Source: a bacterium (GTDB lineage Bacteria; SAR324; NAC60-12). Taken from it: a stretch of 64,000 bases of DNA. This document shows positions 1 to 64,000 of the stretch, one piece after another (within the stretch, counting starts at the first letter, position 1; each line of letters starts with the position of its first letter). Made by a program: the position numbers and the translations under genes. The notes under the pieces are model-generated. The model was not told the origin of the DNA. It made no database searches and saw nothing but the letters and a program-made list of their open reading frames with translations. The stretch spans positions 448,001 to 512,000 of the forward strand of contig CBDDTI010000746.1 of the NCBI GenBank assembly GCA_965233585.1, in the 5' to 3' direction.

Positions 1-214
1 TGGTGAGTTTGCAAAAATTCAAATGTTCTACCAAGAAGCCATAGGTAGCTACTATCAACAAAATTTTAAGTATGCTCTGGATTCCTTCCAAAACATGCAG
101 CAACTCTCACCCAATGACCAAGTCTTGAATGTCTTCATTCAAAGATGCCAACACTTCTTGCAATACCCCCCAGAGTCAAATTGGGACGGTGTGTTTTACT
201 TAAAGTCTAAATAG
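1..214 (+). CDS. 3' end of a class III adenylate cyclase paralog (truncated by window edge)
   Basis: C-terminal 63 aa near-identical to the C-termini of the two downstream cyclases (QQLSPNDQVLNVFIQRCQHFLQ..WDGVFYL). Confidence 0.9.
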   Translation, partial: GEFAKIQMFYQEAIGSYYQQNFKYALDSFQNMQQLSPNDQVLNVFIQRCQHFLQYPPESNWDGVFYLKSK

Positions 215-256
215 CTTCTTAATCAGTCCAAAGCTCAAAGGGTTTAATACCAAACC

Positions 257-2359
257 ATGAAACTCAATTCTTATTTTTTCTCAATCTTTTTTCTAACAAG
301 TTTCGTTTTGAATGGCTTCAGCTTAGCCTTTGGTCAAAGACTGTTGTTGAACGAAGACAAAAAATATCCGATTGAAAAACAGTATTTAAAGTTTTTGAAA
401 GACCCCAACAATCAGCTCAGTATCATAGATGTTTTAAAGAAGTCAGCAGATTTTCAAGATGCCACTTCTGCACCCTTAAACTTTGGCTTGAGCAAATCCA
501 CTTATTGGCTTCAAATAAACCTTCAAAACTTCGTAGGAATCTCTGATAACATGAAATGGGCTTTGGTGATTCAAAACCCTTTTTTGAAACAGGCATCAGT
601 TCACTTAAAGCAGGGAGAGCGACTATGGAGTTCAGTTGATTTGATCAAATTCTATGGGCTAGAACATCACCTCCCCAGCTACCGCTTCCCTACTGTCATC
701 TTGGATATTGAATTAGCTGAAGAAACGACAATTTATATCCAACTCCAATCACACCTTGAGGCTTATTACCCTATCTATCTAATCCCTCATCATCAGCTGA
801 TGGACGTCTCACGCACCGAAAACACCTCCTTTGGTATCACCATAGGTGCCATTTTTATAGTGGTTGTCTCCTCGCTTTTTTTGTTCTTTTCTACTAAAAA
901 ATCTATATTTTTGTATATGATTTTATACTCATTGCTGAGCCCTACAGTAACTCATATACAAGTAGGATATGTTCAATTCTTCTTACCAGATTCTTGGTAT
1001 GGGAAAAGTGATGTGTTGTTTACTTTTATAGTCTCTGTTGCCATGTCAAGCGTTTACCTCTTTGCCATGGTCTTTATAGGGTTACCAGAGAGGTACCCTA
1101 AACTGACGTTTTTGTTCAAAGGTTGCCTCATCTTCTCTTTGGTGTGTAGTTTCATTGCGTTTGTTGATGTGCAGGTTTCAATGATAGTCACAACTGTGTC
1201 TGCAATCATCATGGTCACAAATTTGACGATTGCTTGTGTTCATGTTTACAGGTCAAAAGCCCCAAATCGTAAGGAAGCCATCTGTTATCTGATTGCTTGG
1301 TGTCCTGTCGTGATTGCAATTCTTGCCAAAACTATAGTGCTTGCAGGAGTTCCTGTACCAAAGATGATTGTAGATCACAGCATGTCTGTTGGAATCTTGG
1401 TGCATGTGTATTTGGTGATGTTACTGCTTTTGATGTGTGTCAGAGCGATTGAGCAAGATAGACTCAGAGCAAATGCAGAATTGGCTACACTCTTAGATGC
1501 CTTCAAAGTCTTTGTCCCTGCCAAAATTCTGGACACTGCAGAACATAGCTCTACCTCTATCAACATTAATCAATCTTACGAGGAGTTCATCACTTTGTTT
1601 TTTGCTGACATGCGGGGCTTTACCAAAATCTCAGAGTCTATGTCTCCGGGAAGTCTGATGAAATTTCTTAACCTTTACTTTGAAAGGTTTCACAGAGTGA
1701 CTGCCAAACATGGAGGAGTGATTGACAAATACATTGGGGACGCTGCCATGGTGATTTATAGCTTACACAATGCACGACCTGCAGAGTCTGCCAGTGCTGC
1801 TTTAGCATCTGCTGTGGGATTGCAAGACAAGCTCCAACGTTACTCAGCAAAATGGGGGTCAAAGCATCTGATTCCCCAAATGGGCATCGGGATTCACAGC
1901 GGTCAAGTCACCATGGGAACAGTTGGCTCAACAAATAGAAAAGATTTCACAGTCATTGGGGACGCTGTCAATGTTGCCGCAAGACTAGAATCCCTCACTA
2001 AGTACTATGGGATTAAGTTGTTACTCACTGAAACAACTTATCAACTTTTGAATGACAAAAATTATATTCGTTTTGTAGATCACATTGCTGTTTACGGAAA
2101 AACCGAACCCACCAAGATTTATCAACGACTCATTCACCAAGAAATAGATGAGTTTGAAAAAATTCAAATGTTCTACCAAGAAGCGATAGATGCCTACTAT
2201 CAACAAAACTTCAAGGAGGCTTTAGATTCATTCCAAAACATGCAACAGCTCTCGCCAAATGACCAAGTCTTGAATGTCTTCATTCAAAGATGCCAGCACT
2301 TCCTCCAATCACCCCCAGAAGCAGATTGGGACGGAGTGTTTTATTTAGACACTAAATAA
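257..2359 (+). CDS. Membrane class III adenylate cyclase with 7TM-DISM-like extracellular sensor and 7TM domains
   Basis: Signal peptide, NFGL..STYWL periplasmic domain, ~7 TM helices, cyclase motifs FADMRGFT, DKYIGDA, GIGIHSG, VIGDAVNVAARLE. Confidence 0.9.
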   Translation: MKLNSYFFSIFFLTSFVLNGFSLAFGQRLLLNEDKKYPIEKQYLKFLKDPNNQLSIIDVLKKSADFQDATSAPLNFGLSKSTYWLQINLQNFVGISDNMKWALVIQNPFLKQASVHLKQGERLWSSVDLIKFYGLEHHLPSYRFPTVILDIELAEETTIYIQLQSHLEAYYPIYLIPHHQLMDVSRTENTSFGITIGAIFIVVVSSLFLFFSTKKSIFLYMILYSLLSPTVTHIQVGYVQFFLPDSWYGKSDVLFTFIVSVAMSSVYLFAMVFIGLPERYPKLTFLFKGCLIFSLVCSFIAFVDVQVSMIVTTVSAIIMVTNLTIACVHVYRSKAPNRKEAICYLIAWCPVVIAILAKTIVLAGVPVPKMIVDHSMSVGILVHVYLVMLLLLMCVRAIEQDRLRANAELATLLDAFKVFVPAKILDTAEHSSTSININQSYEEFITLFFADMRGFTKISESMSPGSLMKFLNLYFERFHRVTAKHGGVIDKYIGDAAMVIYSLHNARPAESASAALASAVGLQDKLQRYSAKWGSKHLIPQMGIGIHSGQVTMGTVGSTNRKDFTVIGDAVNVAARLESLTKYYGIKLLLTETTYQLLNDKNYIRFVDHIAVYGKTEPTKIYQRLIHQEIDEFEKIQMFYQEAIDAYYQQNFKEALDSFQNMQQLSPNDQVLNVFIQRCQHFLQSPPEADWDGVFYLDTK

Positions 2360-2619
2360 TTTCTGAATCCGCTTATCAATTTGGTGACAAAAAGCAACCA
2401 GCAATTTTTTAGGGAAGCTCCAAAAGACTCACAAGGTCTCAAAGACTCATTCCTTCTCAGGCTCATCTTTAAATCCACTTGCTCTTTTTATCTGAGTCGT
2501 GGTAAGCTCCCTAGCCTAAGACCATGAGATTTCTGATGAGGTCAACAAATTGCGGGACACCTACGTTCTATTTTGATGGGAACGGTTCTACTAAAGCTCA
2601 AAAGGTTTAACACTGACTT

Positions 2620-4740
2620 ATGAAACTAAATCATCATCTGTTTTTTATGTTTTTTTTGACAAGTGTCATTTTAGATGGCTTCAGCTTAGCCTTTGGTCAA
2701 AGACTGTTGTTGAACGAAGACAAAAAATATCCGATTGAAAAACAGTATTTAAAGTTTTTGAAAGACTCTAGCAATCAGCTGAGTATCATAGATGTTTTAC
2801 AGAGGTCGGAAGATTTCCAACAAGTCTCTGTTACACCTGTCAACTTTGGTCTGAATCGTTCTACTTATTGGTTTAAAATAGACCTGCTCAATTTGTCATA
2901 CTTTGAAAGACAAGAATGGGTTCTAATTGTTCGCAATCCTTTTTTAAAAACGGTGTCTGTTTACATAGAGAATGGAGAACAACTATGGAGTTCAGGTCAT
3001 GTGCTAGAGTCTCATGGTCTGCAAGCTCAGCCTTTTGACTACCGCTTCCCCAATGTGTCTTTAGCCCTTCACATGGCTGAAGAATTGACAGTGTACGTCA
3101 AAGTGCAGTCCAATGTTGAGGCTTATTATCCCATCGTTTTGCTACCTGCGCACGAGATGGCTAACTCAATCCAAATGGAAAACATTGTGCTTGGTACTAC
3201 GGTGGGGGCATTGTTTTTATTGACGATTGCCACCATCGCTCTCTTTCTTTCTACCAGAAGTCCTGTCTTTTTATACATGGTTTTATATACCATTTTGGCA
3301 TCCATGGCTGCTCAGATGCAACTTGGTCATGTTCAGTTTTTCTTGCCCAGTCATTGGTACCCCTACAATCACGTTTTGTTTTCATTCATCATCTGTATTG
3401 CAGTGGCATCAAGTTATTTGTTCTCTATGACATTTCTGCAACTCTCAAGTTCTTACCCTAAGCTCACACTTCTTTTTAGGGGCAATCTGTTAGTTGCTTT
3501 ATTAGGGAGTCTGTCCCCATTTTATGATGGACATTGGGGAATGATCACAGCCAATGTGGTCTCGTTCATAATGATTGTCAATCTGTTGACAGCTTGTTAC
3601 ACCATTTGTCGCTCAGAGAGCAAAGTCCGTTGGGAGGCAGTTTACTATCTCTTGACTTGGGTTCCTCCAATCATTGCCATTTTGACCAAATTTTTCTTGT
3701 CTGCAGGGGTACGTTTTTCAGAATTTTTTGTAGAAAGCAGTATGTCTTTTGCATTTTTATTACATACTTATTTGATCATGTTCCTTCTGTTCATGCGGGT
3801 CAAAAAGATAGAACAAGACAGAATCAAAGCCGACAAAAAATCGCTAGAGATTGCCGAAAAACAACTGAAGTTATTGGACACCTTCCAAATTTTTGTCCCT
3901 GCCAAAATTCTGGACACTGCAGAACATAGCTCTACCTCTATCAACATCAATCAATCTTACGAGGAGTTCATCACTTTGTTTTTTGCTGACATGCGGGGCT
4001 TTACCAAAATCTCAGAGTCCATGACACCGGGAAGTTTGATGAAATTTCTCAATCTTTACTTTGAAAGGTTTCACAGAGTGACTGCCAAATATGGAGGAGT
4101 GATTGATAAGTACATTGGCGATGCTGCCATGGTGATTTACAGCTTACACAATGCACGACCTGCAGAGTCTGCCAGTGCTGCTTTAGCATCTGCTGTGGGA
4201 TTGCAAGACAAGCTCCAACGTTACCAAGCAAAATGGGGTGCCAACTATCCTATTCCCCAAATGGGCATTGGGATTCACAGCGGTCAGGTCATCATGGGAA
4301 CAGTTGGCTCAAAAAATAGAAAAGATTTCACAGTCATTGGGGACGCTGTCAATGTTGCCGCAAGGCTAGAATCCCTCACTAAATACTATGGAATTAAGTT
4401 GTTACTCACTGAAACAACTTACCAACTTTTGAATGACAAAAATTATATTCGTTTTATAGATCACATTGCCGTTTATGGAAAAACCGAACCCACCAAGATT
4501 TATCAAAGGCTTATTTATCAAGAAATAGATGAGTTTGAAAAAATTCAAATGTTCTACCAAGATGCGATAGATGACTACTATCAACAAAACTTCAAGGAGG
4601 CTTTGACCTTACTCCAAAGCATGCAGCAACTCTCACCCAATGACCAAGTCTTGAACGTCTTCATTCAAAGATGCCAGCACTTCCTCCAATCACCTCCGAA
4701 AAAGAATTGGGACGGCGTGTTCTATTTAAACTCTAAGTAG
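2620..4740 (+). CDS. Membrane class III adenylate cyclase with 7TM-DISM-like sensor (paralog)
   Basis: Same architecture and motifs; catalytic domain nearly identical to 257..2359. Confidence 0.9.
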   Translation: MKLNHHLFFMFFLTSVILDGFSLAFGQRLLLNEDKKYPIEKQYLKFLKDSSNQLSIIDVLQRSEDFQQVSVTPVNFGLNRSTYWFKIDLLNLSYFERQEWVLIVRNPFLKTVSVYIENGEQLWSSGHVLESHGLQAQPFDYRFPNVSLALHMAEELTVYVKVQSNVEAYYPIVLLPAHEMANSIQMENIVLGTTVGALFLLTIATIALFLSTRSPVFLYMVLYTILASMAAQMQLGHVQFFLPSHWYPYNHVLFSFIICIAVASSYLFSMTFLQLSSSYPKLTLLFRGNLLVALLGSLSPFYDGHWGMITANVVSFIMIVNLLTACYTICRSESKVRWEAVYYLLTWVPPIIAILTKFFLSAGVRFSEFFVESSMSFAFLLHTYLIMFLLFMRVKKIEQDRIKADKKSLEIAEKQLKLLDTFQIFVPAKILDTAEHSSTSININQSYEEFITLFFADMRGFTKISESMTPGSLMKFLNLYFERFHRVTAKYGGVIDKYIGDAAMVIYSLHNARPAESASAALASAVGLQDKLQRYQAKWGANYPIPQMGIGIHSGQVIMGTVGSKNRKDFTVIGDAVNVAARLESLTKYYGIKLLLTETTYQLLNDKNYIRFIDHIAVYGKTEPTKIYQRLIYQEIDEFEKIQMFYQDAIDDYYQQNFKEALTLLQSMQQLSPNDQVLNVFIQRCQHFLQSPPKKNWDGVFYLNSK

Positions 4741-4818
4741 TTTCTTAATCCATCACCAATTTGATGACAAGAAGCAACCAGCAATTTTTAGGGAAGGTTC
4801 AAAAATCCACAGTCTGCC

Positions 4819-6126
4819 TCAACACGATGAAAGTTGAGTAAGGCTTGGGGTTTGGAAGAAATGAGAAAAGACTTGCTGAGTGGCATGTAAATCATGGACT
4901 CCGCAAATTTCGCGAACAGAGTGCATAGAAAGCATGGCAGCCCCAACATCAATGGTCGTGATTCCAAGATGAGATGCCAAATAAGGTGCAATGGTACTGC
5001 CACAACCCATGTCATTTCTGCTGGCAAAATTTTGCACAGGTTGGTTGATGGATTGGCAAAGATTTTCAAAAATTGCCACAGATTCACCTGAAGTCATGTA
5101 CCTGCCATTGACATTGGATTTGACCACCAAACCCGCATTCATTTTGGGGTGCAAGTGTTCGTCATGGCGATCTACATAATTGGGGTGAAGGGCATGAGCC
5201 ATGTCAGCAGAGATCAAAAACGACTTGGCAAAGGCACGAGCGACGTCTTCAGTCTGAAGTTTTGGACAGTAGGACTCACAAATCCGATTCAAGACACAAG
5301 CCGCAAATGACGATTTAGCCCCCGCTCCTGTTTCGCTCCCAATTTCTTCATGGTCAAAGCCCAGACTGACGCACGTCCCATCAAATCCTTCTCCTGCTTT
5401 GATCAAGGCTTGGGTTGCACAAAATCCTGAAAACAAATTGTCTAGTCTTGGTGCGGCAATCCATTCATCATGTAACCCCAGCAATGTGGAGGGCTGTGTG
5501 TCGCACAAAGCCAAATCATAACTTAAAATTCGTTCTGCTTCTGCTTCCTTTGCCAAAAACTGCAAAAGAGAGTCTTCTGATTCTTCAAGCGAATAGATGG
5601 GCTTCAGATGCCTTTGGGGATTCAGCTTTAAACCTTCGCGGTTGACATCACGATTTAAATGAATGGCAAGCAAAGGAATCCGCAATAATGGCTTTTTGAC
5701 ATGAATGAGCTTATCAGAAATTTTGCCTTCTTCTTCCACCAGCAAACGTCCTGCAAGGGACAAATCACGGTCTAACCAACTTGACAGCAACACGCCTCCG
5801 TACACCTCCACGTTCAGCTGACGGTAGCCTTGTTGACAAAATGTTGCTTCAGGCTTCAGCCGTAAATTTGGGGAATCCGTATGCCACCCGATTAAACGAA
5901 ACCCTGTTGCCGTTGGGGACTGCCTTCCCATCGTCCAAGCAATGATGGCACCACCTGCACGTGTGGTGTAATACTTTTGACCTTGCTCCAAATTCCATGC
6001 TTCTGACTCATCAAGTGCCTGAAAGCCGTGAGCGTCTAGCTGCTGCCTGACGTTTTGTGTGGCATGAAAAGGAGTGGGTGAATTGTCAATGAATGTCAGC
6101 AGTTGTTGGGTCAGTGGTTTCATCAA
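4819..6126 (-). CDS. apeB: M18 family (aspartyl) aminopeptidase
   Basis: SPTPFHA, HTDSP, RLDNL, FDHEEIGS, SADMAHALHPNY, GSTI, SMHSVRE motifs. Confidence 0.92.
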   Translation of the reverse strand: MMKPLTQQLLTFIDNSPTPFHATQNVRQQLDAHGFQALDESEAWNLEQGQKYYTTRAGGAIIAWTMGRQSPTATGFRLIGWHTDSPNLRLKPEATFCQQGYRQLNVEVYGGVLLSSWLDRDLSLAGRLLVEEEGKISDKLIHVKKPLLRIPLLAIHLNRDVNREGLKLNPQRHLKPIYSLEESEDSLLQFLAKEAEAERILSYDLALCDTQPSTLLGLHDEWIAAPRLDNLFSGFCATQALIKAGEGFDGTCVSLGFDHEEIGSETGAGAKSSFAACVLNRICESYCPKLQTEDVARAFAKSFLISADMAHALHPNYVDRHDEHLHPKMNAGLVVKSNVNGRYMTSGESVAIFENLCQSINQPVQNFASRNDMGCGSTIAPYLASHLGITTIDVGAAMLSMHSVREICGVHDLHATQQVFSHFFQTPSLTQLSSC

Positions 6127-6137
6127 AAAAATTTCTG

Positions 6138-6186
6138 TTGAATTGATTGAGTTGATTGAGTTGATTAAATGAATTGAATTGATTGA
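6138..6186. repeat. Degenerate (TTGATTGAG/TTGAATTGA)n short tandem repeat
   Basis: ttgaattgattgagttgattgagttgattaaatgaattgaattgattgaa seen directly. Confidence 0.6.
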
Positions 6187-6195
6187 AAGAAGAGT

Positions 6196-6951
6196 TTACT
6201 GAAGTTTAAATTTGGTGACTTTAATCAGCTCAATCAAAGCATTGCGGGTTTGCCTTTGACTTTGGAATCGTTCAATGTTGGCAAAGGCGATGCGCTGCAC
6301 GGCAACGACAAGCTGGGGAGATTGCGATGCTGTAACCAGTTGAGCAAGAAAGTCAATTAATTTCTGGCTTTCTTGTGGAACAGTAGAACTTTGCAAAAAG
6401 GTTTGAAGAGTGCCAAGTAGCTCCATAGAATACTTGTTGTCTGGCAGTTGAAGCAGAATGGGCATCATTTGGCTGATGATGTCAAGCCTTGCCTGCATGA
6501 GTGGGGTTTGCATGAGTTGGTCTTTTAAGACACGAAATTGGATTTGCAATTTAAGCAAGTCTGCTTGTTTTTTGTTGTGAAAATAGTCTGCCACTTCTCC
6601 AAGCTCAATCATCGCCTGCTGATAATTCCCTGAAGCCAAAGCATCTTTGGCACGTTCCACAGGGATTCGCTCAATCATTTTCAAAGAGTTTTGATATTCT
6701 TCAGAAGTGGGGGGAACTTTACGAAAAAAAACAACCGAATTGGCATAATTCTTTTTTTCAAACGAGGCAACCCCTGCTTGATAAAAACAATTTGCCACAC
6801 CTTCAAAACCGACAGGGCATTCAGGTTCAAAAGTCAACAATGAACAACCTGCCACCACCAAAACAAGTCCCAGCTTAAAACGTCTTACCATGTTCTTAAT
6901 CCAAATCAAAGCATGTAGCAAACTTTGCACCAAATGACTCACTTTTTTCAC
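6196..6951 (-). CDS. Hypothetical lipoprotein with TPR-like helices
   Basis: Lipobox-like VVAGC after a hydrophobic stretch; helical FYQAG..F..K.Y..S..FF pattern; true start may be the internal Met (MVRRFK). Confidence 0.6.
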   Translation of the reverse strand: MKKVSHLVQSLLHALIWIKNMVRRFKLGLVLVVAGCSLLTFEPECPVGFEGVANCFYQAGVASFEKKNYANSVVFFRKVPPTSEEYQNSLKMIERIPVERAKDALASGNYQQAMIELGEVADYFHNKKQADLLKLQIQFRVLKDQLMQTPLMQARLDIISQMMPILLQLPDNKYSMELLGTLQTFLQSSTVPQESQKLIDFLAQLVTASQSPQLVVAVQRIAFANIERFQSQRQTRNALIELIKVTKFKLQ

Positions 6952-7026
6952 TTTTATTCTTCCTTCTTGATGTGCTAGAATGTTTGGTTTTTATTTTTGC
7001 TGATTATTTTTATTGAAAGGGGAATC

Positions 7027-7167
7027 ATGTCTAAAACACAAAAAACGCGTCTTCGTCGCCTTCGTCATCACCGAGCCAATCGTTGCAACCTGCAAAAATC
7101 CCAAAAACGCATGGCAAGCAATGTCAATGTCATCCGCCAGCTGGAGGCGATTCTGACTTCTAAGTGA
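7027..7167 (+). CDS. Small basic protein, 46 aa (MSKTQKTRLRRLRHHRANRCNLQKSQKRMASNVNVIRQLEAILTSK)
   Basis: Not in ORF track; purine-rich RBS (GAAAGGGGA) upstream; its TGA overlaps the GTG start of xth (GTGA). Confidence 0.65.
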   Translation: MSKTQKTRLRRLRHHRANRCNLQKSQKRMASNVNVIRQLEAILTSK

Positions 7168-8159
7168 GTCAGTCTTTTGAGTCTCTTTTGACTCAACCCA
7201 TTTGCCTTGATGACCTTCGTCATGCGGTTGATTCTGACTTTCAGCAAGTGGTTGAAAGTCTTTACCAGTGGTTAAGAGAAGATCGTCTTGTGGTCACAAG
7301 GCATTCAAAGGCTCTTTCCTATTCTTCTTTTTTCTTTTTCCTGCCCACTGACATTGTTCAGCTGAAAACCTCTCAAACTCTACGAATTGCCACATGGAAT
7401 GTCAACTCCATTCGCAAACGTTTAGAGTTGTTATGCGACTTTTTAAAAGCGCAACGACCAACCCTTGTAGTGTTGCAAGAGACCAAAACGCCAGATGCGT
7501 CCTTCCCTCATGGTGAGTTGCTACTTCATGGCTACAGCTGTGTTTTTCATGGTCAGCGAACGTACAATGGGGTTGCTGTGCTGGCAAACTGTGCGATTGA
7601 TGACGTCCGCTATGGTTTTACAAATGGCTGGGATAGTTCAAACAAACGATTGATTGCCGCACTGGTTCAAGGTGTGTGGGTCATCAACGTCTATGCGCCG
7701 CAGGGTGAAAGTGTGGAGTCTGACAAATTTGAGTACAAACTTTCATTTTATGAACAGCTACACCAAGAGTTGCAAGCTCATTACTCTGCCTCGCAACCTG
7801 TCGTTTTGCTTGGAGATTTGAACATTGCACCAGAGGCAAGAGATTTGTCGTGTCCTGAAGCAATGGCAGGACACGTGAGTTTTCACCCCAAAGAACTTGA
7901 GGCATTGCAAAAGCTAAAAGACTGGGGCTTGCATGACGTCTTCCGTAACTTTCAGGAATCAAACGGACATTACAGCTGGTGGGATTACAGAGGCAATGCC
8001 TTTGCAAAAGATGAAGGCATGAGGATTGACCATATTTGGGTCACCAAGCCTTTGTTAGAACAAGCAGACTCTTGTTGGATAGACAAAGCTATGCGCACCT
8101 TGCCTTCTCCTTCTGACCACGTGCCTGTCATTGCTGATTTCAATCACTTGAGTCTTTAA
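7164..8159 (+). CDS. xth: Exodeoxyribonuclease III with ~70-aa N-terminal extension
   Basis: IATWNVNS, LQETK, YNGVA, GDLNIA, YSWWDYR, RIDH, SDHVPV motifs. Confidence 0.93.
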   Translation: MSQSFESLLTQPICLDDLRHAVDSDFQQVVESLYQWLREDRLVVTRHSKALSYSSFFFFLPTDIVQLKTSQTLRIATWNVNSIRKRLELLCDFLKAQRPTLVVLQETKTPDASFPHGELLLHGYSCVFHGQRTYNGVAVLANCAIDDVRYGFTNGWDSSNKRLIAALVQGVWVINVYAPQGESVESDKFEYKLSFYEQLHQELQAHYSASQPVVLLGDLNIAPEARDLSCPEAMAGHVSFHPKELEALQKLKDWGLHDVFRNFQESNGHYSWWDYRGNAFAKDEGMRIDHIWVTKPLLEQADSCWIDKAMRTLPSPSDHVPVIADFNHLSL

Positions 8160-8838
8160 AGACACGCCTTGCCAAAGTCAAAGAACACACCGTTTTTGCC
8201 CCTTGCATCTTCAAAACTTTGGCAGCCTCATTGAGTGTCTCGCCTGAAGTCATCACATCATCTATTAGCAGGATTGAGCAATCTTTGACATGTTTTTCGC
8301 AATGTTTTTGGACAGCAAAGGCGTTTTGTATGTTTTCAATCCGTCCTTTGCGTGAAAGTTTCGCTTGTTCTTGAGTGTAACGTGTTCTGATAAGTAAATT
8401 TTCAATACGTTGCTGATTCCAAATGGGAGTCCGTACTAACTCTAAGGATTGATTGAAGCCTCTTTGCCTGAATCGTTTTTTGTGCAATGGAATGGGTGTG
8501 ATATAATCAAATGTTTTCAGACTGGGCAATGTTTGGTACATCAAACGGCTCAGCATGGGAATCAAACGTTCTTGCTGATGAAATTTTAAACCAAGCACCC
8601 ACTGCCTAACTTGTGCATGATAAAAGAACGTAGAATAGCAGTGGTCTAAATAAGTTGGGGTTTGCAAAGCCTGTTTGGGATTGTACCACGGCAGGCTTTG
8701 ACTGCATTTGAAGCAAAGGAAAGGAGAGGCTGAAAGCTCCTTGCTTTTTAAATGAGCTTGGCAAACCAAGCATTGTGGCAATAACAAATAGGTTGTGATG
8801 ACATCTATACTTTTTTTAAAAAACATGAAGATTTTCAA
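8140..8838 (-). CDS. comF: ComF family protein (Zn ribbon + phosphoribosyltransferase fold)
   Basis: CxxC..CxxC, PIPLH..R..RGFNQS, LLIDDVMTSGETL. Confidence 0.9.
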   Translation of the reverse strand: MKIFMFFKKSIDVITTYLLLPQCLVCQAHLKSKELSASPFLCFKCSQSLPWYNPKQALQTPTYLDHCYSTFFYHAQVRQWVLGLKFHQQERLIPMLSRLMYQTLPSLKTFDYITPIPLHKKRFRQRGFNQSLELVRTPIWNQQRIENLLIRTRYTQEQAKLSRKGRIENIQNAFAVQKHCEKHVKDCSILLIDDVMTSGETLNEAAKVLKMQGAKTVCSLTLARRVFKDSSD

Positions 8839-9379
8839 GTTTGGCGTCTCTTGTCAGATGATGCTTTTGTTCTTGTTTGGCTGTTCTACCAATTTTTATC
8901 CTCCTAACATGGATTATGAAGTTGGTTTTTTTACTGACAGAATTGCAGGGTTGGTGACTGATGAAGAAGGGCGGTTTATAGAGGGGTCGTTTGTCATTGT
9001 CAGAAAGTATTACTCACACGTGGTGTCTTTGGAAGAAAAAATTTACACCCCTGAAGCCTCATTGGTTTTTCCCAATGAATATGGTGATTTTTCAGTGACG
9101 ATGGAGTCCAGTGTTGCCAAATTAGATTTAATTTTTATTGCATCAGGTTATGTGATGCAAAGTTTTTCATTTCAAAGGCAGATTGGGATTGGCAACCTGT
9201 CTTACTATGCTCAGTTGAAACCAACAGAAGCATGGCGGGAACATTTCTTGGTGAATATCCAACCACTCTTGCAACATCTCATTTTAGAGGAACGTTATCT
9301 TTTGCCAGCCATTCACCTTGCCTTTTTAGATGAATGGCAAGACAAGGAAAAGGCAGGATTTACAGACCTTCAAAATTGA
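8795..9379 (+). CDS. Hypothetical lipoprotein (start likely ~8859)
   Basis: LLFLFGC lipobox; co-directional with and 6 bp upstream of engB. Confidence 0.6.
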   Translation: MMTSILFLKNMKIFKFGVSCQMMLLFLFGCSTNFYPPNMDYEVGFFTDRIAGLVTDEEGRFIEGSFVIVRKYYSHVVSLEEKIYTPEASLVFPNEYGDFSVTMESSVAKLDLIFIASGYVMQSFSFQRQIGIGNLSYYAQLKPTEAWREHFLVNIQPLLQHLILEERYLLPAIHLAFLDEWQDKEKAGFTDLQN

Positions 9380-9385
9380 CCAGAC

Positions 9386-9991
9386 ATGAAGATTCAATCT
9401 GCAGAGTTTGTTTTAAGCGCTGCCAAAACATCGCAATTTCCCCAAACAAACTTCCCTGAAATTGCTTTTTGTGGCAAATCTAATGTTGGCAAGTCCACTT
9501 TGATTAATTCATTATTGAGGCGGAAAAGCCTTGTCAAAACCAGCTCTGTCCCCGGCAAAACACAACTCATCAACTTCTTTTGTATCAATCAATCTTTTCA
9601 TTTGGTAGATTTACCGGGATATGGCTTTGCCCGTGTGCCTGTTCATGTTAGGCAAAGTTGGAAGGTATTGATTGAATCTTACTTGAAAGAAAGGCAGGCT
9701 TTAAAAGCCGCCGTTTTGATTGTTGACAGCAGGCATGGCGCCACACCGCAAGACCTTGCCTTGTACGAATGGTTTCAACACGAAGCTAAACCTGTCATTG
9801 TCATTGCCAACAAAATTGACAAGCTCAAATCTAGTCAAATCAAAAAGCAATTACAAAGCATTCAAACAGCCTTTGCACTGACTTCAGAACCTTTGCCTCA
9901 TTCTTCTTCAAAAAAAATAGGACAGCCCCAGATTTGGCAAGCACTGCAAGAACATCTTCAATCCTCCCCCCTCAAAGACACCACGCCTTAA
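9386..9991 (+). CDS. engB: Ribosome biogenesis GTPase YihA/YsxC
   Basis: GKSNVGKS, PGKTQ, DLPGYG, NKID motifs. Confidence 0.95.
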   Translation: MKIQSAEFVLSAAKTSQFPQTNFPEIAFCGKSNVGKSTLINSLLRRKSLVKTSSVPGKTQLINFFCINQSFHLVDLPGYGFARVPVHVRQSWKVLIESYLKERQALKAAVLIVDSRHGATPQDLALYEWFQHEAKPVIVIANKIDKLKSSQIKKQLQSIQTAFALTSEPLPHSSSKKIGQPQIWQALQEHLQSSPLKDTTP

Positions 9992-10076
9992 AAACCTTAA
10001 TCCTTCCTTAAATTCTTTCAAAGCCTGCACTTTTTGACTGACGTTATTTTGGTTTGTCTGTTGCATACATTTTGAG

Positions 10077-10400
10077 ATGCAAAATAAACTTCTTTTCTTC
10101 ACTTCCTTGCTGATGGTGCTATGGCTTTCAGCATGTCGCTCGTCTGAAACTCAGAACGTCTTCCGTACGCAGTATCTGGAATCTACAAGTTTGGGATACA
10201 AGCCTCCTAAGCAAATTAAAATGATGGCTGTCGGCTGTGGACTCACTTTGCTTGATGCCCAAAAAACTGCCAAACAAAATGCACAATTCAACCTCCGTTC
10301 TGTCATGGGCAACCAACGTTATTTGGAGTCGTTCCGTGAAAAACGTAGGTTTATGAAAGGCAATCAAATTTGTGTGCAAATCAATGCAATCGCTAGATAG
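10077..10400 (+). CDS. Hypothetical lipoprotein
   Basis: Signal peptide ending LSAC. Confidence 0.6.
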   Translation: MQNKLLFFTSLLMVLWLSACRSSETQNVFRTQYLESTSLGYKPPKQIKMMAVGCGLTLLDAQKTAKQNAQFNLRSVMGNQRYLESFREKRRFMKGNQICVQINAIAR

Positions 10401-10424
10401 TCCAGTCAAAGCGACGTTGGTGTG

Positions 10425-11456
10425 TTAATCCCTTTTGACGTCATTGAGTCGTTGTTTGGCAAGCTGATTGGCAACGTCGTGTGTAGATTGCTGTTGTCCT
10501 GCTTGCTGGAAGATGGTGTCTAGTTGCGAACCTATCTGTTCTATACGTTCTTTGCAGACTGCCTCACCTTCACCGCTGATGTGGGAGGAAATACTGATGA
10601 CACCACCAGCATTGATGACATAATCGGGTGCATAGAGAATACTACGTTGTGCAAGTAATTGGGCAATATCGGGACTTTGAAGCTGGTTATTTGCAGCACC
10701 TGCGACGATGCTCACCTGTAATTGTTCCACAGACTGTAAGTTGAGCGTCCCGCCAAAGGCACAAGGTGCATAAACATCAGCTTCTACATGCACATCTTCA
10801 ATCACACGAGCATCAAAATCTTCTTGAACACGTTTTAATGCTGACTCTGAAACATCTTTGACGAGTAATTCAGCACCTTCTTGATGCAGATGCTTTGCCA
10901 GTCCGTAGCCCACGCTACCAATGCCTTCAATAATGACTCTGACACCTTTCAAGTCATCAGACTGTAGCCGATGACGTGCGGCACTTTTGATGCCAAGAAA
11001 CACACCATAAGCGGTGTAAGGGGACGGAGAACCCCCGCCATCTTTGCCAGCATACACGACATGCTTGCTGAACTGACTCATACATTTGAGGTCATCAACG
11101 GTGATACCAGAGTCTTGAGTTGTGACGTAGAGACCATTCAAACGATTGACAAAGCCACTCAACGCCTTGAGTAACTCCGTTTTATCCGTACGATGAGGGT
11201 CTGCAATGACAACACATTTACCCCCACCAAAAGGCAGATTAGCCATCGCTGATTTGTAACTCATGCCCTCTGACAATCGCAAGACATCGGTCAACGCATC
11301 GTCATCGCTGGCATAGGGGAACATACGGCAGCCACCCAAAGCAGGACCTAAATTGGTGTTATGAATGCCGATGATGGCTTTGAGACCACTCTTGCGGTCT
11401 TGACAAAAAACAACTTGTTCATGGTCATTGAACTCTAAATGAGAAAAGGTACTCAT
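10425..11456 (-). CDS. Leu/Phe/Val dehydrogenase
   Basis: HEQVVFCQD, LGPALGGCRM, GGGKCVI, G.GSVG, AGAANNQL, YAPDYVINAGG. Confidence 0.92.
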   Translation of the reverse strand: MSTFSHLEFNDHEQVVFCQDRKSGLKAIIGIHNTNLGPALGGCRMFPYASDDDALTDVLRLSEGMSYKSAMANLPFGGGKCVVIADPHRTDKTELLKALSGFVNRLNGLYVTTQDSGITVDDLKCMSQFSKHVVYAGKDGGGSPSPYTAYGVFLGIKSAARHRLQSDDLKGVRVIIEGIGSVGYGLAKHLHQEGAELLVKDVSESALKRVQEDFDARVIEDVHVEADVYAPCAFGGTLNLQSVEQLQVSIVAGAANNQLQSPDIAQLLAQRSILYAPDYVINAGGVISISSHISGEGEAVCKERIEQIGSQLDTIFQQAGQQQSTHDVANQLAKQRLNDVKRD

Positions 11457-11778
11457 GTATTGACTCCTGTTAGTAAAGTTAGTTAAAAGCTAGTGAAACG
11501 TGTCTTTGGCTCATCATCTGTTTGTTCTCTCTTGAGACGTATTATTCTGCTGAACAGCAAAAAAACTTGATGACAAAACCACATATTGAGAATCATCACA
11601 AAACTAACCAAGAATTGTAGCATCATCATCATTTTTTACAACTCTACACTGTCATCTACTATGATGCCTCATCATCACAAGCATTCATTCACACTAGCAA
11701 ACAATGCCAACAAGCTAGGTTTGACAATGACCTCTTGACTCCCTCCCTCTTCAATTTCAAATTATTTTAAGCAAGGGC

Positions 11779-11807
11779 TTGCGTTTTTTTTTGTACATGT
11801 ATATTAT
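11779..11807 (+). promoter_or_regulatory. Putative sigma70 promoter TTGCGT-N17-TATTAT with T9 tract
   Basis: Hexamers and 17-bp spacing read directly; 131 bp upstream of lipoprotein ATG. Confidence 0.5.
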
Positions 11808-11938
11808 ATCGCTAATTATTCTTTAACTCTCATTTAAAAAAGTTTCAGGCAAAGAAAAGTCTTTGAAACCTGCAAGCATGCAGACTTCAAAGACCTTTTG
11901 CAAATCATTTTTCTAACTCCAACATCAAAGGAATCATC

Positions 11939-12517
11939 ATGCAACATCTCATCTTCAACACAAAAAAACTCATCAAACTCACAACAGCAGGTGTTATAGG
12001 TTTAAGTAGTATTACAGGTTGTGGAAGTGGAGATTCAGGTTCTCCCGGAAGTAATAATAATAATAAAGATGGTGAAAAAGTAGAAGAAGAAAAAGTAGAA
12101 ATGTGTAATAATATTTATTCTAAAAGTGATAAAGAAGCTTTTAAAAAAGAATTCAATAAAATAAATAATTCCAGAGTCAATTATATGACTCATTTAGATA
12201 GAAATGGAAATATTTGTGTAGTAGGAGGAGGAGATGTAGAAGTTTTTACTTTTTTGAAAGAATTTAGAGATGCCCCTGAAGAGATTCGTTATGTAGATAA
12301 TATGGGATGTGGCCATCTTCCATTTTCTCCTATCAAGTATTCCAAAAATATTAGGTATTTACTTGATACTAATAGTAGTTCTATAAAAGAAGGAATTAAA
12401 CGATTAAGAGAGGGAATGCATTATTTAAAATTGGAAGATAAGATACAAGAAGATCCAGGATTTGATATTAATTCAACTCAAAAATATATTAAGGTTAGAA
12501 TTTCAAAAGAGTGTTAA
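11939..12517 (+). CDS. Hypothetical lipoprotein, markedly AT-rich
   Basis: Lipobox ITGC followed by Gly/Ser/Asn linker; composition visibly more AT-rich than neighbours. Confidence 0.75.
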   Translation: MQHLIFNTKKLIKLTTAGVIGLSSITGCGSGDSGSPGSNNNNKDGEKVEEEKVEMCNNIYSKSDKEAFKKEFNKINNSRVNYMTHLDRNGNICVVGGGDVEVFTFLKEFRDAPEEIRYVDNMGCGHLPFSPIKYSKNIRYLLDTNSSSIKEGIKRLREGMHYLKLEDKIQEDPGFDINSTQKYIKVRISKEC

Positions 12518-12522
12518 ATGAT

Positions 12523-13896
12523 TCAAAAACGAATCTGTAGTTTTTTGATGTGTTGAATGAATCTTTGGTTAATGGTGGATTCTTGGGCATGTTGGTTGTC
12601 TTTGATAACCCAACGTCCTTTGACAAGCGTCCCGTAAAAATGGGGGTGCGTGTAAAGCATGGTCGCAGTTAAGTTTTGGGTGCTAGTGCAAGCCAGCAGT
12701 GGAGTCTTGGCATCAATGATGAGCGCATTCAAAGGGAATCCTTCTTTGAAAAAACGAGGTTCTGCATGCCCCATCGCCTTTCTGCCTGTAATGGTGCATC
12801 GCTGCAATGCCATCAATGCTGCGTCTCCTTGAAAAGTATCCCGTTGGTGAGAAACAAGACGTTGTCCGTAATCTAGCCATCGCAATTCCTCCAATGGATT
12901 CAATCCGATGTGGCTATCTGTGCCAATGCTGAAAGACCCACCAGAGTTGATGAAAGTTTGCACATCAAACAACCCATCGCCTAAATTCCCCTCCGTGCTA
13001 GGACACAACACAACATTTGCTTGACTTTTCACAATCATTTGCAACTCATCTTGGCTTAAATGTGTGGCATGGACAAGGTGGTAATTTTCATTGACAGGCA
13101 GATGCTGACAAAGCCACTGGACAGGTCGTTGTCCCAGATGAGCAAGACAATCGTCCACTTCTTGCAACTGTTCGCTGATGTGTATGTGTAACGGCACGTC
13201 ATCGGGTTTGTCTAGGGCAACCTGTTTCATCTCTTCTGTGCCAACTCCACGCATGGAGTGTAGCCCATAAGCAACGTTGGCATCTTCATACAAGCTGGCA
13301 CTTTTGATGCTGGCTTCTAACAGCTTGTAGTATTCATCAACATTTTTAGAGATAAAGCGAATTTGACGGGGATTAGGAGGCTGACCAAATCCCCCTTTTT
13401 GATAGAAAATTGGGATTAAAGTCAGCCCGATTCCTACTTCTTTTGCGGCACAAATCAAACGTTCTCCCATTTCAGCAAGATGACGATAAGCATTGCCAGA
13501 TGACTCGTGATGCAAATAATGAAATTCGGCAACATGCGTGTAGCCATGCTTCAACATCTCTTTATACAACATGGAGGCAATGGCTTCTAAATCCTCTGGT
13601 TCTAAGGTCAAAGCGATTTGATACATCGCCTCTCTCCAGCTCCAAAAACTGTCTTGCAAACCATTGGTTGCGTGGTTTTCTGCCAAGCCTGCCATCGCAT
13701 ATTGAAAAGCGTGAGAATGAGCATTTTGAAACCCGGGTAACGCATACCCATCAACAGACTCTACTAAGGCTTGGTCGTCATCTTGGATTGTTGATGCAAT
13801 AGAAACGATGTTGCCTGCATCATTGACTTTGACAAAGGCGTCTTGCAACCAACCTTCATTTTGTAAAATCCCTTTGAAATAATAGACTTTTTCCAT
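12523..13896 (-). CDS. hutF: Formimidoylglutamate deiminase
   Basis: NAHSHAFQ, DSFWSWRE.MY, VAEFHYLHH, HIHISEQ, CPSTEGNLGDG, IGTDSH; hut context. Confidence 0.93.
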   Translation of the reverse strand: MEKVYYFKGILQNEGWLQDAFVKVNDAGNIVSIASTIQDDDQALVESVDGYALPGFQNAHSHAFQYAMAGLAENHATNGLQDSFWSWREAMYQIALTLEPEDLEAIASMLYKEMLKHGYTHVAEFHYLHHESSGNAYRHLAEMGERLICAAKEVGIGLTLIPIFYQKGGFGQPPNPRQIRFISKNVDEYYKLLEASIKSASLYEDANVAYGLHSMRGVGTEEMKQVALDKPDDVPLHIHISEQLQEVDDCLAHLGQRPVQWLCQHLPVNENYHLVHATHLSQDELQMIVKSQANVVLCPSTEGNLGDGLFDVQTFINSGGSFSIGTDSHIGLNPLEELRWLDYGQRLVSHQRDTFQGDAALMALQRCTITGRKAMGHAEPRFFKEGFPLNALIIDAKTPLLACTSTQNLTATMLYTHPHFYGTLVKGRWVIKDNQHAQESTINQRFIQHIKKLQIRF

Positions 13897-13930
13897 TTTT
13901 TAATTCTCTTAAATCTTTTTTCAAGTCTTT

Positions 13931-14737
13931 TTAAATCTTTTCTAACGTTTGAATGAGATTGACAAACATGTCTTTTAAAATGCCTCTGATGTGTTGTGCT
14001 TTGCTTTCATTGTAATGACGTTCGGTCTCGTCCATGTAATTTGTCTTTGCCATCTCCAGTTGGAGTGCATGAATCTTTTGTTTAGGATTGCCGAAGTTTC
14101 TGGTGATATAGCCCCCTTTGAATGGGTGATTGTGTGAAAACTCATATTGAGAGTCATTGAGGCTTTGCAAAGCCGTTTCTATGAGTTCTTGGCTGGCACT
14201 TTGTAAATCATTATCCCCCAAAATCAAATCAGGGAAAGGAGTGTTTTGAATGGTGGGGACAGATTTTTTGATAGAGTGTGCATCAAACAACAACACGTGT
14301 CCAAATGTTCTTTGGTGTTGTTCCAGCAATTCTTTGACCTTGTTGTGATAGGGCATGTAATAAGCGTCAAGTCGTCTTTGAATCTCTTTTTGTGTTGGAA
14401 TGTTGCTTGGCTGTCTGTAAATCTGATGCCCAAGAAAATCACAATGAGGCACTAAAGAAGTCGTGACTCTCCCATCATTATAAAGTGGTTGGTCGTGTAA
14501 AGAACGATTGAGGTCAATCACATATCTACTATACTTTGCACGAATCATGGTGATTCCCAAATCCCCTACAAAATCATAAAGCCTGTCAACAAACCAATCT
14601 GTGTCATCAGGATTTTGCAAGACTTGGGGCATGTAATCAGCAGCAATATCTTGCGGAAAGAGTTCGCCACAATGGGGGACGCTCACAACGATTGGCACAG
14701 AAGGCGTTGTCGGTTCAATCACATCATAAGGTAACAT
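13931..14737 (-). CDS. hutG: N-formylglutamate deformylase/amidohydrolase
   Basis: SVPH.G, DTDWFVD.LY, SRYVIDLNR, DAHSI, PFKGGYITR, HALQLE. Confidence 0.92.
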   Translation of the reverse strand: MLPYDVIEPTTPSVPIVVSVPHCGELFPQDIAADYMPQVLQNPDDTDWFVDRLYDFVGDLGITMIRAKYSRYVIDLNRSLHDQPLYNDGRVTTSLVPHCDFLGHQIYRQPSNIPTQKEIQRRLDAYYMPYHNKVKELLEQHQRTFGHVLLFDAHSIKKSVPTIQNTPFPDLILGDNDLQSASQELIETALQSLNDSQYEFSHNHPFKGGYITRNFGNPKQKIHALQLEMAKTNYMDETERHYNESKAQHIRGILKDMFVNLIQTLEKI

Positions 14738-14749
14738 ATCAATTTTTGA

Positions 14750-15457
14750 CTAAAGGACGGGTTCTGACACAGAGTAAAGTTTATATCTGGAAGAGGGGTA
14801 ATAAAGTTTGGAATAACTGGCAACTTTGTGATTGCAAAAGACCACTCTTGAGACAGCCAGACAAGGTTCAGATTCTCCTATTTCCAAAGCATGACAGGTT
14901 TCAGGCTGGCTTTTAACTGCTTCTATCGTATTTTCTACTTTTTGTGCAGGACAACGTTTTTGTAAGTATTCATTGGGGGTCATTTTTTTAAAATCTTGCT
15001 GCAGATAGTCAGGGCATAACGCTGGGTTGATATAGCGAACGTCAAAGCGGACTGGAACGTCATTTTCTTGATGTATGATTTGGGAAGTAAAGATTTTCTG
15101 GTCTGTGACAACTCCCATGACTGCAGCAACTTCTACACTGGCTTTGATTTCTTCTAATTTGTTAATTTTGTTGCTGTAACAATTCCCTCGTTGCTGAATC
15201 TCATCAACAATGTTTCTCAGCTCCAAAATGGAGGTCTGCGGCTTTTGAAAGCAAACAAAACTTCCACTCCTTGGAAACCTCCGAATCCAACCTTCTATGG
15301 CTAATTGACTCAATGCTTTATTGACAGTCTGCCTTGTTGTCTTGAATTGAATAGATAACTCACTCTCTGTGGGAATCTTGTCGTTGAACACAAATGTCTT
15401 GTCCAATATCTGTTGCTTAATAAAGTTCTTAATCTGCTTAAAAATCGCTTCACTCAT
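14750..15457 (-). CDS. hutC: Histidine utilisation repressor (GntR HTH + UTRA)
   Basis: IPTESEL..F..TRQTVNKAL..GSGSFV; C-terminal UTRA; hut context. Confidence 0.88.
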   Translation of the reverse strand: MSEAIFKQIKNFIKQQILDKTFVFNDKIPTESELSIQFKTTRQTVNKALSQLAIEGWIRRFPRSGSFVCFQKPQTSILELRNIVDEIQQRGNCYSNKINKLEEIKASVEVAAVMGVVTDQKIFTSQIIHQENDVPVRFDVRYINPALCPDYLQQDFKKMTPNEYLQKRCPAQKVENTIEAVKSQPETCHALEIGESEPCLAVSRVVFCNHKVASYSKLYYPSSRYKLYSVSEPVL

Positions 15458-15522
15458 AAATTTTTTAAATCATAGACAGAATGCAAAGGTTTGTTGTTCG
15501 GTTTTAAAAGTCTTAAATAGAA

Positions 15523-16287
15523 TTAAATAGAATTGACAAATCCACCATCTATGTAGAGAATCTGCCCCGTGATGTAAGATGCTGAGTCAGAACATAAAAA
15601 GACACTTGCCCCCATGAGGTCTTCTAAATTCCCAAAACGTTGCATTGGAATCTTGCTAAGCATTTGGTCTTGCCATGCTTGGTTTTCGTAAAATCCTGCT
15701 GTCATGTCCGTATAAAAATAACCTGGGGCAATGCCATTGACCCGAATCCCAACGCTTGCCCACTCGCTAGACAAGGCTTTGGTCATGCCTGCTAATCCTG
15801 ATTTGGAGGAGGTATAAGGAACGGCAGTAGGTATGCCAACGGCACTGGTCAAGGAACAGACGTTTAAAATGCTTCTCTTGTTGTGTTGGCAAGGCAAATT
15901 GGCAAAGGCACGTGAACAAAAAAATGCCCCTTTTAAATTGGTGTCAAGAATCATATCCCAAAGGCTTTCATCAACGTCTTGACTGGCTTGAACTTGTTCT
16001 ATTCCTGCATTGTTGACCAAGATGTCTATTGCACCAAACTTTTGATGAATCTCTTCAAAAAACTGATCAATCGCTTGTTTGTTTTTGACGTCTAACTCAT
16101 AAGCAGATGCTTTGATGCCCAGTGCCTCAAGCTCTTGCTTCTTCTGTGATAGTTGTTCTAGCTTTCTTCCTGTGATGATGATGTTTGCCCCTGCTTGGGC
16201 AAATGCCGTAGCGATTGCCCCCCCAATGCCTTTTCTGCTACCTGTCATCACAGCGGTTTTTTCTGTTAAATCAATCGTAAAACTCAT
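15523..16287 (-). CDS. SDR family NAD(P)-dependent oxidoreductase
   Basis: TGSRKGIG, NNAG, YTSSK, VNGIAPGYF. Confidence 0.9.
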   Translation of the reverse strand: MSFTIDLTEKTAVMTGSRKGIGGAIATAFAQAGANIIITGRKLEQLSQKKQELEALGIKASAYELDVKNKQAIDQFFEEIHQKFGAIDILVNNAGIEQVQASQDVDESLWDMILDTNLKGAFFCSRAFANLPCQHNKRSILNVCSLTSAVGIPTAVPYTSSKSGLAGMTKALSSEWASVGIRVNGIAPGYFYTDMTAGFYENQAWQDQMLSKIPMQRFGNLEDLMGASVFLCSDSASYITGQILYIDGGFVNSI

Positions 16288-16290
16288 TTG

Positions 16291-17445
16291 TTATAGTTGG
16301 ATTAAATGTTGGTTCAAGTCTTCAAGCCTTTGGCATCGGATCTGTTCCAAGACTTGCTTCAGTTGAACTTTTAAAATGTTGATGGTGTGTGTTCCCCCTT
16401 TTTTCCCAAGGGTTGCAACGCCATACATCAAAGGACGTCCCACTAACACAGCTTTTGCTCCCACTGCCAGTGCTTTGGCAATGTCCACACCAGAGCGAAT
16501 GCCACTGTCAAAAAGAATCGTCATTTGATGTCCATAAGTCTGGCTAATCTCTCCAAGCACTTCCAAAGGGGACAATCCTGCATCAAACTGCCTTGCTCCA
16601 TGGTTGGAAACCACAATGCCATCTGCCCCAATTTCATAAGCACGTTGAGCATCTTGCAGACTCATCACTCCTTTTAAAATCAAAACACCCTTCCATTCAT
16701 CACGGAAACGTTTGAGCAATTCAAAGGTCACCTGTTGTTTGTCTAAAAGGGTTTGAGTGATTTGTAAGTGAGTTGGGTTTTTGGGCAAGTAAGGGGTAAA
16801 GTTTTCAAAGGTAGGCAAGCCATGTTTGAGTGTTTCCAGACACCAATAAGGTTTTTTGATGGCTTGGGCAAACATTTTTGGTCCGACTCTGGGGGGAATG
16901 CCTAAACCATTTTTGATGTCATCAGGGCGAAAAGTGACGCTTGGAATGTCAATGGTATAAACCAACACTTGGTAACCAGCCCTGTGAATCCGTTGCATCA
17001 AGTCTTTTTGAACATCAGGATTTTTGGGTTGGTAAAGTTGAAACCATGCCTTGCCTTCACTCAAACTCGCCGCTTTTTCTAAACTGATGGTCGTCACCGT
17101 GCTAGTAACCACAGGGACATTTGCTTGGACTGCCGCTTGAATGAGGATTTTGGGAGATTGAGGCCACATCATGTCCTGAAATCCGATGGGGGCAACACCC
17201 ATAGGTGCATCATAAACCCTGCCAAAAAGGTCAACTTTGGTCTCTACTGACTCACAAGTTTTAATATAGTGAGGTTCTAACTTGATTTTTTTAAACGCCT
17301 GTTGATTATGCGCTAAACCTTCATCTTCATTGGCGCCTCCTTCCAAATAATCCCAAGCAAATTGAGGCAGTCGCCGATGGGCAACCTTTCTTAAATCTCT
17401 GACGCTAGGGTAGCGGTAATCATACCAAAGTTGGTCATTCATCAA
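16291..17445 (-). CDS. FMN-dependent alpha-hydroxy acid dehydrogenase/oxidase
   Basis: DYLEGGA, WFQLY, LKGV, VSNHGARQ, DSGIRSG, GRP motifs. Confidence 0.92.
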   Translation of the reverse strand: MMNDQLWYDYRYPSVRDLRKVAHRRLPQFAWDYLEGGANEDEGLAHNQQAFKKIKLEPHYIKTCESVETKVDLFGRVYDAPMGVAPIGFQDMMWPQSPKILIQAAVQANVPVVTSTVTTISLEKAASLSEGKAWFQLYQPKNPDVQKDLMQRIHRAGYQVLVYTIDIPSVTFRPDDIKNGLGIPPRVGPKMFAQAIKKPYWCLETLKHGLPTFENFTPYLPKNPTHLQITQTLLDKQQVTFELLKRFRDEWKGVLILKGVMSLQDAQRAYEIGADGIVVSNHGARQFDAGLSPLEVLGEISQTYGHQMTILFDSGIRSGVDIAKALAVGAKAVLVGRPLMYGVATLGKKGGTHTINILKVQLKQVLEQIRCQRLEDLNQHLIQL

Positions 17446-18578
17446 TGTTGCTTGGCTTGGAATTGTTGCGCATATTGACTTGCTAAGTGGATATTGTCAA
17501 TGATGAGCTGGTTCGTCACGTCTGGCAAAGAAGCGTGAATGCCTGTGGAATCTTGATTGATTACAGAAGCAACCTCTTCCCATCTTTCTGATGAAAGGTG
17601 TGCAAGACCCAGCTCTTCCAAAGTGGTAGGCAACCCTAGCTGGGTCAGTAATTCCAACAATTCATCAATTTCTTCATCAGGATAGTTTTCTATCATCATC
17701 AAAACAATCACCCCAAAAGCCACGAGTTCCCCATGATAGAATTGATGAGCCTCTTCAAGTGTAGAAATTCCAATGTAAACTGCATGAGCAGCAGACACAC
17801 CGCAGTTTTCAAAACCCAAGCCACTAAGTAAAGTATTGGCTTCAATGACCTTCTCCAAAGATTCAGTACAAAGATGATGTTCTGCACTCATTTTTGCCTT
17901 GACTCCATGTTGTTTGATGGTGTCATAGCAACTTTGGGCAATCGCCATGGAGGCAAGAGTCGGCTGGTATCCTGTCTGATATGCAGTAGAAACAAAATTG
18001 AATCCTTGCGTTTGATGGTTAGAAAGTGCCTCAAAAGAAGTCGCAATGCAATCGCCCATGCCTGCCACTAAAAACCTAACAGGTGCTTGGGCAATCAATG
18101 CACTATCTACCAACACTAAAGACGGACTTTGACGGCATTGATGGATAGAGTCAAATTGTCCGCAAGCTGAATTGACCACTGCAATCGCACTGGTTGGTGC
18201 ATCGTTAGCAACGATCGTAGGAACAGAGACCATGATGGCTTGGGACTGGTCTGCAACTACTTTGGCACAATCAATGGCTTTTCCACCGCCTATGCCAACG
18301 ATGACACGACTCTTGAAATCATGTGCTTTCTGTCTCAAACGTTCTATCTCCTCCGGACAACACTCCCCACCAAAAACACATCGCTCTGCCTCCATTTTTT
18401 CAGAATGGAATAATTTCTGAATCATGCCTCCCATTTTTTGTTCTATCAACGCATCAATGATGATGAAGATAGGCATGTTCTCACCCAAAAAATCCTTAAG
18501 ATGCTTGGCTAAGGTTTGAATTGCATCTTGACCTTGTATGTATCTGCTAGGACTACCAAATCCTCTATAACTCATCAT
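17442..18578 (-). CDS. Glycerol dehydrogenase-like metal-dependent polyol dehydrogenase
   Basis: SPSRYIQG, GIGGGK.ID.AK, PT....DAP.S, GMGD, AAHA, HGE.VAFG; start placed at MMSYR overlapping the hisD-like stop. Confidence 0.88.
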   Translation of the reverse strand: MMSYRGFGSPSRYIQGQDAIQTLAKHLKDFLGENMPIFIIIDALIEQKMGGMIQKLFHSEKMEAERCVFGGECCPEEIERLRQKAHDFKSRVIVGIGGGKAIDCAKVVADQSQAIMVSVPTIVANDAPTSAIAVVNSACGQFDSIHQCRQSPSLVLVDSALIAQAPVRFLVAGMGDCIATSFEALSNHQTQGFNFVSTAYQTGYQPTLASMAIAQSCYDTIKQHGVKAKMSAEHHLCTESLEKVIEANTLLSGLGFENCGVSAAHAVYIGISTLEEAHQFYHGELVAFGVIVLMMIENYPDEEIDELLELLTQLGLPTTLEELGLAHLSSERWEEVASVINQDSTGIHASLPDVTNQLIIDNIHLASQYAQQFQAKQH

Positions 18579-19893
18579 TAAATGCCTTTTTTCTGAGGTG
18601 AGAGACAGCGTTGGCATGTCCGTCAAATCCTTCATATTTGGCAAAATCATGCACATAAGAAGACACAGAGTCGTATCCTTTTTGAGTCACGTAACCAATG
18701 GAGATGGTTTTGAAGTAATCATACACCCCTAATGCTGATTTGGTACGTGCGGCAAAATGAGTTGGCAACACGGCATTAGGTCCCAAAGTAAAGTTTCCAA
18801 TACAACAAGGAAGATGCTCACCAAGCAAGATTTCCCCAGCATTTTGAATGGCATCTAAATAGTCATAGGGAGTTTTGCTGTGAATTTGCAAATGTTCAGG
18901 TGCGAAGTCATTGACAAAGTTGATGGCATCTTGCATCGTTTTTGTCAGAATGACTCCGCCACTTTGGGAAAGCACTGTCTGGGAATACCCCGCACGTTCT
19001 TCTCCCATCTTCTGCCAAAACTTTGGAATCGCACCTAAGGCTTCTTTGGCAACCCTTTCACAATCGGTCACCAAATAAGCAGAACTATCAGGACCATGTT
19101 CTGACTCTACTAACATATCCAACGCTGCCACTTGTCCATTGGCAGTGTCATCAGCCAAAACAATCGCTTCACTCGGACCTGCCTCAATTCCTGGGTCCAA
19201 AAACTCACTTAACAAGACTTTAGCAGCCAAGACAAAAGGGCTTCCCGGTCCAATGATTTTTTGGCATTTGGGAACGGTTTTTGTGCCATAAGCCACCGCT
19301 GCAACACCAACAGCCCCACCGCATTTATAAACTTTTTCTATGCCTGCTAATTTTGCAGCAACCAACGTAGCAGTGTCTATTTGCCCATCAGGTCCCGGGG
19401 GGGTGATGATGATTGGATTCTTCACACCTGCCACAACTGCTGGGACAGCAGTCATCATCACAACGCTAGGAAACGAACCTTTTCCACGGGGGACGTAACA
19501 TGCCACAGACTCTAGGGAGACAATTTTTTCTCCTGCAAAGACGCCTGGGTGCATCTCTTTAAGCCACATAGATTGGGGCATTTGTGCTTGGTGAAACCGC
19601 TTGACATTGTCAATGGAAAATTTCAAAACCTCCAGCATTCTTGGACTGATTTTTTGGAAAGCTTCGTCAAAGTCTGATTCACTTGCGGCGATGGTTTGTG
19701 TCGTGATTTCAGCGTGGTCTAAATCTTTTGCAAAGCGAACGATGGCATCATCACCTTCTGCTTGAACTGCCTGAATAATCGGTTTCACCTTGTCTTGAAA
19801 ACTTGCTAAATCAAGACTAGAACGTTGTAAAAGTTTGTGTCTATCTGATTCATTTAAATCGGATAATTGATAGTAGTTGATTGTATGAGTCAT
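18565..19893 (-). CDS. Histidinol dehydrogenase homolog (non-canonical subfamily)
   Basis: HisD fold motifs (AGPSE, APEHL, GHANAV) but YVPRGKGSFPS, ESEH, GNF, GPNAVLPT differ from biosynthetic HisD. Confidence 0.85.
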   Translation of the reverse strand: MTHTINYYQLSDLNESDRHKLLQRSSLDLASFQDKVKPIIQAVQAEGDDAIVRFAKDLDHAEITTQTIAASESDFDEAFQKISPRMLEVLKFSIDNVKRFHQAQMPQSMWLKEMHPGVFAGEKIVSLESVACYVPRGKGSFPSVVMMTAVPAVVAGVKNPIIITPPGPDGQIDTATLVAAKLAGIEKVYKCGGAVGVAAVAYGTKTVPKCQKIIGPGSPFVLAAKVLLSEFLDPGIEAGPSEAIVLADDTANGQVAALDMLVESEHGPDSSAYLVTDCERVAKEALGAIPKFWQKMGEERAGYSQTVLSQSGGVILTKTMQDAINFVNDFAPEHLQIHSKTPYDYLDAIQNAGEILLGEHLPCCIGNFTLGPNAVLPTHFAARTKSALGVYDYFKTISIGYVTQKGYDSVSSYVHDFAKYEGFDGHANAVSHLRKKAFNDEL

Positions 19894-20019
19894 ATTGATT
19901 TTTGATGAAATAGAATGAGATATTTAGCAAATTTTTAGCAATAATTAGTCATGTTTGGAAGTGTTTAGTCATTTAACCGTATTGTCAACAATGCCTGCTT
20001 TGTTACCTCCTTTGTAAAA

Positions 20020-20077
20020 ACATAACGTTTAAGTTTATCCACCGAGGAACGACGTCGGCTGGGGCGATTTGTTATAC
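20020..20077 (-). mobile_element. attC-like integron cassette recombination site (58 bp)
   Basis: Minus strand GTATAAC-AAATCGCCCCAGCCGACGTCGTTCCTCGGTGGATAAACTTAAAC-GTTATGT; R'' box overlaps the methylase TAA stop; resembles aadA-type attC. Confidence 0.7.
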
Positions 20078-20983
20078 ACTATAGACTACTCCTTGTTCAA
20101 ACAATGCCAACTGAACTGGATTTTCTTGCTCTACACTTTTAGGTGTTGGAATATCGTAGTTAGTAATAAGAGCTTCAATCATTGGGTTTCTATTTTTTTC
20201 ACTTCCACCAATATGATAAAAATGTTCTCTTGTTAAAACATTAAACTGCCTCCATATTAAATCAATATGCTTATTTTCACGGAAATCATTGTGGTGCCAT
20301 GTTGATAGAATGAATTTACTTTTACTTTTGGATAAAGCATCAAAAAGCAATCTTTCCATGTCTACATTCCACCCATTGAAATAGTCTGTGTGTCTATCTA
20401 TGTAGGGTGGGTCGCAATAAATAATGTCAGAATTTTGTGCTTCTGCAATCGTTTTTTCAAATGATTGACATATCAATTCAATTTTTTTTGAGGACATTAT
20501 ATGGCTAATATGGTCAATCTGATTGGTAATTTTGGTAATGTAAGCTTGCGCAAATCGTTGTGGCTTTCTGCAAAAAGGCGTATTAAAATCACCTTTTCGG
20601 TTAAACCGAATCATTCCATTAAAACTTGCTCTATTCAAAAACAAAAAATCCAGTGGACAATGTTTATTATTAAATCTATCTCTCACTTTATAATAATGAG
20701 AATTACCTTCTTCAAGCAGTAAAGACCCCTCTTTAATAAGATATGATTTAACTCTGCTAGGAGTAATTTCACCATTTGCTATTGCTTGATAAAATTCTAT
20801 TAAGTGTGGGTTAGTGTCACTTAATAAAGCATCATTTGGAATAAGATTAAATCCAACAACGCCTGTTCCCATGAACGGTTCTATCCATCTTCCTCTGAAA
20901 TTTGAAGGAATAATTGAATTTATCCAGGGGACTAATTTGGTTTTTATCCCTTGGGATTTTATGGGAGGAACATGAACTTTCAT
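20072..20983 (-). CDS. Dam-family N6-adenine methyltransferase, M.EcoRV-like
   Basis: [16 protein letters not shown]-terminus as in M.EcoRV; EPFMGTG, DPPY motifs. Confidence 0.92.
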
Positions 20984-21816
20984 TCTATGTTATGACGCTT
21001 TTTAATGATTTTAGTGACATCTCCTTTTCGGTACAATACGAAATCCTCAAGAGAGGTGATTTTCTTGGTCTTGCCATTGCTCTCAAATACAGTGATTTTA
21101 TTGTAATTCATCCAATAATCATCAAACCATTTCTCTCCCAGTTTAGCAAACATTCCATTGCCATTAATAATATCATCAATGTTGTTAACACTCCCAATGT
21201 TAGCTGTATTTCCACTGCCACTCTTATCACTGGCAATACGCCATTTTTCTGCAACAAAAAATTGGAAGTCTTTTATCACTGAAGCTATGGACTGTAAATC
21301 ACTTACCCTATGCGCTTTTGTTTCATCAATAGTTGAGTTATCAACTCTGCTGTAAATAATTCCTAAACAAAAGTGTCCTGAGTATTGACCATAAGGAAAT
21401 TGAATATTCTTAGTACTTGCACGATCTTCAAAATACTTACCATGCGAACCCAAAGTAAAGCCATTGCACAGAAAAGGTTTATTAGGATTTTTATAGGTCG
21501 TTTTAAAGTCCACAGCAAATTTGATTTTTTCATTACCCATTTTCACAAATGAAATATCAGGATAATAGTTTTGGTGATCTGCCAAGACAATCTTGTATTT
21601 ATGCTTCTTGGCAAATTCTATGATTTTGGGAAATAAATGAATTTCCAAAATTTTTGATATGATTTTTGTGTCTGAAGAGATGGTATAAATATTTTGGAAT
21701 ACATCAATAAAGCCCTTGATTGTCCATTGACCATTTGGTGTGCTTATATATTCTTGTAAACCATCAACGAACTCTTTTAATTGCATTTCAAATTCTGTTT
21801 TAATCTTTTGATTCAT
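20980..21816 (-). CDS. EcoRV-family type II restriction endonuclease
   Basis: [40 protein letters not shown] motifs; start at MNQK just inside the attC-defined cassette; 4-nt overlap with the methylase. Confidence 0.92.
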
Positions 21817-21831
21817 GGTAATGATTTCACC

Positions 21832-21889
21832 GCATAACGACAAAATCTAGCAAGCGGGCTAAAGCCCATCTGCTGGAGTCATGTTCTGG
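21832..21889 (-). mobile_element. attC-like site (58 bp) upstream of the R-M cassette
   Basis: Minus strand CCAGAAC-ATGACTCCAGCAGATGGGCTTTAGCCCGCTTGCTAGATTTTGTC-GTTATGC with central inverted repeat. Confidence 0.6.
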
Positions 21890-21946
21890 GCTTGAGTTGA
21901 GATTGACAAAAATTAGATAAATATCGTTATTATTTTATATTTACTT

Positions 21947-22744
21947 TCAATCCTTCTTACCTTGTAAAAAGATTTCCAACCCAACCAGTTTGTCTAAAAT
22001 ATAGATGGTGATGAGTGCCATCACAACATACACGACAGACACAGCCGCTAAATCTGGAGTAATGATAGAACGTATAGAATTATAAATTTGGACAGGAAGC
22101 GTCACAATTCTAGCGTCTGTCAAAAAGAGGCTGACCAAAAATTCATTAAAAGCCAGAATAAACATCAACAATGCCCCCGTGATGATGCCCGGTGCCAATG
22201 CTGGTATGGTGATGGTGAAAAAAACTTGCACGGGATTGGCTCCGCAATTTGCCCCAGCTTCTTCTAACTGCGTGTCTAATTTGTTGACTGTTGCACTGAC
22301 TGTCCAGATCATAAAAGGTAGATTGATGATGCAAAGCCCTAATCCCACAGGAAAGAGGCTGCCCAATATTCTGATTTCACCAAAAAACAACATCATTCCA
22401 ATCCCAGAGACCACCAAAGGAATTGTGAAGGGTAGCAATAAATAGACTTGTAAGGCTTTTTCAAACCTCACTTTGTAACGCATCAATGCTAAGGCACACA
22501 AAGTGCCTGAAGGAATGCTGATGATTGTGCAGATGACAGAGACGTATAAAGTCCGCCAAAAAGCGTCAATAAATTCCTCCAGCTCAAACAGCTTGGCATA
22601 CCATTGAAGGGACAAGCCACGGGGAGGAAACTCCAAAATCTCTCCTGCAGTCAAAGACGCCCCAATGATAATGACAGTAGGCAGGCTTAACATGATGACA
22701 ATGCCAATCACAATGGGATAAAGCACTTTGTTTTGATGACTCAT
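21947..22744 (-). CDS. ABC transporter permease (PotC-like)
   Basis: FPP.GLSLQWY, EAA-like loop LEEAGANCGA, TLPVQIY. Confidence 0.9.
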   Translation of the reverse strand: MSHQNKVLYPIVIGIVIMLSLPTVIIIGASLTAGEILEFPPRGLSLQWYAKLFELEEFIDAFWRTLYVSVICTIISIPSGTLCALALMRYKVRFEKALQVYLLLPFTIPLVVSGIGMMLFFGEIRILGSLFPVGLGLCIINLPFMIWTVSATVNKLDTQLEEAGANCGANPVQVFFTITIPALAPGIITGALLMFILAFNEFLVSLFLTDARIVTLPVQIYNSIRSIITPDLAAVSVVYVVMALITIYILDKLVGLEIFLQGKKD

Positions 22745-23634
22745 GTTCGTTCTCCAAGTAAGGTGCTATGAGTGCCAAAGATTCTGAATAAAATCACGAC
22801 TAAAAGACTCCCAATGGTGACTAATATCATGGAAATTGCTGACCCCAAACCTGCATTAGAAAGTTGGAAAAAGCTGTCATAGACACTGCTTGCTATAAAA
22901 TCATTCTGACCACCTCCTAAAATTTCTGGCATGGCAAAATCTGTTAAGGTGAGTGTAAACACGACAACACAAGCCCCGACGATTCCCGGTTTGGCAAGAG
23001 GAATGATGACTTGGAATAAGGTTTCACCCCAACTAGCCCCTAAACTTTCTGACGCCCATTCTAAGTCTTCACTGATGGCTGTCATTGCTGGAATCAGTAG
23101 CAACACCGCAAAAGGTAGCATGTATTGAATTAAACCAAAAATGACTGCAGGGTAGTTATAAATCAAAGTCAAAGATTCCACCCCAAGAACATTCAAGATT
23201 TGGTTCAAAATGCCTTCTTGACCAAGAATGATAAGCCACCCATAAGCCCTGACGACTTGACCAATAAAAAAAGGCAAAAAAAGTGTGATGAGTAAAAACT
23301 TTCTCATCATTGCAGAACGGCATCTGACCAAGACGTAAGCATAAGGGAATGCAAGAATGAGTGTAAAAAAGGTCACCAACACTGCACCCAAAAAGGTACG
23401 CCAAAGGACTTTTAGATTGGTTGGCTCAAAGAATTCTAAGTAATTGGACAAAGTGTAGGCTTCCTTCAGCCGATAAGTCGCAAGGTCTAGTTCATGTAAA
23501 CTTGCCTCCAAAATATAACCAAGCCCTATGACTAAAACGCCCACTAAAGCAATAGCAGGCAATAAAAAGCCAAAGGGAATCCAAAATTTTTGGTAAGGTG
23601 ATTTAGCAAACATGAACTTTGACCTAACTCCCAA
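22741..23634 (-). CDS. ABC transporter permease (PotB-like)
   Basis: VRAYGW..IL..EG.LN, LEWASESLGAS, P.ILGG. Confidence 0.9.
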   Translation of the reverse strand: MGVRSKFMFAKSPYQKFWIPFGFLLPAIALVGVLVIGLGYILEASLHELDLATYRLKEAYTLSNYLEFFEPTNLKVLWRTFLGAVLVTFFTLILAFPYAYVLVRCRSAMMRKFLLITLFLPFFIGQVVRAYGWLIILGQEGILNQILNVLGVESLTLIYNYPAVIFGLIQYMLPFAVLLLIPAMTAISEDLEWASESLGASWGETLFQVIIPLAKPGIVGACVVVFTLTLTDFAMPEILGGGQNDFIASSVYDSFFQLSNAGLGSAISMILVTIGSLLVVILFRIFGTHSTLLGERT

Positions 23635-23644
23635 TCAGTTGACT

Positions 23645-24766
23645 TTATCCTTTGAAGATTTTGTTAAATTCTCTAAACCAAATCGGCTGATTTTCAACAA
23701 GGACAGGGGAAGGCACGCTGACCAACTTTGCAAAATCTTCAGGCTTGGTTGGATAAGAGGGGTCTCCCACTAAGTCAGCAGGGGGTTCAATTCCCGGATA
23801 AACAGGAGGTAAGCCCAGCAAAGAACACCATTTTTGTTGAGCATTTTTGCTGATTGCAAAGTTGACTAACTCCTTTGCCCAATATTCTTCATTTTCAGGC
23901 AGTCCTTTTGGAATCCAAAGCCCATCAGTATCTACTTTGCAACCCTCCTGTGGAATTGTCCACTGGACGTCAATCCCTTTTTGTTTGGCGGCTCTAGCAT
24001 TGACTGAAATGGTGCAAGCCACGTCAATCTCACCTTTCTGAAACCACGTGGTAAAGTCAGGGTCTTCACCAAGCAAGGGTTCATTTTGCTTGAGCAAGCG
24101 ATAAAAGTTGTAGCCTGCCTCCATATTTTTAGGAATGTCTTCAAAAGTTCCACCGCCTGCAATCACAGCAATCGGGTTAAAGCCGATACCGTCATCGTAG
24201 AGAGCAGAACGTCTTTTGAATTTGGGATTTAATAAAACATTCCAAAATTTAGGAGGACCATAAGGAAAGGCTTCTGTTCGGTAAGCACAAACATAGACAT
24301 AGGCATAAGTATTGACCAATGGGTAGCCTGTTAAGCCCTTAGGCTTTGCCAATGGGAGTAAATTTTTAAGATTGGATAAACCGCTTAAATCCACAGTCGC
24401 ACCCCTTAATGCTGAAATAGTGGCATTCGTGGTGGTATCCCAGTTGACATGAATAGGGGGAACTCGTCCCTGGTCCACAGCCGCCCAAATCTTAGGCTTA
24501 ATTTCATTGTCTTCTGTAAAATCTAAGCGGACTTTAACTCCTGTTTGCTCAGTGAACGGGTCAGTCACTCCTGCCTTCAGAGCTTCTCCCCACGAGCCAC
24601 CCCATGCACGAATGATCAACTCCTTAGGTTTTCTAGGTGCTGCGCTTAAAATAGAGGGCATGACCATTGCCCCAGCGGCAGTCACGGCGACACCTTTGAC
24701 AAAATCCCTTCGGTCTATTTCATTAGTTGTAGCTTCTTTTTGATTTGACAAATTAGATGTTTTCAT
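23645..24766 (-). CDS. Polyamine/PotD-type solute-binding protein with Tat signal
   Basis: DRRDFVK twin-arginine signal; WGGSW..A....V..PF...TGV; PQEG. Confidence 0.88.
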   Translation of the reverse strand: MKTSNLSNQKEATTNEIDRRDFVKGVAVTAAGAMVMPSILSAAPRKPKELIIRAWGGSWGEALKAGVTDPFTEQTGVKVRLDFTEDNEIKPKIWAAVDQGRVPPIHVNWDTTTNATISALRGATVDLSGLSNLKNLLPLAKPKGLTGYPLVNTYAYVYVCAYRTEAFPYGPPKFWNVLLNPKFKRRSALYDDGIGFNPIAVIAGGGTFEDIPKNMEAGYNFYRLLKQNEPLLGEDPDFTTWFQKGEIDVACTISVNARAAKQKGIDVQWTIPQEGCKVDTDGLWIPKGLPENEEYWAKELVNFAISKNAQQKWCSLLGLPPVYPGIEPPADLVGDPSYPTKPEDFAKLVSVPSPVLVENQPIWFREFNKIFKG

Positions 24767-24830
24767 AATCTTTTCTCTTGTTAGGATAAATAAAAATACA
24801 ATTAAAAATGGGTTAAAAAAATCAATATTG

Positions 24831-25940
24831 TTATGTCACAGCACCCTCCTTTGACAATAGTGGAAAGAGATGAATGTCTTTTGCATGACAACCTAACTGC
24901 ACACTCGCCCCAATTTCTAAAAGTGTATGCTGGTGATGTAGCAAAACCGACAAAGATTGACCGCAAGCAGAGATTTTATAGACGATTCTGTCCCCTTCAA
25001 AAATCATCTGTTCTACAAGACCTTGCCAGACATTGTCAAATGGCTGATTCTGTGTGGAATCCTCCCCTGTGACGATGTGCAAATTTTCTGCTTTGATGTT
25101 GCAAAACAAGGGGTCTCCTGCCTGAACGTTTTTAAGCAGATTTGTAGATTTCATTTCAGTCTGGAAAGCATTGAATCTGATACATGTTTGGTCAATAGAC
25201 TGAATGTGAGCTTGAAAGGTATTGCTTAACCCTATAAAATTTGCCACAAAAAGCGTTTGAGGTTTTTGATAGACCGCAGTAGGTTTGTCATGCTGTTCTA
25301 CTTGAGCCTCATTCATTACCACGATATGGTCTGACATGACCAGAGCTTCTTTTTGATTGTGTGTCACATTGATTGTCGTGATTCCTAATTCCTGTTGAAT
25401 GCGTCTAAATTCCAGTTGCATCTCTTCTTGGAGTTTTTTGTCTAGTGCTGACAAAGGTTCGTCTAACAACAACACATCTGGACTAAAGGACAAGGCTCTT
25501 GCAATGGCAATACGTTGTTGTTGACCCCCAGAGAGTTCATGGATTCTTCGGTCTCCTAAGCCTTCCAGACGGACTAACTTCAAATAATGTTGAACAATTT
25601 CAGGAATGTCCTGTTTGGGAAATTTCCGCATTTTCAAAGGATACGCAATATTTTGTGAAGCGTTCATGTGTGGAAACAAAGCCAATTTTTGAAACACCAT
25701 GCCGATAGAACGACGATGCGGAGGAAGGTTTTCACTAGACTGTCCATCAATCAGAATATGCCCCTCATCAGGAGAATCAAACCCTGCAATAATTTTGAGC
25801 AGTGTCGTTTTACCACAGCCACTAGGTCCAACAATCGTCAAGAACGTACCTTGGTCAACTACAATACTGACGTTTTTTAAGGCTTGCAACGTCCCAAAAG
25901 ATTTAGAGATGTTTTGAATTTCAATCATTTTACATTTCAA
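24831..25940 (-). CDS. ABC transporter ATP-binding subunit (PotA-like)
   Basis: GPSGCGKT, LSGGQQQR, LLLDEPLSALD, C-terminal TOBE-like region. Confidence 0.93.
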   Translation of the reverse strand: MKCKMIEIQNISKSFGTLQALKNVSIVVDQGTFLTIVGPSGCGKTTLLKIIAGFDSPDEGHILIDGQSSENLPPHRRSIGMVFQKLALFPHMNASQNIAYPLKMRKFPKQDIPEIVQHYLKLVRLEGLGDRRIHELSGGQQQRIAIARALSFSPDVLLLDEPLSALDKKLQEEMQLEFRRIQQELGITTINVTHNQKEALVMSDHIVVMNEAQVEQHDKPTAVYQKPQTLFVANFIGLSNTFQAHIQSIDQTCIRFNAFQTEMKSTNLLKNVQAGDPLFCNIKAENLHIVTGEDSTQNQPFDNVWQGLVEQMIFEGDRIVYKISACGQSLSVLLHHQHTLLEIGASVQLGCHAKDIHLFPLLSKEGAVT

Positions 25941-27265
25941 CCATGATGAGCGTTTTCAGATTTAATATATTCAAAAAACTTGACAAAGTCATCACTTCCT
26001 TTGAGGGGTTTTTGTGCCGCTTTTATAGCTTGGCAGAATCCGATGAGGGAGCTTGTTGGATTGTGTGATGAATCAGGAGTAACCAATAAATTCATCACTA
26101 AGATAGGACAGGTAAAAAGTGCCAAACGGACGGTTCTTTCAAATGTCTCAAACGGAATGTCTTCTTTCAAAGCCTTGTACAATGGCTTCCAAAAATTCAC
26201 TGCTTTAGAAGTCAAAAATCCTTCTCTAATGTCGCTTAGAATATAGTTTGTTTCCACACAAATTTTATCTTGTTCTACACAAGCCTTGACGTCATAGTGC
26301 TGACTAAAAAAGTCGGGTTCGTAAAGCCAAAAAGGGTGTGCAAAGATGTTATGAAAAGTCGCTTTCACTTCTGCTAATAAGGCAGGAATTTGGGCATTGG
26401 CAAAAGCTGGGTCAAATAGACTAAAGGTCTGGTCTTCATGCAGCCAGACGTTCGCATGGTGGGCATCGCCATGTGAGTTAAAAGCAAAACCGGGCAACAG
26501 TGCCTGAGGGGTCAAATCAACAAGGCAGGCTTCTAAACAACTTTTTAAAGTTTCAGGATAATCTATTTGGTTAATAGACCACTTCAAATCAATCAACTCC
26601 TCAAAAGGAAGACGAAGGACTTCTCCATTGAAACCTTGAAAGACAGCCGTTTGATTTTTGTAAAATGACTGAATCCGCCCTCCGATTTCTTCATAACAAG
26701 TAGGAGGTTTTGACAAATCATTGACTAAACGGTGATAAAAAAGTTGGAAAATAGGTTGATGGATTCCTTCAATCCCTTGAGTTTGATGTAATGTCTTCAA
26801 AGCAATTTTGGAAAAGTATTGGTCTATTTTTTCTTCAATCGCAATCAATTCATTTGCATTGAAAGAGCGATTTTCTTTTGAGGACTTACCTTTTTCATAG
26901 TCTGAACAAACATCAGCAAATCTGGAGTCTTGAATACGTTTGTAAATGACAATTTGTTGGTTTGGTGTCGTGTTTGAAAATAAAGGTTCTTGGACTGGAT
27001 AGCCTGCCTCTTTGAGAACCTTGGCTTGATAATACTCGCTGACTTGTTCCTTTTCATTTTCTTCTGTATGGAACTTAAAAAAATACTCGTTAGCATGGTG
27101 GTCGCTCATCAAACCATTGACAGAATTGAGGCTATACTGATCCTGATTGATACAGAGATTTTGCACTACAAGAGGTGTGGTGTCCTGAATCAAATGTTTC
27201 AAAGCTGAAGTTGCACCTGAAAGGTCTTGGTTTTTAATCAACTGATGAATGCTTTGCGTATCCAT
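25937..27265 (-). CDS. APH/choline-kinase-like phosphotransferase fold protein
   Basis: YFFK (VAIK-like), HGDAHHANV catalytic loop, downstream LFDP. Confidence 0.65.
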   Translation of the reverse strand: MDTQSIHQLIKNQDLSGATSALKHLIQDTTPLVVQNLCINQDQYSLNSVNGLMSDHHANEYFFKFHTEENEKEQVSEYYQAKVLKEAGYPVQEPLFSNTTPNQQIVIYKRIQDSRFADVCSDYEKGKSSKENRSFNANELIAIEEKIDQYFSKIALKTLHQTQGIEGIHQPIFQLFYHRLVNDLSKPPTCYEEIGGRIQSFYKNQTAVFQGFNGEVLRLPFEELIDLKWSINQIDYPETLKSCLEACLVDLTPQALLPGFAFNSHGDAHHANVWLHEDQTFSLFDPAFANAQIPALLAEVKATFHNIFAHPFWLYEPDFFSQHYDVKACVEQDKICVETNYILSDIREGFLTSKAVNFWKPLYKALKEDIPFETFERTVRLALFTCPILVMNLLVTPDSSHNPTSSLIGFCQAIKAAQKPLKGSDDFVKFFEYIKSENAHHG

Positions 27266-27289
27266 GTTTATTTGGTTTTTTTAGAAACT

Positions 27290-28812
27290 CTAAAGAATCC
27301 CATAATCGTTTAATTTTCCAGACATCAGCAATTCATAGATGGCAGAAATATCATCAGCAAAGTAGCGGTCTTTCTGATATGAAGGTACTTTTGCACGAAT
27401 GATTGCTTTTTTTTCTTCCAACACCGCACTAGTTTTGAGGGGTGTTAGAAAATCTAATCCTTGGGTTGAGGCTAATGCTTCAATCGCTAAAATATGAGCC
27501 ACATTTTCATTGATGCTTTGCAGACGCCTTGCGGCATAAGTCGCCATACTGACATGGTCTTCTTGATTGGCTGAGGTCGGAATGCTGTCCACGGTGCTTG
27601 GATGCGCCAGTGATTTGTTCTCACTTGCCAATGCGGCGGCGCTGACTTGAGCAATCATAAACCCAGAGTTTAACCCAGAGTTTTGCACTAAGAAGGGAGG
27701 ATGTCCGCTTAAATGTTGGTCAATCAACATCGCAACTCTCCTTTCTGACATACTGCCAATTTCAGAAAGTGCAATCGCCATCAAATCAGCTACCATGCCA
27801 ACAGGTTCTGCATGAAAGTTGCCCCCAGAGATAATTTCTTGAGTCTCATCAAAAACAAGAGGATTGTCAGACACTCCGTTTGCTTCTCTCATCAAGATTT
27901 GACCCGCATGCCTTAAATTATCCAACACTGCACCCATGACTTGAGGTTGACACCTCAGACAGTAGGGGTCTTGTACCCGCTGGCATACTTCTCCTTGATG
28001 GCTTGACCAAATAGGGCTGTCTTTCAACAAATGACGCAAATAAGCAGCAACTTCTTTTTGCCCCTCTTGATTTCTGACATGGTTGATGTTCTCACTAAAA
28101 GGAGCATGCGAGCCTTTGATAGATTCCAAAGTCAACGCCCCTACGACCAATGCAGAACCAAAAAGTCGCTCTGCAGTCAAAAAAGCTGAGAGGGCTAGGG
28201 CATTAGAAACTTGAGTTCCGTTGATCATGCCCAGACCTTCTTTGGCACTGAGAGTCAAAGGAGAAAGCCCAACTTGTGCTAATACTTCTTGAGAGTCTCT
28301 TGTTTGACCTTGATAGCAAACTTTGCCAATTCCTATCAAGGCACAAGTCAAATGTGCAAGAGGGGCTAAGTCGCCAGATGCTCCAACAGACCCTTTTTCA
28401 GGAATGATTGGATAAATTTTTTGATTGTAAAACTCAATCAATAAATCTATCAACTCCTTTCTGACCCCAGAATAACCAGCAGCTAAGCTGCAGGCTTTGA
28501 GTACCAAAATCAATCCAACAACTCTGTCATCTAGCGGCTGACCCACACCTGCAGAATGAGAAAGAATTAAATTTTTTGTAAAATACTTAAATCTTGCTTG
28601 GCAATTTTGGTGTTAGCCAATAATCCAAAACCCGTATTGATTCCATACACTGCCTTGTCAGATTCTGCTTTTTGTTGCACCAGCTCATAAGCTGCTTGGA
28701 TTTTGCCGTCATTTTCATCAGACAGCTTCACTGGTGTTTGATGAAAGTAAATGGCTTTCAGTTGTTCTATGGTAACGTCTTGAGGTTTGAGGGTGAGTTT
28801 AGCTGTGTTCAT
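27290..28812 (-). pseudogene. hutH: Histidine ammonia-lyase split by a 1-nt frameshift
   Basis: N-part VYGINTGFG (28567..28812) and C-part GSVGASGDLAPLAH, QDPY.LRC, GGNFH, ANQEDHVSM (27290..28546); adding one A to the A6 run (T6 at 28572-28577) restores LQKNLILSHSAGVG. Confidence 0.88.
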
Positions 28813-28906
28813 TTGAAATTAGAAAAAGAATTGAGGTAGAAAAGTAGTGATGTTTGGCATGAACTAAAAGCGATATTTGGTCTAATTCAAGACCCAAAAT
28901 ATAGGA

Positions 28907-30487
28907 TTAAACCGATAGACATAAACCTTTGAGAAAATGACTAGTTTTTGAAATATCATCAGACATGAATCTATCACTATCAAAAAAGGGAACAATCTTT
29001 CTAAACATTTTCAGCAAAGATTTGGTTTTCTTACCAATCTTTAGATTAGCCGATTTCTGCTGACGAAGATCAATTGCCTGAGCTGCATGGAATAGTTCTA
29101 TGGCAAGAACAATGAAACTATTGTCAATTTGGTTCTGAACATTGGTCGCTACCATAACGGAATTAGTTCCTATGTCTTCAAGACCTCTTGCAAGTGGCAA
29201 ATAATCAAATGACGAAGGCATTGCCAAAGAACGAATTTCAGCAGAAACTGCCAACATTGGAATTTCCAGAGCAACCAACGAATGCTGAGTTTCATCATGG
29301 CTCAAATAACGTGGCAGTCCTGTGAAATAAGGGTCAACCAATTTAGTAACCCTTTGTGCTGAGGCACTCGCCATGTGAGCAATAAGGATGGATAATTCTT
29401 CAAGAGCTACGACCCAAAAGACTGGGCAAAAATTCCCCGTAGGTAGAACTGCACCACCATCTGTATAGAACTTCTTGGCAATTTGCAATTCAGAGGTTGG
29501 TTGTGACCCAACAATAACAGTTGGATTATCATCAGAAGAATTAATTTGTAGGCTAAGTAAACCCTCCAATCTATCCAAATTAGACCGCATAGCTGCCAAT
29601 AAATGAGGTCCATTGCGAAAACTCAGTGCATCTTGAAAGGGACGACTGGTGTCTTCGTCCCACAAATAGCTACCTTTCAATATGTCTAATAGCTCACGAG
29701 ACGTTTCCTTCAAGCCTGGGAATGCTCTTTGTCCAACCACATCAGGTAAAATTGGTGTTATATTGCCATTTACGGCTTCTAAGCTAGTGGCAAAAACTAA
29801 ATGACCAATGCTACAAAGTTGCTTTGCTTCAAACAATAGAAGGACTGCTTTGGCTGCCGCATATGAATTATTACTGAGAATAGCTAATCCGTCTTTAGCA
29901 AAGGGTTTGAGTGGTTCTTTTTTTGTGAGTTTAAGTGCCTCATAGGCAGTCATTTTGACTCCCTTGTAATACACTTTGCCATCGCCAATCATAGCAAGTC
30001 CCACATGACTCATCAAGACGACATCACCAACACCAACAGACCCCTTACTAGGAATAACAGGGCAAATATCATGATTAATAAAGTGGATAAACATATCCGC
30101 AACAGCAGGACTAACGCCGGGACCACCAGTTAAAATGGTATTCAGCCGAATTGCCATAGCTGCCCGCACTAGCTTCGTGTCGCTATCTGGTCCAACTGCC
30201 ACTGCATGAGAACGCAAAAGTCCAATATTGTATCTAACAGAGGCTTGAAATACTTCTGGGGATATTTCACCTTTGGCATTGACCATTTTACGATCTTTAT
30301 TAAGACCTACCCCAACAGTCAAACCATAAATGTCATGCCCAGCCATGGTGGCATTCAGTAAAACCTGATGCGCCTTTTCAACACATTCCAAGGCATCAGC
30401 TGATACCAACACTTGTTTCCCATTAGCGATTTTCACAATATCTTCAATACTTGCTATCGCTTTTGTCAGTTTGACACACTTATCCAT
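28907..30487 (-). CDS. HAL/PAL-family lyase lacking the MIO tripeptide (ergothionase/trimethylhistidine TMA-lyase-like)
   Basis: IYGLTVGVGLNKD loop, GSVGVGD instead of GSVGASGD, KDGLAILSNN, QDALSFR, NSSDDNP, GNF. Confidence 0.8.
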   Translation of the reverse strand: MDKCVKLTKAIASIEDIVKIANGKQVLVSADALECVEKAHQVLLNATMAGHDIYGLTVGVGLNKDRKMVNAKGEISPEVFQASVRYNIGLLRSHAVAVGPDSDTKLVRAAMAIRLNTILTGGPGVSPAVADMFIHFINHDICPVIPSKGSVGVGDVVLMSHVGLAMIGDGKVYYKGVKMTAYEALKLTKKEPLKPFAKDGLAILSNNSYAAAKAVLLLFEAKQLCSIGHLVFATSLEAVNGNITPILPDVVGQRAFPGLKETSRELLDILKGSYLWDEDTSRPFQDALSFRNGPHLLAAMRSNLDRLEGLLSLQINSSDDNPTVIVGSQPTSELQIAKKFYTDGGAVLPTGNFCPVFWVVALEELSILIAHMASASAQRVTKLVDPYFTGLPRYLSHDETQHSLVALEIPMLAVSAEIRSLAMPSSFDYLPLARGLEDIGTNSVMVATNVQNQIDNSFIVLAIELFHAAQAIDLRQQKSANLKIGKKTKSLLKMFRKIVPFFDSDRFMSDDISKTSHFLKGLCLSV

Positions 30488-30499
30488 AGTATTTATATG

Positions 30500-31519
30500 T
30501 TAGTTTGAGGTCACCATAGCCTCAACAGTGTCGTGTAGATTGATGTATCCCACAGATTCGCCAGAATCATTGACAACTTGGGCTTGGCTTTTTTTTGAAC
30601 GCACCATGGTACTCACTGCTTTTTCAATGAAGGTATCTTCCGTTACTGTGACCGCATCTGAAAGATTAATATTTTTTTTGAACATGATAGATTTCACAGT
30701 GACCACTTGACCTCGGTTCACATCCTTTACAAAATTACGAATATAGTCATCAGCTGGGTTAAGAATAATATTCTCTGCTGTCCCCTTTTGAATCACAGAG
30801 CCATCTCTGAGAATAGCGATATTATCACCTAATTTGATGGCTTCATCTAAGTCGTGGGTAATAAAGATGATTGTTTTTTTCAACTCCGCCTGAAGGTTTA
30901 GTAATGCCTTCTGCATATCAATACGAATCAACGGATCAAGTGCAGAAAATGCCTCGTCCATCAATAGAATCTCAGCATCATTAGTCAATGCACGAGCTAA
31001 TCCGACCCGTTGTTGCATACCTCCTGATAGTTGCTTGGGATAATGGTCTTCAAAACCTTCTAAGCCTACCCTTACAATCCATTTTTCAGCTTGTTTAAGG
31101 GCTTCTTTTTTAGGAAGACCTTGAATCGTCAAGCCGTACGCTGCATTTTCAATGACTTTGCGATGGGGAAGTAGTGCAAATTTTTGGAACACCATTGCTG
31201 TTTTGTAACGTCGGAAGTGACGTAATTCAGAAACTGACATGTTACAGATGTCAACGTCCTGATACAGAATTTGACCAACAGTGGGTTCCACCAAACGGTT
31301 AATATGACGAACGAGGGTAGATTTTCCAGAACCAGACAATCCCATGACCACCTGAATTTTTCCAGATTTGATGGTCAAATTAATATCTTTCAACCCTAAA
31401 ACGTGACCGTGTTTTTCGTTCAACTCTACTTTAGATAGTCCGTTTTTGACATCATCAATATAACGTGTGCCGTATGGTCCAAAAATTTTGTATAAATTTT
31501 CAATCCTAATATCATTCAT
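30500..31519 (-). CDS. Betaine/proline/histidine ABC transporter ATPase (ProV/HutV-like)
   Basis: MGLSGSGKS, LSGGMQQRVGLARAL, DEAFSALDPLIR, C-terminal CBS-like region. Confidence 0.92.
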   Translation of the reverse strand: MNDIRIENLYKIFGPYGTRYIDDVKNGLSKVELNEKHGHVLGLKDINLTIKSGKIQVVMGLSGSGKSTLVRHINRLVEPTVGQILYQDVDICNMSVSELRHFRRYKTAMVFQKFALLPHRKVIENAAYGLTIQGLPKKEALKQAEKWIVRVGLEGFEDHYPKQLSGGMQQRVGLARALTNDAEILLMDEAFSALDPLIRIDMQKALLNLQAELKKTIIFITHDLDEAIKLGDNIAILRDGSVIQKGTAENIILNPADDYIRNFVKDVNRGQVVTVKSIMFKKNINLSDAVTVTEDTFIEKAVSTMVRSKKSQAQVVNDSGESVGYINLHDTVEAMVTSN

Positions 31520-32396
31520 CTTTGATTCCTAGGTGCTTTTGCAATCTTTTCCCGTATGCTTGAGTTGAGCGATCCAACAAGATGGCAATGGCAACAATAG
31601 CCAAACCATTCACTAAACCCATGGTAAAGTATTGGTTGCTAATAGCTTGTAATACAGGTTGCCCAAGTCCTTTGACACCAATCATAGAAGCGATAACAAC
31701 CATTGCCAAAGACATCATAATACATTGATTGATGCCTGCCATAATTGTTGGAAGAGCGAGTGGCAACTGCACATCTCTGAGTTTCTGCCAATCAGACGAA
31801 CCGAAGGCATCAGCAGCTTCAATCATATCTTTATCCACCAAACGAATACCAAGGTTAGTCAAACGTATCATTGGGGGCAAGGCATAAACGACAACTGCGA
31901 TCATTCCTGGAATTTTGCCCAGACCAAAAATCATGACTACTGGGATTAAATAGACAAATGGAGGCATGGTCTGCATCATATCAAGCAATGGATTTACAAA
32001 TGATTGAACACGATCTGACTTAGCACAAGCAATTCCGAAAGGAATACCGATGCTGATCGCCAGCAAAGCACAGACTGTAATCATTGCAATCGTACGCATT
32101 GTGTCGTCCCACATACCCAAATAACCAATCAAGCACATAGAAATAAGGGTGCCGATTGCGATACGAACACTTCGGCTCATACCATAAACGATGGCTACTA
32201 TAACAGCTAATACAACAAACCACGGCAACGAAATGAGTAATTTCTCAAACCAAATCAAAAACATTTTAAGAGGTATGAAAACCTCCTCAATAGATGCACC
32301 ATATTCACGTGCAAAATCCTTAAAATAGGAATCTAAAGTCACTCTCAATCTTCGTAAATCAGAGCGACCAAGAGAAGGGAAATCAATCCAATCCAT
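31512..32396 (-). CDS. Betaine-type ABC permease (ProW/HutW-like)
   Basis: LDMMQTMP.FVYLIP, RLTNLGIR, EAADAFG, IMAGINQ. Confidence 0.92.
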   Translation of the reverse strand: MDWIDFPSLGRSDLRRLRVTLDSYFKDFAREYGASIEEVFIPLKMFLIWFEKLLISLPWFVVLAVIVAIVYGMSRSVRIAIGTLISMCLIGYLGMWDDTMRTIAMITVCALLAISIGIPFGIACAKSDRVQSFVNPLLDMMQTMPPFVYLIPVVMIFGLGKIPGMIAVVVYALPPMIRLTNLGIRLVDKDMIEAADAFGSSDWQKLRDVQLPLALPTIMAGINQCIMMSLAMVVIASMIGVKGLGQPVLQAISNQYFTMGLVNGLAIVAIAILLDRSTQAYGKRLQKHLGIKDE

Positions 32397-32415
32397 GTTA
32401 TTTTCTATCCTGCAA

Positions 32416-32442
32416 CGTGGTACAGGCTAAGCCTGTACCACG
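32416..32442. terminator. Perfect 12-bp stem hairpin between SBP and permease (terminator/mRNA stabiliser)
   Basis: CGTGGTACAGGC-TAA-GCCTGTACCACG. Confidence 0.6.
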
Positions 32443-32449
32443 ATTGATG

Positions 32450-33460
32450 TTATAAAGCCGCTTTTATTTTCTTTGCTACATCCACTGGAACCCACTTTTC
32501 CCAAACTTCTGAATAGTTCTCTAGGAAGTAATACGCTCCATCTTCGTTATTAGCCTGATTGTCAGTCATCCAAGCCATCAAAGAACTGGCAGTCGCACTA
32601 GTCCAGCTACGTTTTTTGAAGTATTCCAATGCAGTTTTTTCTTTTTTGGCAAAACGAGCAGAAACCAGTGTGTCAATTTCTGAAGGACCCCAGCCATTTA
32701 TTTTAGGATTTGGACAATTCACAACAGAAGAACAATTTTTATATTCTTCTTCAGAAAATGGTACATTGCCATCTAACAGAGTCATTTTGTATTTGCCTAG
32801 CATTGCTGTTGGTGACCAATAATATCCAAGCCAACCTTCTTTTCTCTCAAAGGCTCGTGCGATTGAGCCGTCTAAACCAGCCCCAGAGCCTGAATCTACT
32901 AATTCAAACCCCTTAGAACCTGCATCATAGGCACGGAAGTAATTTTCTGTGATGATCTGACAATTCCAACCTGCTGGGCAGTTAAACAATGCACCTTTGC
33001 TAGAATCTTCAGCGCCCGGGAATAGGTCTGGACGTGCTAAAGCATCTTCTACGGACTGGATATTATGTTGTTCTGCAATATAATGAGGAACCCACCACCC
33101 TTCTTGGGCACCATCTTTTAGAGGATGCCCTGCGATCATAATCCTTCCTGCTGCAACAGCTTCATCTAGCTTTCTTTTAACGCTGTGTACCCAAATTTCC
33201 GGTGCAATGTCTGGTTGCCCTTTTTCTGACATGGAGGCAAATGTCGGTCCTGTGTCTCCTGGTACTAGTTCTACACTACAACCATATCCACTTTCTAGGA
33301 TCACACGGTCAATTTGTGCCAACACGCCGGCAGATGTCCAGTTCATTTCAGCAACGGTCACATCACCACAGCCCTCAGATGCCAGTGCTGGTATATGACT
33401 GAACACAGACGCACAACCCAGCACAAGTGTTGTGGTCACAGTTTTTTTTAATAATTTCAT
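32450..33460 (-). CDS. Glycine betaine-family solute-binding protein (ProX/HutX-like)
   Basis: Signal peptide; CG.V..AEMNW.S, GYGC, PEIW, EGWWVP, CPAGW.C, GYYWSPT. Confidence 0.9.
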   Translation of the reverse strand: MKLLKKTVTTTLVLGCASVFSHIPALASEGCGDVTVAEMNWTSAGVLAQIDRVILESGYGCSVELVPGDTGPTFASMSEKGQPDIAPEIWVHSVKRKLDEAVAAGRIMIAGHPLKDGAQEGWWVPHYIAEQHNIQSVEDALARPDLFPGAEDSSKGALFNCPAGWNCQIITENYFRAYDAGSKGFELVDSGSGAGLDGSIARAFERKEGWLGYYWSPTAMLGKYKMTLLDGNVPFSEEEYKNCSSVVNCPNPKINGWGPSEIDTLVSARFAKKEKTALEYFKKRSWTSATASSLMAWMTDNQANNEDGAYYFLENYSEVWEKWVPVDVAKKIKAAL

Positions 33461-33731
33461 TTTGTAACCTATTTTAAATTTTAAACATTTGATATTTGAT
33501 TTATCTATACATTTAGCAATGCGTCATGAGTTTAGTACGCTTGCCAAATGTCATTTTATTTAGCAAAAAGAACAACAATCTCTGAAAGAGGTGGTGAATT
33601 ACAAGCTGGCAACGTAAGCAAGCTAAAATAATAAGCTCTCAATATGATTGGTAATTGTATGTTGCACATAATTCATACTATTTAAGTGAGTTTAAAACTA
33701 ACTCAAGTTTAAAGGGAGTTTATTATTCTGG

Positions 33732-35384
33732 CTACTTCACCATTGGCAAGTCAAGATGTTGCTCCTTAGCTTTTTGAATGGCAATGTCATAGCCTGCATC
33801 GGCATGCCGCATGACTCCTGTTGCAGGGTCATTAGTGAGGACGTTTTGGAGTCTTTGTTTGGCGTCATCAGTGCCATCTGCCACAATCACCACTCCTGAA
33901 TGTTGTGAAAACCCCATTCCCACACCTCCGCCATGGTGCAAACTGACCCAAGTTGCACCTCCTGCTGTATTTAATAATGCGTTGAGCAATGCCCAGTCAG
34001 ACACAACATCGCTGCCATCTTTCATGGCTTCTGTCTCTCGGTTTGGGCTACACACTGACCCTGAGTCTAAATGGTCTCTACCAATCACGATGGGTGCTTT
34101 GAGTTCACCAGTTTTGACCATTTCATTAAAGGCAACTCCTGCTTTGGCACGTTCTCCTGCACCAATCCAGCAAATTCTTGCAGGCAGTCCTTGAAAGTGG
34201 ATTTTGGACTTGGCTTGGTCTAGCCAACGGTGTAGTGCTTCATTTTCAGGAAAAAGCGATTTGACTTTCTCATCAGTTTTGTAAATATCTTCTGCGTCCC
34301 CTGACAATGCAACCCATCTGAAAGGACCGATGCCCTGACAAAATAAATCTCTGATATACAAGGGGACAAATCCCTTGAAGTCAAAAGCATTTGTGATGCC
34401 TTCTTCGTATGCCATCTGCCTAATGTTGTTGCCATAGTCAAAAGTAGGAATGCCTTTTTGTTGAAAGCCCAACATGGCTTGCACTTGAATTGCCATAGAG
34501 GCTTTGGCTTCTTTGATGAATGCTTCTGATGCGTTTTGTCTTTGTCTCTTGGCTTTTTCTAAATTGTAACCCAAAGGTAGGTAACCATTGAGGGGGTCAT
34601 GGGCGCTTGTTTGGTCTGTGACTGCATCAGGTAAGAAGTCACTTTGTAGAATTTGGGGATAAATTTCTGCGGCATTACCAAGTAATCCGACAGACAGAAC
34701 TTGGTTGTTCTCTTTGGCATTTTGAATTTTTGCGATGGCTTCTTCCAAAGAATAGGCTTTTTCATCGCAGTAGCCTGTCTCAATTCTTTTGTCTATGCGG
34801 CTTTCATCGCATTCAATGGCAATCATAGAAAACCCTGCAATGGTTGCGGCTAGAGGTTGAGCGCCTCCCATGCCTCCAAGCCCTGCTGTTAGGATCCATT
34901 TTCCTTGAACGTCTCCCCCAAAATGCTTTTTCCCCATCGCAACAAAGGTTTCATAAGTCCCTTGAACAATGCCTTGTGAGCCGATGTAAATCCAAGACCC
35001 TGCAGTCATTTGTCCATACATCATCAAGCCTTTTTTGTCTAATTCATGGAACGTCTCCCAGTTGGCTTTGTAGGGGACAATGTTAGAATTGGCTATCAGA
35101 ACTCTTGGAGCGTGAGTGTGTGTTTTAAAGACGCCAACAGGTTTGCCTGACTGCACAAGCAGTGTTTCATTTTCTTCTAAACGTTGCAGGACTTCTACGA
35201 TTTTGTGGTAGCATTCCCAGTTTCTTGCCGCCTTGCCAATTCCTCCATAAACGATTAAGTTTTCTGGAGCTTCTGCCACTTCTGGGTCTAAATTGTTCAT
35301 CAGCATTCTCATTGCCGCTTCGCAAACCCATGATTTGGCTGTTTTTGTTGTCCCTCTTGGAGCTTTAATTACTGTATTCATCAT
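33732..35384 (-). CDS. hutU: Urocanate hydratase
   Basis: [56 protein letters not shown]; start moved to MMNTV. Confidence 0.96.
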
Positions 35385-35403
35385 TTTTTTAAAGAAAGAA
35401 TCA

Positions 35404-35428
35404 TTTATCATTGACAATCAATGATAAA
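35404..35428. promoter_or_regulatory. Perfect 11-bp inverted repeat in the hutU/hutI divergent promoter; candidate operator
   Basis: TTTATCATTGA-CAA-TCAATGATAAA, containing a TTGACA hexamer. Confidence 0.55.
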
Positions 35429-35478
35429 CATCATTAAAATAATTGTCAATACCAATTTACAAAGTTTTAGGATTTTTT

Positions 35479-36705
35479 ATGACTAATCAAGTATTTATCA
35501 ATGCAAACATTGCTTTTTTAGATGATGCAAACCGTCTCCAGATTCTCAAAAACCATTTTTTAATTGTTCAAAATGGACAGATTGCTCAAATAGACACGAT
35601 GGCTCACTTCAATCATCAAAGTCAGGAAAATGTCTATGACGTCAACCACCAACTGTTGACGGCTGGTTTGATTGATTGTCATACACATTTAGTCTATGGA
35701 GGGGATCGGACTTTGGAGTTTGAGGAAAGATTAAATGGAGTCTCTTATGCAGACATTGCCAAACGAGGCGGGGGCATCAATGCCACAATTCAAAGTACTA
35801 GAGGAGAGAGTTTTGAAAAGATTTATCAGGACTCATGCCGTCGTTTACAAGGGTTGATGAACGAAGGAGTGACGACTATTGAAATCAAAAGCGGTTATGG
35901 TTTGAACACACAAAGTGAAATCAAAATGCTACAAATTGCAGACTTGCTTGCAAAAAATCATGCCGTACACATTGAAAAAACTTTTTTAGGTGCGCATACC
36001 ACTCCGCCAGAATATCAAAATCGCTCGCAACAATACATGGACTACGTTTGCAATGACATGCTGGAAGAGGTTCACCGCTTAGGGTTGTGTAGCAGTGTTG
36101 ATGCTTATTGCGAGCATTTAGCATTTAATGTGAAAGAAGTCAGGCAGTTGTTTGAAAAAGCAAAAGCACTGGGTTTACCTGTCAAGTTACACGCAGACCA
36201 GTTTTCTCAAATAGGCGCTGTGGAGCTGGCTTGTGAATTTGAAGCATTGTCAGTAGATCATCTGGAATATACCGATGTCAGAGGCGTCCAGTCCATAGCA
36301 GCCAGCAAGACAGTTGCAGTTTTGTTGCCCGGGGCGTATTACATGTTAAAAGAAACGCAAAAGCCTCCTGTCCAAATTTTAAGAGATTTTGACATTCCTA
36401 TTGCCGTAGCGACTGATTTGAACCCTGGCACCTCTCCTTTGTGTTCTTTACATTTAGCAATGAACATGGCTAGTGTGATTTTTGGATTAACAGTAGATGA
36501 GGTTTTTTGTGGAGTGACTCAAAATGCCGCTTTGGCATTGGGATTGTCAAACAAGAAAGGAAACATCAAAGTAGGGTATGATGCTGACTTTGCCATCTGG
36601 AATGTCAAGCACCCTAGAGAATTGATAGCCTCTTACATACCCAATCGGCTGTCTGCTCGCGTGGTCAATGGAGAAGTCTTACAAACCAAAAGTAGTGTCG
36701 CTTAA
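35479..36705 (+). CDS. hutI: Imidazolonepropionase
   Basis: GLIDCHTH, GGGI, E.KSGYGL, TFLGAH, KLHADQ, DHLE, ATD.NPGTS; start moved to MTNQV. Confidence 0.95.
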   Translation: MTNQVFINANIAFLDDANRLQILKNHFLIVQNGQIAQIDTMAHFNHQSQENVYDVNHQLLTAGLIDCHTHLVYGGDRTLEFEERLNGVSYADIAKRGGGINATIQSTRGESFEKIYQDSCRRLQGLMNEGVTTIEIKSGYGLNTQSEIKMLQIADLLAKNHAVHIEKTFLGAHTTPPEYQNRSQQYMDYVCNDMLEEVHRLGLCSSVDAYCEHLAFNVKEVRQLFEKAKALGLPVKLHADQFSQIGAVELACEFEALSVDHLEYTDVRGVQSIAASKTVAVLLPGAYYMLKETQKPPVQILRDFDIPIAVATDLNPGTSPLCSLHLAMNMASVIFGLTVDEVFCGVTQNAALALGLSNKKGNIKVGYDADFAIWNVKHPRELIASYIPNRLSARVVNGEVLQTKSSVA

Positions 36706-36819
36706 TTTCAAAAATCCAATCAATTCCTAATGGCTTCTTTGAAAAGGGAAGTGGAGTTTGAAAACCAAGAGGGAAGAAAAGGGAGCAGAACGCCCCCTTT
36801 GCATGAAAAAAAAGAGAAG

Positions 36820-37750
36820 ATTCAGATTGCGGGGTCAAGATGAGCAAAATCCTCCCGTCATTCTATGCCTCTCTTTGTCATTCCGTGCTTGACACGGAAT
36901 TTCAAAAAACGGAGCGATTCAGAAAAGAAGAGATTGCGGGTCAAGGTCGGCAAAATCCTCACGTCATTTGAGTGCTTGACACGGAATCTCAAACTCCTTT
37001 CGTCATTCCGTGCTTGACACGGAATCCATCAGCAGTCAGAGGATAGATTCCTGCCCCTGTTTTCACAGGGGTGACGTTCTTTCGCTCCGAATGACAATAG
37101 TTGTCATTCCGTGCTTCTTTCCGTCATTCCGCATTTGATGCGAAATCCATAGTCAATCATATCGTCTATCATTCCGCACTTGATGCAGAATTTCAAACGC
37201 CCTCCCGTCATTGCGGGACCTGACCCGCAATCTCAAACGCCCTCCGTCATTCCGCACTTGATGCGGAATCTCAAAAAACAAGAGTGAGATTGTGGGGCAA
37301 GTCCACAGATGACAGCGTAGGGACAAACCCAAGTGTTTGTCCTGTGTTTTAAGAAGAATGAGATAACTCACTCAAGATGAACCATGACGATTCTGTCATT
37401 GAGTGCCTGACACGGAATCCATCAGCAGTGAGAGCATAGATTCCCGCCTTCGCAGGAATGACAATAGTTGTCATTCCGCACTTGATGCGGAATCTCAAAA
37501 ATAAAATGAGATTACGGGTCAAACCCGCAATGACGAAAGACAAGCCAGCAGGTCAACGTAAGGACAAACCCGTGTGTTTGTCCTGTGTTTTAAGAAGAGT
37601 GAGATTGCGGGTCAAGGTGAGCAATGACAGAGTAGGGACAAACCCGTGTGTTTGTCCTGTGTTTTAAGAAGAATGAGATTGCGGGTCAAGGTCAGCCATG
37701 ACTAAGGACAAGGTGAGCCATGACCAAGACACGTCCACAATGACAGTGTT
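36820..37750. repeat. Cluster of mixed REP-like palindromes (BIME-like)
   Basis: Many copies of GTCATTCCG(C/T)(A/G)CTTGA(T/C)(G/A)CGGAATC, GAGATTGCGGGTCAAG..CAATGAC, GATTCC.GCCTTCGCAGGAATGAC and AGGGACAAACCCGTGTGTTTGTCCT. Confidence 0.85.
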
Positions 37751-37811
37751 CAAGGTCAACAATGGCAAGGGAATAAGAAGTGGTCAACAAGCGGGGGTGT
37801 TTTGACAAGCG

Positions 37812-40151
37812 TCAAGGACCAAATGCCCAAACATCGTTTTTGCAAATTCCATCCCATTCGTCCTCTCCTCCCAGCACCCAGAGTTTGCCATTGAACACGA
37901 CACTGCTGTGAGAACCCCTTTCTGACCAGTCTGCATTGCCAGTGACTTTTGTCCAATTCGCTCCATCAGAAGAACTCCAAACATCGTTTTTTCCAACTAA
38001 ATTTCTGTCAAATCCTCCCAGCACCCAGAGTTTGCCATTGAACACGACACTGCTGTGATCATCCCTTGCTGACCAGCCTGCATTGCTAGTGACTTTTGTC
38101 CAATTCGCTCCATCAGAAGAACTCCAAACATCGTTTTTGTAACTTCCGCCCTCTCCTCCCAGCACCCAGAGTTTGCTATTGAACACGACACTGGTGTGAA
38201 CCCACCTTTCTGACCAGCCTGCATCGCTAGTGACTTTTGTCCAATTCGCTCCATCAGAAGAACTCCAAACATCGTTTTTGTAACTTCCATCCCCTCCTCC
38301 CAGCACCCAGAGTTTGCCATTGAACACGACACTGCTGTGACCAGACCTTGCTGACCAGCCTGCATTGCTAGTGACTTTTGTCCAATTCGCTCCATCAGAA
38401 GAACTCCAAACATCGTTTTTGCGACTTCCGTCATATCCTCCCAGCACCCAGAGTTTGCCATTGAACACGACACTGGTGTGATCATTCCTTGCTGACCAGC
38501 CTGCATTGCTAGTGACTTTTGTCCAATTCGCTCCATCAGAAGAACTCCAAACATCGTTTTTGCGACTTCCGTCATATCCTCCCAGCACCCAGAGTTTGCC
38601 ATTGAACACGACACTGCTGTGATCATTCCTTGCTGACCAGCCTGCATTGCCAGTGACTTTTGTCCAATTCGCTCCATCAGAAGAACTCCAAACATCGTTT
38701 TTGTTACTTCCGTCATCTCCTCCCAGCACCCAGAGTTTGCCATTGAACACGACACTGCTGTGATTCCACCTTGCTGACCAGTCTGCATTGCCAGTGACTT
38801 TTGTCCAATTCGCTCCATCAGAAGAACTCCAAACATCGTTTTTGCGACCTCCGCCATATCCTCCCAGCACCCAGAGTTTGCCATTGAACACGACACTGCT
38901 GTGATCATCCCTTGCTGACCAGCCTGCATTGCTAGTGACTTTTGTCCAATTCGCTCCATCAGAAGAACTCCAAACATCGTTTTTGTTACTTCCATCCCAT
39001 CCTCCCAGCACCCAGAGTTTGCCATTGAACACGACACTGCTGTGATCATTCCTTGCTGACCAGCCTGCATTGCTAGTGACTTTTGTCCAATTCGCTCCAT
39101 CAGAAGAACTCCAAACATCGTTTTTGTAACTTCCATCCCATCCTCCCAGCACCCAGAGTTTGCCATTGAACACGACACTGGTGTGATCATTCCTTGCTGA
39201 CCAGCCTGCATTGTTAGTGACTTTTGTCCAATTCGCTCCATCAGAAGAACTCCAAACATCGTTTTTGTCATCTCCGTCATCTCCTCCCAGCACCCAGAGT
39301 TTGCCATTGAACACGACACTGGTGTGCTCATTCCTTGCTGACCAGCCTGCATTGCTAGTGACTTTTGTCCAATTCGCTCCATCAGAAGAACTCCAAACAT
39401 CGTTTTTGTTACTTCCGTCATATCCTCCCAGCACCCAGAGTTTGCCATTGAACACGACACTGCTGTGATCATTCCTTGCTGACCAGCTTTCTTCGATTGG
39501 CTTCCAAGAGTATTTGGAGATGTCAATGCTTGGAGGTTTTAGTTTGGCAGCAATGGCTTGGTCATAGCAAGCCCAGCCTGATGCAGGCGTGTTGCCTGAT
39601 GCTTTGACACGGACGCACAACTTGCCTGACGCAATGGCATCGTCTCCAAAACTAAAAGGGCTGGTGCAGTCTGTGATTTGTCCAGAGGTGGCACTTGTGC
39701 CATGAGTGGTGCATTCGTAACTCTTGCCTGAATCAGTAGCAAACGTTAAGGTTCTGCCTGAAATAGACAAGCTGGAAGGTTTGGCTAGTTTTTGAGGTGT
39801 TGGGGTCGTAGCAGCAATCGCTTGGTCATAGCAACTCCAATCAGAAGCAGGCGTGTTGCCTGATGCTTTGACACGGACGCACAACTTGCCTGACGCAATG
39901 GCGTTGTCTCCAAAACTAAAAGGGCTGGTGCAGTCTGTGATTTGTTCAGAAGTGGCACTTGTGCCATGAGTGGTGCATTCGTAACTCTTGTCTGAATCAG
40001 TGGCAAAGGTGAGCGTTCTGCCTGAAATAGACAAGCTGGAAGGTTTGGCTAGTTTTTGAGGTGTTTCTTTTTTGTTTTCTTTGTTGTTGCCAGAAGAACT
40101 CCCACCACTACTAGACGAACTTCCATCATCTTCTGCACAAGCAGAAATCAC
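37812..40151 (-). CDS. Surface lipoprotein: two Cys-rich stalk domains + 12 Kelch-like repeats; 5' end out of frame with its probable ATG (40486)
   Basis: Lipobox VISAC with in-frame upstream hydrophobic stretch; 47-aa repeat WSAR..H.SVVFNGKLWVLGG....KNDVWSSSDGANWTKVT. Confidence 0.85.
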   Translation of the reverse strand: MISACAEDDGSSSSSGGSSSGNNKENKKETPQKLAKPSSLSISGRTLTFATDSDKSYECTTHGTSATSEQITDCTSPFSFGDNAIASGKLCVRVKASGNTPASDWSCYDQAIAATTPTPQKLAKPSSLSISGRTLTFATDSGKSYECTTHGTSATSGQITDCTSPFSFGDDAIASGKLCVRVKASGNTPASGWACYDQAIAAKLKPPSIDISKYSWKPIEESWSARNDHSSVVFNGKLWVLGGYDGSNKNDVWSSSDGANWTKVTSNAGWSARNEHTSVVFNGKLWVLGGDDGDDKNDVWSSSDGANWTKVTNNAGWSARNDHTSVVFNGKLWVLGGWDGSYKNDVWSSSDGANWTKVTSNAGWSARNDHSSVVFNGKLWVLGGWDGSNKNDVWSSSDGANWTKVTSNAGWSARDDHSSVVFNGKLWVLGGYGGGRKNDVWSSSDGANWTKVTGNADWSARWNHSSVVFNGKLWVLGGDDGSNKNDVWSSSDGANWTKVTGNAGWSARNDHSSVVFNGKLWVLGGYDGSRKNDVWSSSDGANWTKVTSNAGWSARNDHTSVVFNGKLWVLGGYDGSRKNDVWSSSDGANWTKVTSNAGWSARSGHSSVVFNGKLWVLGGGDGSYKNDVWSSSDGANWTKVTSDAGWSERWVHTSVVFNSKLWVLGGEGGSYKNDVWSSSDGANWTKVTSNAGWSARDDHSSVVFNGKLWVLGGFDRNLVGKNDVWSSSDGANWTKVTGNADWSERGSHSSVVFNGKLWVLGGEDEWDGICKNDVWAFGP
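37815..39486 (-). repeat. 12 near-identical 141-bp coding tandem repeats
   Basis: Read directly in DNA and protein. Confidence 0.95.
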
Positions 40152-40282
40152 AAAAATCGTGAGCGGAATGAGAAAAAGTTTGAAGAAGTGGGATTTGAGT
40201 AGGTGAGAGAATTTTTTGACGAAAACGCAGAGAATTTGGCATTTTTGTCTTGACTTTTGAAAAAGCTGATTTAGCCTATATA

Positions 40283-40450
40283 GATTGCGGATTGCGGATT
40301 GCGGATTGCGGATTGCGGATTGCGGATTGCGGATTGCGGATTGCGGATTGCGGATTGCGGATTGCGGATTGCGGATTGCGGATTGCGGATTGCGGATTGC
40401 GGATTGCGGATTGCGGATTGCGGATTGCGGATTGCGGATTGCGGATTGCG
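40283..40450. repeat. Perfect heptanucleotide tract (GATTGCG)24
   Basis: 168 bp = 24 perfect units. Confidence 0.97.
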
Positions 40451-40536
40451 GATAAATTTTGCATATCGTGATTTTTTTGAGTTCATAAAAATATGATTTA
40501 AATCATCATCTTAAAAAGCAAGGAAAAAAGAGGCTT

Positions 40537-40565
40537 ATTGTAAATGAGTGAAAAACGAAATGCAA
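40537..40565 (-). promoter_or_regulatory. sigma70 promoter TTGCAT-N17-TACAAT directed into the heptamer tract and Kelch gene
   Basis: Near-consensus hexamers with exact 17-bp spacer on the minus strand, ~50 bp upstream of ATG 40486. Confidence 0.65.
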
Positions 40566-40614
40566 GCACTTTTTTACAAAATTCATAAAAAATGGAGTGA
40601 TTGGGAAGAAAAAA

Positions 40615-41085
40615 AGAGATTGCGGGGCAAGGTGAGCCATGACTAAGTTCAAGTTGAGCGATGACGAAAAAACACGCTTGCAAAGTTTCTCAGTCATTCC
40701 GTGCTTTTCTTAGTCATTCCGCACTTGATGCGGAATCTCAAAAACAAAAGAAGATTGCGGGTCAAGCCCGCAATGACAAAAAGATAAGACTGCAACACTC
40801 ACGTCATTCTGTGCTTGATGCGGAATCTATCAGCAAACCAAGCACAGATTCCTACATGACTAGATTCCTGCCCCTGTTTTCACAGGGGTGACGTTCTTTC
40901 GCTCCGAATGACAATAGTTGCCATTCTGTGCTTGACACGGAATCTCAAAACGAGGAGCCGTTTAGGAAAAAAGTGAGATTGCGGGTCAAGCCCGCAATGA
41001 CAGGTTAGTTGCCATTCCGCACTTGATGCGGAATCTCAAAAAAAGTGAACGAAGAAAAAAAGAGATTGAGGGTCAAGGTGAGCAA
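40615..41085. repeat. REP-like palindrome cluster
   Basis: Same palindrome families as 36820..37750. Confidence 0.85.
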
Positions 41086-41105
41086 ACATTTTTCAAAACG
41101 AGTGT

Positions 41106-41726
41106 TCAAGATTCTACTGCCTCCAGTTGGAGCTGCAACGAAGCAGGCGTGATGACCTGTAGTTCTCCTGCCTGTTCTTGAAAAAGATAAATGTCTTGCT
41201 CTTCTGCCTCACTAATGAGTTCGTCATAAAAGACTTCTCCCGCCAAACCGCAATGGATCTCATAATCTTGATACCTTGGAAACAATTTAGGAAAGGTCTC
41301 TTTCTGCCGAAGCACTTGTTGGAAATCTTTGACATGAGGTTTGCGTTTGACTTCTATCAAAAGCAAATGTTTTGTTTTGCTGAACAACACAAGATCGTAT
41401 TGAGCCGTGATGCCATTTTTCCCTTTGAGGTTTTGTTCCACTTCGTCGTAGCGAATGCCTCCAATTTCAATGAAACCATTTTTTTCTATAACCTGTTCAG
41501 CAGAACGAAACAGACGATTTTCTAAAATTTCTGACGTATTGCTGATGAAGTTTTCCATCTGCTTCACACCTCGCATCATGCTGGCAACTGCTGGTCCGAG
41601 TTCCTGAAATTGCAAAGTGGTTTCTTCTTGGCGTTTTTTCAACTCCTGCATACCTTTGGCATTTTCTTCTTGCTGCTTTGCAACTCTATCTAAAGTTGCC
41701 CAAATTTCATCAAATTGTTCACTCAT
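41106..41726 (-). CDS. Coiled-coil + PD-(D/E)XK nuclease-fold hypothetical protein
   Basis: N-terminal heptad-rich QQEE..MQELKKRQEE; E..YDLVL....LLIEVK motif. Confidence 0.7.
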   Translation of the reverse strand: MSEQFDEIWATLDRVAKQQEENAKGMQELKKRQEETTLQFQELGPAVASMMRGVKQMENFISNTSEILENRLFRSAEQVIEKNGFIEIGGIRYDEVEQNLKGKNGITAQYDLVLFSKTKHLLLIEVKRKPHVKDFQQVLRQKETFPKLFPRYQDYEIHCGLAGEVFYDELISEAEEQDIYLFQEQAGELQVITPASLQLQLEAVES

Positions 41727-41844
41727 CTTGCTCTTCTAAAAATTCAAAGTTATAAAATCAAAACGTCTAGTCTAGCAGACTTTTGAAAAAAGAAGGGAAG
41801 GCAAAGCATAGAAAAAAACAAAAGAAGGACAAGATGAAAAAAGA

Positions 41845-42665
41845 CAGATTGCGGAACAAGGTGAGCAATGACCAAATGCAACCCAGCAAAATCCTCTCGT
41901 CATTCTGCACTTGATGCGGAATCTTAAATTCCCTCCGTCATTCCGTGCTTGACACGGAATCTATCACCAAACCAAGCACAGATTCCTACATGACTGGATT
42001 CCTGCCCCTGTTTTCACAGGGGGGACGTTCTTTCGCTCCGAATGACAGCTATTGTCATTCCGCATTTGATGCGGAATCTCTTTTTTTTCTAAACTACCCC
42101 GTCAAATCTTAACGGATTTGCCACCCCTTCACTGAAGGGGAATTGAAATTGAGAAAAGTGAAGAAAGAAAGTTGAGATTGCGGGTCAAGCCCGCAATGAC
42201 GAAAAGATAAGACTGCAACACTCCCGTCATTCCGCACTTGATGCGGAATCTCAAAAACAAAAGGAGATTCCTGCTTCCGCTCCGAATGACAAAGAAGGAG
42301 GCAAGACCGCAACACTCACGTCATTTCGTGCCTCTCTTTGCCATTCCGCACTTGATGCGGAATCTCAAAAACAAAAGGAGATTGCGGGTCAAGCCCGCAA
42401 TGACGGCTTTCAAGGTGAGCAATGACAGGGAAGTGAGAAAAAGACAAGAGAGATTGCGGGTCAAGGTGAGCAATGACTAAGTTCAAGGTCAGCAATGACG
42501 AAAAGACAAGTCTGCCAACTCTCTTCGTCATTCCGTGCTTGATGCGGAATCTCAAAAAAAGTGGTTGTTGGCAAAAAGACAAGGGGGGTTGCTGGCAAGC
42601 GAAGCCTGACGGGGTCGTTTGGAAAAAAAGAGATGGCGGGTCAAGCCAGCGGTAGGTCTTTCAAT
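41845..42665. repeat. REP-like palindrome cluster, includes a distinct CCCC-type hairpin (42091-42143)
   Basis: Same families plus ACTACCCCGTCAAATC..GATTTGCCACCCCTTCACTGAAGGGGAAT. Confidence 0.85.
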
Positions 42666-42698
42666 GACACTAAAAGGGCATTGAAAGAGGCTACCGAG

Positions 42699-42833
42699 CT
42701 ACGGCTCTACCATGTCTTCTTGATGTTGAGAAGACAGGCGGTATCCTGCATTTTTTCCCATCTGATAGGCGATATTTGCAGTGACAGCAATCAAAACGGC
42801 GATTGCCACAATATGAAGGGCAAGAAGCATCAT
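42699..42833 (-). CDS. Small single-TM protein, 44 aa (MMLLALHIVAIAVLIAVTANIAYQMGKNAGYRLSSQHQEDMVEP)
   Basis: Not in ORF track; 30 bp downstream of terB, same strand; clean N-terminal TM; TTTTATG start context like other genes here. Confidence 0.55.
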   Translation of the reverse strand: MMLLALHIVAIAVLIAVTANIAYQMGKNAGYRLSSQHQEDMVEP

Positions 42834-42863
42834 AAAATACTTTTTGATGGAAAGATGAAAAGT

Positions 42864-43277
42864 TTAAGTAACACTTTGTTGGAGACGTTGAAGCATTTCA
42901 TTGACCTTGCTTTTAATAAATGACGCATCAACAACTTGGTCTTTAAAATAGGGGTGTGTGTCAGGGTCAATAGACAAATGTTTCATGATTTTTTTGATAA
43001 ATTGTTGTTCTACCTCACAAAGTTCCCCATCTGCACAGGCAGTGAACACGAGGACATCAACCAAAAGTTGTTTACTTTCTTTGGACTTTAAGCCTTCCAA
43101 AGCATGAGACAAAGAAATTTTTTGCTGGATTTGCTGTAATTCATCTTGACTCACTTGAAGTGCTTTTAGCATAGCTTTCAATGCGTCAACTTCTGGTTGA
43201 TCCAACTTCCCATCTGTCTTTGCAACATGACGGGCAATGAAAATGATACTTAAAAATTGTTCTCTAGTGATACTCAT
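42864..43277 (-). CDS. TerB-family (tellurite resistance/DjlA N-terminal-like) protein
   Basis: Two A..DG.L...E motifs (AKTDGKLDQPE, ACADGELCEVE). Confidence 0.85.
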   Translation of the reverse strand: MSITREQFLSIIFIARHVAKTDGKLDQPEVDALKAMLKALQVSQDELQQIQQKISLSHALEGLKSKESKQLLVDVLVFTACADGELCEVEQQFIKKIMKHLSIDPDTHPYFKDQVVDASFIKSKVNEMLQRLQQSVT

Positions 43278-43289
43278 TTCAAGATATAA

Positions 43290-45692
43290 TTGATTTTTTA
43301 CTTAACACCTGATGTAAACTTCGTTATCATCTTCTGGCACAGAGTTTTTTTGCCTTCACAATCCATGAGTCACCCAGTTTACCCTATTTTACTAATCGGT
43401 CAAGATGCCCAGACACAAAATTGGGTAGAGCGTCTTGCTAAGGAGCAATTTAGTATCTCTAAAAGTAAAACGGCAATTGGGGGCTTGCAAAAAGCCATCA
43501 ACACACCAATCAGCCTGATTCTCTTTGACAGCGACCGCCAAGAATTGAGTGCAAATGAATTTTTGCAACAAATGCAAGACATCAATCTTTCTATCCCTGT
43601 CATTACTCTCACCTCCAGTTCAGACGTCGCAAAGTCCAATAGCACCAACGGTGTGTTACACAAACCTTTTTCCCAGACAGATCTTTACAACCATCTCAGC
43701 AATTTTTTTAAGAAACAAGAGGAGACGATTCGCAAAGAAGTTCAGAAAGGGAAACCCTTACCTGATATCAAAGAATCTGAAATCATGGTCGGTTTTCGCA
43801 AGCCTGCAAACATTTACAAGATTAGCAAGCAAGGAATGGTCTTGTCTTTACCTACTGAAATTCGTCCAGACTCCAGACTTCTTTTCAAAGGCGCCCCTCT
43901 TTATGAGCAGATGGGGATTGACAACATTAAGTCTAACCGTATTGAAATGCTTGTCACAGAATGCGCACCCACCATTCAAAATCGCTTCAAAGTCGTCTCA
44001 AAATTCACCGATACAGGCTTCACCGATTCAGAAAAGAAAATACTTGATGAATACATTGAACGATACGCCAGTAAGGTTGCTCTCGCCTCAAAAAATCATG
44101 GCAGTATTTTAATTTTTGGCACAGGAGAAGGCTATTACGATTCTTACCGCTTTTATTTTGAAGGAAGTCCGTATAAATTTCAATTTGCAGGCACTCCTGA
44201 AAAGGTTTTAAGTGAGATTCAATCCTCCACCATTGATGTTTTGATCATTGACTCTGACAATTTAGATGCCCGCATTACATCACTTCTTGATTCGTTTCAA
44301 AAACAAAAAAGGAGGCTTCCTATCATTTTGGTCACAGGGGATCAAAATCAAAATGCCATCGCTCAGGTGGCAACTTTAGTCCAAGACCTCATTATCAAGC
44401 CAATCAACGGAAAAATGTTGCTCCAACGTCTGGCAAAAGTTCGGAAACGTTGGGAGTTTGAAGAGCAGGTGCAAAAAAAAATTGGAGCAAGTGTTGGGGT
44501 GAGTATTGAGACCAAAATCTTGGTGGTTTTTAAGGATCAAGCAGTCATTCAAAGAATCAGAAATAATGGATTATTGCTTTACAAAGAACAAGCCATTATT
44601 CCAACAACAACTATCTACTTTCGTGCGAATGAGTTTTTTCAGCTGCTCAGCGTTCAGTCCAAAAATATGACGCATATTGAGTTAGAAGTTGTCAGCTGCC
44701 AATATGATTTAGAAAAAAAACTTTATCGCGTCATTGCAAATTTTAAAGAAATTAGCGACCACTTGGTGCAAGCAGTCCAAGACTTTTTAAGTGGAAAACT
44801 GATGCCCGGTGCAACGCTTGCTGAACCTGAAACGACTACGCAAGAAGACATGCTTGATGCCATTCCTGATGCACCAGATACACCAGACGAAAAAGCAAAA
44901 GAGGAAGACTCTGGAGGGTGGCTGTTCTTGAAAGAACCAGAAGAAGAAGAGGAAGACTCTGGAGGTTGGCTGTTCTTGAAAGAACCAGAAGAAGAGGAGG
45001 AAGAAGATGACCCTATACTTCCACCACCGCCCCAAGAACAGGAAGCATCAAATTTAGAGACGATACAACATGAACAGCCAGAAGGCGTGAAATGGGACGT
45101 CAGCCAAAAAGAAGAGTCAGAACCTGAAGAAGCCCCCTTTATCATTCCCCCAAAACCCAAAATACAACAATACTCTCTTTCAGACCTTGTCAGGGAGCTT
45201 CCTCAATGCCAAGTGCAAAGTCTTAAAAGTCTTCATTTTAGCGATGAGTTTTTCTCAGAAGATGAAGACTCTTACACTTCACAGCTCAAGATGCAGCGTG
45301 GACAAATTCATGCTCACAAAGCTAAACTGCAACAAGTTGCCCAAAAATACCTTGGCTCCAATCCAGATTTTTACAAACAGCGGTTCAATACCAAATTAGT
45401 AACACAAGAACGTGCGGCAGTGCTTCATGTGTTTAGTGAGCAACTGGAATGTTTCATGTTGATTGGTGCAACACTCAAAACTGTCCCAAAAGGCATGGGA
45501 ATTTCTGCAAGTTTGGCTGAAGACTCTTATGAATACACTCCTTATTACTTGATTGGAGTCCCCAAACCGCAACATGTGGACTTTGGAGTTGCTTTTGAAA
45601 CGAGGTCGTTCATGGACCGTGAAGTCGCCATCTGCTCACCAACCAACAAAGACGTTGGTCAAATTTTACCAGACCTCTTGAAATTGCTATGA
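43290..45692 (+). CDS. Multi-domain signalling protein: REC, PilZ-like, REC, PilZ-like, acidic linker, C-terminal unknown domain (start likely 43365)
   Basis: LILFD...IPVITLT...KPF and VLIID...PIILVT...IKP receiver patterns; ISKQGM beta-barrel-like segment. Confidence 0.65.
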   Translation: MIFYLTPDVNFVIIFWHRVFLPSQSMSHPVYPILLIGQDAQTQNWVERLAKEQFSISKSKTAIGGLQKAINTPISLILFDSDRQELSANEFLQQMQDINLSIPVITLTSSSDVAKSNSTNGVLHKPFSQTDLYNHLSNFFKKQEETIRKEVQKGKPLPDIKESEIMVGFRKPANIYKISKQGMVLSLPTEIRPDSRLLFKGAPLYEQMGIDNIKSNRIEMLVTECAPTIQNRFKVVSKFTDTGFTDSEKKILDEYIERYASKVALASKNHGSILIFGTGEGYYDSYRFYFEGSPYKFQFAGTPEKVLSEIQSSTIDVLIIDSDNLDARITSLLDSFQKQKRRLPIILVTGDQNQNAIAQVATLVQDLIIKPINGKMLLQRLAKVRKRWEFEEQVQKKIGASVGVSIETKILVVFKDQAVIQRIRNNGLLLYKEQAIIPTTTIYFRANEFFQLLSVQSKNMTHIELEVVSCQYDLEKKLYRVIANFKEISDHLVQAVQDFLSGKLMPGATLAEPETTTQEDMLDAIPDAPDTPDEKAKEEDSGGWLFLKEPEEEEEDSGGWLFLKEPEEEEEEDDPILPPPPQEQEASNLETIQHEQPEGVKWDVSQKEESEPEEAPFIIPPKPKIQQYSLSDLVRELPQCQVQSLKSLHFSDEFFSEDEDSYTSQLKMQRGQIHAHKAKLQQVAQKYLGSNPDFYKQRFNTKLVTQERAAVLHVFSEQLECFMLIGATLKTVPKGMGISASLAEDSYEYTPYYLIGVPKPQHVDFGVAFETRSFMDREVAICSPTNKDVGQILPDLLKLL
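44901..44996 (+). repeat. 48-bp in-frame tandem duplication (EEDSGGWLFLKEPEEE x2)
   Basis: Read directly. Confidence 0.9.
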
Positions 45693-47569
45693 CAGAGGAA
45701 GAACCACTTCCACTGCAAAGAAAGCTCCAAAGCCTGCCTGACCTGCCGGGCGTTTACCTTTACAAAAACAAAGAAGGTGAAGACCTTTACATTGGCAAAG
45801 CCAAGTCTCTCAAAAAACGGGTCAAGTCTTATTTTTATTCTGCCCAAAGTTTGCGGATTCGTATCATGCTAGCTTTAGCTTATGATTTAGAAGTCATTGT
45901 GACCCACTCTGAAGCTGAAGCATTGGCATTGGAAGCCAAATTGATTCAAACCCACCAACCACGTTACAACATTGCACTCAAAGATGACAAAAGTTATCCC
46001 TACTTCAAATTGACAACCAACGAACTCTTTCCACGACTGCTCATCGTCCGCGAAAAGTTTGAGAAAGGTGCAGAGTATTACGGTCCTTTCACTTCTGTTG
46101 ATGATGCTCGCTTCCTTTGGCAAATCATTCAAAAAAACTTCATGCTCCGTCATAAAAAGCTGAAACTAGATGGCACAAAAACCTACCGTCCTTGCATCAA
46201 TTTTCAACTAGAACGATGCCTTGCCCCTTGCCGTGGACAGGTTTCTACTGAAACCTACTTGCAAGAAGTGCGAAAAGTCAAAATGTTTCTTCAGGGCAAA
46301 CATCAGCCATTGATCCAGCTCTTAGAGTCTCAAATGTATGCGGCATCAAAAAAGCTAAAATTTGAACATGCTGCCAAACTACGCAATCAAATCAGAATCA
46401 TTCAAAAGACTTTAAAGTCAGACATCATCAAAGCATCAGACCATCAATGTAGTGATGTGTTGGGGTTTCATCGTCAACTAGGCAGTGCCTGCGTGACTGT
46501 GTTGTTTCTGCGTTATGGCAAGCTGTTGTCTCTTGATGCCATCTACTTTGATGCTGTGGAACAGGTCAGCGATGCGAATTTACTGGGTCAAGCACTCAAC
46601 CGTTTATATACGGCAGACCATTCCTTCGTTCCCCAAAAAATCTTATTACCTATGACATACACCGATGCCATACCTCTAGCCCAAGAACTGAGCCAACACA
46701 AAGTCAAAATTCTCACTCCCAAACGGGGCGTCAACATGGACTTTGTGAAAATGGCAAATGCCAATGCTGTGCAAAAGCTCAATGAACATCACAATCAACA
46801 GCATCAAATTGAATCGCTTTTGCAAAAAACGCAAACGGAGTTGCGTCTTAAACGACTGCCCCGCATTGTGGAGGCATTTGACATTTCTAACACATCAGGC
46901 ATGGATTCTGTTGGGTGTATGGTGCGTTGGGAAGATAACAAGGCATGTAAAAAACAATATCGCACCTTTCAAATCCGCACAGTGACAGGACCAGATGACT
47001 TTGCCTCTATGTATGAGGTCATCAAAAGACGTTATGCAAGATTGTTGAGTGAACAAACCCCAACATTTCCTGATTTGATTTTGATAGATGGCGGACGTGG
47101 ACAACTCCATTCATCGGTGAAAGCCCTGAAAGATTTGGGTCTCAAGATAGAAACATTGGACGTTCTTGGTCTGGCAAAAGGACGCACAGAACGCAAGAGA
47201 AAAAGGCATCAACCAACAGAATATGACTTTGAATACTTGCTGAAACCTTCACAAAAAGATCAAATCAAATTAACCAAATCTTCTGTTGCCATGTCTTACT
47301 TCAAAGCCATTCGCGATGAAGTGCATCGTTTTTCAGTTAAAAACCATCGTCAATTAAGGCAAAAAAAAGGCTTTTCCTCGCCATTAGAACATGTGCCTCA
47401 TATTGGGAAGAAACGACGTCAACTCCTTCTTAAACACTTTGGCAGTATCAAAGCCGTTCAAAAAGCGTCGCTGGAACAACTACAAACCATCTTACCTAAA
47501 CATGCGGCAGAAAATCTGATTCATTATTTTAAAATGTGTGATAAGGTGTCTGGTGCATCACACTTTTGA
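45689..47569 (+). CDS. uvrC: Excinuclease ABC subunit C
   Basis: PGVY..YIGKAKSLKKRV.SYF, PRYNI.LKDDKSYPY, FE.AA.LRNQI, FDISN, DDFASM, LIDGGRGQ, HhH C-terminus. Confidence 0.96.
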   Translation: MTEEEPLPLQRKLQSLPDLPGVYLYKNKEGEDLYIGKAKSLKKRVKSYFYSAQSLRIRIMLALAYDLEVIVTHSEAEALALEAKLIQTHQPRYNIALKDDKSYPYFKLTTNELFPRLLIVREKFEKGAEYYGPFTSVDDARFLWQIIQKNFMLRHKKLKLDGTKTYRPCINFQLERCLAPCRGQVSTETYLQEVRKVKMFLQGKHQPLIQLLESQMYAASKKLKFEHAAKLRNQIRIIQKTLKSDIIKASDHQCSDVLGFHRQLGSACVTVLFLRYGKLLSLDAIYFDAVEQVSDANLLGQALNRLYTADHSFVPQKILLPMTYTDAIPLAQELSQHKVKILTPKRGVNMDFVKMANANAVQKLNEHHNQQHQIESLLQKTQTELRLKRLPRIVEAFDISNTSGMDSVGCMVRWEDNKACKKQYRTFQIRTVTGPDDFASMYEVIKRRYARLLSEQTPTFPDLILIDGGRGQLHSSVKALKDLGLKIETLDVLGLAKGRTERKRKRHQPTEYDFEYLLKPSQKDQIKLTKSSVAMSYFKAIRDEVHRFSVKNHRQLRQKKGFSSPLEHVPHIGKKRRQLLLKHFGSIKAVQKASLEQLQTILPKHAAENLIHYFKMCDKVSGASHF

Positions 47570-47636
47570 AAAAATTTGAAAAATCAAAATGATTTTCATC
47601 TCCTTGCTTTTTTAACCTCATTTTTAATGGAATTTT

Positions 47637-48764
47637 ATGAATGCACAAATTTTAACAACACATGTTGGGAGCTTGCCACGTTCTGAAGAAGTCACAAAAC
47701 TCATCTTTGCCAAAGAAAAGTCAGAACACGTTGATGAAAATCAGTTTCATCAAATCATTGAACAGGCTGTTGATGAGGTCATTGCCAAGCAAGTCCAAGC
47801 AGGGATTGACATTGTCAGCGATGGTGAGATGAGCAAAATCAGTTATGCCACTTACATCAAAGACCGCATCACAGGATTTGCAGGAGACAGCCCCAGAGTC
47901 CCCCCAAAAGATTTAGAAGACTTCCCTAAATTTCTTGAAAAACAAGCCAAGTCTGGAGGCACGCCAACTTATTCCAAACCTTGTTGTGTGGACAAGATTC
48001 AAATCAAAGATGCTGAACCTGTGAAGCAAGACTTGAGTCGTTTTCAAAAAGCGATTGATAAACACCAGCCTCAAGGTGCATTTATGAACGCCGCCTCCCC
48101 AGGTGTCATTGCTCTCTTTTTGCCAAATCAATATTATTCCTCACAAGATGACTATTTGGAGGCATTGGCAGAATCCATGCGTTTTGAATATGAAGCTATT
48201 GTCAATGCAGGGATTCTTTTGCAACTAGACTGCCCAGACATTGGTCTTGGACGGCACATGATGTTCAAAGATGAATCAGAGGCAAGCTATATTAAATTGG
48301 TTGAAAAACACATTGAAGTTTTAAATCATGCCTTAAGAAACATTCCTGCTGACCAAGTCAGATTTCACATCTGTTTTGGAAATTATGAAGGACCTCATCA
48401 TCACGATATTGCGATGGAGACGATGCTACCACTGGCTATGAAAATTGATGCAAGATATTTTTTGTTTGAATCTGCAAATCCACGACATGGACATGAATGG
48501 CAGGTGTTCCAAAAGGCAAGCCTCCCTGATGACAAAGTGCTAGTTCCCGGGGTCATTGATTCTACAACCAACTTTATTGAACACCCTCAACTTGTTGCAC
48601 AAAGACTGCAAAACTTCATTCAGGCGGTGGGAAAAGAGCGAGTGATGGCAGGAACAGATTGCGGATTTTCTACTTTTGCAGGATTTGGCAAGGTTGACCC
48701 AGACATCGTTTATGCCAAACTCCAAGCCTTGCGACAAGGTGCAGAACTCGCCAGCCAGCTTTAA
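47637..48764 (+). CDS. Cobalamin-independent methionine synthase II family (single-barrel MetE-like)
   Basis: TTHVGSLPR, SDGE, LQLDCP, HICFGN, FE.ANPRH, PGVID, GTDCGF. Confidence 0.9.
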   Translation: MNAQILTTHVGSLPRSEEVTKLIFAKEKSEHVDENQFHQIIEQAVDEVIAKQVQAGIDIVSDGEMSKISYATYIKDRITGFAGDSPRVPPKDLEDFPKFLEKQAKSGGTPTYSKPCCVDKIQIKDAEPVKQDLSRFQKAIDKHQPQGAFMNAASPGVIALFLPNQYYSSQDDYLEALAESMRFEYEAIVNAGILLQLDCPDIGLGRHMMFKDESEASYIKLVEKHIEVLNHALRNIPADQVRFHICFGNYEGPHHHDIAMETMLPLAMKIDARYFLFESANPRHGHEWQVFQKASLPDDKVLVPGVIDSTTNFIEHPQLVAQRLQNFIQAVGKERVMAGTDCGFSTFAGFGKVDPDIVYAKLQALRQGAELASQL

Positions 48765-48828
48765 AGGCAACATTCTGCGACACCCTGATTGTTTAACTTG
48801 TCTCTTCAGTTGACTGACTTGGTCAAGG

Positions 48829-51800
48829 TCAAGTAGATTTGACAGGTTCAATGATGAAAAGGAGGTCTCCACTTGTGACAGTCTGTGCATTTTCAGGGAA
48901 GATGCGGACAACCTTGTACTCTCCTTCAGGGTAAAGAATCTCAGTTTCAGTGTTGAACGAGGCAAGGGAGATTTCGCTGAACACCTTCATTGATTCCAGC
49001 AAACAAAGAGGGTCTTTGATTCCAACAACTTGGTCAGCTTCTACCAATGAGGGGTCTTCTGGATTGACAGAACGGTAAAAGGTTGCTGTCTGAGCAGCCA
49101 AGACCTTCAGCTCATTAGACTCATTAATCGTGATAGCAGAACGATTGATTTGTGAGCCACTTTCTCCTGCATCACGTTTGGTTTTTTTAATCAGCTTGGC
49201 AAAGTCAACACGTTTGAAAAAGCCATGAATGAAGTTGGTGTCATACGTTCCTGAATGAAAGACTTCATCAGCAAGCAAAGTTTTCATAAAAGCAAGGTTG
49301 GTAGAAATTCCAGTGATTTTGACATTTTTCAGGTATTTAGACAGCTTATCAATCGCCTCGGCTCTGGTCTGACCATGAGCAATGATTTGTGCAACCAAGC
49401 TGTCATAATAAGGAGGCACAAACGAATCGTCACCGATAGCGGCAAAGACTCTCACATCTTCTGACTTGGGAAATACTGCTTTTAAAACTTTGCCGGGGTC
49501 AGGGAGGAAGGCGACCGTTCCGTCAGACTTCAGGTCAATCCTTTCTGCAGTCATACGAAGTTCTATGGCGTGACCTTCATTTTTCGTTTTTAACGACGCA
49601 AGGCTTTTGCCTTCTGAAACTTCAATCTGTTTCTGGACCAAATCAATTCCTGCCGTCGCTTCTGTGACAGGGTGTTCTACTTGCAAACGTGTGTTCATCT
49701 CCATGAAATACACTTGCTCGTCAGTGAGGTCATAGATAAACTCCACCGTACCAACCCCAATGTAATTGATATGATTGGCAATTTTTGTGGAATAGCTTGC
49801 CAGTTCTTCTTGCAATGCTTTGTGGAGATTTGCAGATTCTTCAACAAGTTTCTGGTAATTGCGTTGAATGGAACAATCACGTATGCCGACAATATGACAA
49901 CTTTTTGAAGTATTTTTGCTATCACGAAGGATTTGCACCTCAATATGCCTCATGGAGGCAATGTATTTTTCAAGATACAAATCACCATTGCCAAAAGCAT
50001 TATAGGCTTCTTGGCTCATCTGCCTGAAGATAGAGACAAAAGATTCTTCTTTTTCAACAACTTGAATCCCTTTGCCTCCCCCTCCATGAGCGGCTTTGAT
50101 TAACACAGGGAAGCCGATGTTTTTTGCCACTTCTAATGCTTGTTGTGGGTCAGTCAACGCCCCATCGCTTCCCGGGACAACAGGAATCCCCAGCTCTTTT
50201 GCAGTAGAAATCGCATTGGTTTTGTTCCCCATACGTTCCATGTTCAATGCAGTTGGTCCAATGAAGCTGAGTTCATACTTACGGCAGATGGCGGCAAAAC
50301 GTGCAGACTCTGAAAGGAAGCCAATTCCTGGGTGCAAGGCATCTACTCCGTGTTTTTCTGCGATACGTATGACACTCATGGCATTAAGGTAGCTTTCTTG
50401 CGGCGTGTTGCCCCCAAGGCAAACCAGCTGGTCGTTCTCTTTCAAAAGCCGTGTGGGGTAGCTGTCCATGTCTGCATCAGACTGTACCAGCACAATCTCC
50501 TTGCCTGCATCATGGGCGGCATGAATCAAACGCGTTGCCGTGCAACCTCTGGCATGAATCAAAATGCGTTGAATGGGTCTAAAAAAGATGTTCTCTTCAA
50601 ACACTTGGTCTTTGGGTTCGTTCACTTCAAGACGTTGATATTGCCCTTGCAAAATTCTGCTGATGACCTCGTGAATGGTAAGTTTCGCAAGAGGAATTTC
50701 AGGGTCAATGGCAGACAGCTTGTCTCCAATGTTCTCATCAAAGGGATTTTGAACAAGACCCTCCATGCTTTCATGGTTGTCAGAAAGATAATCTGCAAGA
50801 ATGGAGTTCATCGGCAGGTGACTTTCTACCACCAACTGCCCTGCAAATGAAATCAACGCACCTGAAAGATAATACGTTTTTGCCAGACGATGCGTGACAA
50901 AACTGGCTTGCGCACCTCCCATGCAATCACGGAAGCCAAAGCAGATGACAGGCAAGTCATTGGTTTTGATGAAACGTGTCAGCCTGTCATTCATAATTGC
51001 CATGGAAAAGAGTGACCCCGGACCCTCTTTGGTTTGCATACCTCCTGAAGAAATAAAAAAGATGACAGGCAGTCTCTTTTGCGTACATTCTGCCAGCAAC
51101 ATGCAAACTTTTTCACAGCTTGCCATGTCAAAAGCACCTACTTGAAACAAGGTGTTACTCACAACCACACCGACCTCTTTTTCAAAGCCGTCGTCATGGT
51201 ATGTTGCAATGCCTGTCAAGACACCAGAGGGGGGAATGTTGTTTTTAATACTTTTGTCAATGGAATCCCTAAACCCCGGGAACTGCACAGGGTCAGCAGT
51301 CATTAAATTTTCATTCAATTCTTTAAAATCTTTGAAAGCATAGTCAATGATTTGCTGGGGGCTAATGGTTTGTTTTTTGTAGCTATTTAAGAGTTCTTGG
51401 ATTTGCAAATCTTTGTAAGCACGGTCTAGTTGCTGCCAAAAATTGTTGATGCCAATGTTGCGTGGGGCAATCGTTCCGTCAAATGTCCCCCCTCCTTCTG
51501 CAACAGACCAAGAAGGCAGCAGAGAAGAAAAATAATACCTTGCTAATCCAAACAAAGCAGGGTTCACACGTGGCAATGCCAGTTGCTTCCAACCGCTAAT
51601 CGTTTGCATGATGGCATCACAATTCTTGCGTGACACAAAGTTGGCAAGCCAGATGAAGAAATCTTCTCGCGACGTCTTTAAATCTACGGGGATAGAATGT
51701 TGCTCATACTTCTGCATCGCTTTTTGCAACGCAAGGTCAAACAGCTTGCCTACTGACTCTTGTGAGATAGAATTAGACTTGCAAAGTTCTGCGGCAATCA

Positions 51801-53349
51801 TGTGAAAGTTTTCAATCAAGGCATCATGCAGCAGGTCAAATAAAATCATGTTCGGAAAGACATGCAAAAATTCTTGCAAAATGTTGGGGTCTTTCACGGT
51901 TTCTAACAAGGTGGGGTTTGAGATTCGTTTGACCTCAATCTTGTCAGAATGCTTTAAATGTGAATAAAGCAAGATCAAATTTTCAACAGCATACTGCTTC
52001 CAATAATTGTAAAGGTATAAAACAATTTCAGAGGTCAGTGTATTGAGTGCAAGGCTGTAATTCTTTTTGGGATTGCCTATAAAAAACTCTGCAAATTTAC
52101 TACGTTGCGAGTCCCGTTGTTCTTCTGTTTCCAGATACTTTTTCAGCTTCTTTTGCAAACTTTCTTCATATTTCATCTCCAAAGGGGCTTGCAACCATTT
52201 TTCAAACGCATCAATTCGGCTTTGATTTAGACGTTCCTTTAAGTTGCCAGAAGGCACAGAGATATTGCTTAACTGAGAATAGCTGTGACTAGACCCACTT
52301 GTGATGCGAAGACGCATATTCACGTAACGTAAAAAACGATAGCCTTCCCCAAAAATATTGAGTAATCCTGTGGGTGTTTTGTCTGTCACGACATTGTCTT
52401 CTTCCCAGATTTTTGACGGATTCAAATAATGGTTGATGCTGTCTCGGTAGTGGTCAAAAAAGAAGTCATGCGTTCTCAAAAGTTTTTTCGCCCCTTCTTC
52501 TATGGATTCTATGGCACTTAAAATAGCAAGCCTTAAGTTTTGAGAGTTGCCAGACTGCCCCGGTGAATAGTCAATCACTCCATCACAATAACCATTGGCA
52601 TATAGTTCATAAGCAGAAGATCCAATGTACTTCGCACATTCTTCCCATGATAAATTGTATTTTTTAGAAATGTTACTTAACCCCTTAGGGTGAATGGTAG
52701 CAAAGACGCCATCACGCACTGAAAGCAAAAGATTACTTGCCGCAAAGGGAATCGCACCCCCACTGTATCCTTGACCCCAAATCACCCCAACTGTCGGCAC
52801 TTGTAAATTTGCCATCTCTGCGATTAAAAAGGAGATGCTATGCGACTGATTTTGCTGATTTGCCAGCTCATCAGCCATGGCACCGGGGGTATCTATGAAC
52901 GACACGACAGGCATACCATGCGAGGCAAAAAAACGTGCCTTCTCTGCCGCCTTCCAGTGTTGCCTTGGTGTCCATGCTCCATTTTGAAACGCACGATTTT
53001 GTGCAATGAAGCCAATCCGTCTGACTTGCGTACCAATCACAAACTCTGTTTCTGCAAAATAAAGCTGTCCATCGCTTTCTTCTTGAATCATCTTGCCTCC
53101 AAGCGAACAAATCGCCTCTTTGGCATTCAGACGATTCGCATGTTCTGACGGGGCAATCGTCGCTTGAATGTAGGCATCTATGTCCAACTTTCTGATTTGG
53201 TCTATTTTCTCTTGCACTTCTTCGTCAGAAATGACGCCTTTGAGCAAGTTTTGTGTCAGGTAGTCAGGTCTCTTTGCCGCATTGACTGCAAGGTTATGAC
53301 AGATGAGTTCGGTTTGGACAAATAAAGGTCGTGGGGTGTGCTGCGCCAT
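48829..53349 (-). CDS. Single-chain biotin-dependent acyl-CoA carboxylase: CT-alpha, CT-beta, biotin carboxylase, BCCP
   Basis: FIDTPGA/GYSGGA (AccA-like), SSGGMQTKEG/GGAQASF (AccD-like), HPG.GFLSE/GGGGKG/RDCSIQR/EMNTRLQVEHPVTE/YYDS (BC), ESMKV biotinyl-lysine; start at MAQHTP. Confidence 0.88.
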   Translation of the reverse strand: MAQHTPRPLFVQTELICHNLAVNAAKRPDYLTQNLLKGVISDEEVQEKIDQIRKLDIDAYIQATIAPSEHANRLNAKEAICSLGGKMIQEESDGQLYFAETEFVIGTQVRRIGFIAQNRAFQNGAWTPRQHWKAAEKARFFASHGMPVVSFIDTPGAMADELANQQNQSHSISFLIAEMANLQVPTVGVIWGQGYSGGAIPFAASNLLLSVRDGVFATIHPKGLSNISKKYNLSWEECAKYIGSSAYELYANGYCDGVIDYSPGQSGNSQNLRLAILSAIESIEEGAKKLLRTHDFFFDHYRDSINHYLNPSKIWEEDNVVTDKTPTGLLNIFGEGYRFLRYVNMRLRITSGSSHSYSQLSNISVPSGNLKERLNQSRIDAFEKWLQAPLEMKYEESLQKKLKKYLETEEQRDSQRSKFAEFFIGNPKKNYSLALNTLTSEIVLYLYNYWKQYAVENLILLYSHLKHSDKIEVKRISNPTLLETVKDPNILQEFLHVFPNMILFDLLHDALIENFHMIAAELCKSNSISQESVGKLFDLALQKAMQKYEQHSIPVDLKTSREDFFIWLANFVSRKNCDAIMQTISGWKQLALPRVNPALFGLARYYFSSLLPSWSVAEGGGTFDGTIAPRNIGINNFWQQLDRAYKDLQIQELLNSYKKQTISPQQIIDYAFKDFKELNENLMTADPVQFPGFRDSIDKSIKNNIPPSGVLTGIATYHDDGFEKEVGVVVSNTLFQVGAFDMASCEKVCMLLAECTQKRLPVIFFISSGGMQTKEGPGSLFSMAIMNDRLTRFIKTNDLPVICFGFRDCMGGAQASFVTHRLAKTYYLSGALISFAGQLVVESHLPMNSILADYLSDNHESMEGLVQNPFDENIGDKLSAIDPEIPLAKLTIHEVISRILQGQYQRLEVNEPKDQVFEENIFFRPIQRILIHARGCTATRLIHAAHDAGKEIVLVQSDADMDSYPTRLLKENDQLVCLGGNTPQESYLNAMSVIRIAEKHGVDALHPGIGFLSESARFAAICRKYELSFIGPTALNMERMGNKTNAISTAKELGIPVVPGSDGALTDPQQALEVAKNIGFPVLIKAAHGGGGKGIQVVEKEESFVSIFRQMSQEAYNAFGNGDLYLEKYIASMRHIEVQILRDSKNTSKSCHIVGIRDCSIQRNYQKLVEESANLHKALQEELASYSTKIANHINYIGVGTVEFIYDLTDEQVYFMEMNTRLQVEHPVTEATAGIDLVQKQIEVSEGKSLASLKTKNEGHAIELRMTAERIDLKSDGTVAFLPDPGKVLKAVFPKSEDVRVFAAIGDDSFVPPYYDSLVAQIIAHGQTRAEAIDKLSKYLKNVKITGISTNLAFMKTLLADEVFHSGTYDTNFIHGFFKRVDFAKLIKKTKRDAGESGSQINRSAITINESNELKVLAAQTATFYRSVNPEDPSLVEADQVVGIKDPLCLLESMKVFSEISLASFNTETEILYPEGEYKVVRIFPENAQTVTSGDLLFIIEPVKST

Positions 53350-53394
53350 AGTGTGTTTTTCTTTAGAATCTTTTGAATGTTGTTGACTCGCCTT

Positions 53395-54265
53395 TTGGTC
53401 ATTGCGGGCTTGACCCGCAATCTTCCTTTTCGTCATTTTGGACTTGTTCTTCTTTTGTCATTGCGGGACCTGACCCGCAATCTCTCTTTTTTAAATGAAC
53501 AAATCAATGTCAAGAGCATGAACAAAAAGATAGCGTCAGATTATAACGAATCTCTTAGCACTTCACAACACTTGACTCCATTCAATCAAACCTTCCTACG
53601 AAGGCAGAAACCCAGTCATGTAGGAATCTGTGCTTGGTTTAAGATAGATTCCGCATCAAGTGCGGAATGACTACGACCGTCATTCCTGCGAAAGCAGGAA
53701 TCCATGCGATGTTGACGATGGATTCCGCATCAAGTGCGGAATGACTGAGAGGTTTTGTAGGCGTGTCTTTTCGTCATTGCTCACCTTGCCCCGCAATCTC
53801 CCTTGTCTTTTTCTCAACAACTCCTTTTTTTGAGATTCCGCATCAAGTGCGGAATGACGGAGAGGTTTTGTAGGCGTGTCTTTTCGTCATTGCTTACCTT
53901 GACCCGCAATCTCCATTTTTTTGAGATTCTGCATCAAGTGCGGAATGACTACGACCGTCATTCCTGCGAAGGCAGGAATCTATCCTCCAACTGCTGATAG
54001 ATTCCGCATCAAGCACTACAATGACGGAAGGAGTTTGCTCACTTTGAAAACCGTCATTGCGGGACCTGACCCGCAATCTCATTCTTCTTAAAACACAGGA
54101 CAAACTTGGGTTTGTCCCTACGTTGTCATTGCGTGCTTGACCCGCAATCTCTCTTGTTTTCTATCCGCGTCATCGCTCACTTTGAAAACTGTCATTGCTG
54201 ACCTTGACCCGCAATCTCATTCTTCTTAAAATACATGACAAACACTTGGGTTTGTCCCTACTCTG
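53395..54265. repeat. REP-like palindrome cluster
   Basis: Same families, mostly in opposite orientation. Confidence 0.85.
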
Positions 54266-54483
54266 CCACCTGCTTGCTTTTCATCATTTTTCTGTTTTTT
54301 GACTTCCCAATCTGCTTACTTTTCAGATTTTTTTGAAAAATCTTAAAAAATCTTCAAAATTCCTTAATTTTTTTCAAACTACCTTCACACCTTCATCTTT
54401 CCTGACTTCCCAAACGCATTCTTTCTTCAAAACAGCCAAAAAAATTCCTTAAAAACCAAAAAAATTCCCTCAAGTCCTGAGTC

Positions 54484-54520
54484 TTGACTTGGTTTTTTTT
54501 TGTACGTGCATAATGCACGT
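54484..54520 (+). promoter_or_regulatory. Putative promoter TTGACT-N19(T9 tract)-CATAAT with palindrome ACGTGCA-TAA-TGCACGT over the -10
   Basis: Read directly; ~160 bp upstream of SBBP lipoprotein ATG. Confidence 0.5.
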
Positions 54521-54592
54521 TTTGGTTTTTCGCAAAACTCCCATCTTGAAAATAAATGAAGGTTTCATTTCAAGAGGAGAGTTTTTCGTGTG

Positions 54593-54614
54593 ACAGCACC
54601 CTAAAGGGTGCTGT
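54593..54614 (+). terminator. GC-rich hairpin followed by T-rich tract in the 5' leader of the SBBP gene
   Basis: ACAGCACCC-TAAA-GGGTGCTGT then tgtgttgttggttttt. Confidence 0.45.
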
Positions 54615-54676
54615 TGTGTTGTTGGTTTTTAATTTTTTCTCAATCTTGTTCAATTTTGTTTAATAGGTAGGTTTTT

Positions 54677-56554
54677 ATGCAAAAGTTCATCAATCGTTGT
54701 TTTGTTCATTTGGCATCTGTTGTCAAACCTTCTGTTGTCCAGACAGGTGTTTGCCTGCTGTGCATCACGACTCTCTTTGCCTGCAGTAGTGACGATGGTG
54801 GTGTGTCCACGGTGACCGTCACAGAAAAAGTAGTGCCACCAAGCACTCCGAGTGAAGTGAAAACGAGCGAGGTCAAAGCCAGCAGTGTCAAGGTCAGCTG
54901 GTTGCCTTCAGCAGATTCAGATGGTCAAGTGGAAGGTTATGAAGTCTCTTACAAGACAAGTAGCGGGTCATGGACTGGCACACAAACCACCACGCAAACC
55001 AGTCTGATTGTGTCAGGATTACAGCCTGAAACCAGCTACACTTTTCGTGTTCGTGCCAAAGATGATGAGGGAGACTGGAGTCCTTACCAACAAAGCTCTG
55101 CTGTCAAGACTGCACCCAACGCACCAACTTCTCTTGCTATTTCAGGCAGAACGCTCACCTTTGCCACCACTTCAGGCAAGAGTTACGAATGCACCACGCA
55201 TGGCACAAGTGCCACTGCCGCACAAATCACAAACTGCACCAGCCCTTTTCGCTTTGGAGATGATGCCATTGCTAAAGACAACCTTTGCGTTCGTGTCAAA
55301 GCATCTGGCACTCCTGCTTCTGATTGGGCTTGTTACGCACAAGCGATTTTTAAGAAAGTCTTGACTAAACAATGGTCCAAACTGCTTGGCAGTAGCAATT
55401 CAGATTATGGAAGAGGAGTGAGTGTGGATTCAGCAGGCAATGTGTATGTGACAGGAAACTCTCATGGAAATTTTGATGGACATACCAATTCAGGAGGTTA
55501 TGACATGTTTTTAGTGAAGTATGACAGTTCAGGTAATAAGAAGTGGTCTAAACTGCTTGGCAGTAGCGATTCTGATTATGGATATGGAGTGAGTGTGGAT
55601 TCAGCAGGCAATGTTTATGTGACAGGATACTCTTGGGGAAATTTTGATGGACACAGCAGTTCAGGAGGTTATGACATGTTTTTAGTCAAGTATGACAGTT
55701 CAGGTAATAAGAAGTGGTCTAAACTGCTTGGCGGTAGCAATTCAGATTATGGAGAAGGAGTGAGTGTGGATTCTTCAGGCAATGTTTACGTGACAGGAGA
55801 ATCTTTGGGAAATTTTGATGGACACAGCAATTCGGGAAGTTTTGACATGTTTTTAGTGAAGTATGACAGTTCAGGTAATAAGAAGTGGTCTAAATTGCTT
55901 GGTACTAGCAGTTGGGATTTAGGAGAAGGAGTGGTTGTGGATTCTGCAGGCAATGTGTATGTGACAGGATACTCTGGGGGAAATTTTGATGGACACAGCA
56001 ATTCAGGAGGTTGGGACATGTTTTTAGTGAAATATGACCCTTCAGGTAATAAGAAGTGGTCTAAATTGCTTGGCAGTAGCAGAAATGATGAAGGAAGAGG
56101 AGTGAGTGTGGATTCTGCAGGAAATGTTTATGTCACAGGAAGATCTGAAGGAAACTTTGATGGACACAGCAATTCAGGAAGTGATATGTTTTTAGTGAAG
56201 TATGACAGTTCAGGAGTGAAGAAGTGGTCTAAACTGTTTGGCAGTAGCAGTTGGGATTCAGGAAGAGGAGTGAGTGTGGATTCAGCAGGCAATGTGTATG
56301 TGACAGGAATATCTGAAGGAAATTTTGATGGACACAGCTATTCAGGAAGTGATGATATGTTTTTAGTGAAGTATGACAGTTCAGGTAATAAGAAGTGGTC
56401 TAAACTGCTTGGCACTACAGATTATGATAGAGGATATGGAGTGAGTGTGGATTCAGCAGGCAATGTTTACGTCACAGGAAGCTCTTGGGGAAATTTTGAT
56501 GGACATGTCAATTCAGGAGATAGGGACATGTTTTTAATCAAGTTTGGGAGGTAG
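54677..56554 (+). CDS. Surface lipoprotein: FN3 domain + Cys-rich stalk domain + 7 SBBP beta-propeller repeats
   Basis: Lipobox LFAC; FN3 (VSW..S.D.DG.VEGY, GLQPETSYTFRVRAKD); 57-aa repeat KWSKLLG...D.G.GVSVDSAGNVYVTG.S.GNFDGH..SG..DMFLVKYDSSG. Confidence 0.9.
   Translation: MQKFINRCFVHLASVVKPSVVQTGVCLLCITTLFACSSDDGGVSTVTVTEKVVPPSTPSEVKTSEVKASSVKVSWLPSADSDGQVEGYEVSYKTSSGSWTGTQTTTQTSLIVSGLQPETSYTFRVRAKDDEGDWSPYQQSSAVKTAPNAPTSLAISGRTLTFATTSGKSYECTTHGTSATAAQITNCTSPFRFGDDAIAKDNLCVRVKASGTPASDWACYAQAIFKKVLTKQWSKLLGSSNSDYGRGVSVDSAGNVYVTGNSHGNFDGHTNSGGYDMFLVKYDSSGNKKWSKLLGSSDSDYGYGVSVDSAGNVYVTGYSWGNFDGHSSSGGYDMFLVKYDSSGNKKWSKLLGGSNSDYGEGVSVDSSGNVYVTGESLGNFDGHSNSGSFDMFLVKYDSSGNKKWSKLLGTSSWDLGEGVVVDSAGNVYVTGYSGGNFDGHSNSGGWDMFLVKYDPSGNKKWSKLLGSSRNDEGRGVSVDSAGNVYVTGRSEGNFDGHSNSGSDMFLVKYDSSGVKKWSKLFGSSSWDSGRGVSVDSAGNVYVTGISEGNFDGHSYSGSDDMFLVKYDSSGNKKWSKLLGTTDYDRGYGVSVDSAGNVYVTGSSWGNFDGHVNSGDRDMFLIKFGR
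55370..56551 (+). repeat. 7 near-identical ~171-bp coding tandem repeats
   Basis: Read directly. Confidence 0.93.
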
Positions 56555-56651
56555 GTTGCCAAGAGAAAGGTTGTAGTGGAGTTGGAAGGAGTGTTTGGAG
56601 TAGTATTTTGTCTTCCAGCAAGTGTTGTCATACTTGCTGTGAAAAGTCATC

Positions 56652-57095
56652 AGTCATTGCGGGACCTGACCCGCAATCTCATTCTTCTTAAAACGCAGGA
56701 CAAACACACGGGTTTGTCCCTACATTGACCTGCGGGACCTAACCCGCAATCTCCTTTTTTTTGAGATTCCGCATCAAGTGCGGAATGACGGTTTGCTCTT
56801 TTTCCTATTCCCTCTTCATTGCTCACTTTAAAAAACCGCCATTGCGGGCGTGTCTTGGTCATTGCTCACCTTGACCCGCAATCTCCTTTTTTTCATTGTG
56901 TTTGCATTCTTTTTTTTGAGATTCAGCGTCAAGCACTCAAGTGAAGTGAGGGTTTGGCTGGGTTGCCTTTGATCATTCTTGCCTCTTTCTTTGTCATTCC
57001 TGCGAAAGCAGGAATCTATCCTCTAAATGCTGATGGATTCCGCATCAAGTGCGGAATGACGGGAGCATTATTGCTCACCTTGAAAAATGTCATTG
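56652..57095. repeat. REP-like palindrome cluster
   Basis: Same families. Confidence 0.85.
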
Positions 57096-57209
57096 CTAAT
57101 AGGATTAGCCAGTGAGTCTTTTAGCAAAGATTTAATTTCAGAAGCAAAAGCCAACCAAATTTATTTGGTACAAGAAAGAGCAGGAGTGATTCAAATCATC
57201 GCTTCTTGA
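57087..57209 (+). pseudogene. 3' remnant of a paralog of the PD-(D/E)XK protein at 41106..41726
   Basis: IGLASESFSKDLISEAKANQIYLVQERAGVIQII aligns with CGLAGEVFYDELISEAEEQDIYLFQEQAGELQVI. Confidence 0.75.
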
Positions 57210-57290
57210 ATTTCACTATTAGACTCTCCTTTTACTCACACTATCTTTCTGTGTAAAAACCGCCTCTCCTGTTTTTATTTTTTGACAAGA

Positions 57291-57575
57291 TTAAAGATGC
57301 TGTTCGGCAAGGCTGTACCTGTCTTCAGTTTTGACAACAACGTCATCAAGCTCTAGCATCATTAGCTCACTATTTAGTGTTGCAATACAAAGTCCTGTCT
57401 CTTCGCAAATCTCATCAACTTGGGTACTTCCATTTTTTGCAAGGTATTCACAAATGATTTTTTGGTCTTCACTTAAATTTTTATTTTGGAAAGAGTTTTG
57501 GAAGGAACGTTGAGTTCCAGCCGAATGATGAGACTGTTCTTGTGCTTCTAACTCTGCCTTTGCTTCTCTGATTTC
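57291..57575 (-). pseudogene. In-frame continuation of the HNH gene past one TAA; encodes a DprA-type winged-helix domain
   Basis: 94 codons: EIREAKAELEAQ...LSEDQKIICEYLAKNGSTQVDEICEETGLCIATLNSELMMLELDDVV...; no own start codon upstream of the winged-helix motif. Confidence 0.7.
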
Positions 57576-58454
57576 TTAAATTGCTTGACGTTTTCTTTCT
57601 GTTTCAAAATTTGTTCTTTGGTGGTTTTCAGTGGTGCGAATCACGCCTTGTTGCAGTTGAATTTTTCTGACTGTTTCAATTTGCTGACGAGTTTGGGGGT
57701 TGCCCTTCATATGATGATGATTTGGCTCGTTACTGTGGCATCTGACACAAAGCACATTCAGGTTTTCAGGTCTATTGTCTCCTTTCACTCCGTTTTTATG
57801 ATTGACATGCAATAAATTTTGATGATCCTGTAAATTCACTTTGCACTTTTCACATGTCCAGTTTTTACGTTCCCTCAAATTTTTTGAAATCTCGTTCCAA
57901 TCTTCTGTGTATCCATCCTTAGGCATTTCACGCACTGACTGATAACGTGGCTTGGGTTCGGTAGAAAGTGGTGAACGATCTCCATAATATTCAAAAAACT
58001 TGGGTAAATTCAAATAGTCAATATAGTTATTTTTACGGATTCCTAGCTTTTCTTTTTGATCGTATGGCAACATGTTGATACAGTGCTGACAACACATTAA
58101 TTCCTCAAAATCTCCATCTTTCATCTCAAATCGTCCATCTGTTCTATCTGTGATGGTGTAGCGGTCATAGCGTCCCCCATTTTTCATTACTTTAATCGTT
58201 TGACACCGATACACATGATATTTAGCATTGGAATTGTAGGGGATATAAAGAATGCAAGGCTTGCCATCTTTGGTCAATAATCGTGTTTCTGGATCAACTT
58301 GAATGTCGTCAAGTGATTGGATTTCAATCGTTCCACCTTGCCATTCAATGCTATCTCTTGGTTTGATTTGTGTTTCAATCTTCCAATGAACCTCGGGGGC
58401 ATTGATGGCACGCACTTGTGCTTCAAGAGCAGAAAAATCAACGTTTAGTTTCAT
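57576..58454 (-). CDS. zorE: HNH endonuclease, ZorE-like
   Basis: Y..DW..IS...R....W.CEKC, LHVNHKNGVKGDNRPENL.VLCVRCH; follows zorAB. Confidence 0.75.
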   Translation of the reverse strand: MKLNVDFSALEAQVRAINAPEVHWKIETQIKPRDSIEWQGGTIEIQSLDDIQVDPETRLLTKDGKPCILYIPYNSNAKYHVYRCQTIKVMKNGGRYDRYTITDRTDGRFEMKDGDFEELMCCQHCINMLPYDQKEKLGIRKNNYIDYLNLPKFFEYYGDRSPLSTEPKPRYQSVREMPKDGYTEDWNEISKNLRERKNWTCEKCKVNLQDHQNLLHVNHKNGVKGDNRPENLNVLCVRCHSNEPNHHHMKGNPQTRQQIETVRKIQLQQGVIRTTENHQRTNFETERKRQAI

Positions 58455-58463
58455 GGCTTTGCT

Positions 58464-59147
58464 TCATCTGATGGTTTGGAGAATATTGACGATTTGTTTT
58501 TTAGTGTGGGTCATCACACGGAACTCCACACGTCTGGATTTTTCTCGGTCTTCTTGTCCTTGAGTGTTTTGAATGATTCGTGAAGAAGACAGCCCACTGG
58601 CAGTGATTTTCTGTTTAATCGGGTGTTTGTAAAGATTGACCTGTTGTTGAGACATGACATATTCCCAGACTGCTTGTGTGCGGTCTTGGGAAAGGTTCAT
58701 GTTTTTAAAGTAGGCTTCTTCTGTCTGGCTTCCTTTCCATTCGCTAGAAGTATGCCCTTCTATTCTGACTTCCTCAATGTTTTCAATAAAAGGAGCCAGT
58801 GTTTTGAGGTATCTGGGAAAGAAGTCATTGAGAATCATTTGAAATTGGGGTTTGAGTTCAGCAGACATGGGAGCAAATAAAATCTCTGGAGATTTAAACC
58901 GAAAAATTAAATTGGTCTGGTCAATTTCTGCTTTCCACACAGGCAGGTCTTTTTCAAACTCTTCTTGCAATGCGTGGTAAATTTGATTTTCTGTTTCTTT
59001 CCATGCCACTACAATTTGCTTGATCTGTGATTTTTCTTTGGCAATATTTTGCATGTAAATCACAGCAATAAACAAAAACACCAACATTAAACCAGACATC
59101 AGGTCTGATATGGAAATCCAAGAGTTCTCTTCTTTTTTCTCGAACAT
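58464..59147 (-). CDS. zorB: Zorya protein B (MotB/OmpA-like)
   Basis: WISISDLMSGLM.VFLFIAV TM with conserved Asp; IEGHTS, NM.LSQ.R, SRRVEF OmpA domain. Confidence 0.88.
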   Translation of the reverse strand: MFEKKEENSWISISDLMSGLMLVFLFIAVIYMQNIAKEKSQIKQIVVAWKETENQIYHALQEEFEKDLPVWKAEIDQTNLIFRFKSPEILFAPMSAELKPQFQMILNDFFPRYLKTLAPFIENIEEVRIEGHTSSEWKGSQTEEAYFKNMNLSQDRTQAVWEYVMSQQQVNLYKHPIKQKITASGLSSSRIIQNTQGQEDREKSRRVEFRVMTHTKKQIVNILQTIR

Positions 59148-59250
59148 ACTGAATGAATAGATTGAATTGATTTGGTAGATTGATTTAGCCCAAGTTGCTG
59201 GTCATTATTTTAAGGTAAAACGCATGTGTCAATTCAATACTCGGCTTCTT

Positions 59251-59319
59251 GTCACTCGGAGCGTAGGCAGGAATCCATACCCTGACTGACGTTGGATTCC
59301 GCATCAAGTGCGGAATGAC
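59251..59319. repeat. REP doublet between zorA and zorB
   Basis: GTCACTCGGAGCGTAGGCAGGAATCC and GGATTCCGCATCAAGTGCGGAATGAC. Confidence 0.8.
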
Positions 59320-59414
59320 TAGGGGGGTATAAAGAATGACAGGAGAGTTTGAGATAGTCGAATGTGTCCTTTTGATGACTAGCAACTTAGGTTTATTTAG
59401 TGACTGGAATAGAC

Positions 59415-61064
59415 TCACTGCCTCAAGCGATAGAGGACATCATTGAGCCTTTGAGAGAAATTTTCTGCATTGCGTATAAACTCTTGATGGTCACTGATAA
59501 TTTTTGCATTGAGCCTTGCTAGATTATTTCCCATTGTTTGAATGACGTTTTGAACTTCTTTTTGCATTTCTTGGTCTAGTGTCTGGATCGTAACTTCTAT
59601 TTTTTGATTGGTCTGTCTGACAATTTCTGTCATAGTTCGTTCCATCTGATTTAAATTTTGCTCATTGTGCCTTGAAATAGCTTGCATTGCTTGGTCAATC
59701 GTCTCTTTGACGCCTGCATTGATGGTTTCGCCAAGATTTGCAATTTGTTCAACATTCTTTGCAACAGAGTCTTTCAGTTCTCGGTTCATCGTTTGTTGAC
59801 TGGTCAAAGTGTCTTTCATCTCACTTGTGGTCATTTCAACAATGTTTGTCATCTCTTGTTTGAGCAGTTCTATATTTTGTTCATTGCGTTTTGAAATGTC
59901 TTGCATGGCTTCGCTAATCGTGTCTTTGACGCCTGCATTGATGGTTTTGCCAAGCGTTGCAATTTGTTCAACATTCTTTGCAACAGAGTCTTTCAGTTGT
60001 TGGTTCATAGTTTGTTGTTGTGCAATCGTCTCTCCTAGTTTTGTGTTTTGCTCCTTTTGTAGTGTCATACTTTCTGAGGTTATTTTTGAAAAGTCATCAA
60101 AAGCGGTTTCAACTTTGCTTTGCCAGCCTTCAATCGTTTGCTGTAATTCATCACGAATGACAGGGATTGCCTCCACTGCATTTTGTTTGAGTTCTTCAAA
60201 AGCCTTGAGGTGTTGATTCAGCTCATCAGTTTGTGATTTAGCAATGTTTAACACGTCATTGAGTTTTTCCATAGATTCAGGGATTGCCTCACTACTTTTT
60301 TGAATGTCTTGGATTGCATTTTTAGTCGTTTCAATGCCTGTTTGTGCGTGTTCAAATTGTTGTGTCAAGACTTCCACATGTTCACGATACTTGTCTTGCC
60401 AAGCGACCAGTTCTTTGACTGCGGCATTGAGTTGTTTAAAATTCTCTCCAAACTGTTCATTGATTTTTTCATTGAAGTCTCTGATGACTTTTTCCAGTGC
60501 TTCTACAATCGCATCAACACTGTTTTTGCTGACTTCTTCTGCAAAGTTTTGAAATTCTCTGATGAGTGCTTTGTGATTGTCGTTAAAATCTGTTCTCAAC
60601 TTGGTCATTTCGGTTGTGAGAGATTTTTCACCATCTCCAATCAAGGCGGTTTGAAGTTCTTGAATTTGTTGGGTCAAGGTTTTGTCAGAGTTTCCTTGAA
60701 TGGCATGTAAAATTTTGTTGAGAGTTTGGTTTAAAAGTTCTGCAGGGGCTGCATCGTCAGTTTTTCTGGTGAAGACAAAAATCATTTTCAGCAACAACTT
60801 CAGAATCAGGCTGGCTGCCATTCCAGTGACGCTGGTTAAAAACGCTGTTTTCATTCCTGCCAGTAATTGAGGAACGCTGGTGTCAATGTCTTCTACATTA
60901 AAATTCCATAACCCATAAGCAATCCCTACAAACGTTCCCAAAATCCCAAGACTAATGAGAACAGCAGAGTTGTCTTTTCTTGAAACCAATGAAGTCAACC
61001 AGACTCCCAAAATCAGAATGCCAAAACCACCAGCAATCAACCATTCAGTACCACTTTCTAACAT
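59415..61064 (-). CDS. zorA: Zorya protein A (MotA-like TM + long coiled-coil tail)
   Basis: LGILGTFVGI.YGL, LL.GMKTAF.TSV.G, FGENFKQLN.AV..L..WQ..Y, long helical tail. Confidence 0.88.
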   Translation of the reverse strand: MLESGTEWLIAGGFGILILGVWLTSLVSRKDNSAVLISLGILGTFVGIAYGLWNFNVEDIDTSVPQLLAGMKTAFLTSVTGMAASLILKLLLKMIFVFTRKTDDAAPAELLNQTLNKILHAIQGNSDKTLTQQIQELQTALIGDGEKSLTTEMTKLRTDFNDNHKALIREFQNFAEEVSKNSVDAIVEALEKVIRDFNEKINEQFGENFKQLNAAVKELVAWQDKYREHVEVLTQQFEHAQTGIETTKNAIQDIQKSSEAIPESMEKLNDVLNIAKSQTDELNQHLKAFEELKQNAVEAIPVIRDELQQTIEGWQSKVETAFDDFSKITSESMTLQKEQNTKLGETIAQQQTMNQQLKDSVAKNVEQIATLGKTINAGVKDTISEAMQDISKRNEQNIELLKQEMTNIVEMTTSEMKDTLTSQQTMNRELKDSVAKNVEQIANLGETINAGVKETIDQAMQAISRHNEQNLNQMERTMTEIVRQTNQKIEVTIQTLDQEMQKEVQNVIQTMGNNLARLNAKIISDHQEFIRNAENFSQRLNDVLYRLRQ

Positions 61065-61217
61065 AGTATTGACCTAAATCTAAAAGTTTAAAAATAAAAA
61101 TAAGAAAAATTAACAAAGTTGATCATGAAGTTCTTCAATAGACAAAATGAGAGTGAAGGTCTAGCTCTTTGGCTAGACTTCAAGTTCCAAAACAAAAGTA
61201 AAAGTAAAGTCCAAGCA

Positions 61218-62306
61218 TCACCACAGCAACTGACTGATGCCAAGAGTTGTGGCAATGAGCAGTCCGTAAATGACCCACTGGAAGTAGCGTTGAAAGGATT
61301 GACTAGGAGGCAAGAGCAGTTTGGCAGGGATTGCAAAGGATTTTGTCCAGTGTTCTACTTCATCAGCGAGTAAGCTGATGAATTGAGGGTGTGTTTCAAT
61401 CGGGGCAGTTCTGAACGGGTTGATGCCTTGTTCACGTGCCATTTCAAAATAAGTTTCGTCAAGTTCTACTAGGGTTTCTAAATGGTCATTAACAAAGCTG
61501 ATGGGAATGACCAAGACATTTGGAATGCCTTCTTTGGCAAGGTCAGAGATGGCGTCGTCAGTAGCAGGAGTCAGCCATTGGGCAGGTCCAACTTTGCTTT
61601 GAAAGGACAGCTCAAAACGCCATGCAGGAAGCCGAAGCTGCAACTGTTTGATGGTTGCCAAAAGCTCCACTTGATAAGGGTCTCCATCGTCAACATAACT
61701 TTGGGGCAGACCATGGGCAGAACACAAAATCACCGTGTCTGAAGGGTCTAGTTTGTTCTGCTGAATGGATTGTTCCACCAAGTCTTGCAGAGTTTGCACA
61801 TATTTGGGGCTTTCAGGGTAAGAACGGACACATGACACCTCCCCTTGATAATTGAATTTTTTGAGTTCTTGTAGCATCTGCTCTACTGATGATCCTGTGG
61901 TGGCATAGCAAAAATGGGGATACATGGGTAGCAACAGCAGTTTTTCAATTCCGTCCTCCAAAATTTGCTGGGCTGTTTGTGCCGCATGACCTCTGACGTA
62001 GCGATAGGCATCGTAAACCTTGATAGAGAAATTGCGTTGTTGGAGTTCCTGTTGCAATGCTGCATTTTGTTTGGCAGAGGATTCAAGAATGGGAGACTTC
62101 CCGCCCATGTTTTGATATTCAGGGGCAACTTTTTTGGCACGAAGGCGTCCAATCGTTCCCATTAAAAGATTTTGTGCAACATGAGGGACAGGCAGTTGAA
62201 TGGCATTAGGGTCTGTCAAGATTTCTTGTAAGAAAGGAGACACTTCTTGCAAAGAAGCAGGACCTCCAAAATTGAGCATGACCACTCCAAGAGTTTGTGA
62301 AGACAT
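61218..62306 (-). CDS. hemH: Ferrochelatase with C-terminal hydrophobic extension
   Basis: LNFGGP, GGKSP, PMYP, TTGSS, SAHGLP, GDPY, FQSKVGP..WL.P, FV.DHLETL.ELD. Confidence 0.95.
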   Translation of the reverse strand: MSSQTLGVVMLNFGGPASLQEVSPFLQEILTDPNAIQLPVPHVAQNLLMGTIGRLRAKKVAPEYQNMGGKSPILESSAKQNAALQQELQQRNFSIKVYDAYRYVRGHAAQTAQQILEDGIEKLLLLPMYPHFCYATTGSSVEQMLQELKKFNYQGEVSCVRSYPESPKYVQTLQDLVEQSIQQNKLDPSDTVILCSAHGLPQSYVDDGDPYQVELLATIKQLQLRLPAWRFELSFQSKVGPAQWLTPATDDAISDLAKEGIPNVLVIPISFVNDHLETLVELDETYFEMAREQGINPFRTAPIETHPQFISLLADEVEHWTKSFAIPAKLLLPPSQSFQRYFQWVIYGLLIATTLGISQLLW

Positions 62307-62349
62307 TTTGAGTAATTTTGCTAAAAAATTATGAAAGAAAGTTTATTTT

Positions 62350-64000
62350 CTAAGAGACTTTTTGAATCTGTATTTGACATGTCAAGTCATTAATTTGAAT
62401 TTCATGGACTTGGATTTCATGGCTTTGAGATTTTTGATTGGTATCAAGAAAACTTTCAACAGACAAGGCAAGCGTTTCTTGTTGAATGAAGTCTTGATGA
62501 TTTTGGATTGCCTCGGTCAAGGTGTGAGCTGTTTGGTAGAAGAGATGAATGCGGTCTGCAATCTCTAAGTTCTGCTCTTTCCTGACATTTTGGACAGCAT
62601 GGACAAACTCACGGGCAAGACCTTCTTGGACTAAACTTTGGTCAAGATGTGTTTCAAGAGCGACAGTCAGGTTGTTTTCTGTCAAGACGACGACCCCCTC
62701 TTTTTCGTTCCGTTGAATGATGGCATCATCAGCCGTGATTTGATAAGGTTCGCCTTCCAAATCAAGTGTGATGGCATGCCCTTCATAGAGTTGCAACACC
62801 ATGTCATCAGGCAATGACTTCATTTGATTGCTAATCAATCCCATCTTTTTTCCCACCTTAGGTCCGAGTTTTTTAAAATCGGGTTTGGCTGTTAAGTTCA
62901 CCAGTCCAAACTCATCACGTGAAAGCTCAACTTGTTTGACATTGAGTTCTTGGGCAATGGTGTCTTTCATCTTTTCAAGCGATTCTTTCGCCTGACTTTG
63001 ACGTGTGATGAGTGTGATTTTGGCAAGGGGTTGTCTGACTTTCAACTGATGTTTAGCTCTTAACGACCGCCCTAAACGGACAGCCAAAAGCGTCCATTCC
63101 ATACGTTCTTCTAACTCCAGATTGACATATTTTGCTTGAGCTACAGGAAATGCGTCTAAATGCACACTTTCAGGAGACGCCTCAAGCCTCAAAGATTGAT
63201 AGATGCCTTCTGCCATAAATGGAGCAAATGGAGCAATCAACTTGGAAAACTCAAACAAGACGTGATGCAACGTTTGATAGGCTTGTTGCTTGTCTTGACC
63301 TTGGTCGCTTTTCCAAAAACGTCTTCTGGAACGTCTGATATACCAGTTTGTTAACAGGTCAATAAATGCCACAAGAGGCGTGATAGATTCAGATAACTTG
63401 TATTGTTCCATGTGCAAATGGACATGTTGAATCAAGCCTTGTAATTTGGAAAGAATCCAGCAATCTAAAAGATTGTCTGACAATGGATTGGATTCAATCG
63501 CTTCAGGTTGCCAGTTGTCAATTTCAGCATAAGTTGTCAAGAAAGACACAGCATTCCACAAGGGAATCAAAATTCCCCGCATGGTGTCTATCAACCCTCG
63601 TTCTGAAAATCGCAGTTCTTCAGCTTGCACTGCTGCAGAATTGAGAAGATATAAACGCACAGCATCAGCACCATATTTTTCAATCATTAAATCTGGATTG
63701 GGGTAATTTTTCAGCTGCTTACTCATCTTCTTACCATCTTCGGCAAGCAGCATTCCGCTGACAATGACATTTTTAAAAGCATGTTTGTCAAATAAACCTG
63801 TGGCAATGACGATGAGAGTATAAAACCAACCGCGGGTCTGGTCTAATCCTTCTGAAATAAAATCGGCAGGGAAGTTTGAGTCAAATTTGTCTTTGTTTTC
63901 AAAAGGATAATGTTCTTGTGCATAAGGCATGGCTCCTGATTCAAACCAACAGTCCAAGACTTCAGGGATTCTTTTGTATGTTTTGCCGTCTCTTTCAAAA
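62350..64000 (-). CDS. ileS: Isoleucine-tRNA ligase, type 2 (5' part outside window)
   Basis: DCWFESG.MPYAQ.HYPFEN, EGLDQTRGWFYTL, KMSK, NWYIRRSRRRFW. Confidence 0.95.
   Translation of the reverse strand, partial: FERDGKTYKRIPEVLDCWFESGAMPYAQEHYPFENKDKFDSNFPADFISEGLDQTRGWFYTLIVIATGLFDKHAFKNVIVSGMLLAEDGKKMSKQLKNYPNPDLMIEKYGADAVRLYLLNSAAVQAEELRFSERGLIDTMRGILIPLWNAVSFLTTYAEIDNWQPEAIESNPLSDNLLDCWILSKLQGLIQHVHLHMEQYKLSESITPLVAFIDLLTNWYIRRSRRRFWKSDQGQDKQQAYQTLHHVLFEFSKLIAPFAPFMAEGIYQSLRLEASPESVHLDAFPVAQAKYVNLELEERMEWTLLAVRLGRSLRAKHQLKVRQPLAKITLITRQSQAKESLEKMKDTIAQELNVKQVELSRDEFGLVNLTAKPDFKKLGPKVGKKMGLISNQMKSLPDDMVLQLYEGHAITLDLEGEPYQITADDAIIQRNEKEGVVVLTENNLTVALETHLDQSLVQEGLAREFVHAVQNVRKEQNLEIADRIHLFYQTAHTLTEAIQNHQDFIQQETLALSVESFLDTNQKSQSHEIQVHEIQINDLTCQIQIQKVS

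Follow-up and report, generated by a model that had tools for sequence, protein, structure and literature searches.

An importer and dehydrogenase gene cluster lying among the hut genes of a SAR324-related bacterium recurs in other genomes and may feed histidine degradation

Results

Gene content of the hut locus

The window, by which we mean the whole 64,000-nucleotide stretch of DNA that was analyzed, originates from a marine SAR324-related lineage and carries a module of nine genes between hutH and hutC-hutG-hutF (Table 1). The module genes lie on the minus strand with intact ORFs, all nine are full length relative to their models and co-directional with the hut genes, and their spacing is short: the kinase/PotA, PotB/PotC and GldA-like/FMN dehydrogenase pairs overlap by 4 bp, gaps of 24, 10 and 3 bp separate hutH from the kinase, the binding protein from PotB and the FMN dehydrogenase from the SDR, respectively, and two further gaps measure 64 and 65 bp. 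The ORF coordinates thus confirm the original prediction of nine same-strand genes with frequently overlapping or abutting ends, although the interval holds eleven ORFs, since a methyltransferase and an endonuclease had gone uncounted. The flanking hutH carries a frameshift at a stretch of six A near 28570-28580, such that an N-terminal part of 81 codons begins at the ATG at 28812 and ends in a stop, and the remainder lies in another frame. Should this frameshift be genuine, Hut would be closed to histidine in the window's organism; together with the missing MIO triad of the HAL paralogue, this counts against a role of the module in supplying histidine to Hut.

Table 1. Coordinates, orientation and supporting matches of the genes at the locus.
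Feature	Position	Strand	Evidence
hutF	12523-13896	-	TIGR02022 476.3 bits (cutoff 413.05, above)
hutG	13931-14737	-	TIGR02017 232.7 bits (below cutoff 278.75); PF05013 211.7 bits
hutC	14750-15457	-	TIGR02018 236.6 bits (cutoff 220, above)
SDR	15523..16287	-	PF13561/PF00106
FMN-dependent L-alpha-hydroxy-acid dehydrogenase	16291..17445	-	PF01070 374.8 bits; LldD-type models below cutoffs
GldA-like Fe-ADH (1,2-diol / hydroxy-ketone)	17442..18656	-	PF00465; NF006941 396 bits (cutoff 336)
HisD-like NAD-dependent dehydrogenase, EN clade	18565..19893	-	PF00815 440 bits; TIGR00069 422.8 bits
Dam-family methyltransferase	20072-20983	-	PF02086/TIGR00571, 214.6 bits
EcoRV-family endonuclease	20980-21843	-	PF09233, 395 bits
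PotC-like ABC permease	21947..22744	-	PF00528; PotC model 121 bits (below cutoff 326)
PotB-like ABC permease	22741..23634	-	PF00528; PotB model 145 bits (below cutoff 348)
Periplasmic solute-binding protein, twin-arginine signal	23645..24766	-	PF13416; DRRDFVKG motif
PotA-like ABC importer ATPase	24831..25940	-	PF00005 and TOBE_2; PotA model 346 bits (below cutoff 482)
Putative small-molecule kinase, APH/protein-kinase-like fold, 442 aa	25937..27265	-	HGDAHHAN and FDPAF motifs; predicted fold
hutH (histidine ammonia-lyase), split by frameshift	27290..28812	-	TIGR01225 571.9 bits for residues from 27290-28546
HAL paralogue	28907-30487	-	Upstream hut region; lacks the MIO triad
hutXWV-like OpuAC-type ABC importer	30500-33460	-	Upstream hut region
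hutU	33732-35417	-	Upstream hut region
hutI	35443-36705	divergent	

The two additional ORFs form a restriction-modification cassette (20072..21843) between potC and the HisD-like gene. Its GC content is 0.31-0.35 versus 0.41-0.48 in the flanks, which the module resembles, and whereas potC and the HisD-like gene are separated by 17-78 bp in all 31 related pairs, they lie 2053 bp apart in the window. This EcoRV-type cassette is an insertion and lies outside the pathway.

The kinase-like protein and the importer

The protein encoded at 25937-27265 is named a kinase because of its HGDAHHAN motif and predicted fold; it matched no Pfam model, even at E<=10, and no NCBIfam model. A search with its AlphaFold2 model (pLDDT 91.8) against the PDB using Foldseek returned macrolide 2'-phosphotransferase, methylthioribose kinase, APH(9), PsiK and the choline kinase LicA (probability 1.00, TM 0.3-0.45), its neighbors in the ESM Atlas are APH-type clusters, and the closest of its 850 homologues is 48% identical. 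On the strength of this model, we call it a small-molecule kinase of the APH fold belonging to a family that has no Pfam model, so the predicted kinase finds agreement in motif and fold and none in Pfam or NCBIfam.

The predicted PotABCD-like importer with a Tat-exported binding protein agrees with the protein families found, DRRDFVKG being a twin-arginine motif. The ATPase is 48-56% identical to that of PotD-type modules in related loci, and the binding protein shares 293 of 359 residues (82%) with that of the module in a Rhizobiaceae MAG. Nevertheless, the binding protein scores just 34 bits against the PotD equivalog (cutoff 582), and its relatives in the PDB are distant ones only (PotD and the agropine and mannopine binding proteins, 28-40 bits).

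The HisD-like dehydrogenase

In contrast to three canonical HisD structures, which all carry QAEH, GDY and NHVLPT when aligned, the HisD-like protein of the window has ESEH, GNF and NAVLPT and retains APEHL, exactly as had been read from the sequence. A fourth motif, PRGKGSFPS, is kept together with the three altered ones in all 72 module homologues, whose zinc ligands likewise differ from those of canonical HisD, and a FastTree tree places the protein in a clade apart, which we designate EN for the Glu and Asn that replace the Gln and Asp zinc ligands. The EN clade retains the catalytic Glu-His pair and both zinc histidines, as well as the Glu (within YEGFxxH in 71 of the 72) that matches Glu455 of MtHDH, a residue described in PMC5585171 as hydrogen-bonding the imidazole. 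The protein matches HisD structures better (243.6 bits) than those of HpsN (180-190 bits), and the two residues reported to bind the sulfonate in HpsN, His126 and Lys353 (PMC11382572), are both Phe at the equivalent positions. According to the same source, HpsN acts on a 2-hydroxy substrate yet keeps Gln and Asp. The Gln-to-Glu and Asp-to-Asn exchanges of the EN clade are not accounted for by a role in feeding Hut and count against it.

Judged by its separate clade and altered zinc ligands, the protein is other than the ordinary biosynthetic HisD, as originally predicted, and is called here a putative four-electron, NAD-dependent alcohol-to-acid dehydrogenase. Consistent with this, one related locus (L004) carries an EN-type gene 10 kb from a canonical HisD; a second hisD is not visible within the 64-kb window. 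Furthermore, among the 120 best relatives of an EN-clade member, 25 have the HisD-like domain fused to a divergent imidazoleglycerol-phosphate (IGP) dehydratase domain, which was full length and scored 96-112 bits versus HisB cutoffs of 189-443 in the four of four tested.

The remaining oxidoreductases

The GldA-like enzyme, alpha-hydroxy-acid dehydrogenase and SDR that had been predicted are all present in the window. The match of the GldA-like protein to NF006941 (glycerol dehydrogenase subfamily) begins at residue 31, and the true start of its gene is probably near 18570. This gene falls outside the conserved core, because the slot that it occupies after the HisD-like gene is held by a Zn-ADH in 51 of 80 related loci; Fe-ADH genes also adjoin the module in two others (L079 and L069). 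Homologues of the FMN enzyme (28-37% identity) occur in 24 of the 80 loci, and L062 has LutB/LutC-like genes instead, so that an alpha-hydroxy-acid oxidizer accompanies the HisD-like, SDR and Zn-ADH enzymes.

Recurrence of the module in other genomes

The comparison set comprised 80 loci, all from other genomes, each of which contains the kinase by construction because all were found through it. A HisD-like gene is present in 71, an SDR in 67 (at least 49% identity and mostly adjoining the kinase) and an ABC importer in 63, with a binding protein of the PotD type in 30 or the NMT1/SsuA type in 33 and never both. Since the same gene set is found in these 80 loci, the arrangement is not due to chance, and because a literature search for such a module found no description, the original view of a coherent and apparently undescribed unit stands. 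Many carriers are plant-associated (Rhizobium, Sinorhizobium, Shinella, Pantoea, Serratia). The presence of an SsuA-like, sulfonate-type binding protein in about half of the modules, and of a TauE sulfite exporter near the module in three Dongia loci (L060, L061 and L077, close relatives), counts against a role in histidine supply.

Four independent points carry a histidine theme. In 36 of 80 loci the module contains a HutC-type GntR/UTRA regulator, and 27 of 27 tested exceed the HutC equivalog cutoff of 220 (222-299 bits); a HisC-like aminotransferase is encoded in 20 loci (TIGR01141 288.7 versus a cutoff of 276.55) and a TyrB-like one in four more; hutH, hutU or hutI lies within 10 kb in nine; and the IGP-dehydratase fusions are the fourth. 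The nine hut-linked loci represent nine genera of Alpha-, Beta- and Gammaproteobacteria and Actinobacteria in varied arrangements, for example transporter-HisD-like-ZnADH-SDR-kinase-hutU-hutI in L009 and hutH-hutU-HisC-like-FMN-DH...Fe-ADH in L079, and the hut enzymes are co-directional with module genes in L009, L074 and L079. The expected link to hut in other genomes therefore holds in this broader sense, but strict physical linkage, named beforehand as the refuting test, is the exception, as 71 of the 80 loci lack any hut enzyme within 10 kb. Other neighbors include class-III aminotransferase genes adjoining or near the kinase (11 of 80 loci) and HAD phosphatases flanking the HisD-like gene and kinase (L012 and L070).

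Discussion

We consider it somewhat probable that the module is a feeder that converts an imported imidazole-C3 alcohol, of the imidazole-glycerol, -acetol, -propanediol or -lactate type, to histidine for Hut. The ABC importer would take up an imidazole-bearing C3 alcohol, the candidates being imidazole glycerol, imidazole acetol, 3-(imidazolyl)propane-1,2-diol and imidazole lactate, which can be viewed as dephosphorylated or reduced relatives of late histidine-pathway intermediates; that a natural source of such alcohols is not established counts against the proposal. Interconversion of the C2 alcohol and ketone would fall to the SDR together with another alcohol dehydrogenase (GldA-like in the window, Zn-ADH elsewhere). 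The HisD-like enzyme would use two NAD+ to oxidize the terminal CH2OH to the carboxylate level, and the alpha-hydroxy acid so formed would be converted to imidazole pyruvate by the FMN enzyme. An aminotransferase, module-encoded in other genomes, would then yield L-histidine for breakdown by HutH, HutU, HutI, HutF and HutG. The kinase would most likely trap a hydroxy-ketone or polyol by phosphorylation, as imidazole acetol phosphate or imidazole glycerol phosphate, an ester that may enter a route of dehydratase, transaminase, phosphatase and HisD. For its last steps the pathway would depend on enzymes encoded outside the window, which contains no HisC-like, TyrB-like, IGPD-like or HAD gene.

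The kinase fold, which groups with choline, ethanolamine and other alcohol kinases, would also fit degradation of an amino alcohol or amino polyol that lacks an imidazole, for instance serinol or an aminopropanediol, in which the kinase phosphorylates the substrate, a PLP enzyme acts on the ester by transamination or by elimination of its phosphate and the HisD-like enzyme oxidizes amino alcohol to amino acid, the position among hut genes reflecting shared nitrogen-catabolic regulation and no shared intermediate. The class-III aminotransferases, the PotD/polyamine-like importer and the flanking HAD phosphatases are in keeping with such a pathway, but we regard it as unlikely, since it leaves the HutC-equivalog regulators, the IGP-dehydratase fusions, the co-directional hut enzymes and the retained imidazole-contact Glu unexplained. 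Import of a histidine conjugate (an Amadori or opine-like sugar-histidine) would account for the hut link through its product, with the kinase destabilizing or activating the sugar, the dehydrogenases processing it and histidine being freed for Hut. Fructosamine-3-kinases share the fold of APH-type kinases, many carriers are plant-associated and the binding protein distantly resembles those for agropine and mannopine (32 and 28 bits). However, its similarity to PotD is equally strong, the modules of the loci examined showed no amadoriase, deglycase, glycosidase or sugar-phosphate enzyme, and both the HisC-like genes and the IGP-dehydratase fusions speak instead for the C3 side chain of histidine intermediates; thus, the glycated histidine originally suggested as one substrate found no support, and we judge a conjugate highly improbable.

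It is a shade less credible still that a DHPS-like C3 sulfonate or phosphonate diol is converted through HpsN/O/P-type steps to hydroxy acid, keto acid and amino acid by genes that lie in the hut operon by chance. To our knowledge, DHPS pathways have no kinase. The HisD-like, SDR and Zn-ADH enzymes do mirror HpsN, HpsO (PF13561) and HpsP (PF00107/PF08240), and with sulfolactate dehydrogenase and transaminase the families are the same (PMC11382572). SsuA-family binding proteins, the TauE exporters and the marine lineage of the window would also suit such a substrate. Nevertheless, the G-R-Y-A/S-H motif that defines HpsN (containing His126) is missing along with Lys353, the EN clade is nearer to HisD, TauE is limited to three close relatives, an unsystematic look across the window and the annotated loci noticed no sulfo-lyase families, and the links to HutC, hut, HisC and IGPD go unexplained. 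Finally, the HisD homologue could be the genome's own histidinol dehydrogenase, with unrelated catabolic genes piled up around it at an insertion-prone spot of the hut operon. It does pass TIGR00069 (hisD, cutoff 243.8), it is the only hisD seen in the 64 kb and the restriction-modification cassette did insert here, but this is scarcely credible given the recurrence of the gene set, the canonical HisD in L004, the differing zinc ligands of all 72 module homologues and a module GC content that is like the flanks and unlike the cassette.

The gene cluster is widespread and apparently undescribed, and as a feeder it would allow its carriers to bring imported imidazole-C3 alcohols into histidine degradation.

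A nine-gene module inside the hut array

Every open reading frame between 12523 and 35417 lies on the minus strand, and within this same-strand hut array, with hutH on one side and hutC-hutG-hutF on the other, sits a module of nine genes encoding a kinase-like protein, a four-subunit PotABCD-like importer, a HisD-like dehydrogenase, a GldA-like alcohol dehydrogenase, an FMN-dependent alpha-hydroxy-acid dehydrogenase and an SDR. Three pairs of adjacent module genes share 4 bp, the remaining junctions have spacers of 3 to 65 bp, and the module proteins span their Pfam or NCBIfam models from end to end. The original prediction of nine tightly packed same-strand genes between hutH and hutCGF was therefore borne out by the ORF layout, the overlaps and the full-length family calls. 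The GC content of the module, the restriction-modification insert described below aside, equals that of its surroundings.

Features of the hut array and the embedded module (window coordinates)
Feature	Coordinates	Strand	Evidence
ELFV-family amino-acid dehydrogenase	10425-11456	-	best model tryptophan dehydrogenase ScyB, 351 bits vs cutoff 600
hutF	12523-13896	-	Pfam/NCBIfam
hutG	13931-14737	-	Pfam/NCBIfam
hutC	14750-15457	-	Pfam/NCBIfam
SDR	15523-16287	-	Pfam/NCBIfam
FMN-dependent alpha-hydroxy-acid dehydrogenase	16291-17445	-	Pfam/NCBIfam
GldA-like iron alcohol dehydrogenase	17442-18656	-	Pfam/NCBIfam
HisD-like dehydrogenase	18565-19893	-	PF00815, TIGR00069
Dam-family methyltransferase	20072-20983	-	PF02086 163.5 bits, TIGR00571 214.6 bits
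EcoRV-family endonuclease	20980-21843	-	PF09233 395.1 bits
PotC-like permease	21947-22744	-	Pfam/NCBIfam
PotB-like permease	22741-23634	-	Pfam/NCBIfam
Solute-binding protein	23645-24766	-	Pfam/NCBIfam
PotA-like ATPase	24831-25940	-	Pfam/NCBIfam
Kinase-like protein, 442 aa	25937-27265	-	HGDAHHAN/FDPAF motifs and fold
hutH	27290-28812	-	Pfam/NCBIfam
Histidine-ammonia-lyase paralogue	28907-30487	-	TIGR01225 274.6 bits vs cutoff 539
OpuAC-type hutXWV-like importer	30500-33460	-	Pfam/NCBIfam
hutU	33732-35417	-	Pfam/NCBIfam
hutI	35443-36705	divergent	Pfam/NCBIfam

Promoter and terminator scans of 12000-31000 lent no support to internal transcription units, the terminator-like sites being at chance level (16 found, 16.6 expected). 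A consensus HutC operator matched the sequence at 20 sites (21.9 expected), none informatively placed, and an Rfam scan of the entire window returned zero families at the gathering score.

The hutH gene is split at 28546-28812: 81 codons run from the ATG at 28812 to a stop and the remainder lies in another frame. The break falls at a run of six A (near 28570-28580) at which one extra A would keep the frame open, and the frameshift may stem from misassembly of this homopolymer or mark a genuine pseudogene. The neighboring paralogue reads GSVGVGD where hutH reads GSVGASGD, and it would lack the MIO group since the Ala-Ser-Gly triad that forms it is missing. Just past hutF, on the same strand, lies an ELFV-family dehydrogenase with no counterpart across the 80 related loci considered below.

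The original prediction overlooked a Dam-family methyltransferase and an EcoRV-family endonuclease between potC and the HisD-like gene, both with intact ORFs and overlapping by 4 bp. The pair has the composition of an EcoRV-type Type II system, a family endonuclease adjoining a Dam-family N6-adenine methyltransferase. Its GC content is 0.31-0.35, compared with 0.41-0.48 in both flanks, and the distance from potC to the HisD-like gene, 17-78 bp in 31 of 31 related pairs, is 2053 bp in the window; the cassette is a later insertion into the module. A search for flanking repeats gave nothing convincing, a 12-nt near-repeat at 20012 and 21962 being likely due to chance.

Other parts of the window encode a tandem pair of paralogous 7TMR-DISM receptors that carry adenylate/guanylate cyclase domains (257-4740; 700 and 706 aa), a 779-aa Kelch-repeat protein where the GC content of the window peaks (37812-40151; 0.49), a 1535-aa single-chain fusion of carboxyltransferase (ACCA/Carboxyl_trans) and biotin carboxylase (48829-53436) and a 625-aa SBBP-repeat/fn3 protein (54677-56554).

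The HisD-like protein belongs to a separate clade

The HisD-like protein matched PF00815 with 440 bits and passed TIGR00069 (422.8 bits, cutoff 243.8), and against structures it scored 243.6 bits with HisD (4g07) and 180-190 bits with HpsN (8wwe, 8v35). Aligned with three canonical HisD structures, it reads ESEH, GNF and NAVLPT where they read QAEH, GDY and NHVLPT, so that the motif changes originally reported are real. According to excerpts of a study of Medicago HisD (MtHDH; PMC5585171), zinc is bound by Gln299, His302, Asp401 and His460*, Glu455* hydrogen-bonds the imidazole, and the substrate oxygen is contacted by His368 and the His408 carbonyl. Both zinc histidines are retained in the window protein, as are the catalytic Glu-His pair (Glu367/His368 in MtHDH; APEHL) and the equivalent of the imidazole-contacting Glu455; Gln299 is replaced by Glu, Asp401 by Asn and His408 by Ala. 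Its zinc ligands, Glu, His, Asn and His, are thus not the canonical set.

This signature is fixed in the module homologues. Among 72 module HisD-like sequences, that of the window and 71 from related loci, PRGKG[SA]FPS, E[AS]EHG, N[FY] and Ala in place of the NHVLPT His are each present in all 72, and YEGFxxH and PEH[LM] are each present in 71. A family tree was based on the 150 top-ranking representatives in a set of 1.84 billion proteins; sequences shorter than 380 residues were left out of the alignment, leaving 139 plus the window protein. By signature, these 140 rows comprise 98 canonical Gln/Asp/His, 29 Glu/Asn and 13 other sequences, and FastTree split all 29 Glu/Asn rows and seven others from the 98 Gln/Asp/His rows and six others on a branch with 98% SH-like support. 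In addition, in a Hyphomicrobiales MAG locus (L004) a canonical HisD (QAEH, GDY, NHVLPT) and the module copy of the Glu/Asn type lie about 10 kb apart (2915-4090 and 14327-15600). Because the signature is fixed, the tree splits and a canonical HisD occurs near a module copy, the protein is, by signature and phylogeny, a member of a distinct, old and diverse clade (hereafter the EN clade, for the Glu and Asn replacing the Gln and Asp zinc ligands), in line with the expectation that this homolog is unlike the biosynthetic type.

The proposal that the Arg and Lys of PRGKGSFPS mark an anionic (phosphorylated) substrate was rejected in part, Lys or Arg at position 4 being common in canonical HisD (PGGK.., PGGR..); the position-2 Arg is the sole clade-specific one of these basic residues. 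A 'hisD' (pRL80041) on plasmid pRL8 of R. leguminosarum is listed in a table of PMC7105596, with no tie to the EN clade established, and the excerpted text of PMC3333776 does not mention it.

Comparison with HpsN and DHPS catabolism

Among the closest known precedents is the catabolism of DHPS (HpsN, EC 1.1.1.308; Cupriavidus and the Roseobacter group). As described in excerpts of PMC11382572, the SDR HpsO and the Zn-dependent alcohol dehydrogenase HpsP invert the C2 alcohol via the ketone, HpsN takes the primary alcohol to the hydroxy acid, and oxidation and transamination follow, giving the sequence diol, alpha-hydroxy acid, alpha-keto acid, amino acid. The module likewise places a PF00815 enzyme beside an SDR (PF13561, the family of HpsO) in the window and in most related loci and, in many of these, beside a Zn-dependent enzyme (PF08240/PF00107, the families of HpsP), in place of which the window has an iron alcohol dehydrogenase. 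In the same excerpts, the G-R-Y-A/S-H motif that defines HpsN supplies the sulfonate-binding His126, Lys353, beside the zinc Asp, also binds the sulfonate, and HpsN retains the usual zinc ligands while acting on a 2-hydroxy substrate (PMC11382572). The window protein has G-K-G-S-F at the motif site and Phe at both the His126 and Lys353 positions, and module homologues have Phe or Tyr after the Asn at the Lys353 site. Since both sulfonate-binding residues are replaced by Phe, the HisD-like protein, to judge from its aligned residues, is not HpsN. The module also differs from DHPS catabolism in its Glu and Asn zinc ligands, its additional kinase and its context, which is that of hut, HutC, HisC and IGPD (imidazoleglycerol-phosphate dehydratase) rather than of sulfo-lyases: SuyAB, CuyA and Xsc were found neither among the Pfam matches of the window ORFs nor among the annotated neighbors of related loci.

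A predicted kinase of the APH fold

The kinase-like protein matched no Pfam family, PF01636 included, at E<=10 and no NCBIfam family at E<=1e-5, and its family has no PDB relative by sequence; among the 120 listed of its 850 homologues, two have a precomputed PF01636 match. It has a catalytic loop of the H-x-D-x-x-x-x-N type (HGDAHHAN) and a downstream FDPAF, and an alignment of 27 homologues shows no variation at H265, G266, D267, N272 and D285. The AlphaFold2 model derived from this alignment (mean pLDDT 91.8) gave 47 Foldseek matches in the PDB at E<=0.001, of which the 40 listed are APH-type small-molecule kinases and their relatives, with TM scores of only 0.25-0.45 and a probability of 1.00 in all but two (0.99 and 0.93). 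The matches include macrolide 2'-phosphotransferases, methylthioribose kinase, APH(9), PsiK and the choline kinase LicA, and ESM Atlas neighbors fall in APH-type clusters. Thus, a kinase is predicted, supported by fold and motif; the protein shares the bilobal fold and loop of the APH/methylthioribose kinase/choline kinase family but is recognized by none of the family's sequence models.

Distribution of the module

The kinase-homologue alignment was scanned over 185,579 species genomes and 360 loci were confirmed; the analysis covers the 80 best of them, each with flanks of up to 10 kb (64 reach 19 kb or more). Among culturable bacteria, Serratia plymuthica, Rouxiella silvae, Rhizobium leguminosarum and Pseudomonas matsuisoli possess the cluster. 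Proteins of the window, together with other conserved neighbors, were mapped onto the 80 loci by tblastn at a query coverage of at least 50%; the kinase is universal by construction, since the loci were found through it.

Occurrence of module genes and neighbors in the 80 kinase-anchored loci
Gene or feature	Loci (of 80)
HisD-like, at least 50% identical	71
SDR	67
Zn-dependent alcohol dehydrogenase (PF08240/PF00107)	51
PotD-type importer	30
NMT1/SsuA-type importer	33
Both importer types together	0
GntR/UTRA regulator	36
FMN alpha-hydroxy-acid dehydrogenase	24
HisC-like aminotransferase	20
TyrB-like aminotransferase	4
hutH, hutU or hutI	9
At least one histidine-themed neighbor	44

The GldA-like gene of the window occupies the slot after the HisD-like gene that is filled elsewhere by the Zn-dependent enzyme, and iron alcohol dehydrogenase genes also adjoin the module in Rouxiella (L079) and Serratia (L069). 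In Faunimonas pinastri (L062, 11527-14237), the slot after the kinase is taken by LutB-like and LutC-like (LUD domain) genes instead of the FMN enzyme, with hutU, hutG and hutH further on. HAD phosphatases accompany the module in two loci (L012, L070). In three Dongia loci (L060, L061, L077; about 11200-15500) the kinase is followed by an Rrf2 regulator, a CysA-like ATPase and a TauE/SafE sulfite exporter, which are absent from the other 77. TauE, Rrf2, HAD, LutB, GlcD-like, 2OG-oxygenase, GNAT and DMFA2-like genes were rejected as core genes, each being present in one to four of the 80 loci.

The importer resembles the PotABCD spermidine/putrescine system in its four-component architecture and at the family level but differs in that all four subunits fall below their equivalog cutoffs (PotA 346 vs 482, PotB 145 vs 348, PotC 121 vs 326, PotD 34 vs 582) and in that an SsuA-type importer substitutes for it in other modules. 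The binding protein, which has a Tat signal, is the most conserved module part, 293 of its 359 residues (82%) being identical to those of a Rhizobiaceae MAG, compared with 46% for the kinase, and this conservation points to ligand recognition being under strong selection. Alphaproteobacteria supply the closest relatives of the module proteins. UvrC (45689-47569) has its best named relatives in SAR324-cluster MAGs, at 51-52% identity, and is 73-80% identical to metagenome proteins. A Rhizobiaceae-like binding protein in what appears to be a SAR324-related marine lineage suggests that the module was acquired or has spread horizontally.

The module is tied to histidine

The module is linked to histidine by four kinds of evidence that do not depend on gene order in the window. 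All 27 of the in-module regulators tested, out of 36, scored above the HutC equivalog cutoff (222-299 bits, cutoff 220). The commoner module aminotransferase passes the hisC model (288.7 bits, cutoff 276.55), and the less common, TyrB-like one is an aromatic-amino-acid transaminase. In nine genera from four classes, hut enzymes neighbor the module in arrangements that vary, for example importer-HisD-like-ZnADH-SDR-kinase-hutU-hutI in one direction in Pseudomonas matsuisoli, hutF-hutC-hutU-hutH-hutG...HisD-like-kinase in a Steroidobacteraceae MAG and hutH-hutU-HisC-like-FMN-DH...Fe-ADH in Rouxiella silvae. As a rough expectation rather than a computed one, a few-kilobase operon in a several-megabase genome would fall next to the module by chance in well under one case in 80. 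The proposed linkage to hut thus recurs in nine of the 80 loci, but the other 71 have no hut enzyme within 10 kb.

EN-clade proteins are also found fused to an IGPD domain. Two such representatives were found first, and 25 of the best 120 relatives of one of them have both domains; 111 of the same 120 carry the Asn/Ala signature. The fusions (proteins P0245, P0260 and P0393-P0416) are 648-677 aa long, those with names being from candidate division KSB3 and Alicyclobacillus. In four of four fusions tested, the IGPD domain is full length and scores 96-112 bits (HisB cutoffs 189-443), and because it falls below every HisB cutoff it is a divergent paralogue and not the housekeeping enzyme. No IGPD homologue was found in the window or the 80 loci at E<=1e-3.

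The module also resembles, with differences, hut operons and late histidine biosynthesis. It sits inside a hutU...hutH...hutC-hutG-hutF array and elsewhere contains HutC-equivalog regulators, but hut operons as described include none of its nine genes. In a comparative analysis of HutC regulons, the excerpted text names hut enzymes, hutD, HutH paralogues, transporters and, for two species, the his biosynthesis operon, and no module genes (PMC5343134). With late histidine biosynthesis (HisB, HisC, phosphatase, HisD) it shares paralogues of HisD, HisC and, in two loci, HAD phosphatases, as well as the fused IGPD domain and a HisD-like enzyme that keeps the catalytic pair and the imidazole-contacting Glu. 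It differs in that this enzyme belongs to a separate clade with changed zinc ligands and Ala for the NHVLPT His, in the divergence of the IGPD domain and in gene company that comprises an importer, a kinase and a repressor of the HutC type, which sets it apart from a his operon.

A proposed route to histidine and its alternatives

We lean, by a modest degree, toward the reading that the cell takes up an imidazole C3 alcohol and makes from it histidine, which Hut then degrades; any single substrate or order of steps is proposed with much less confidence. The enzymes of the module fit two known templates. If the DHPS logic were applied with imidazole in place of the sulfonate, imidazolyl-propanediol or imidazole acetol would be converted through imidazole lactate and imidazole pyruvate to histidine by the SDR, the GldA-like or Zn-dependent alcohol dehydrogenase, the HisD-like protein, the FMN enzyme and a transaminase, with the LutB/LutC-like genes presumably standing in for the FMN enzyme in Faunimonas. 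Alternatively, the route could enter the end of histidine biosynthesis through the kinase, imidazole glycerol or acetol being converted to its phosphate and then, by IGPD, a HisC-like transaminase and a phosphatase, to histidinol and histidine. IGPD fusions, HisC-like genes and, in L012 and L070, HAD phosphatases fit this route. The window holds the kinase and the oxidative branch only, and its keto-acid-to-amino-acid step would be carried out by an enzyme encoded elsewhere, the ELFV-family dehydrogenase being a candidate. Histidine represses the biosynthetic his operon through attenuation. Dedicated paralogues under HutC control would make sense for this reason, since the product histidine would shut down the his operon.

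Several observations count against conversion of an imidazole alcohol to histidine. Beyond the 71 loci that lack a nearby hut enzyme, hutH is frameshifted in the window and its paralogue lacks the Ala-Ser-Gly triad, and the swap of zinc ligands in the EN clade is left unexplained, given that HpsN takes a 2-hydroxy substrate with ordinary ligands. Furthermore, half of the importers are of a sulfonate-type family, and a sulfite exporter lies near the module in the three Dongia loci. These last features would suit a DHPS-like sulfonate or phosphonate pathway, which we nevertheless regard as very unlikely for a HisD-like protein devoid of the HpsN motif and of Lys353 and for a module set among hut and HutC genes, with no sulfo-lyase among the Pfam matches of the window ORFs or of the annotated neighbors.

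Class-III aminotransferases that adjoin the kinase in some loci also count against the favored reading and suggest degradation of a non-imidazole amino alcohol; beside the HutC-type regulators, the IGPD fusions and the retained imidazole-contacting Glu this seems unlikely. That the substrate is a sugar- or opine-type histidine conjugate, a reading in which the histidine released would account for the hut link, is quite improbable. An ordinary hisD with unrelated neighbors would accord with the passing TIGR00069 score and has against it the separate clade and a signature present in all 72 module proteins; we give it hardly any weight.

Implications

In the full-text literature searched, which covers few subscription journals and no supplements, no description of the module cluster was found, as was anticipated of an undescribed unit. 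The same literature yielded no kinase for imidazole-glycerol, imidazole-acetol or histidinol, no imidazole lactate dehydrogenase, and no catabolic HisD clade besides HpsN. What is not new is the parts, all of which come from known enzyme families, and the logic, for which there is a known model.

A wider and more doubtful possibility is that bacteria of several phyla possess a mobile, HutC-controlled 'shadow' of the late histidine pathway that scavenges leaked or environmental imidazole-glycerol, -acetol, -propanediol and -lactate to histidine and on to Hut. Together with this scavenging role, and equally tentatively, its parts might be the EN-clade HisD, the divergent IGP dehydratase, the HisC-like transaminase, the APH-fold kinase family and the diol and hydroxy-acid dehydrogenases, and the whole might constitute an undescribed route of cross-feeding on histidine-pathway intermediates.

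If the proposed conversion of an imidazole alcohol to histidine is true, it would give a function to a Pfam-less kinase family (850 homologues; 360 genome loci) and to a large clade now annotated as 'histidinol dehydrogenase' (signature in 111 of the best 120 relatives). It would also add an entry branch to the textbook Hut pathway, show the logic of the DHPS pathway reused for an imidazole substrate and provide a tangible instance in which bacteria reclaim biosynthetic intermediates that have been excreted.

Follow-up and report, generated by a model that had tools for sequence, protein, structure and literature searches.

The window (the whole 64,000-nucleotide stretch of DNA that was analyzed) was found to carry four minus-strand genes that lie between hutU and hutH and code for an OpuAC-type binding protein, a permease, a ProV-type ATPase and a HAL-family lyase. 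With moderate confidence these are read as a putative assimilatory module for the feed-in of hercynine (N-alpha-trimethyl-L-histidine), grafted into the histidine-utilization cluster. If true, an uncultured marine-type bacterium could split hercynine into trimethylamine and urocanate. The case differs from known ones in that the lyase has no signal peptide, lies adjacent to an ABC importer, is embedded in a hut cluster and belongs to an apparently separate Lys-less lineage.

Organization of the Locus

The four genes directly follow hutU on the same strand within a complete hut set (Table 1), and their order bears out the original prediction that the lyase lies directly downstream of a ProXWV/HutXWV-type ABC system. 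Spacing within the module is tight, with a 53-bp gap between the binding protein and permease genes, an 8-bp overlap of the permease and ATPase genes and a 12-bp gap between the ATPase and lyase genes. The five-step hut pathway is completed by hutF, hutG and hutC (12523..15457), which are found on the strand of the module. As this is an observation of gene content, a chance expectation is not applicable.

A sigma-70-like promoter match is present at the hutU end, upstream of the binding protein gene, and two promoter-like sites facing each other where hutU and hutI diverge (35411–35449) each match the consensus at 11 of 12 positions. The hairpin within the module is possibly an mRNA stabilizer or attenuator. 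Co-transcription and regulation of the four-gene module are inferred. No trimethylamine-oxidation gene was found in the 64-kb window.

Table 1. Features of the hut locus and of the inserted module (positions within the window).
Feature	Position	Strand	Details
hutF	12523–13896	-	TIGR02022, 476 bits (cut-off 413)
hutG	13931–14737	-	TIGR02017, 232.7 bits; best match, below cut-off (278.75)
hutC repressor	14750–15457	-	TIGR02018, 236.6 bits (cut-off 220)
hutH, canonical MIO-type histidase, frameshifted	27290–28812	-	PRK09367, 604.7 bits (C-terminal part)
MIO-less HAL-family lyase	28907–30487	-	526 aa; PF00221, 398.5 bits
ABC ATPase, ProV-type, one C-terminal CBS domain	30500–31519	-	TIGR01186, PF00005, PF00571
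ABC permease, ChoW/ProW-like	31512–32396	-	PF00528
Hairpin between binding protein and permease genes	32416–32442		Perfect 12-bp stem, 3-nt loop
Periplasmic substrate-binding protein, OpuAC family	32450–33460	-	PF04069; N-terminal signal peptide
Sigma-70-like promoter match	33722–33749	-	TTGCCA-16-AATAAT, 10/12; consensus match only
hutU, canonical urocanate hydratase	33732–35417	-	TIGR01228, 959.5 bits
hutI, imidazolonepropionase, divergent from hutU	35443–36705	+	TIGR01224, 422.6 bits (cut-off 298)

Family and Active Site of the Lyase

The lyase ORF, which includes SKGSVGVGDVV and YGLTVGVGLNKD, matches PF00221 over residues 13–497. Its MIO loop (149-GSVGVGD-155) is one residue shorter than the GSVG-ASG-D of the window's hutH, and both motifs were read in their genes as originally predicted. 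Ala-Ser-Gly was found at the MIO position in none of 120 proteins (the window lyase and 119 homologues), marking the MIO-less motif as typical of the family. The protein scored below the cut-off of every HAL, PAL, TAL and aminomutase model of NCBIfam. Its assignment as a histidase was rejected on the scores obtained (274.6 bits against 539.15 for TIGR01225 and 282.6 against 524 for PRK09367) and on the lack of Ala-Ser-Gly. The closest solved relative was found to be the Treponema ergothionase 6S7J, with 272.8 bits compared with approximately 165 bits for HALs. An AF2 model of the lyase (pLDDT 84) gave Foldseek TMq values of 0.86–0.87 to 6S7J compared with 0.83 to HAL.

Aligned with ergothionases, its presumed relatives in the original prediction, the lyase retains the catalytic Tyr (Tyr54), the carboxylate-binding residues (Gln285, Arg291, and Asn321) and the imidazole-binding residues (His94 and Glu417). 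All six residue roles listed for a hercynine lyase by Bertsova et al. (bioRxiv 10.1101/2025.08.13.670108, section 3.2) are thereby filled. The position of ergothionase Lys384 is occupied by Ile409 in both the phmmer and MAFFT alignments; Lys is present there in 107 of 120 homologues, and the window lyase is hydrophobic at this site, like true HALs (Gln-Val or Gln-Tyr). The 119 homologues have 136 columns with a conservation of 95% or more, of which the lyase retains 113; its uncommon substitutions near the active-site motifs are Val153, T157V, S206N, P287A, and Y295H. Val153 lies in the GSxG-x-(A/G)-D loop, where Glu or Gln is found in all 119 close homologues; among MIO-less representatives further away, Val, Met, Ala or Leu are seen at this position. 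On the basis of (i) fold, (ii) motif, (iii) residues, and (iv) tree position, the protein belongs to the MIO-less trimethylammonia-lyase branch of PF00221 (ergothionase/histidine-betaine lyase) and is predicted to eliminate trimethylamine from an N-alpha-trimethyl amino acid.

Phylogeny and Predicted Location of the Lyase

The original prediction set the lyase apart from the MIO-forming HALs, and the trees agree. This split had a support of 100 in FastTree (86 rows) and in quick IQ-TREE runs (44 and 42 rows), with the lyase deep within the MIO-less clade in both kinds of tree. It groups with P0016 and seven Rhizobiales proteins in a Lys-less lineage, the members of which are all uncharacterized, and its branch is long (0.78–1.07). 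The sister clade consists of lyases located in ergothioneine-catabolism clusters. The Lys-less lineage of the window lyase is apparently separate from that of Shewanella woodyi Swoo_3913, as judged from P0253 (Gln-Asn, signal-peptide-bearing), which we take, as a guess, to be a stand-in for it.

No signal peptide was found on the lyase, whereas all 81 relatives compared have one. Its ORF is maximal, as an upstream stop bounds it and leaves no room for a leader peptide. Four residues precede the aligned core, while the full-length relatives (80 of 81; L016 is split) have 21 or more. The enzyme is most likely cytoplasmic, which would make it an intracellular counterpart of a kind of enzyme that was first reported in 2025. 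An adjacent ABC importer was found at none of the 81 related lyase loci, nor was the arrangement of importer and lyase within a hut cluster, and comparative support for a coupling of importer and lyase is therefore lacking.

The Importer and Its Binding Protein

The importer is of the ProU/OpuA betaine ABC type, with an OpuAC protein carrying an aromatic cage, a ProW-type permease and a ProV-type ATPase. The ATPase exceeds the cut-off of the proV subfamily (TIGR01186, 349 bits against 326.6), while the permease stays under the cut-offs of both its best matches, TIGR03416 (270 against 363 bits) and ProW (256 against 439 bits). The binding protein matched the Pfam OpuAC model with 207 bits and fell far under the cut-offs of the ChoX and ProX models.

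The binding protein has a four-Trp onium cage (W41, W90, W165, and W215), together with T70, E120, N166, and Y213. It matches just three PDB sequences (7yle, 3tmg, and 2b4l), of which RnDmpX (7YLE, 216 bits) is the nearest; none of these is named EgtU, and no similarity to EgtU-type chains was detectable among them. Seven of the eight RnDmpX pocket residues (Trp35, Thr64, Trp84, Glu113, Trp152, Ala153, Tyr200, and Trp202) are identical, with Ala153 being replaced by Asn166. Of 125 homologues, soil rhizobia included, 124 retain the four Trp and all have Thr64 and Tyr200, which suggests that these residues are not markers of DMSP specificity. Some of the soil-rhizobia homologues adjoin hydroxyproline-betaine-like catabolic genes. 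A seven-residue insertion (EDSSKGA) just ahead of Trp165 is shared with closer homologues and absent from RnDmpX, and the closest homologues of all (52.9–67% identity) are encoded in operons with neither a lyase nor a hut gene. The dmpXWV genes are described as having no link to catabolic genes, whereas the window transporter abuts the lyase. The binding protein is predicted to be an onium-compound binder in a generic sense only, with hercynine as the presumed ligand of the transporter.

Urocanase Genes

That the window holds a single canonical urocanase and no thiourocanate hydratase, as originally proposed, was confirmed. With the thiourocanate hydratase model NF058530, hutU reached 686 bits, under the cut-off of 930, and it is approximately 63–70% identical to annotated hutU genes and 45.8% identical to a model-confirmed thiourocanate hydratase. 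A tblastn search of the 64-kb window with hutU and a bona fide thiourocanate hydratase as queries returned hutU as the sole urocanase-family gene. Neither thiohydantoin desulfurase, thiourocanate hydratase nor flavocytochrome c was found by tblastn in the window.

Proposed Pathway

As the Tyr, Gln/Arg/Asn, and His/Glu residues are all retained, conversion of hercynine to urocanate and trimethylamine is the best reading of the lyase, a sequence-based prediction which we regard as on balance probable. In the proposed pathway, the OpuAC-type periplasmic protein would catch the betaine by its four-tryptophan cage and the ProW/ProV-type permease and ATPase would import it. In the cytoplasmic lyase, Gln285, Arg291, and Asn321 would hold the carboxylate and His94 and Glu417 the unsubstituted imidazole, with Ile409 predicted to sit where the ergothionase lysine holds sulfur. 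Tyr54 would then take the beta-proton and trimethylamine would depart from C-alpha; since trimethylammonium leaves readily, the reaction would require no MIO cofactor. The trimethylamine would be released, and the urocanate would pass through HutU, HutI, HutF, and HutG to glutamate, formate and ammonia. To judge from other hut systems, urocanate may also free the HutC repressor.

Hercynine is favored over ergothioneine as substrate, in line with the original prediction, because of Ile409, a criterion which that prediction did not draw on. Its counterpart in the T. denticola ergothionase, Lys384, is reported to be indispensable for binding of the thiolate (bioRxiv 10.1101/2025.08.13.670108, section 3.2; bioRxiv 10.64898/2026.04.22.720169, Introduction). 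Hercynine has been detected in cyanobacteria (9 of the 10 strains; PMC3826126), which may represent a substrate supply, and UvrC puts the organism closest to SAR324 MAGs of marine origin.

Comparison with Known Systems and Alternative Readings

The histidine betaine trimethylammonia-lyase (HBTL) of S. woodyi, Swoo_3913, as described in bioRxiv 10.1101/2025.08.13.670108, is likewise a MIO-less PF00221 protein. Its residue at the Lys384 site is also neutral, it has the same Tyr/Gln/Arg/Asn/His/Glu set, and it performs the reaction predicted for the window lyase. However, the Lys site is Asn439 in Swoo_3913 rather than Ile, and HBTL is periplasmic and works with a urocanate reductase in anaerobic respiration, whereas the window lyase is without a leader, lies beside an ABC importer and would feed HutU, with no flavocytochrome in the 64-kb window. 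The lyase also resembles HutH (P. putida HAL 1B8F/1GKM and the window's hutH) in its fold, its imidazole and carboxylate ligands and its product urocanate (predicted for the lyase), but it shares only about 27% identity, falls below the NCBIfam hutH cut-offs and, without Ala-Ser-Gly, has no MIO.

SO_3299 of S. oneidensis, described as an N(pi)-methyl histidine betaine lyase (bioRxiv 10.64898/2026.04.22.720169), is also MIO-less and Lys-less and shows that lysine loss moves specificity off ergothioneine. It differs in being periplasmic and flavocytochrome c-linked, in having Gln at the Lys site and in being inactive on hercynine (section 3.2 of that preprint), so that loss of the lysine is no guarantee of hercynine use. 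The window lyase could thus take another N-alpha-trimethylated imidazole amino acid, such as N(pi)- or N(tau)-methyl histidine betaine or an oxidized ergothioneine (e.g., the sulfonate), and yield a modified urocanate, with which its uncharacterized lineage, long branch and uncommon substitutions would be consistent. This is considered fairly unlikely, as the only nearby member of the urocanase family is a canonical HutU, the ring-nitrogen contacts Glu417 and His94 are kept and the natural occurrence of N(pi)-methyl histidine betaine is, according to the same preprint, without supporting data. The ergothionase Td_ETL (6S7J) is 33–34% identical to the lyase and has the YGLxxGVGxNKD loop in common with it, as well as the shortening of the MIO-less loop. 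Its standing as best solved relative and the gene neighborhoods of the sister clade would suit an ergothionase forming thiourocanate and trimethylamine from imported ergothioneine, but this is very improbable. The lysine held to be essential in both preprints is replaced by Ile409, and the binding protein is without detectable similarity to EgtU-type chains. Furthermore, the 64-kb window has no thiourocanate hydratase (NF058530) or thiohydantoin desulfurase (NF058529) gene and the lyase no ProP-like MFS neighbor, whereas all three flank 24 of the 81 related lyases. The locus differs in this from the ergothioneine catabolic clusters that are known in Burkholderia, Pseudomonas, Serratia, and Comamonas.

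In P. fluorescens SBW25, and also in P. aeruginosa, hutXWV-hutH1 is inserted between hutU and hutH2, and HutH1 is reported to play no role in growth on histidine (PMC8034625, PMC8871633). Likened by description only, the two loci share the insertion site, a ProU-like/HutXWV transporter and a second HAL homologue. The window transporter might be a histidine, general compatible-solute or DMSP importer (HutXWV/DmpXWV type) with no dedicated link to the lyase. In that case the lyase, like HutH1, would be a histidase paralogue that is dispensable or has no catalytic activity. The pocket residues shared with the DMSP-specific RnDmpX, including the four Trp and Tyr200, would fit this, as would the DmpX homologues reported in SAR324 (PMC10030565). 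However, the same residues occur in the soil-rhizobia homologues beside catabolic genes. Conservation of the catalytic residues over the full length is contrary to a dead enzyme, a MIO-less enzyme could not serve as a back-up histidase, and the short distance from the ATPase gene suggests co-expression with the lyase; a transporter unconnected to the lyase is therefore judged unlikely. PF00221 also covers Phe- and Tyr-specific enzymes, which would allow for cleavage of a non-imidazole aromatic betaine (of tryptophan, tyrosine or phenylalanine) or of DMSP, with the hut position being incidental. The promiscuity of the transporter family over onium compounds (PMC10030565) points the same way. 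We consider this reading extremely improbable, since the conserved His94 and Glu417 bind the imidazole in HAL and in characterized betaine lyases, DMSP cleavage requires a leaving group off C3 and thus a different geometry, and the lyase gene is located between hutU and hutH.

The hutH Reading Frame

The original prediction treated hutH as a canonical neighbor of the lyase. This holds for the GSVGASGD motif, with the ORF at 27290–28546 on the minus strand encoding a canonical HAL that carries EKGSVGASGDLAP, but it overlooked that the gene is broken. The N-terminal 81 codons (start at 28812) run into a stop at 28569–28567, and the remainder lies in another frame. The cause is a −1 frameshift within an A6 run (28572–28577), where one extra A would restore the canonical ...LQKNLILSHSAGVG...

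Gene Order and Organization of the hut Cluster

The window was found to carry hutU, hutH, and hutI as well as hutC, hutG, and hutF, and thus a complete five-step hut pathway, with four genes inserted between hutU and hutH. The original prediction had described this insertion and every element is present as described; however, hutH, which had been taken as whole, is frameshifted. The inserted genes are closely packed, separated in order by a 53-bp gap, an 8-bp overlap and a 12-bp gap, with a perfect 12-bp hairpin inside the 53-bp gap, and a promoter-like site (10/12) lies at the end of hutU. We infer an operon structure and HutC control for this module. The HutC operator consensus of Pseudomonas, a different phylum, is TGTANNTACA; with up to one mismatch it has 10 matches in the window against 19.9 expected, none of them in the intergenic regions of the cluster, a result with no bearing on how the present phylum regulates these genes. 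Two facing promoter-like sites lie between hutU and hutI, and their -35 boxes form a 9-bp inverted repeat, ATTGACAAT. This repeat was rejected as a specific operator, as it consists of the two facing -35 boxes and has 68 matches across the window.

Location of the hut genes, the inserted genes and other features in the window
Feature	Position	Strand	Remark
Two 7TMR-DISM receptors	257-4740	+	Tandem paralogs
hutC, hutG, hutF	12523-15457	-	Further down the same strand as hutH
Four dehydrogenase-type genes	15523-19893	-	Between hutC and the second ABC system
Endonuclease and methyltransferase	20072-21843	-	
442-aa protein and second ABC system	21947-27265	-	Directly after hutH
hutH	27290-28812	-	After the lyase
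HAL-family lyase, 526 aa	28907-30487	-	
ProV-type ATPase with CBS domain	30500-31519	-	
ChoW/ProW-like permease	31512-32396	-	
OpuAC-family binding protein	32450-33460	-	After hutU
hutU	33732-35417	-	First of the minus-strand run
hutI	35443-36705	+	Divergent from hutU
Kelch-repeat protein	37812-40151	-	
Fused carboxylase	48829-53436	-	

A -1 frameshift within six consecutive A residues (A6, 28572-28577) breaks hutH into 81 codons ending at a stop and a remainder of 418 amino acids in another frame; one extra A in this run would restore the canonical sequence. The break is either a real pseudogene or a single homopolymer assembly error. The other long genes of the window are whole, including ORFs of 1535, 800, and 779 amino acids, so widespread homopolymer error seems unlikely. 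If hutH is a real pseudogene, the MIO-less lyase would be the sole intact HAL homolog in the window.

The 442-aa protein encoded directly after hutH has no Pfam or NCBIfam match and carries a kinase-like HGDxHxxN motif; its nearest Atlas clusters are named “phosphotransferase family,” and just 10% of their members have APH. The stop codon of the 442-aa gene lies within the start of a gene for a PotA-like ATPase, followed by an SBP_bac_8 binding protein (without an NCBIfam match) and two permeases. The four genes next to hutC encode a histidinol dehydrogenase paralog (TIGR00069, 423 bits), a glycerol-dehydrogenase-like Fe-ADH, an FMN-dependent alpha-hydroxy-acid dehydrogenase and an SDR. Speculatively, they may give additional imidazole compounds, for example histidinol or imidazole lactate, an entry into the pathway. 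The middle of this co-directional hut-associated run holds a 2-kb stretch at 33% GC (vs. ~41% around it) that encodes an EcoRV-type restriction endonuclease (PF09233, 395 bits) together with a D12-class adenine methyltransferase, a pair resembling a restriction-modification cassette that has been inserted there.

The HAL-Family Lyase

The lyase matches PF00221 with 398.5 bits but scores well under all of the NCBIfam cut-offs that define histidase, PAL, TAL, and the aminomutases (274.6 vs. 539 for the hutH model). Its closest solved relative is the Treponema denticola ergothionase (PDB 6S7J) at 272.8 bits, compared with ~165 bits for HALs. An AF2 model (pLDDT 84) compared by Foldseek gave a TMq of 0.86-0.87 to 6S7J vs. 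0.83 to HAL, which added little to the sequence comparison. The Ala-Ser-Gly triad is found in none of 120 proteins (the lyase and its 119 best homologs), and 101 of them share the exact loop YGLTVGVGLNKD. As the original prediction requires, the lyase does not group with MIO-forming HALs: trees from FastTree (86 rows) and IQ-TREE quick mode (44 and 42 rows) split MIO-less from MIO-bearing representatives with support of 100, the lyase being nested deep on the MIO-less side. It is predicted to be a MIO-less trimethylammonia-lyase and is not a histidase. Of 136 alignment columns with at least 95% conservation in the 119 homologs, it keeps 113; the protein is divergent and not decaying. The GSVG-V-GD motif has Val153 where all 119 close homologs have Glu or Gln; Val, Met, Ala, or Leu occur at this site in more distant MIO-less representatives.

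By alignment, all six residue roles given for the hercynine lyase are filled (Tyr54, Gln285, Arg291, Asn321, His94, and Glu417). Lys384 of the T. denticola enzyme has been described as an essential ligand of the ergothioneine thiolate (bioRxiv 10.1101/2025.08.13.670108; 10.64898/2026.04.22.720169). At this position the hercynine-specific lyase Swoo_3913 is reported to have Asn (Bertsova et al., bioRxiv 10.1101/2025.08.13.670108), and SO_3299, for which the substrate is given as N(pi)-methyl histidine betaine, Gln (bioRxiv 10.64898/2026.04.22.720169). The window lyase has Ile409 there, both by phmmer against 6S7J and by MAFFT, and 107 of the 120 proteins have Lys. True HALs, including the window hutH, carry Gln-Val or Gln-Tyr, which makes the lyase pocket around the imidazole C2 HAL-like.

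In the trees, the lyase branches with Rhizobiales proteins that also lack the Lys (support 99 by FastTree and 98 by IQ-TREE). Together with P0016, a leaderless metagenome protein on a 2-kb contig with Asp-Val at the Lys site and the nearest cytoplasmic Lys-less relative, they form a six-member Lys-less clade (support 98), sister to the lyases of ergothioneine-catabolism clusters. A different clade holds P0253, a representative that is periplasmic and carries Gln-Asn at this position. At a guess, P0253 may represent the cluster of Swoo_3913; there would then have been at least two independent losses of the lysine, and the lineage of the window lyase would be without a characterized member. The best match to the lyase in the GTDB-based genome collection is 53% identical. 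The window UvrC is 73-80% identical to metagenome proteins and 46-52% identical to SAR324 cluster bacterium proteins, pointing to an uncultured, probably marine lineage rather than a pathogen.

Urocanase and Comparison with Related Lyase Loci

The window hutU is canonical: it scores 959.5 bits on the hutU model and shares 63-70% identity with annotated hutU genes of various phyla, but only 45.8% with a confirmed thiourocanate hydratase. No thiohydantoin desulfurase, flavocytochrome c or second urocanase-family gene was detected in the 64-kb window, which bears out the earlier claim of a single canonical urocanase with no thiourocanate hydratase.

The comparison covered 81 loci with related lyases, of which 80 come from genomes and the other from S. 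meliloti pSymA. At 24, Lys-bearing lyases have thiourocanate hydratase-like, thiohydantoin desulfurase-like, and ProP-like MFS neighbors, as assigned by phmmer with the proteins of one of these loci, L038, as queries. In L038 and L014 the thiourocanate hydratase (NF058530, 1013 and 1044 bits vs. a cut-off of 930) and the thiohydantoin desulfurase (NF058529) were confirmed by NCBIfam. A further 42 loci have a flavocytochrome c neighbor, the respiratory type of the Bertsova preprints, seven have a LysR regulator and an OppA-type ABC system beside Lys-less Rhizobiales lyases (Glu-Ala at the site), and eight have none of these neighbors. At none of the 81 is the lyase next to a canonical-type hutU or to an OpuAC binding protein or permease. 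The seven lyases with Glu-Ala (L003-L009, from Sinorhizobium, Mesorhizobium, Bosea, Aquamicrobium, and Labrys), which are the Lys-less ones nearest to the window lyase, all have a leader-like N-terminus; the LysR regulator beside them is GcvA-like and the ABC system of the OppA/NikA type, and no hut genes were found near them.

All 80 full-length lyases of these loci have at least 21 more N-terminal residues than the window lyase, a count that may be raised by over-extended ORF starts, and by eye the extensions look like signal peptides. The window lyase ORF is maximal and begins four residues before the conserved core, and the enzyme is therefore cytoplasmic. The remaining lyase, of Campylobacter concisus (L016:9905-11533), is split by a frameshift or in-gene stop into two ORFs (9905-10486 and 10490-11533). 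Leader-like starts are also seen in Lys-bearing lyases of ergothioneine-catabolism clusters with thiourocanate hydratase, thiohydantoin desulfurase and MFS genes (L014 and L019-L047, from Burkholderia, Comamonas, Serratia, Pseudomonas lundensis, and others). These N-termini suggest periplasmic cleavage of ergothioneine followed by import of thiourocanate, in contrast to the typically cytoplasmic location that the literature consulted gives for ergothionases.

The Transporter

The ATPase scores above the cut-off of the proV subfamily model, and the binding protein falls well short of those for ChoX and ProX. The only strong solved relative of the binding protein is RnDmpX (7YLE, 216 bits), described as a DMSP-specific binding protein of Roseovarius (PMC10030565). 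When the RnDmpX pocket was mapped, W41, T70, W90, E120, W165, Y213, and W215 were found to be kept and Ala153 to be replaced by Asn166. However, these residues were rejected as a ligand criterion because most of them are kept across 125 homologs (52.9-67% identical), including soil rhizobia proteins encoded beside hydroxyproline-betaine-like catabolic genes: the four Trp occur in 124 of the 125 and the Thr and Tyr in all, with only the Ala153 and Glu113 positions varying. The pocket residues are thus not specific for DMSP, and the protein is taken as an onium-carboxylate binder in general, a property that fits hercynine without being diagnostic for it. The closest homolog is P0122; the genes of the closest homologs on replicons of Paracoccus, Rhodobacter, Sinorhizobium, and Rhizobium are linked neither to a lyase nor to hut genes, and an OpuAC transporter is absent from the hut loci of a Rhizobium and a Parasedimentitalea plasmid.

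Predicted Substrate and Pathway

From sequence and context, the main substrate of the lyase is rather likely to be hercynine (N-alpha-trimethyl-L-histidine). The ABC system would take up hercynine, Tyr54 would pull the beta-proton so that the lyase expels trimethylamine without MIO, and the resulting urocanate would pass to HutU, HutI, HutF, and HutG. Within the reach of computation, the evidence supports the original prediction of this route. The family, the residues, the cytoplasmic location, the gene order and the canonical hutU are shown by the analysis, and the substrate and the transporter ligand are inferred from them.

Ergothioneine, the substrate expected where the site holds Lys, is very improbable in view of Ile409 and a window with only the canonical urocanase. 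For another trimethylated imidazole amino acid, SO_3299 offers a precedent among Lys-less enzymes; we regard this substrate as unlikely, the only urocanase-family gene in the window being a canonical hutU. A non-imidazole betaine or DMSP is hardly to be expected of a lyase with the hercynine-lyase residues. It is also improbable that the transporter is unlinked or general and the lyase dispensable. In Pseudomonas fluorescens SBW25, hutTu, hutXWV, and hutH1 are reported to be inserted between hutU and hutH2, with hutH1 dispensable for growth on histidine, and P. aeruginosa to have a similar hut module (PMC8034625, PMC8871633); the conserved columns of the window lyase stand on the other side. 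The SBW25 insertion occupies the same hutU-to-histidase gap as that of the window, a striking parallel in described gene order.

Relation to Known Systems

The hercynine-cleaving lyases of 2025-26 are described as periplasmic enzymes making electron acceptors for anaerobic respiration (bioRxiv 10.1101/2025.08.13.670108; 10.64898/2026.04.22.720169), and the activity itself is already known from the 2025 preprint (bioRxiv 10.1101/2025.08.13.670108). In the literature searched, outside which most subscription journals lie, hercynine cleavage was found only in the Bertsova et al. preprints and nothing linked hercynine to a hut operon. Within that literature, the cytoplasmic location, the pairing with a betaine-type ABC importer, the embedding between hutU and hutH and the separate Lys-less lineage appear to be unpublished.

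Plasmid pRphaN931b of R. phaseoli carries a second annotated “hutH” (L087:199-1689, minus strand) without the MIO triad (GS---AGY); where ergothionases have the Lys, it keeps a HAL-like Gln-Tyr. A polar-amino-acid-type ABC transporter and a second hutC precede this gene, and next to it is a complete hut operon whose own hutH is normal. Given this gene, MIO-less HAL paralogs coupled to transporters in hut loci may be a recurrent, unexplained theme.

A bolder and doubtful possibility is that the hut pathway has been re-plumbed to hercynine over histidine, the dedicated importer and the cytoplasmic lyase, of a Lys-less lineage not recognized before, giving urocanate and the histidase being inactivated by its frameshift. 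If true, this would be an assimilatory route for hercynine carbon and nitrogen that releases trimethylamine, and a prototype for the unexplained “second hutH and ABC transporter” insertions in Pseudomonas and rhizobia hut loci. A route of cytoplasmic lyase, importer and urocanase would mean that bacteria also use hercynine as a nutrient. It would add a further, unrecognized biological source of trimethylamine in the sea, bearing on marine methylated-amine cycling and by extension on gut TMA/TMAO, and give a concrete, testable function to extra histidase-like genes and betaine-type transporters in hut operons. The lyase would also provide a second, independent Lys-less lineage for studying discrimination between hercynine and ergothioneine.

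Other Genes in the Window

The Kelch-repeat protein (779 aa) consists almost entirely of these repeats, a eukaryote-like architecture, and the GC content around its gene is locally raised (0.487 for the 38-40 kb bin). The 7TMR-DISM receptors, of 700 and 706 aa, are fused to adenylate/guanylate cyclase domains. The fused carboxylase is a single 1535-aa ORF combining carboxyltransferase (ACCA/Carboxyl_trans) and biotin carboxylase domains.

Follow-up and report, generated by a model that had tools for sequence, protein, structure and literature searches.

To our knowledge, research on phase variation driven by sequence repeats has been confined almost entirely to human and livestock pathogens. 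The opa copies of Neisseria encode homologous barrels, and their CTCTT pentamer codes for a hydrophobic part of the protein; switching of the Vlp lipoproteins of Mycoplasma hyorhinis is transcriptional and proceeds via a poly(A) run in the promoter. The (CTCTT)n tract of opa is placed in the leader-peptide coding region (PMC3960869, PMC5084427). The Haemophilus influenzae gene licA (lic1A) contains (CAAT)n and has its starts alpha/beta and gamma in two frames (PMC2212159), and the hgp genes of the same species carry (CCAA)n in their 5′ coding region, with 31.5% and 22.2% reported as ON and most alleles as OFF (PMC9341677). A coding heptamer, (AACAACC)n, has been described in an HI1369-like TonB receptor of H. 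influenzae, and since coding heptamer frameshifts are thus already on record, a heptamer unit alone is not new (PMC2651432). For Vlp, a signal region shared by the genes and variable repeats are reported (PMC12815946). Repeats of the TAACTGA type in Beggiatoaceae are depicted as many short arrays, mostly intergenic, upstream of the starts of diverse genes (PMC4679880).

The window analyzed here is a stretch of 64,000 nucleotides from a SAR324 bacterium. The assembly comprises 12.0 Mb in 747 contigs, of which six (2.96 Mb, coding cover 0.79-0.89) make up the bacterium and contain all REP-like hairpins; the remaining low-coding, microsatellite-rich contigs look eukaryotic. With regard to lineage, searches with HutU returned scattered matches, and RecA matched unnamed proteins at 69-74%. 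On the minus strand of the window, a Kelch lipoprotein gene begins with a promoter-like motif, ATG 40486, ATG 40464, a (CGCAATC)24 tract, an n-region (YRLNQLFQKSRQK...) and a KLFLIPLTIFVISA-C lipobox, in this order. The whole units of the tract span 40283-40450 and its maximal perfect period-7 run reaches to 40453 (171 bases, 24 whole units, 0 mismatches). It is thus a long pure tract, 24 x 7 bases, whose unit is not divisible by three, it has no stop in any of the three frames and it translates as IRNPQSA repeats. From 40502 to 37812, across the tract, no stop interrupts the Kelch frame (896 codons between stops), and its payload frame of 822 codons is intact. The basic n-region (40179..40282, minus strand), which is conserved in the cassette alignment and holds an A6 run at 40212-40217, contains no in-frame ATG, GTG, TTG or CTG, and the first ATG, GTG or TTG behind the tract in this frame is GTG 40151, only four codons before the lipobox cysteine. 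The hydrophobic core and lipobox (LFLIPLTIFVISA-C) follow at 40137..40178 (minus strand). The lipobox is an established pattern, and lipidation is predicted at the cysteine encoded by 40139-40137. The 3′ end of the gene at 37812 faces REP-like hairpins and a convergent amidohydrolase gene, hence the gene likely stands alone.

With 24 units, computed translation from ATG 40486 yields 71 amino acids and stops at TAA 40273-40271, while ATG 40464, which is situated 14 bases ahead of the tract, yields 62 amino acids and stops at TAG 40278-40276; both out-of-frame products thus end within 40271..40278 of the minus strand. A change by one unit suffices to place the intact downstream gene in frame, since 23 units give a protein of 881 amino acids from 40464 and 25 units one of 893 amino acids from 40486. 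The sequence-only reading of this stretch had already proposed the perfect repeat of 24 units, the termination of the 40486 product at 40271 and a Kelch frame that is stop-free across the tract and has no start of its own ahead of the hydrophobic core, all of which was borne out. Its interpretation as a translational slipped-strand switch, currently OFF at 24 units, is still the best reading and has been strengthened by the paralogues described below. We regard it as likely, with a probability of roughly three in four, that the tract is a slipped-strand translational on/off switch of the Kelch lipoprotein gene. Gain or loss of 7-base units by slippage in the cell would shift the signal peptide and the Kelch domains in or out of frame; 24 units would represent the OFF state and 23 or 26 units the ON state with translation from 40464.

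To find related tracts, all 747 contigs were scanned for at least two exact CGCAATC units. Besides the focal tract (n=24), four were detected, B with 18 units (C746:71144), E with 17 (C295:101580), C with nine (C745:167236) and D with eight (C747:156519), and all five are flanked by AAA(T)TTATC and TAT..AGGCT. A sixth tract copy, F (C747:846356), consists of octamers, (CCGCAAAT)10. About two imperfect units are present in G (C746:304826) and H (C745:217337), and a tract-free homologue, I, is found at C745:12350. The six tracts share their flanks and lie 6-29 bases after an ATG, ahead of an export signal. The bacterial contigs contain 518 CGCAATC sites, but at least two exact units occur at only five of them, all five within the cassette, and none of 12 other ATCCGCAATC sites, which mostly reside in REP-like hairpins, is expanded. 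The only other tract with a unit of 7-8 bases and at least eight copies in five bacterial contigs (C723 left out) was (GTCGGAA)15, inside a methyltransferase-like ORF. Close to the focal gene, at 40600..41050, there is a cluster of REP-like hairpins of the ATTGCGGGCTTGACCCGCAAT type, a kind found genome-wide. Each hairpin contains one unexpanded CCGCAATC, which provides a control for the tract.

Apart from B and F, the payloads behind the cassette are unrelated. Those with a tract are the Kelch protein, DUF7151 proteins with or without a collagen-like stretch and three proteins without Pfam family, whereas G and H carry SBBP-type repeats. It is likely that copies of the entire cassette were placed ahead of unrelated exported proteins, so that each of these would switch at random and independently of the others. 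In four of the six tract copies (focal, B, C, F), the tract follows a start, as judged from conservation, and the stretch from the tract to the hydrophobic core is free of in-frame ATG, GTG and TTG; a one-unit change opens 881 amino acids in the focal gene, 581 in B, 592 in C and 728 in F. D and E are doubtful in this respect. D has an in-frame TTG after the tract that could serve as a start, and E (n=17), which is in frame, possesses its own ATG (MALMIGISWMAVGC) and signal downstream of the tract. Thus, two of the six copies may not depend on the tract.

To decide from which codon the lipoprotein would be read, the nine cassette copies were aligned. The column of ATG 40464 (40462..40464, minus strand), whose product MQNLS... 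is in frame when n = 2 mod 3, is common to eight of the nine copies, including the in-frame copy G and the tract-free copy I. With its two units, G is in frame and intact (MENLSAIRNPYRLNQ...SAC, 464 amino acids), and I reads MQKLDATF...SAC into a frame of 604 codons, starting at the same alignment column. Because this column is shared and G and I are read from it, the conserved ON state of the Kelch gene is likely to be n = 2 mod 3, i.e. 23 or 26 units, from 40464. This codon was absent from the sequence-only reading, which had favored ATG 40486 (40484..40486, minus strand) with ON states at n = 1 mod 3. Equivalents of 40486 exist in only three of the nine copies, the focal one, G and H, and copy E starts at a different ATG with a strong Shine-Dalgarno (SD) sequence. 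As the conserved start, 40486 had therefore to be given up, but as a second start, ON at 22 or 25 units, it is possible, since its context is within the range of real starts, weak SD sequences are used genome-wide and in H the upstream ATG alone is in frame with a signal peptide. At the focal 40464, the AAGGT-type SD of B, C and G is missing, and SD pairing at the two focal ATGs is weak (-1.3 and -2.5 kcal/mol), though equally weak at 60% of 818 likely starts in the genome. The start-context scores of 40486 and 40464 correspond to the 45th and the 34th percentile of these starts, respectively. That TTTT precedes other starts of this organism was likewise a point of the earlier reading, and it holds, as the tetramer was found before 4.9% of the 818 starts compared to 1.5% of 803 internal ATGs. 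Should 40486 serve as a start as well, there would be two ON frames and one OFF frame, like in H. influenzae licA.

The claim of a promoter stood in part. The motif TTGCAT-N17-TACAAT is present at 40537..40565 (minus strand) and conserved in five cassette copies, which points to a promoter function. On the other hand, it agrees with sigma-70 at only eight of 12 positions and was not reported by a consensus promoter scan, which found two sites compared to 4.0 in shuffled sequences. Of seven exact matches to TTGC[AT]T-N17-TA[CA]AAT in the six bacterial contigs, five are cassette copies, which share ancestry, and a looser motif showed no excess at spacer 17 (67 versus 58-96 at other spacers).

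To determine whether the stretch behind the tract is under constraint as a coding sequence, the leaders of the focal copy, B, C, F and G were compared; D and E were excluded owing to frame changes in their leaders. In none of the five copies does a stop occur among the 46 codons behind the tract when these are read in the lipoprotein frame, but the +1 frame contains one to five stops per copy. The pN/pS ratio was 0.48 in the lipoprotein frame versus 0.65 and 1.17 in the other frames, and pN was lower than pS in all ten pairs, which share ancestry and are not independent. In codons 2-14 of the leader, the variable columns number 1, 3 and 6 by codon position and the most conserved part is directly after the tract; codons 14-30 alone revealed no excess at the third position (10/8/11). 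The selection signal in the leader is modest. Nevertheless, since the post-tract stretch is stop-free and pN/pS is lowest in the lipoprotein frame, its translation probably begins upstream of the tract. The tracts themselves comprise 612 bases without a single mismatch, although the tract-bearing cassettes are only 52-78% alike and the dS of their leaders amounts to 0.35-1.02. It is therefore likely that the tracts are turning over, and a single past expansion followed by standstill would likely have gathered changes. MutS, MutL and RecA are intact, so a mutator background does not exist, and loss of mismatch repair was rejected as a cause of the tracts. In the ON state, the Kelch protein would have to be exported with a signal of 107 residues, compared to 58 in the two-unit copy G; a rough scan, which missed the focal gene, gave signals of 10-39, mostly 20-39, residues for 39 of 56 lipobox ORFs.

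The most serious objection to a switch, though in our view an unlikely one, is that a slippage-prone seed in a duplicated leader has expanded neutrally and that the genes are fixed OFF and decaying in an IS-rich, host-associated genome. By the conserved ATG, five of the six tract copies are OFF and only E is in frame. All four strictly tract-dependent copies are OFF, so that no long-tract ON allele with the cassette signal peptide was found among them, but an outcome of this kind has a chance of about 0.2 if one third of the alleles are ON. The payload of C is interrupted by a TAG at codon 565, H has a frameshift and the genome contains an IS-like end in about 30 nearly identical copies, an IS end being present upstream of copy E; however, the payloads of the focal copy, B (536 codons), D (366) and F (702) are intact. 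Repeats of 5-11 nucleotides, mostly heptamers, are described as scattered in many bacteria without a shown role as switches (Mrazek 2007, as cited in PMC4679880), and slippage-driven gene loss has been reported for a nascent symbiont (PMC4948707). Unlike in that case, Sodalis, recombination and mismatch-repair genes are intact here. The deficit of non-synonymous changes in the leaders, the purity of the tracts and the restriction of the expansion to the cassette position also argue against decay.

Still less probable than decay is that the tract belongs to a 5′ leader and that the protein starts behind it, at an ATT or at GTG 40151, the tract length then tuning expression or having no effect, as with the promoter heptamers of hmw1A or the TAACTGA arrays of Beggiatoaceae. 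Such an arrangement is plausible for E and D with their own ATG and in-frame TTG, respectively, and heptamer tracts upstream of H. influenzae hmw1A and hmw2A are described as modulating expression (PMC2651432). By contrast, the focal copy and B have no in-frame ATG, GTG, TTG or CTG before the hydrophobic core, and with a start at GTG 40151 the signal would be lost. Conservation is highest in the codons that immediately follow the tract, and the reading frames of G and I begin at the ATG aligned with 40464.

Contigs from short reads were available for four runs of one study on two samples, possibly the source; no RNA run was among those listed with the region. Only short-word contigs were used, and they were placed on copy G at 80% likeness, with 21 pieces and 10 loose ends beyond those listed. 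Contigs with the focal flanks end at the tract and loose ends enter the repeat in all four runs; as the contigs break inside it, long tracts do exist in the reads. The two-unit allele of G was spanned unchanged in X3 and X4. Among the pieces listed, there was no second tract allele and none extended across a long tract from one flank to the other; the contigs placed on G included no short allele of a long-tract locus. Unit counts differ between the paralogues, as given above. Among protein clusters, five of ten queried proteins were retrieved, each in a cluster with one member, so that there was no second assembly for comparison. The reads also bear on an alternative raised in the earlier reading, namely a start at ATG 40242 combined with the loss of one A from the A6 run, for which inspection of the run length had been proposed. 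Six A's were seen in X3 and X4 in a stretch common to the focal copy and E, the A6 is also in frame in the paralogues B and E, and ATG 40242 is missing in B, C, D, F, G and I. This alternative was rejected. Finally, it is very improbable that a wrong unit count or a wrong A6 run conceals a simply intact gene: the count is an assembly consensus that could be off, and frameshifts in the payload of C745:217337 and in C747:1048344, outside the window, might be errors, but the contigs break in the tract in all four runs, the six A's recur in the reads, an X1 contig of the focal flank has a net zero indel relative to the intact G, ATG 40242 lacks conservation, no break is present in ten long conserved genes near the locus, and a wrong count would change the state and not the layout.

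If the switch operates as proposed, it would control a large modular lipoprotein. The mature protein consists of a Ser/Gly linker, two 88-amino acid Cys-containing modules (39547..40065, minus strand) that also occur in other large FN3, SBBP, Kelch and RCC1 proteins of this organism, and twelve 47-amino acid Kelch repeats (37812..39487, minus strand; 141-base period, 93% alike). For the 88-amino acid module, no Pfam family exceeded the cut-off; an assignment to PipB2_N was rejected as not significant (E 0.047, 14 bits compared to a cut-off of 27). On the Pfam level the payload is Kelch and not an Opa beta-barrel with (CTCTT)n. The Kelch repeats differ mostly at few non-synonymous positions. 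A comparison of the ten full repeats revealed variation in 12 of 47 codon columns, chiefly at positions 5, 6, 22, 23, 25 and 26, and pN (0.069) exceeds pS (0.020). Judging from the usual blade layout, these positions presumably lie on the binding face, in the loops that precede the first strand and follow the double glycine. A single-sequence model of the Kelch part (pLDDT 51.8) was too weak to test this placement, and sequence matches in the PDB were to Kelch propellers only. Many more Kelch, SBBP and FN3 mosaics are encoded in the genome. Beyond the lipid anchor, we infer that the protein may be exposed on the cell surface. Gene callers begin the cassette genes inside or after the signal peptide, and starts called in this way hide the lipoprotein nature of the products in annotations.

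A second type of repeat supports a genome-wide habit of repeat switches. The start pattern of a second gene family yielded 16 matches. Apart from a single unrelated match, these comprise 12 genes with 5-9 consecutive G ahead of the signal, at the position corresponding to the tract, and three without a run. Four of the 12 genes with a G run are in frame, as are all three without it. Outside this genome, a tract of four units was not found in any of 44 genomes of the same family, many of which are incomplete and in which repeats are often unassembled. A cassette 17-mer (one mismatch allowed) hit five of 40 relatives, none with a tract, and the leader peptide gave one weak match in the 44 genomes, to an ordinary signal peptide. 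A 12-mer seed occurred in eight of 18 genomes of one genus, always at ordinary coding or intergenic sites, one of them with three units. In JGI metagenomes, a 21-mer matched exactly at four sites, without a tract or ORF of this kind behind it, and a search of the literature on SAR324 phase variation returned nothing.

More tentatively, a wider picture can be drawn. A portable cassette comprising a promoter, a start, a heptamer or octamer tract and a long lipoprotein signal may have been copied before unrelated exported proteins and, together with the poly-G family, might generate a combinatorial display of beta-propeller lipoproteins with diversified binding loops in an uncultured marine bacterium found with eukaryote DNA. 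The focal gene could then adopt three states via its two starts, and the length of (IRNPQSA)n might tune export. The occurrence of two independent repeat types in genes for eukaryote-like propeller lipoproteins, in a bacterium assembled with eukaryote DNA, suggests random surface variation against host innate recognition or phage, in which case switching would be of benefit in a host or against phage. It would also mean that a switch can spread as a cassette onto unrelated genes.

Among the known systems, the cassette resembles opa in that there are several chromosomal copies with one repeat unit in the signal-peptide coding region, the count sets the frame and each copy would switch independently. 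Unlike in opa, the unit has seven or eight bases and codes for the basic n-region immediately behind the ATG, and only the payloads of B and F are related to each other. Furthermore, opa switching has been measured, whereas that of the cassette is deduced from sequence. Hence, the cassette would work like opa but is not a member of the opa family. With licA it has in common a tract just after the start and starts in two of three frames (40486, 40464), but licA encodes a cytoplasmic kinase and has a tetramer, and dual start use at the focal gene is putative. Like hgp and the HI1369-like gene, the locus has a tract in the 5′ part of the coding sequence of a putative surface protein, and the hgp alleles, too, are mostly OFF; those genes, however, encode homologous receptors of a human pathogen and have, as described, no shared cassette on unrelated payloads. 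The Vlp genes likewise possess a conserved gene start and a lipoprotein signal ahead of divergent mature parts, each phase-variable, yet the tract of the cassette lies inside the reading frame. In contrast to the arrays of the TAACTGA type, there are only five CGCAATC arrays, all downstream of an ATG and all in one cassette. Three features set the system apart: a single cassette heads unrelated payloads, the tract codes for the n-region of a signal that is long in any case, and the organism differs.

The surroundings of copy E of the cassette (17 heptamers) were inspected in contig C295 of the source assembly (G000:C295:101430-101850, stretch L101). This copy has no promoter part, and an IS-like end, present in about 30 copies, lies approximately 45 bases ahead of its tract. 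The leader is fused to a different lipoprotein through a one-base deletion, and the downstream flank is 90% similar to that of the focal Kelch gene. It is possible that the cassette moved here recently. The promoter part alone, with neither tract nor signal, was detected at G000:C747:1048344-1048446, where it precedes a frameshifted ORF which, by its motifs, we take to be dioxygenase-like.

Another heptamer tract, (GTCGGAA)15, is located on the minus strand at G000:C295:240617-240721 (L102:2618-2722, a second extracted stretch). By motif, the ORF containing it is presumably methyltransferase-like and the preceding gene acylneuraminate cytidylyltransferase-like. The ORF is out of frame and a second frameshift follows about 35 codons further on, which leaves two readings, a gene that is broken or a further switch. 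In a second lipoprotein family (MLEQIKSIQ...FYDKII; G000:C747:406675-993898, C746:321993-328176, C745:43705 and C729:79654), a run of G5 to G9 sits between start and signal. Four of the 12 copies with a G run are in frame, as are all three without one.

For a lipoprotein at G000:C746:197300-197620, a signal of 85 residues was predicted. It contains a stretch in two copies, each including a REP-like hairpin, one of the elements repeated throughout the genome, that is read in frame (IVIPHLMRNL), which suggests that long n-regions are tolerated. On the same contig, the perfect array (TTCCTTTTTCCA)25 with its twelve-base unit (G000:C746:350495-350794) preserves the reading frame and is likely a coding repeat of variable length.

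Within the window, a 206-aa ORF with a coiled-coil start (41106-41726) gave a weak match to the nuclease-fold domain HSDR_N that fell below the cut-off (E 0.0009). A similar ORF comes after cassette copy C on C745. The end of this bacterial contig (G000:C745:582000-620666) harbors many eukaryote-type microsatellites, which reduce its coding cover, and is possibly a chimeric join.

The Kelch repeats (window 37812-39487) are 93% alike at the DNA level, but a handful of positions differ non-synonymously (pN 0.069, pS 0.020). As the changes are not confined to A, they do not clearly point to a diversity-generating retroelement. An SBBP-like array with a 171-base period and 6.9 copies (window 55373-56543) represents the second propeller type in the repertoire of this genome.
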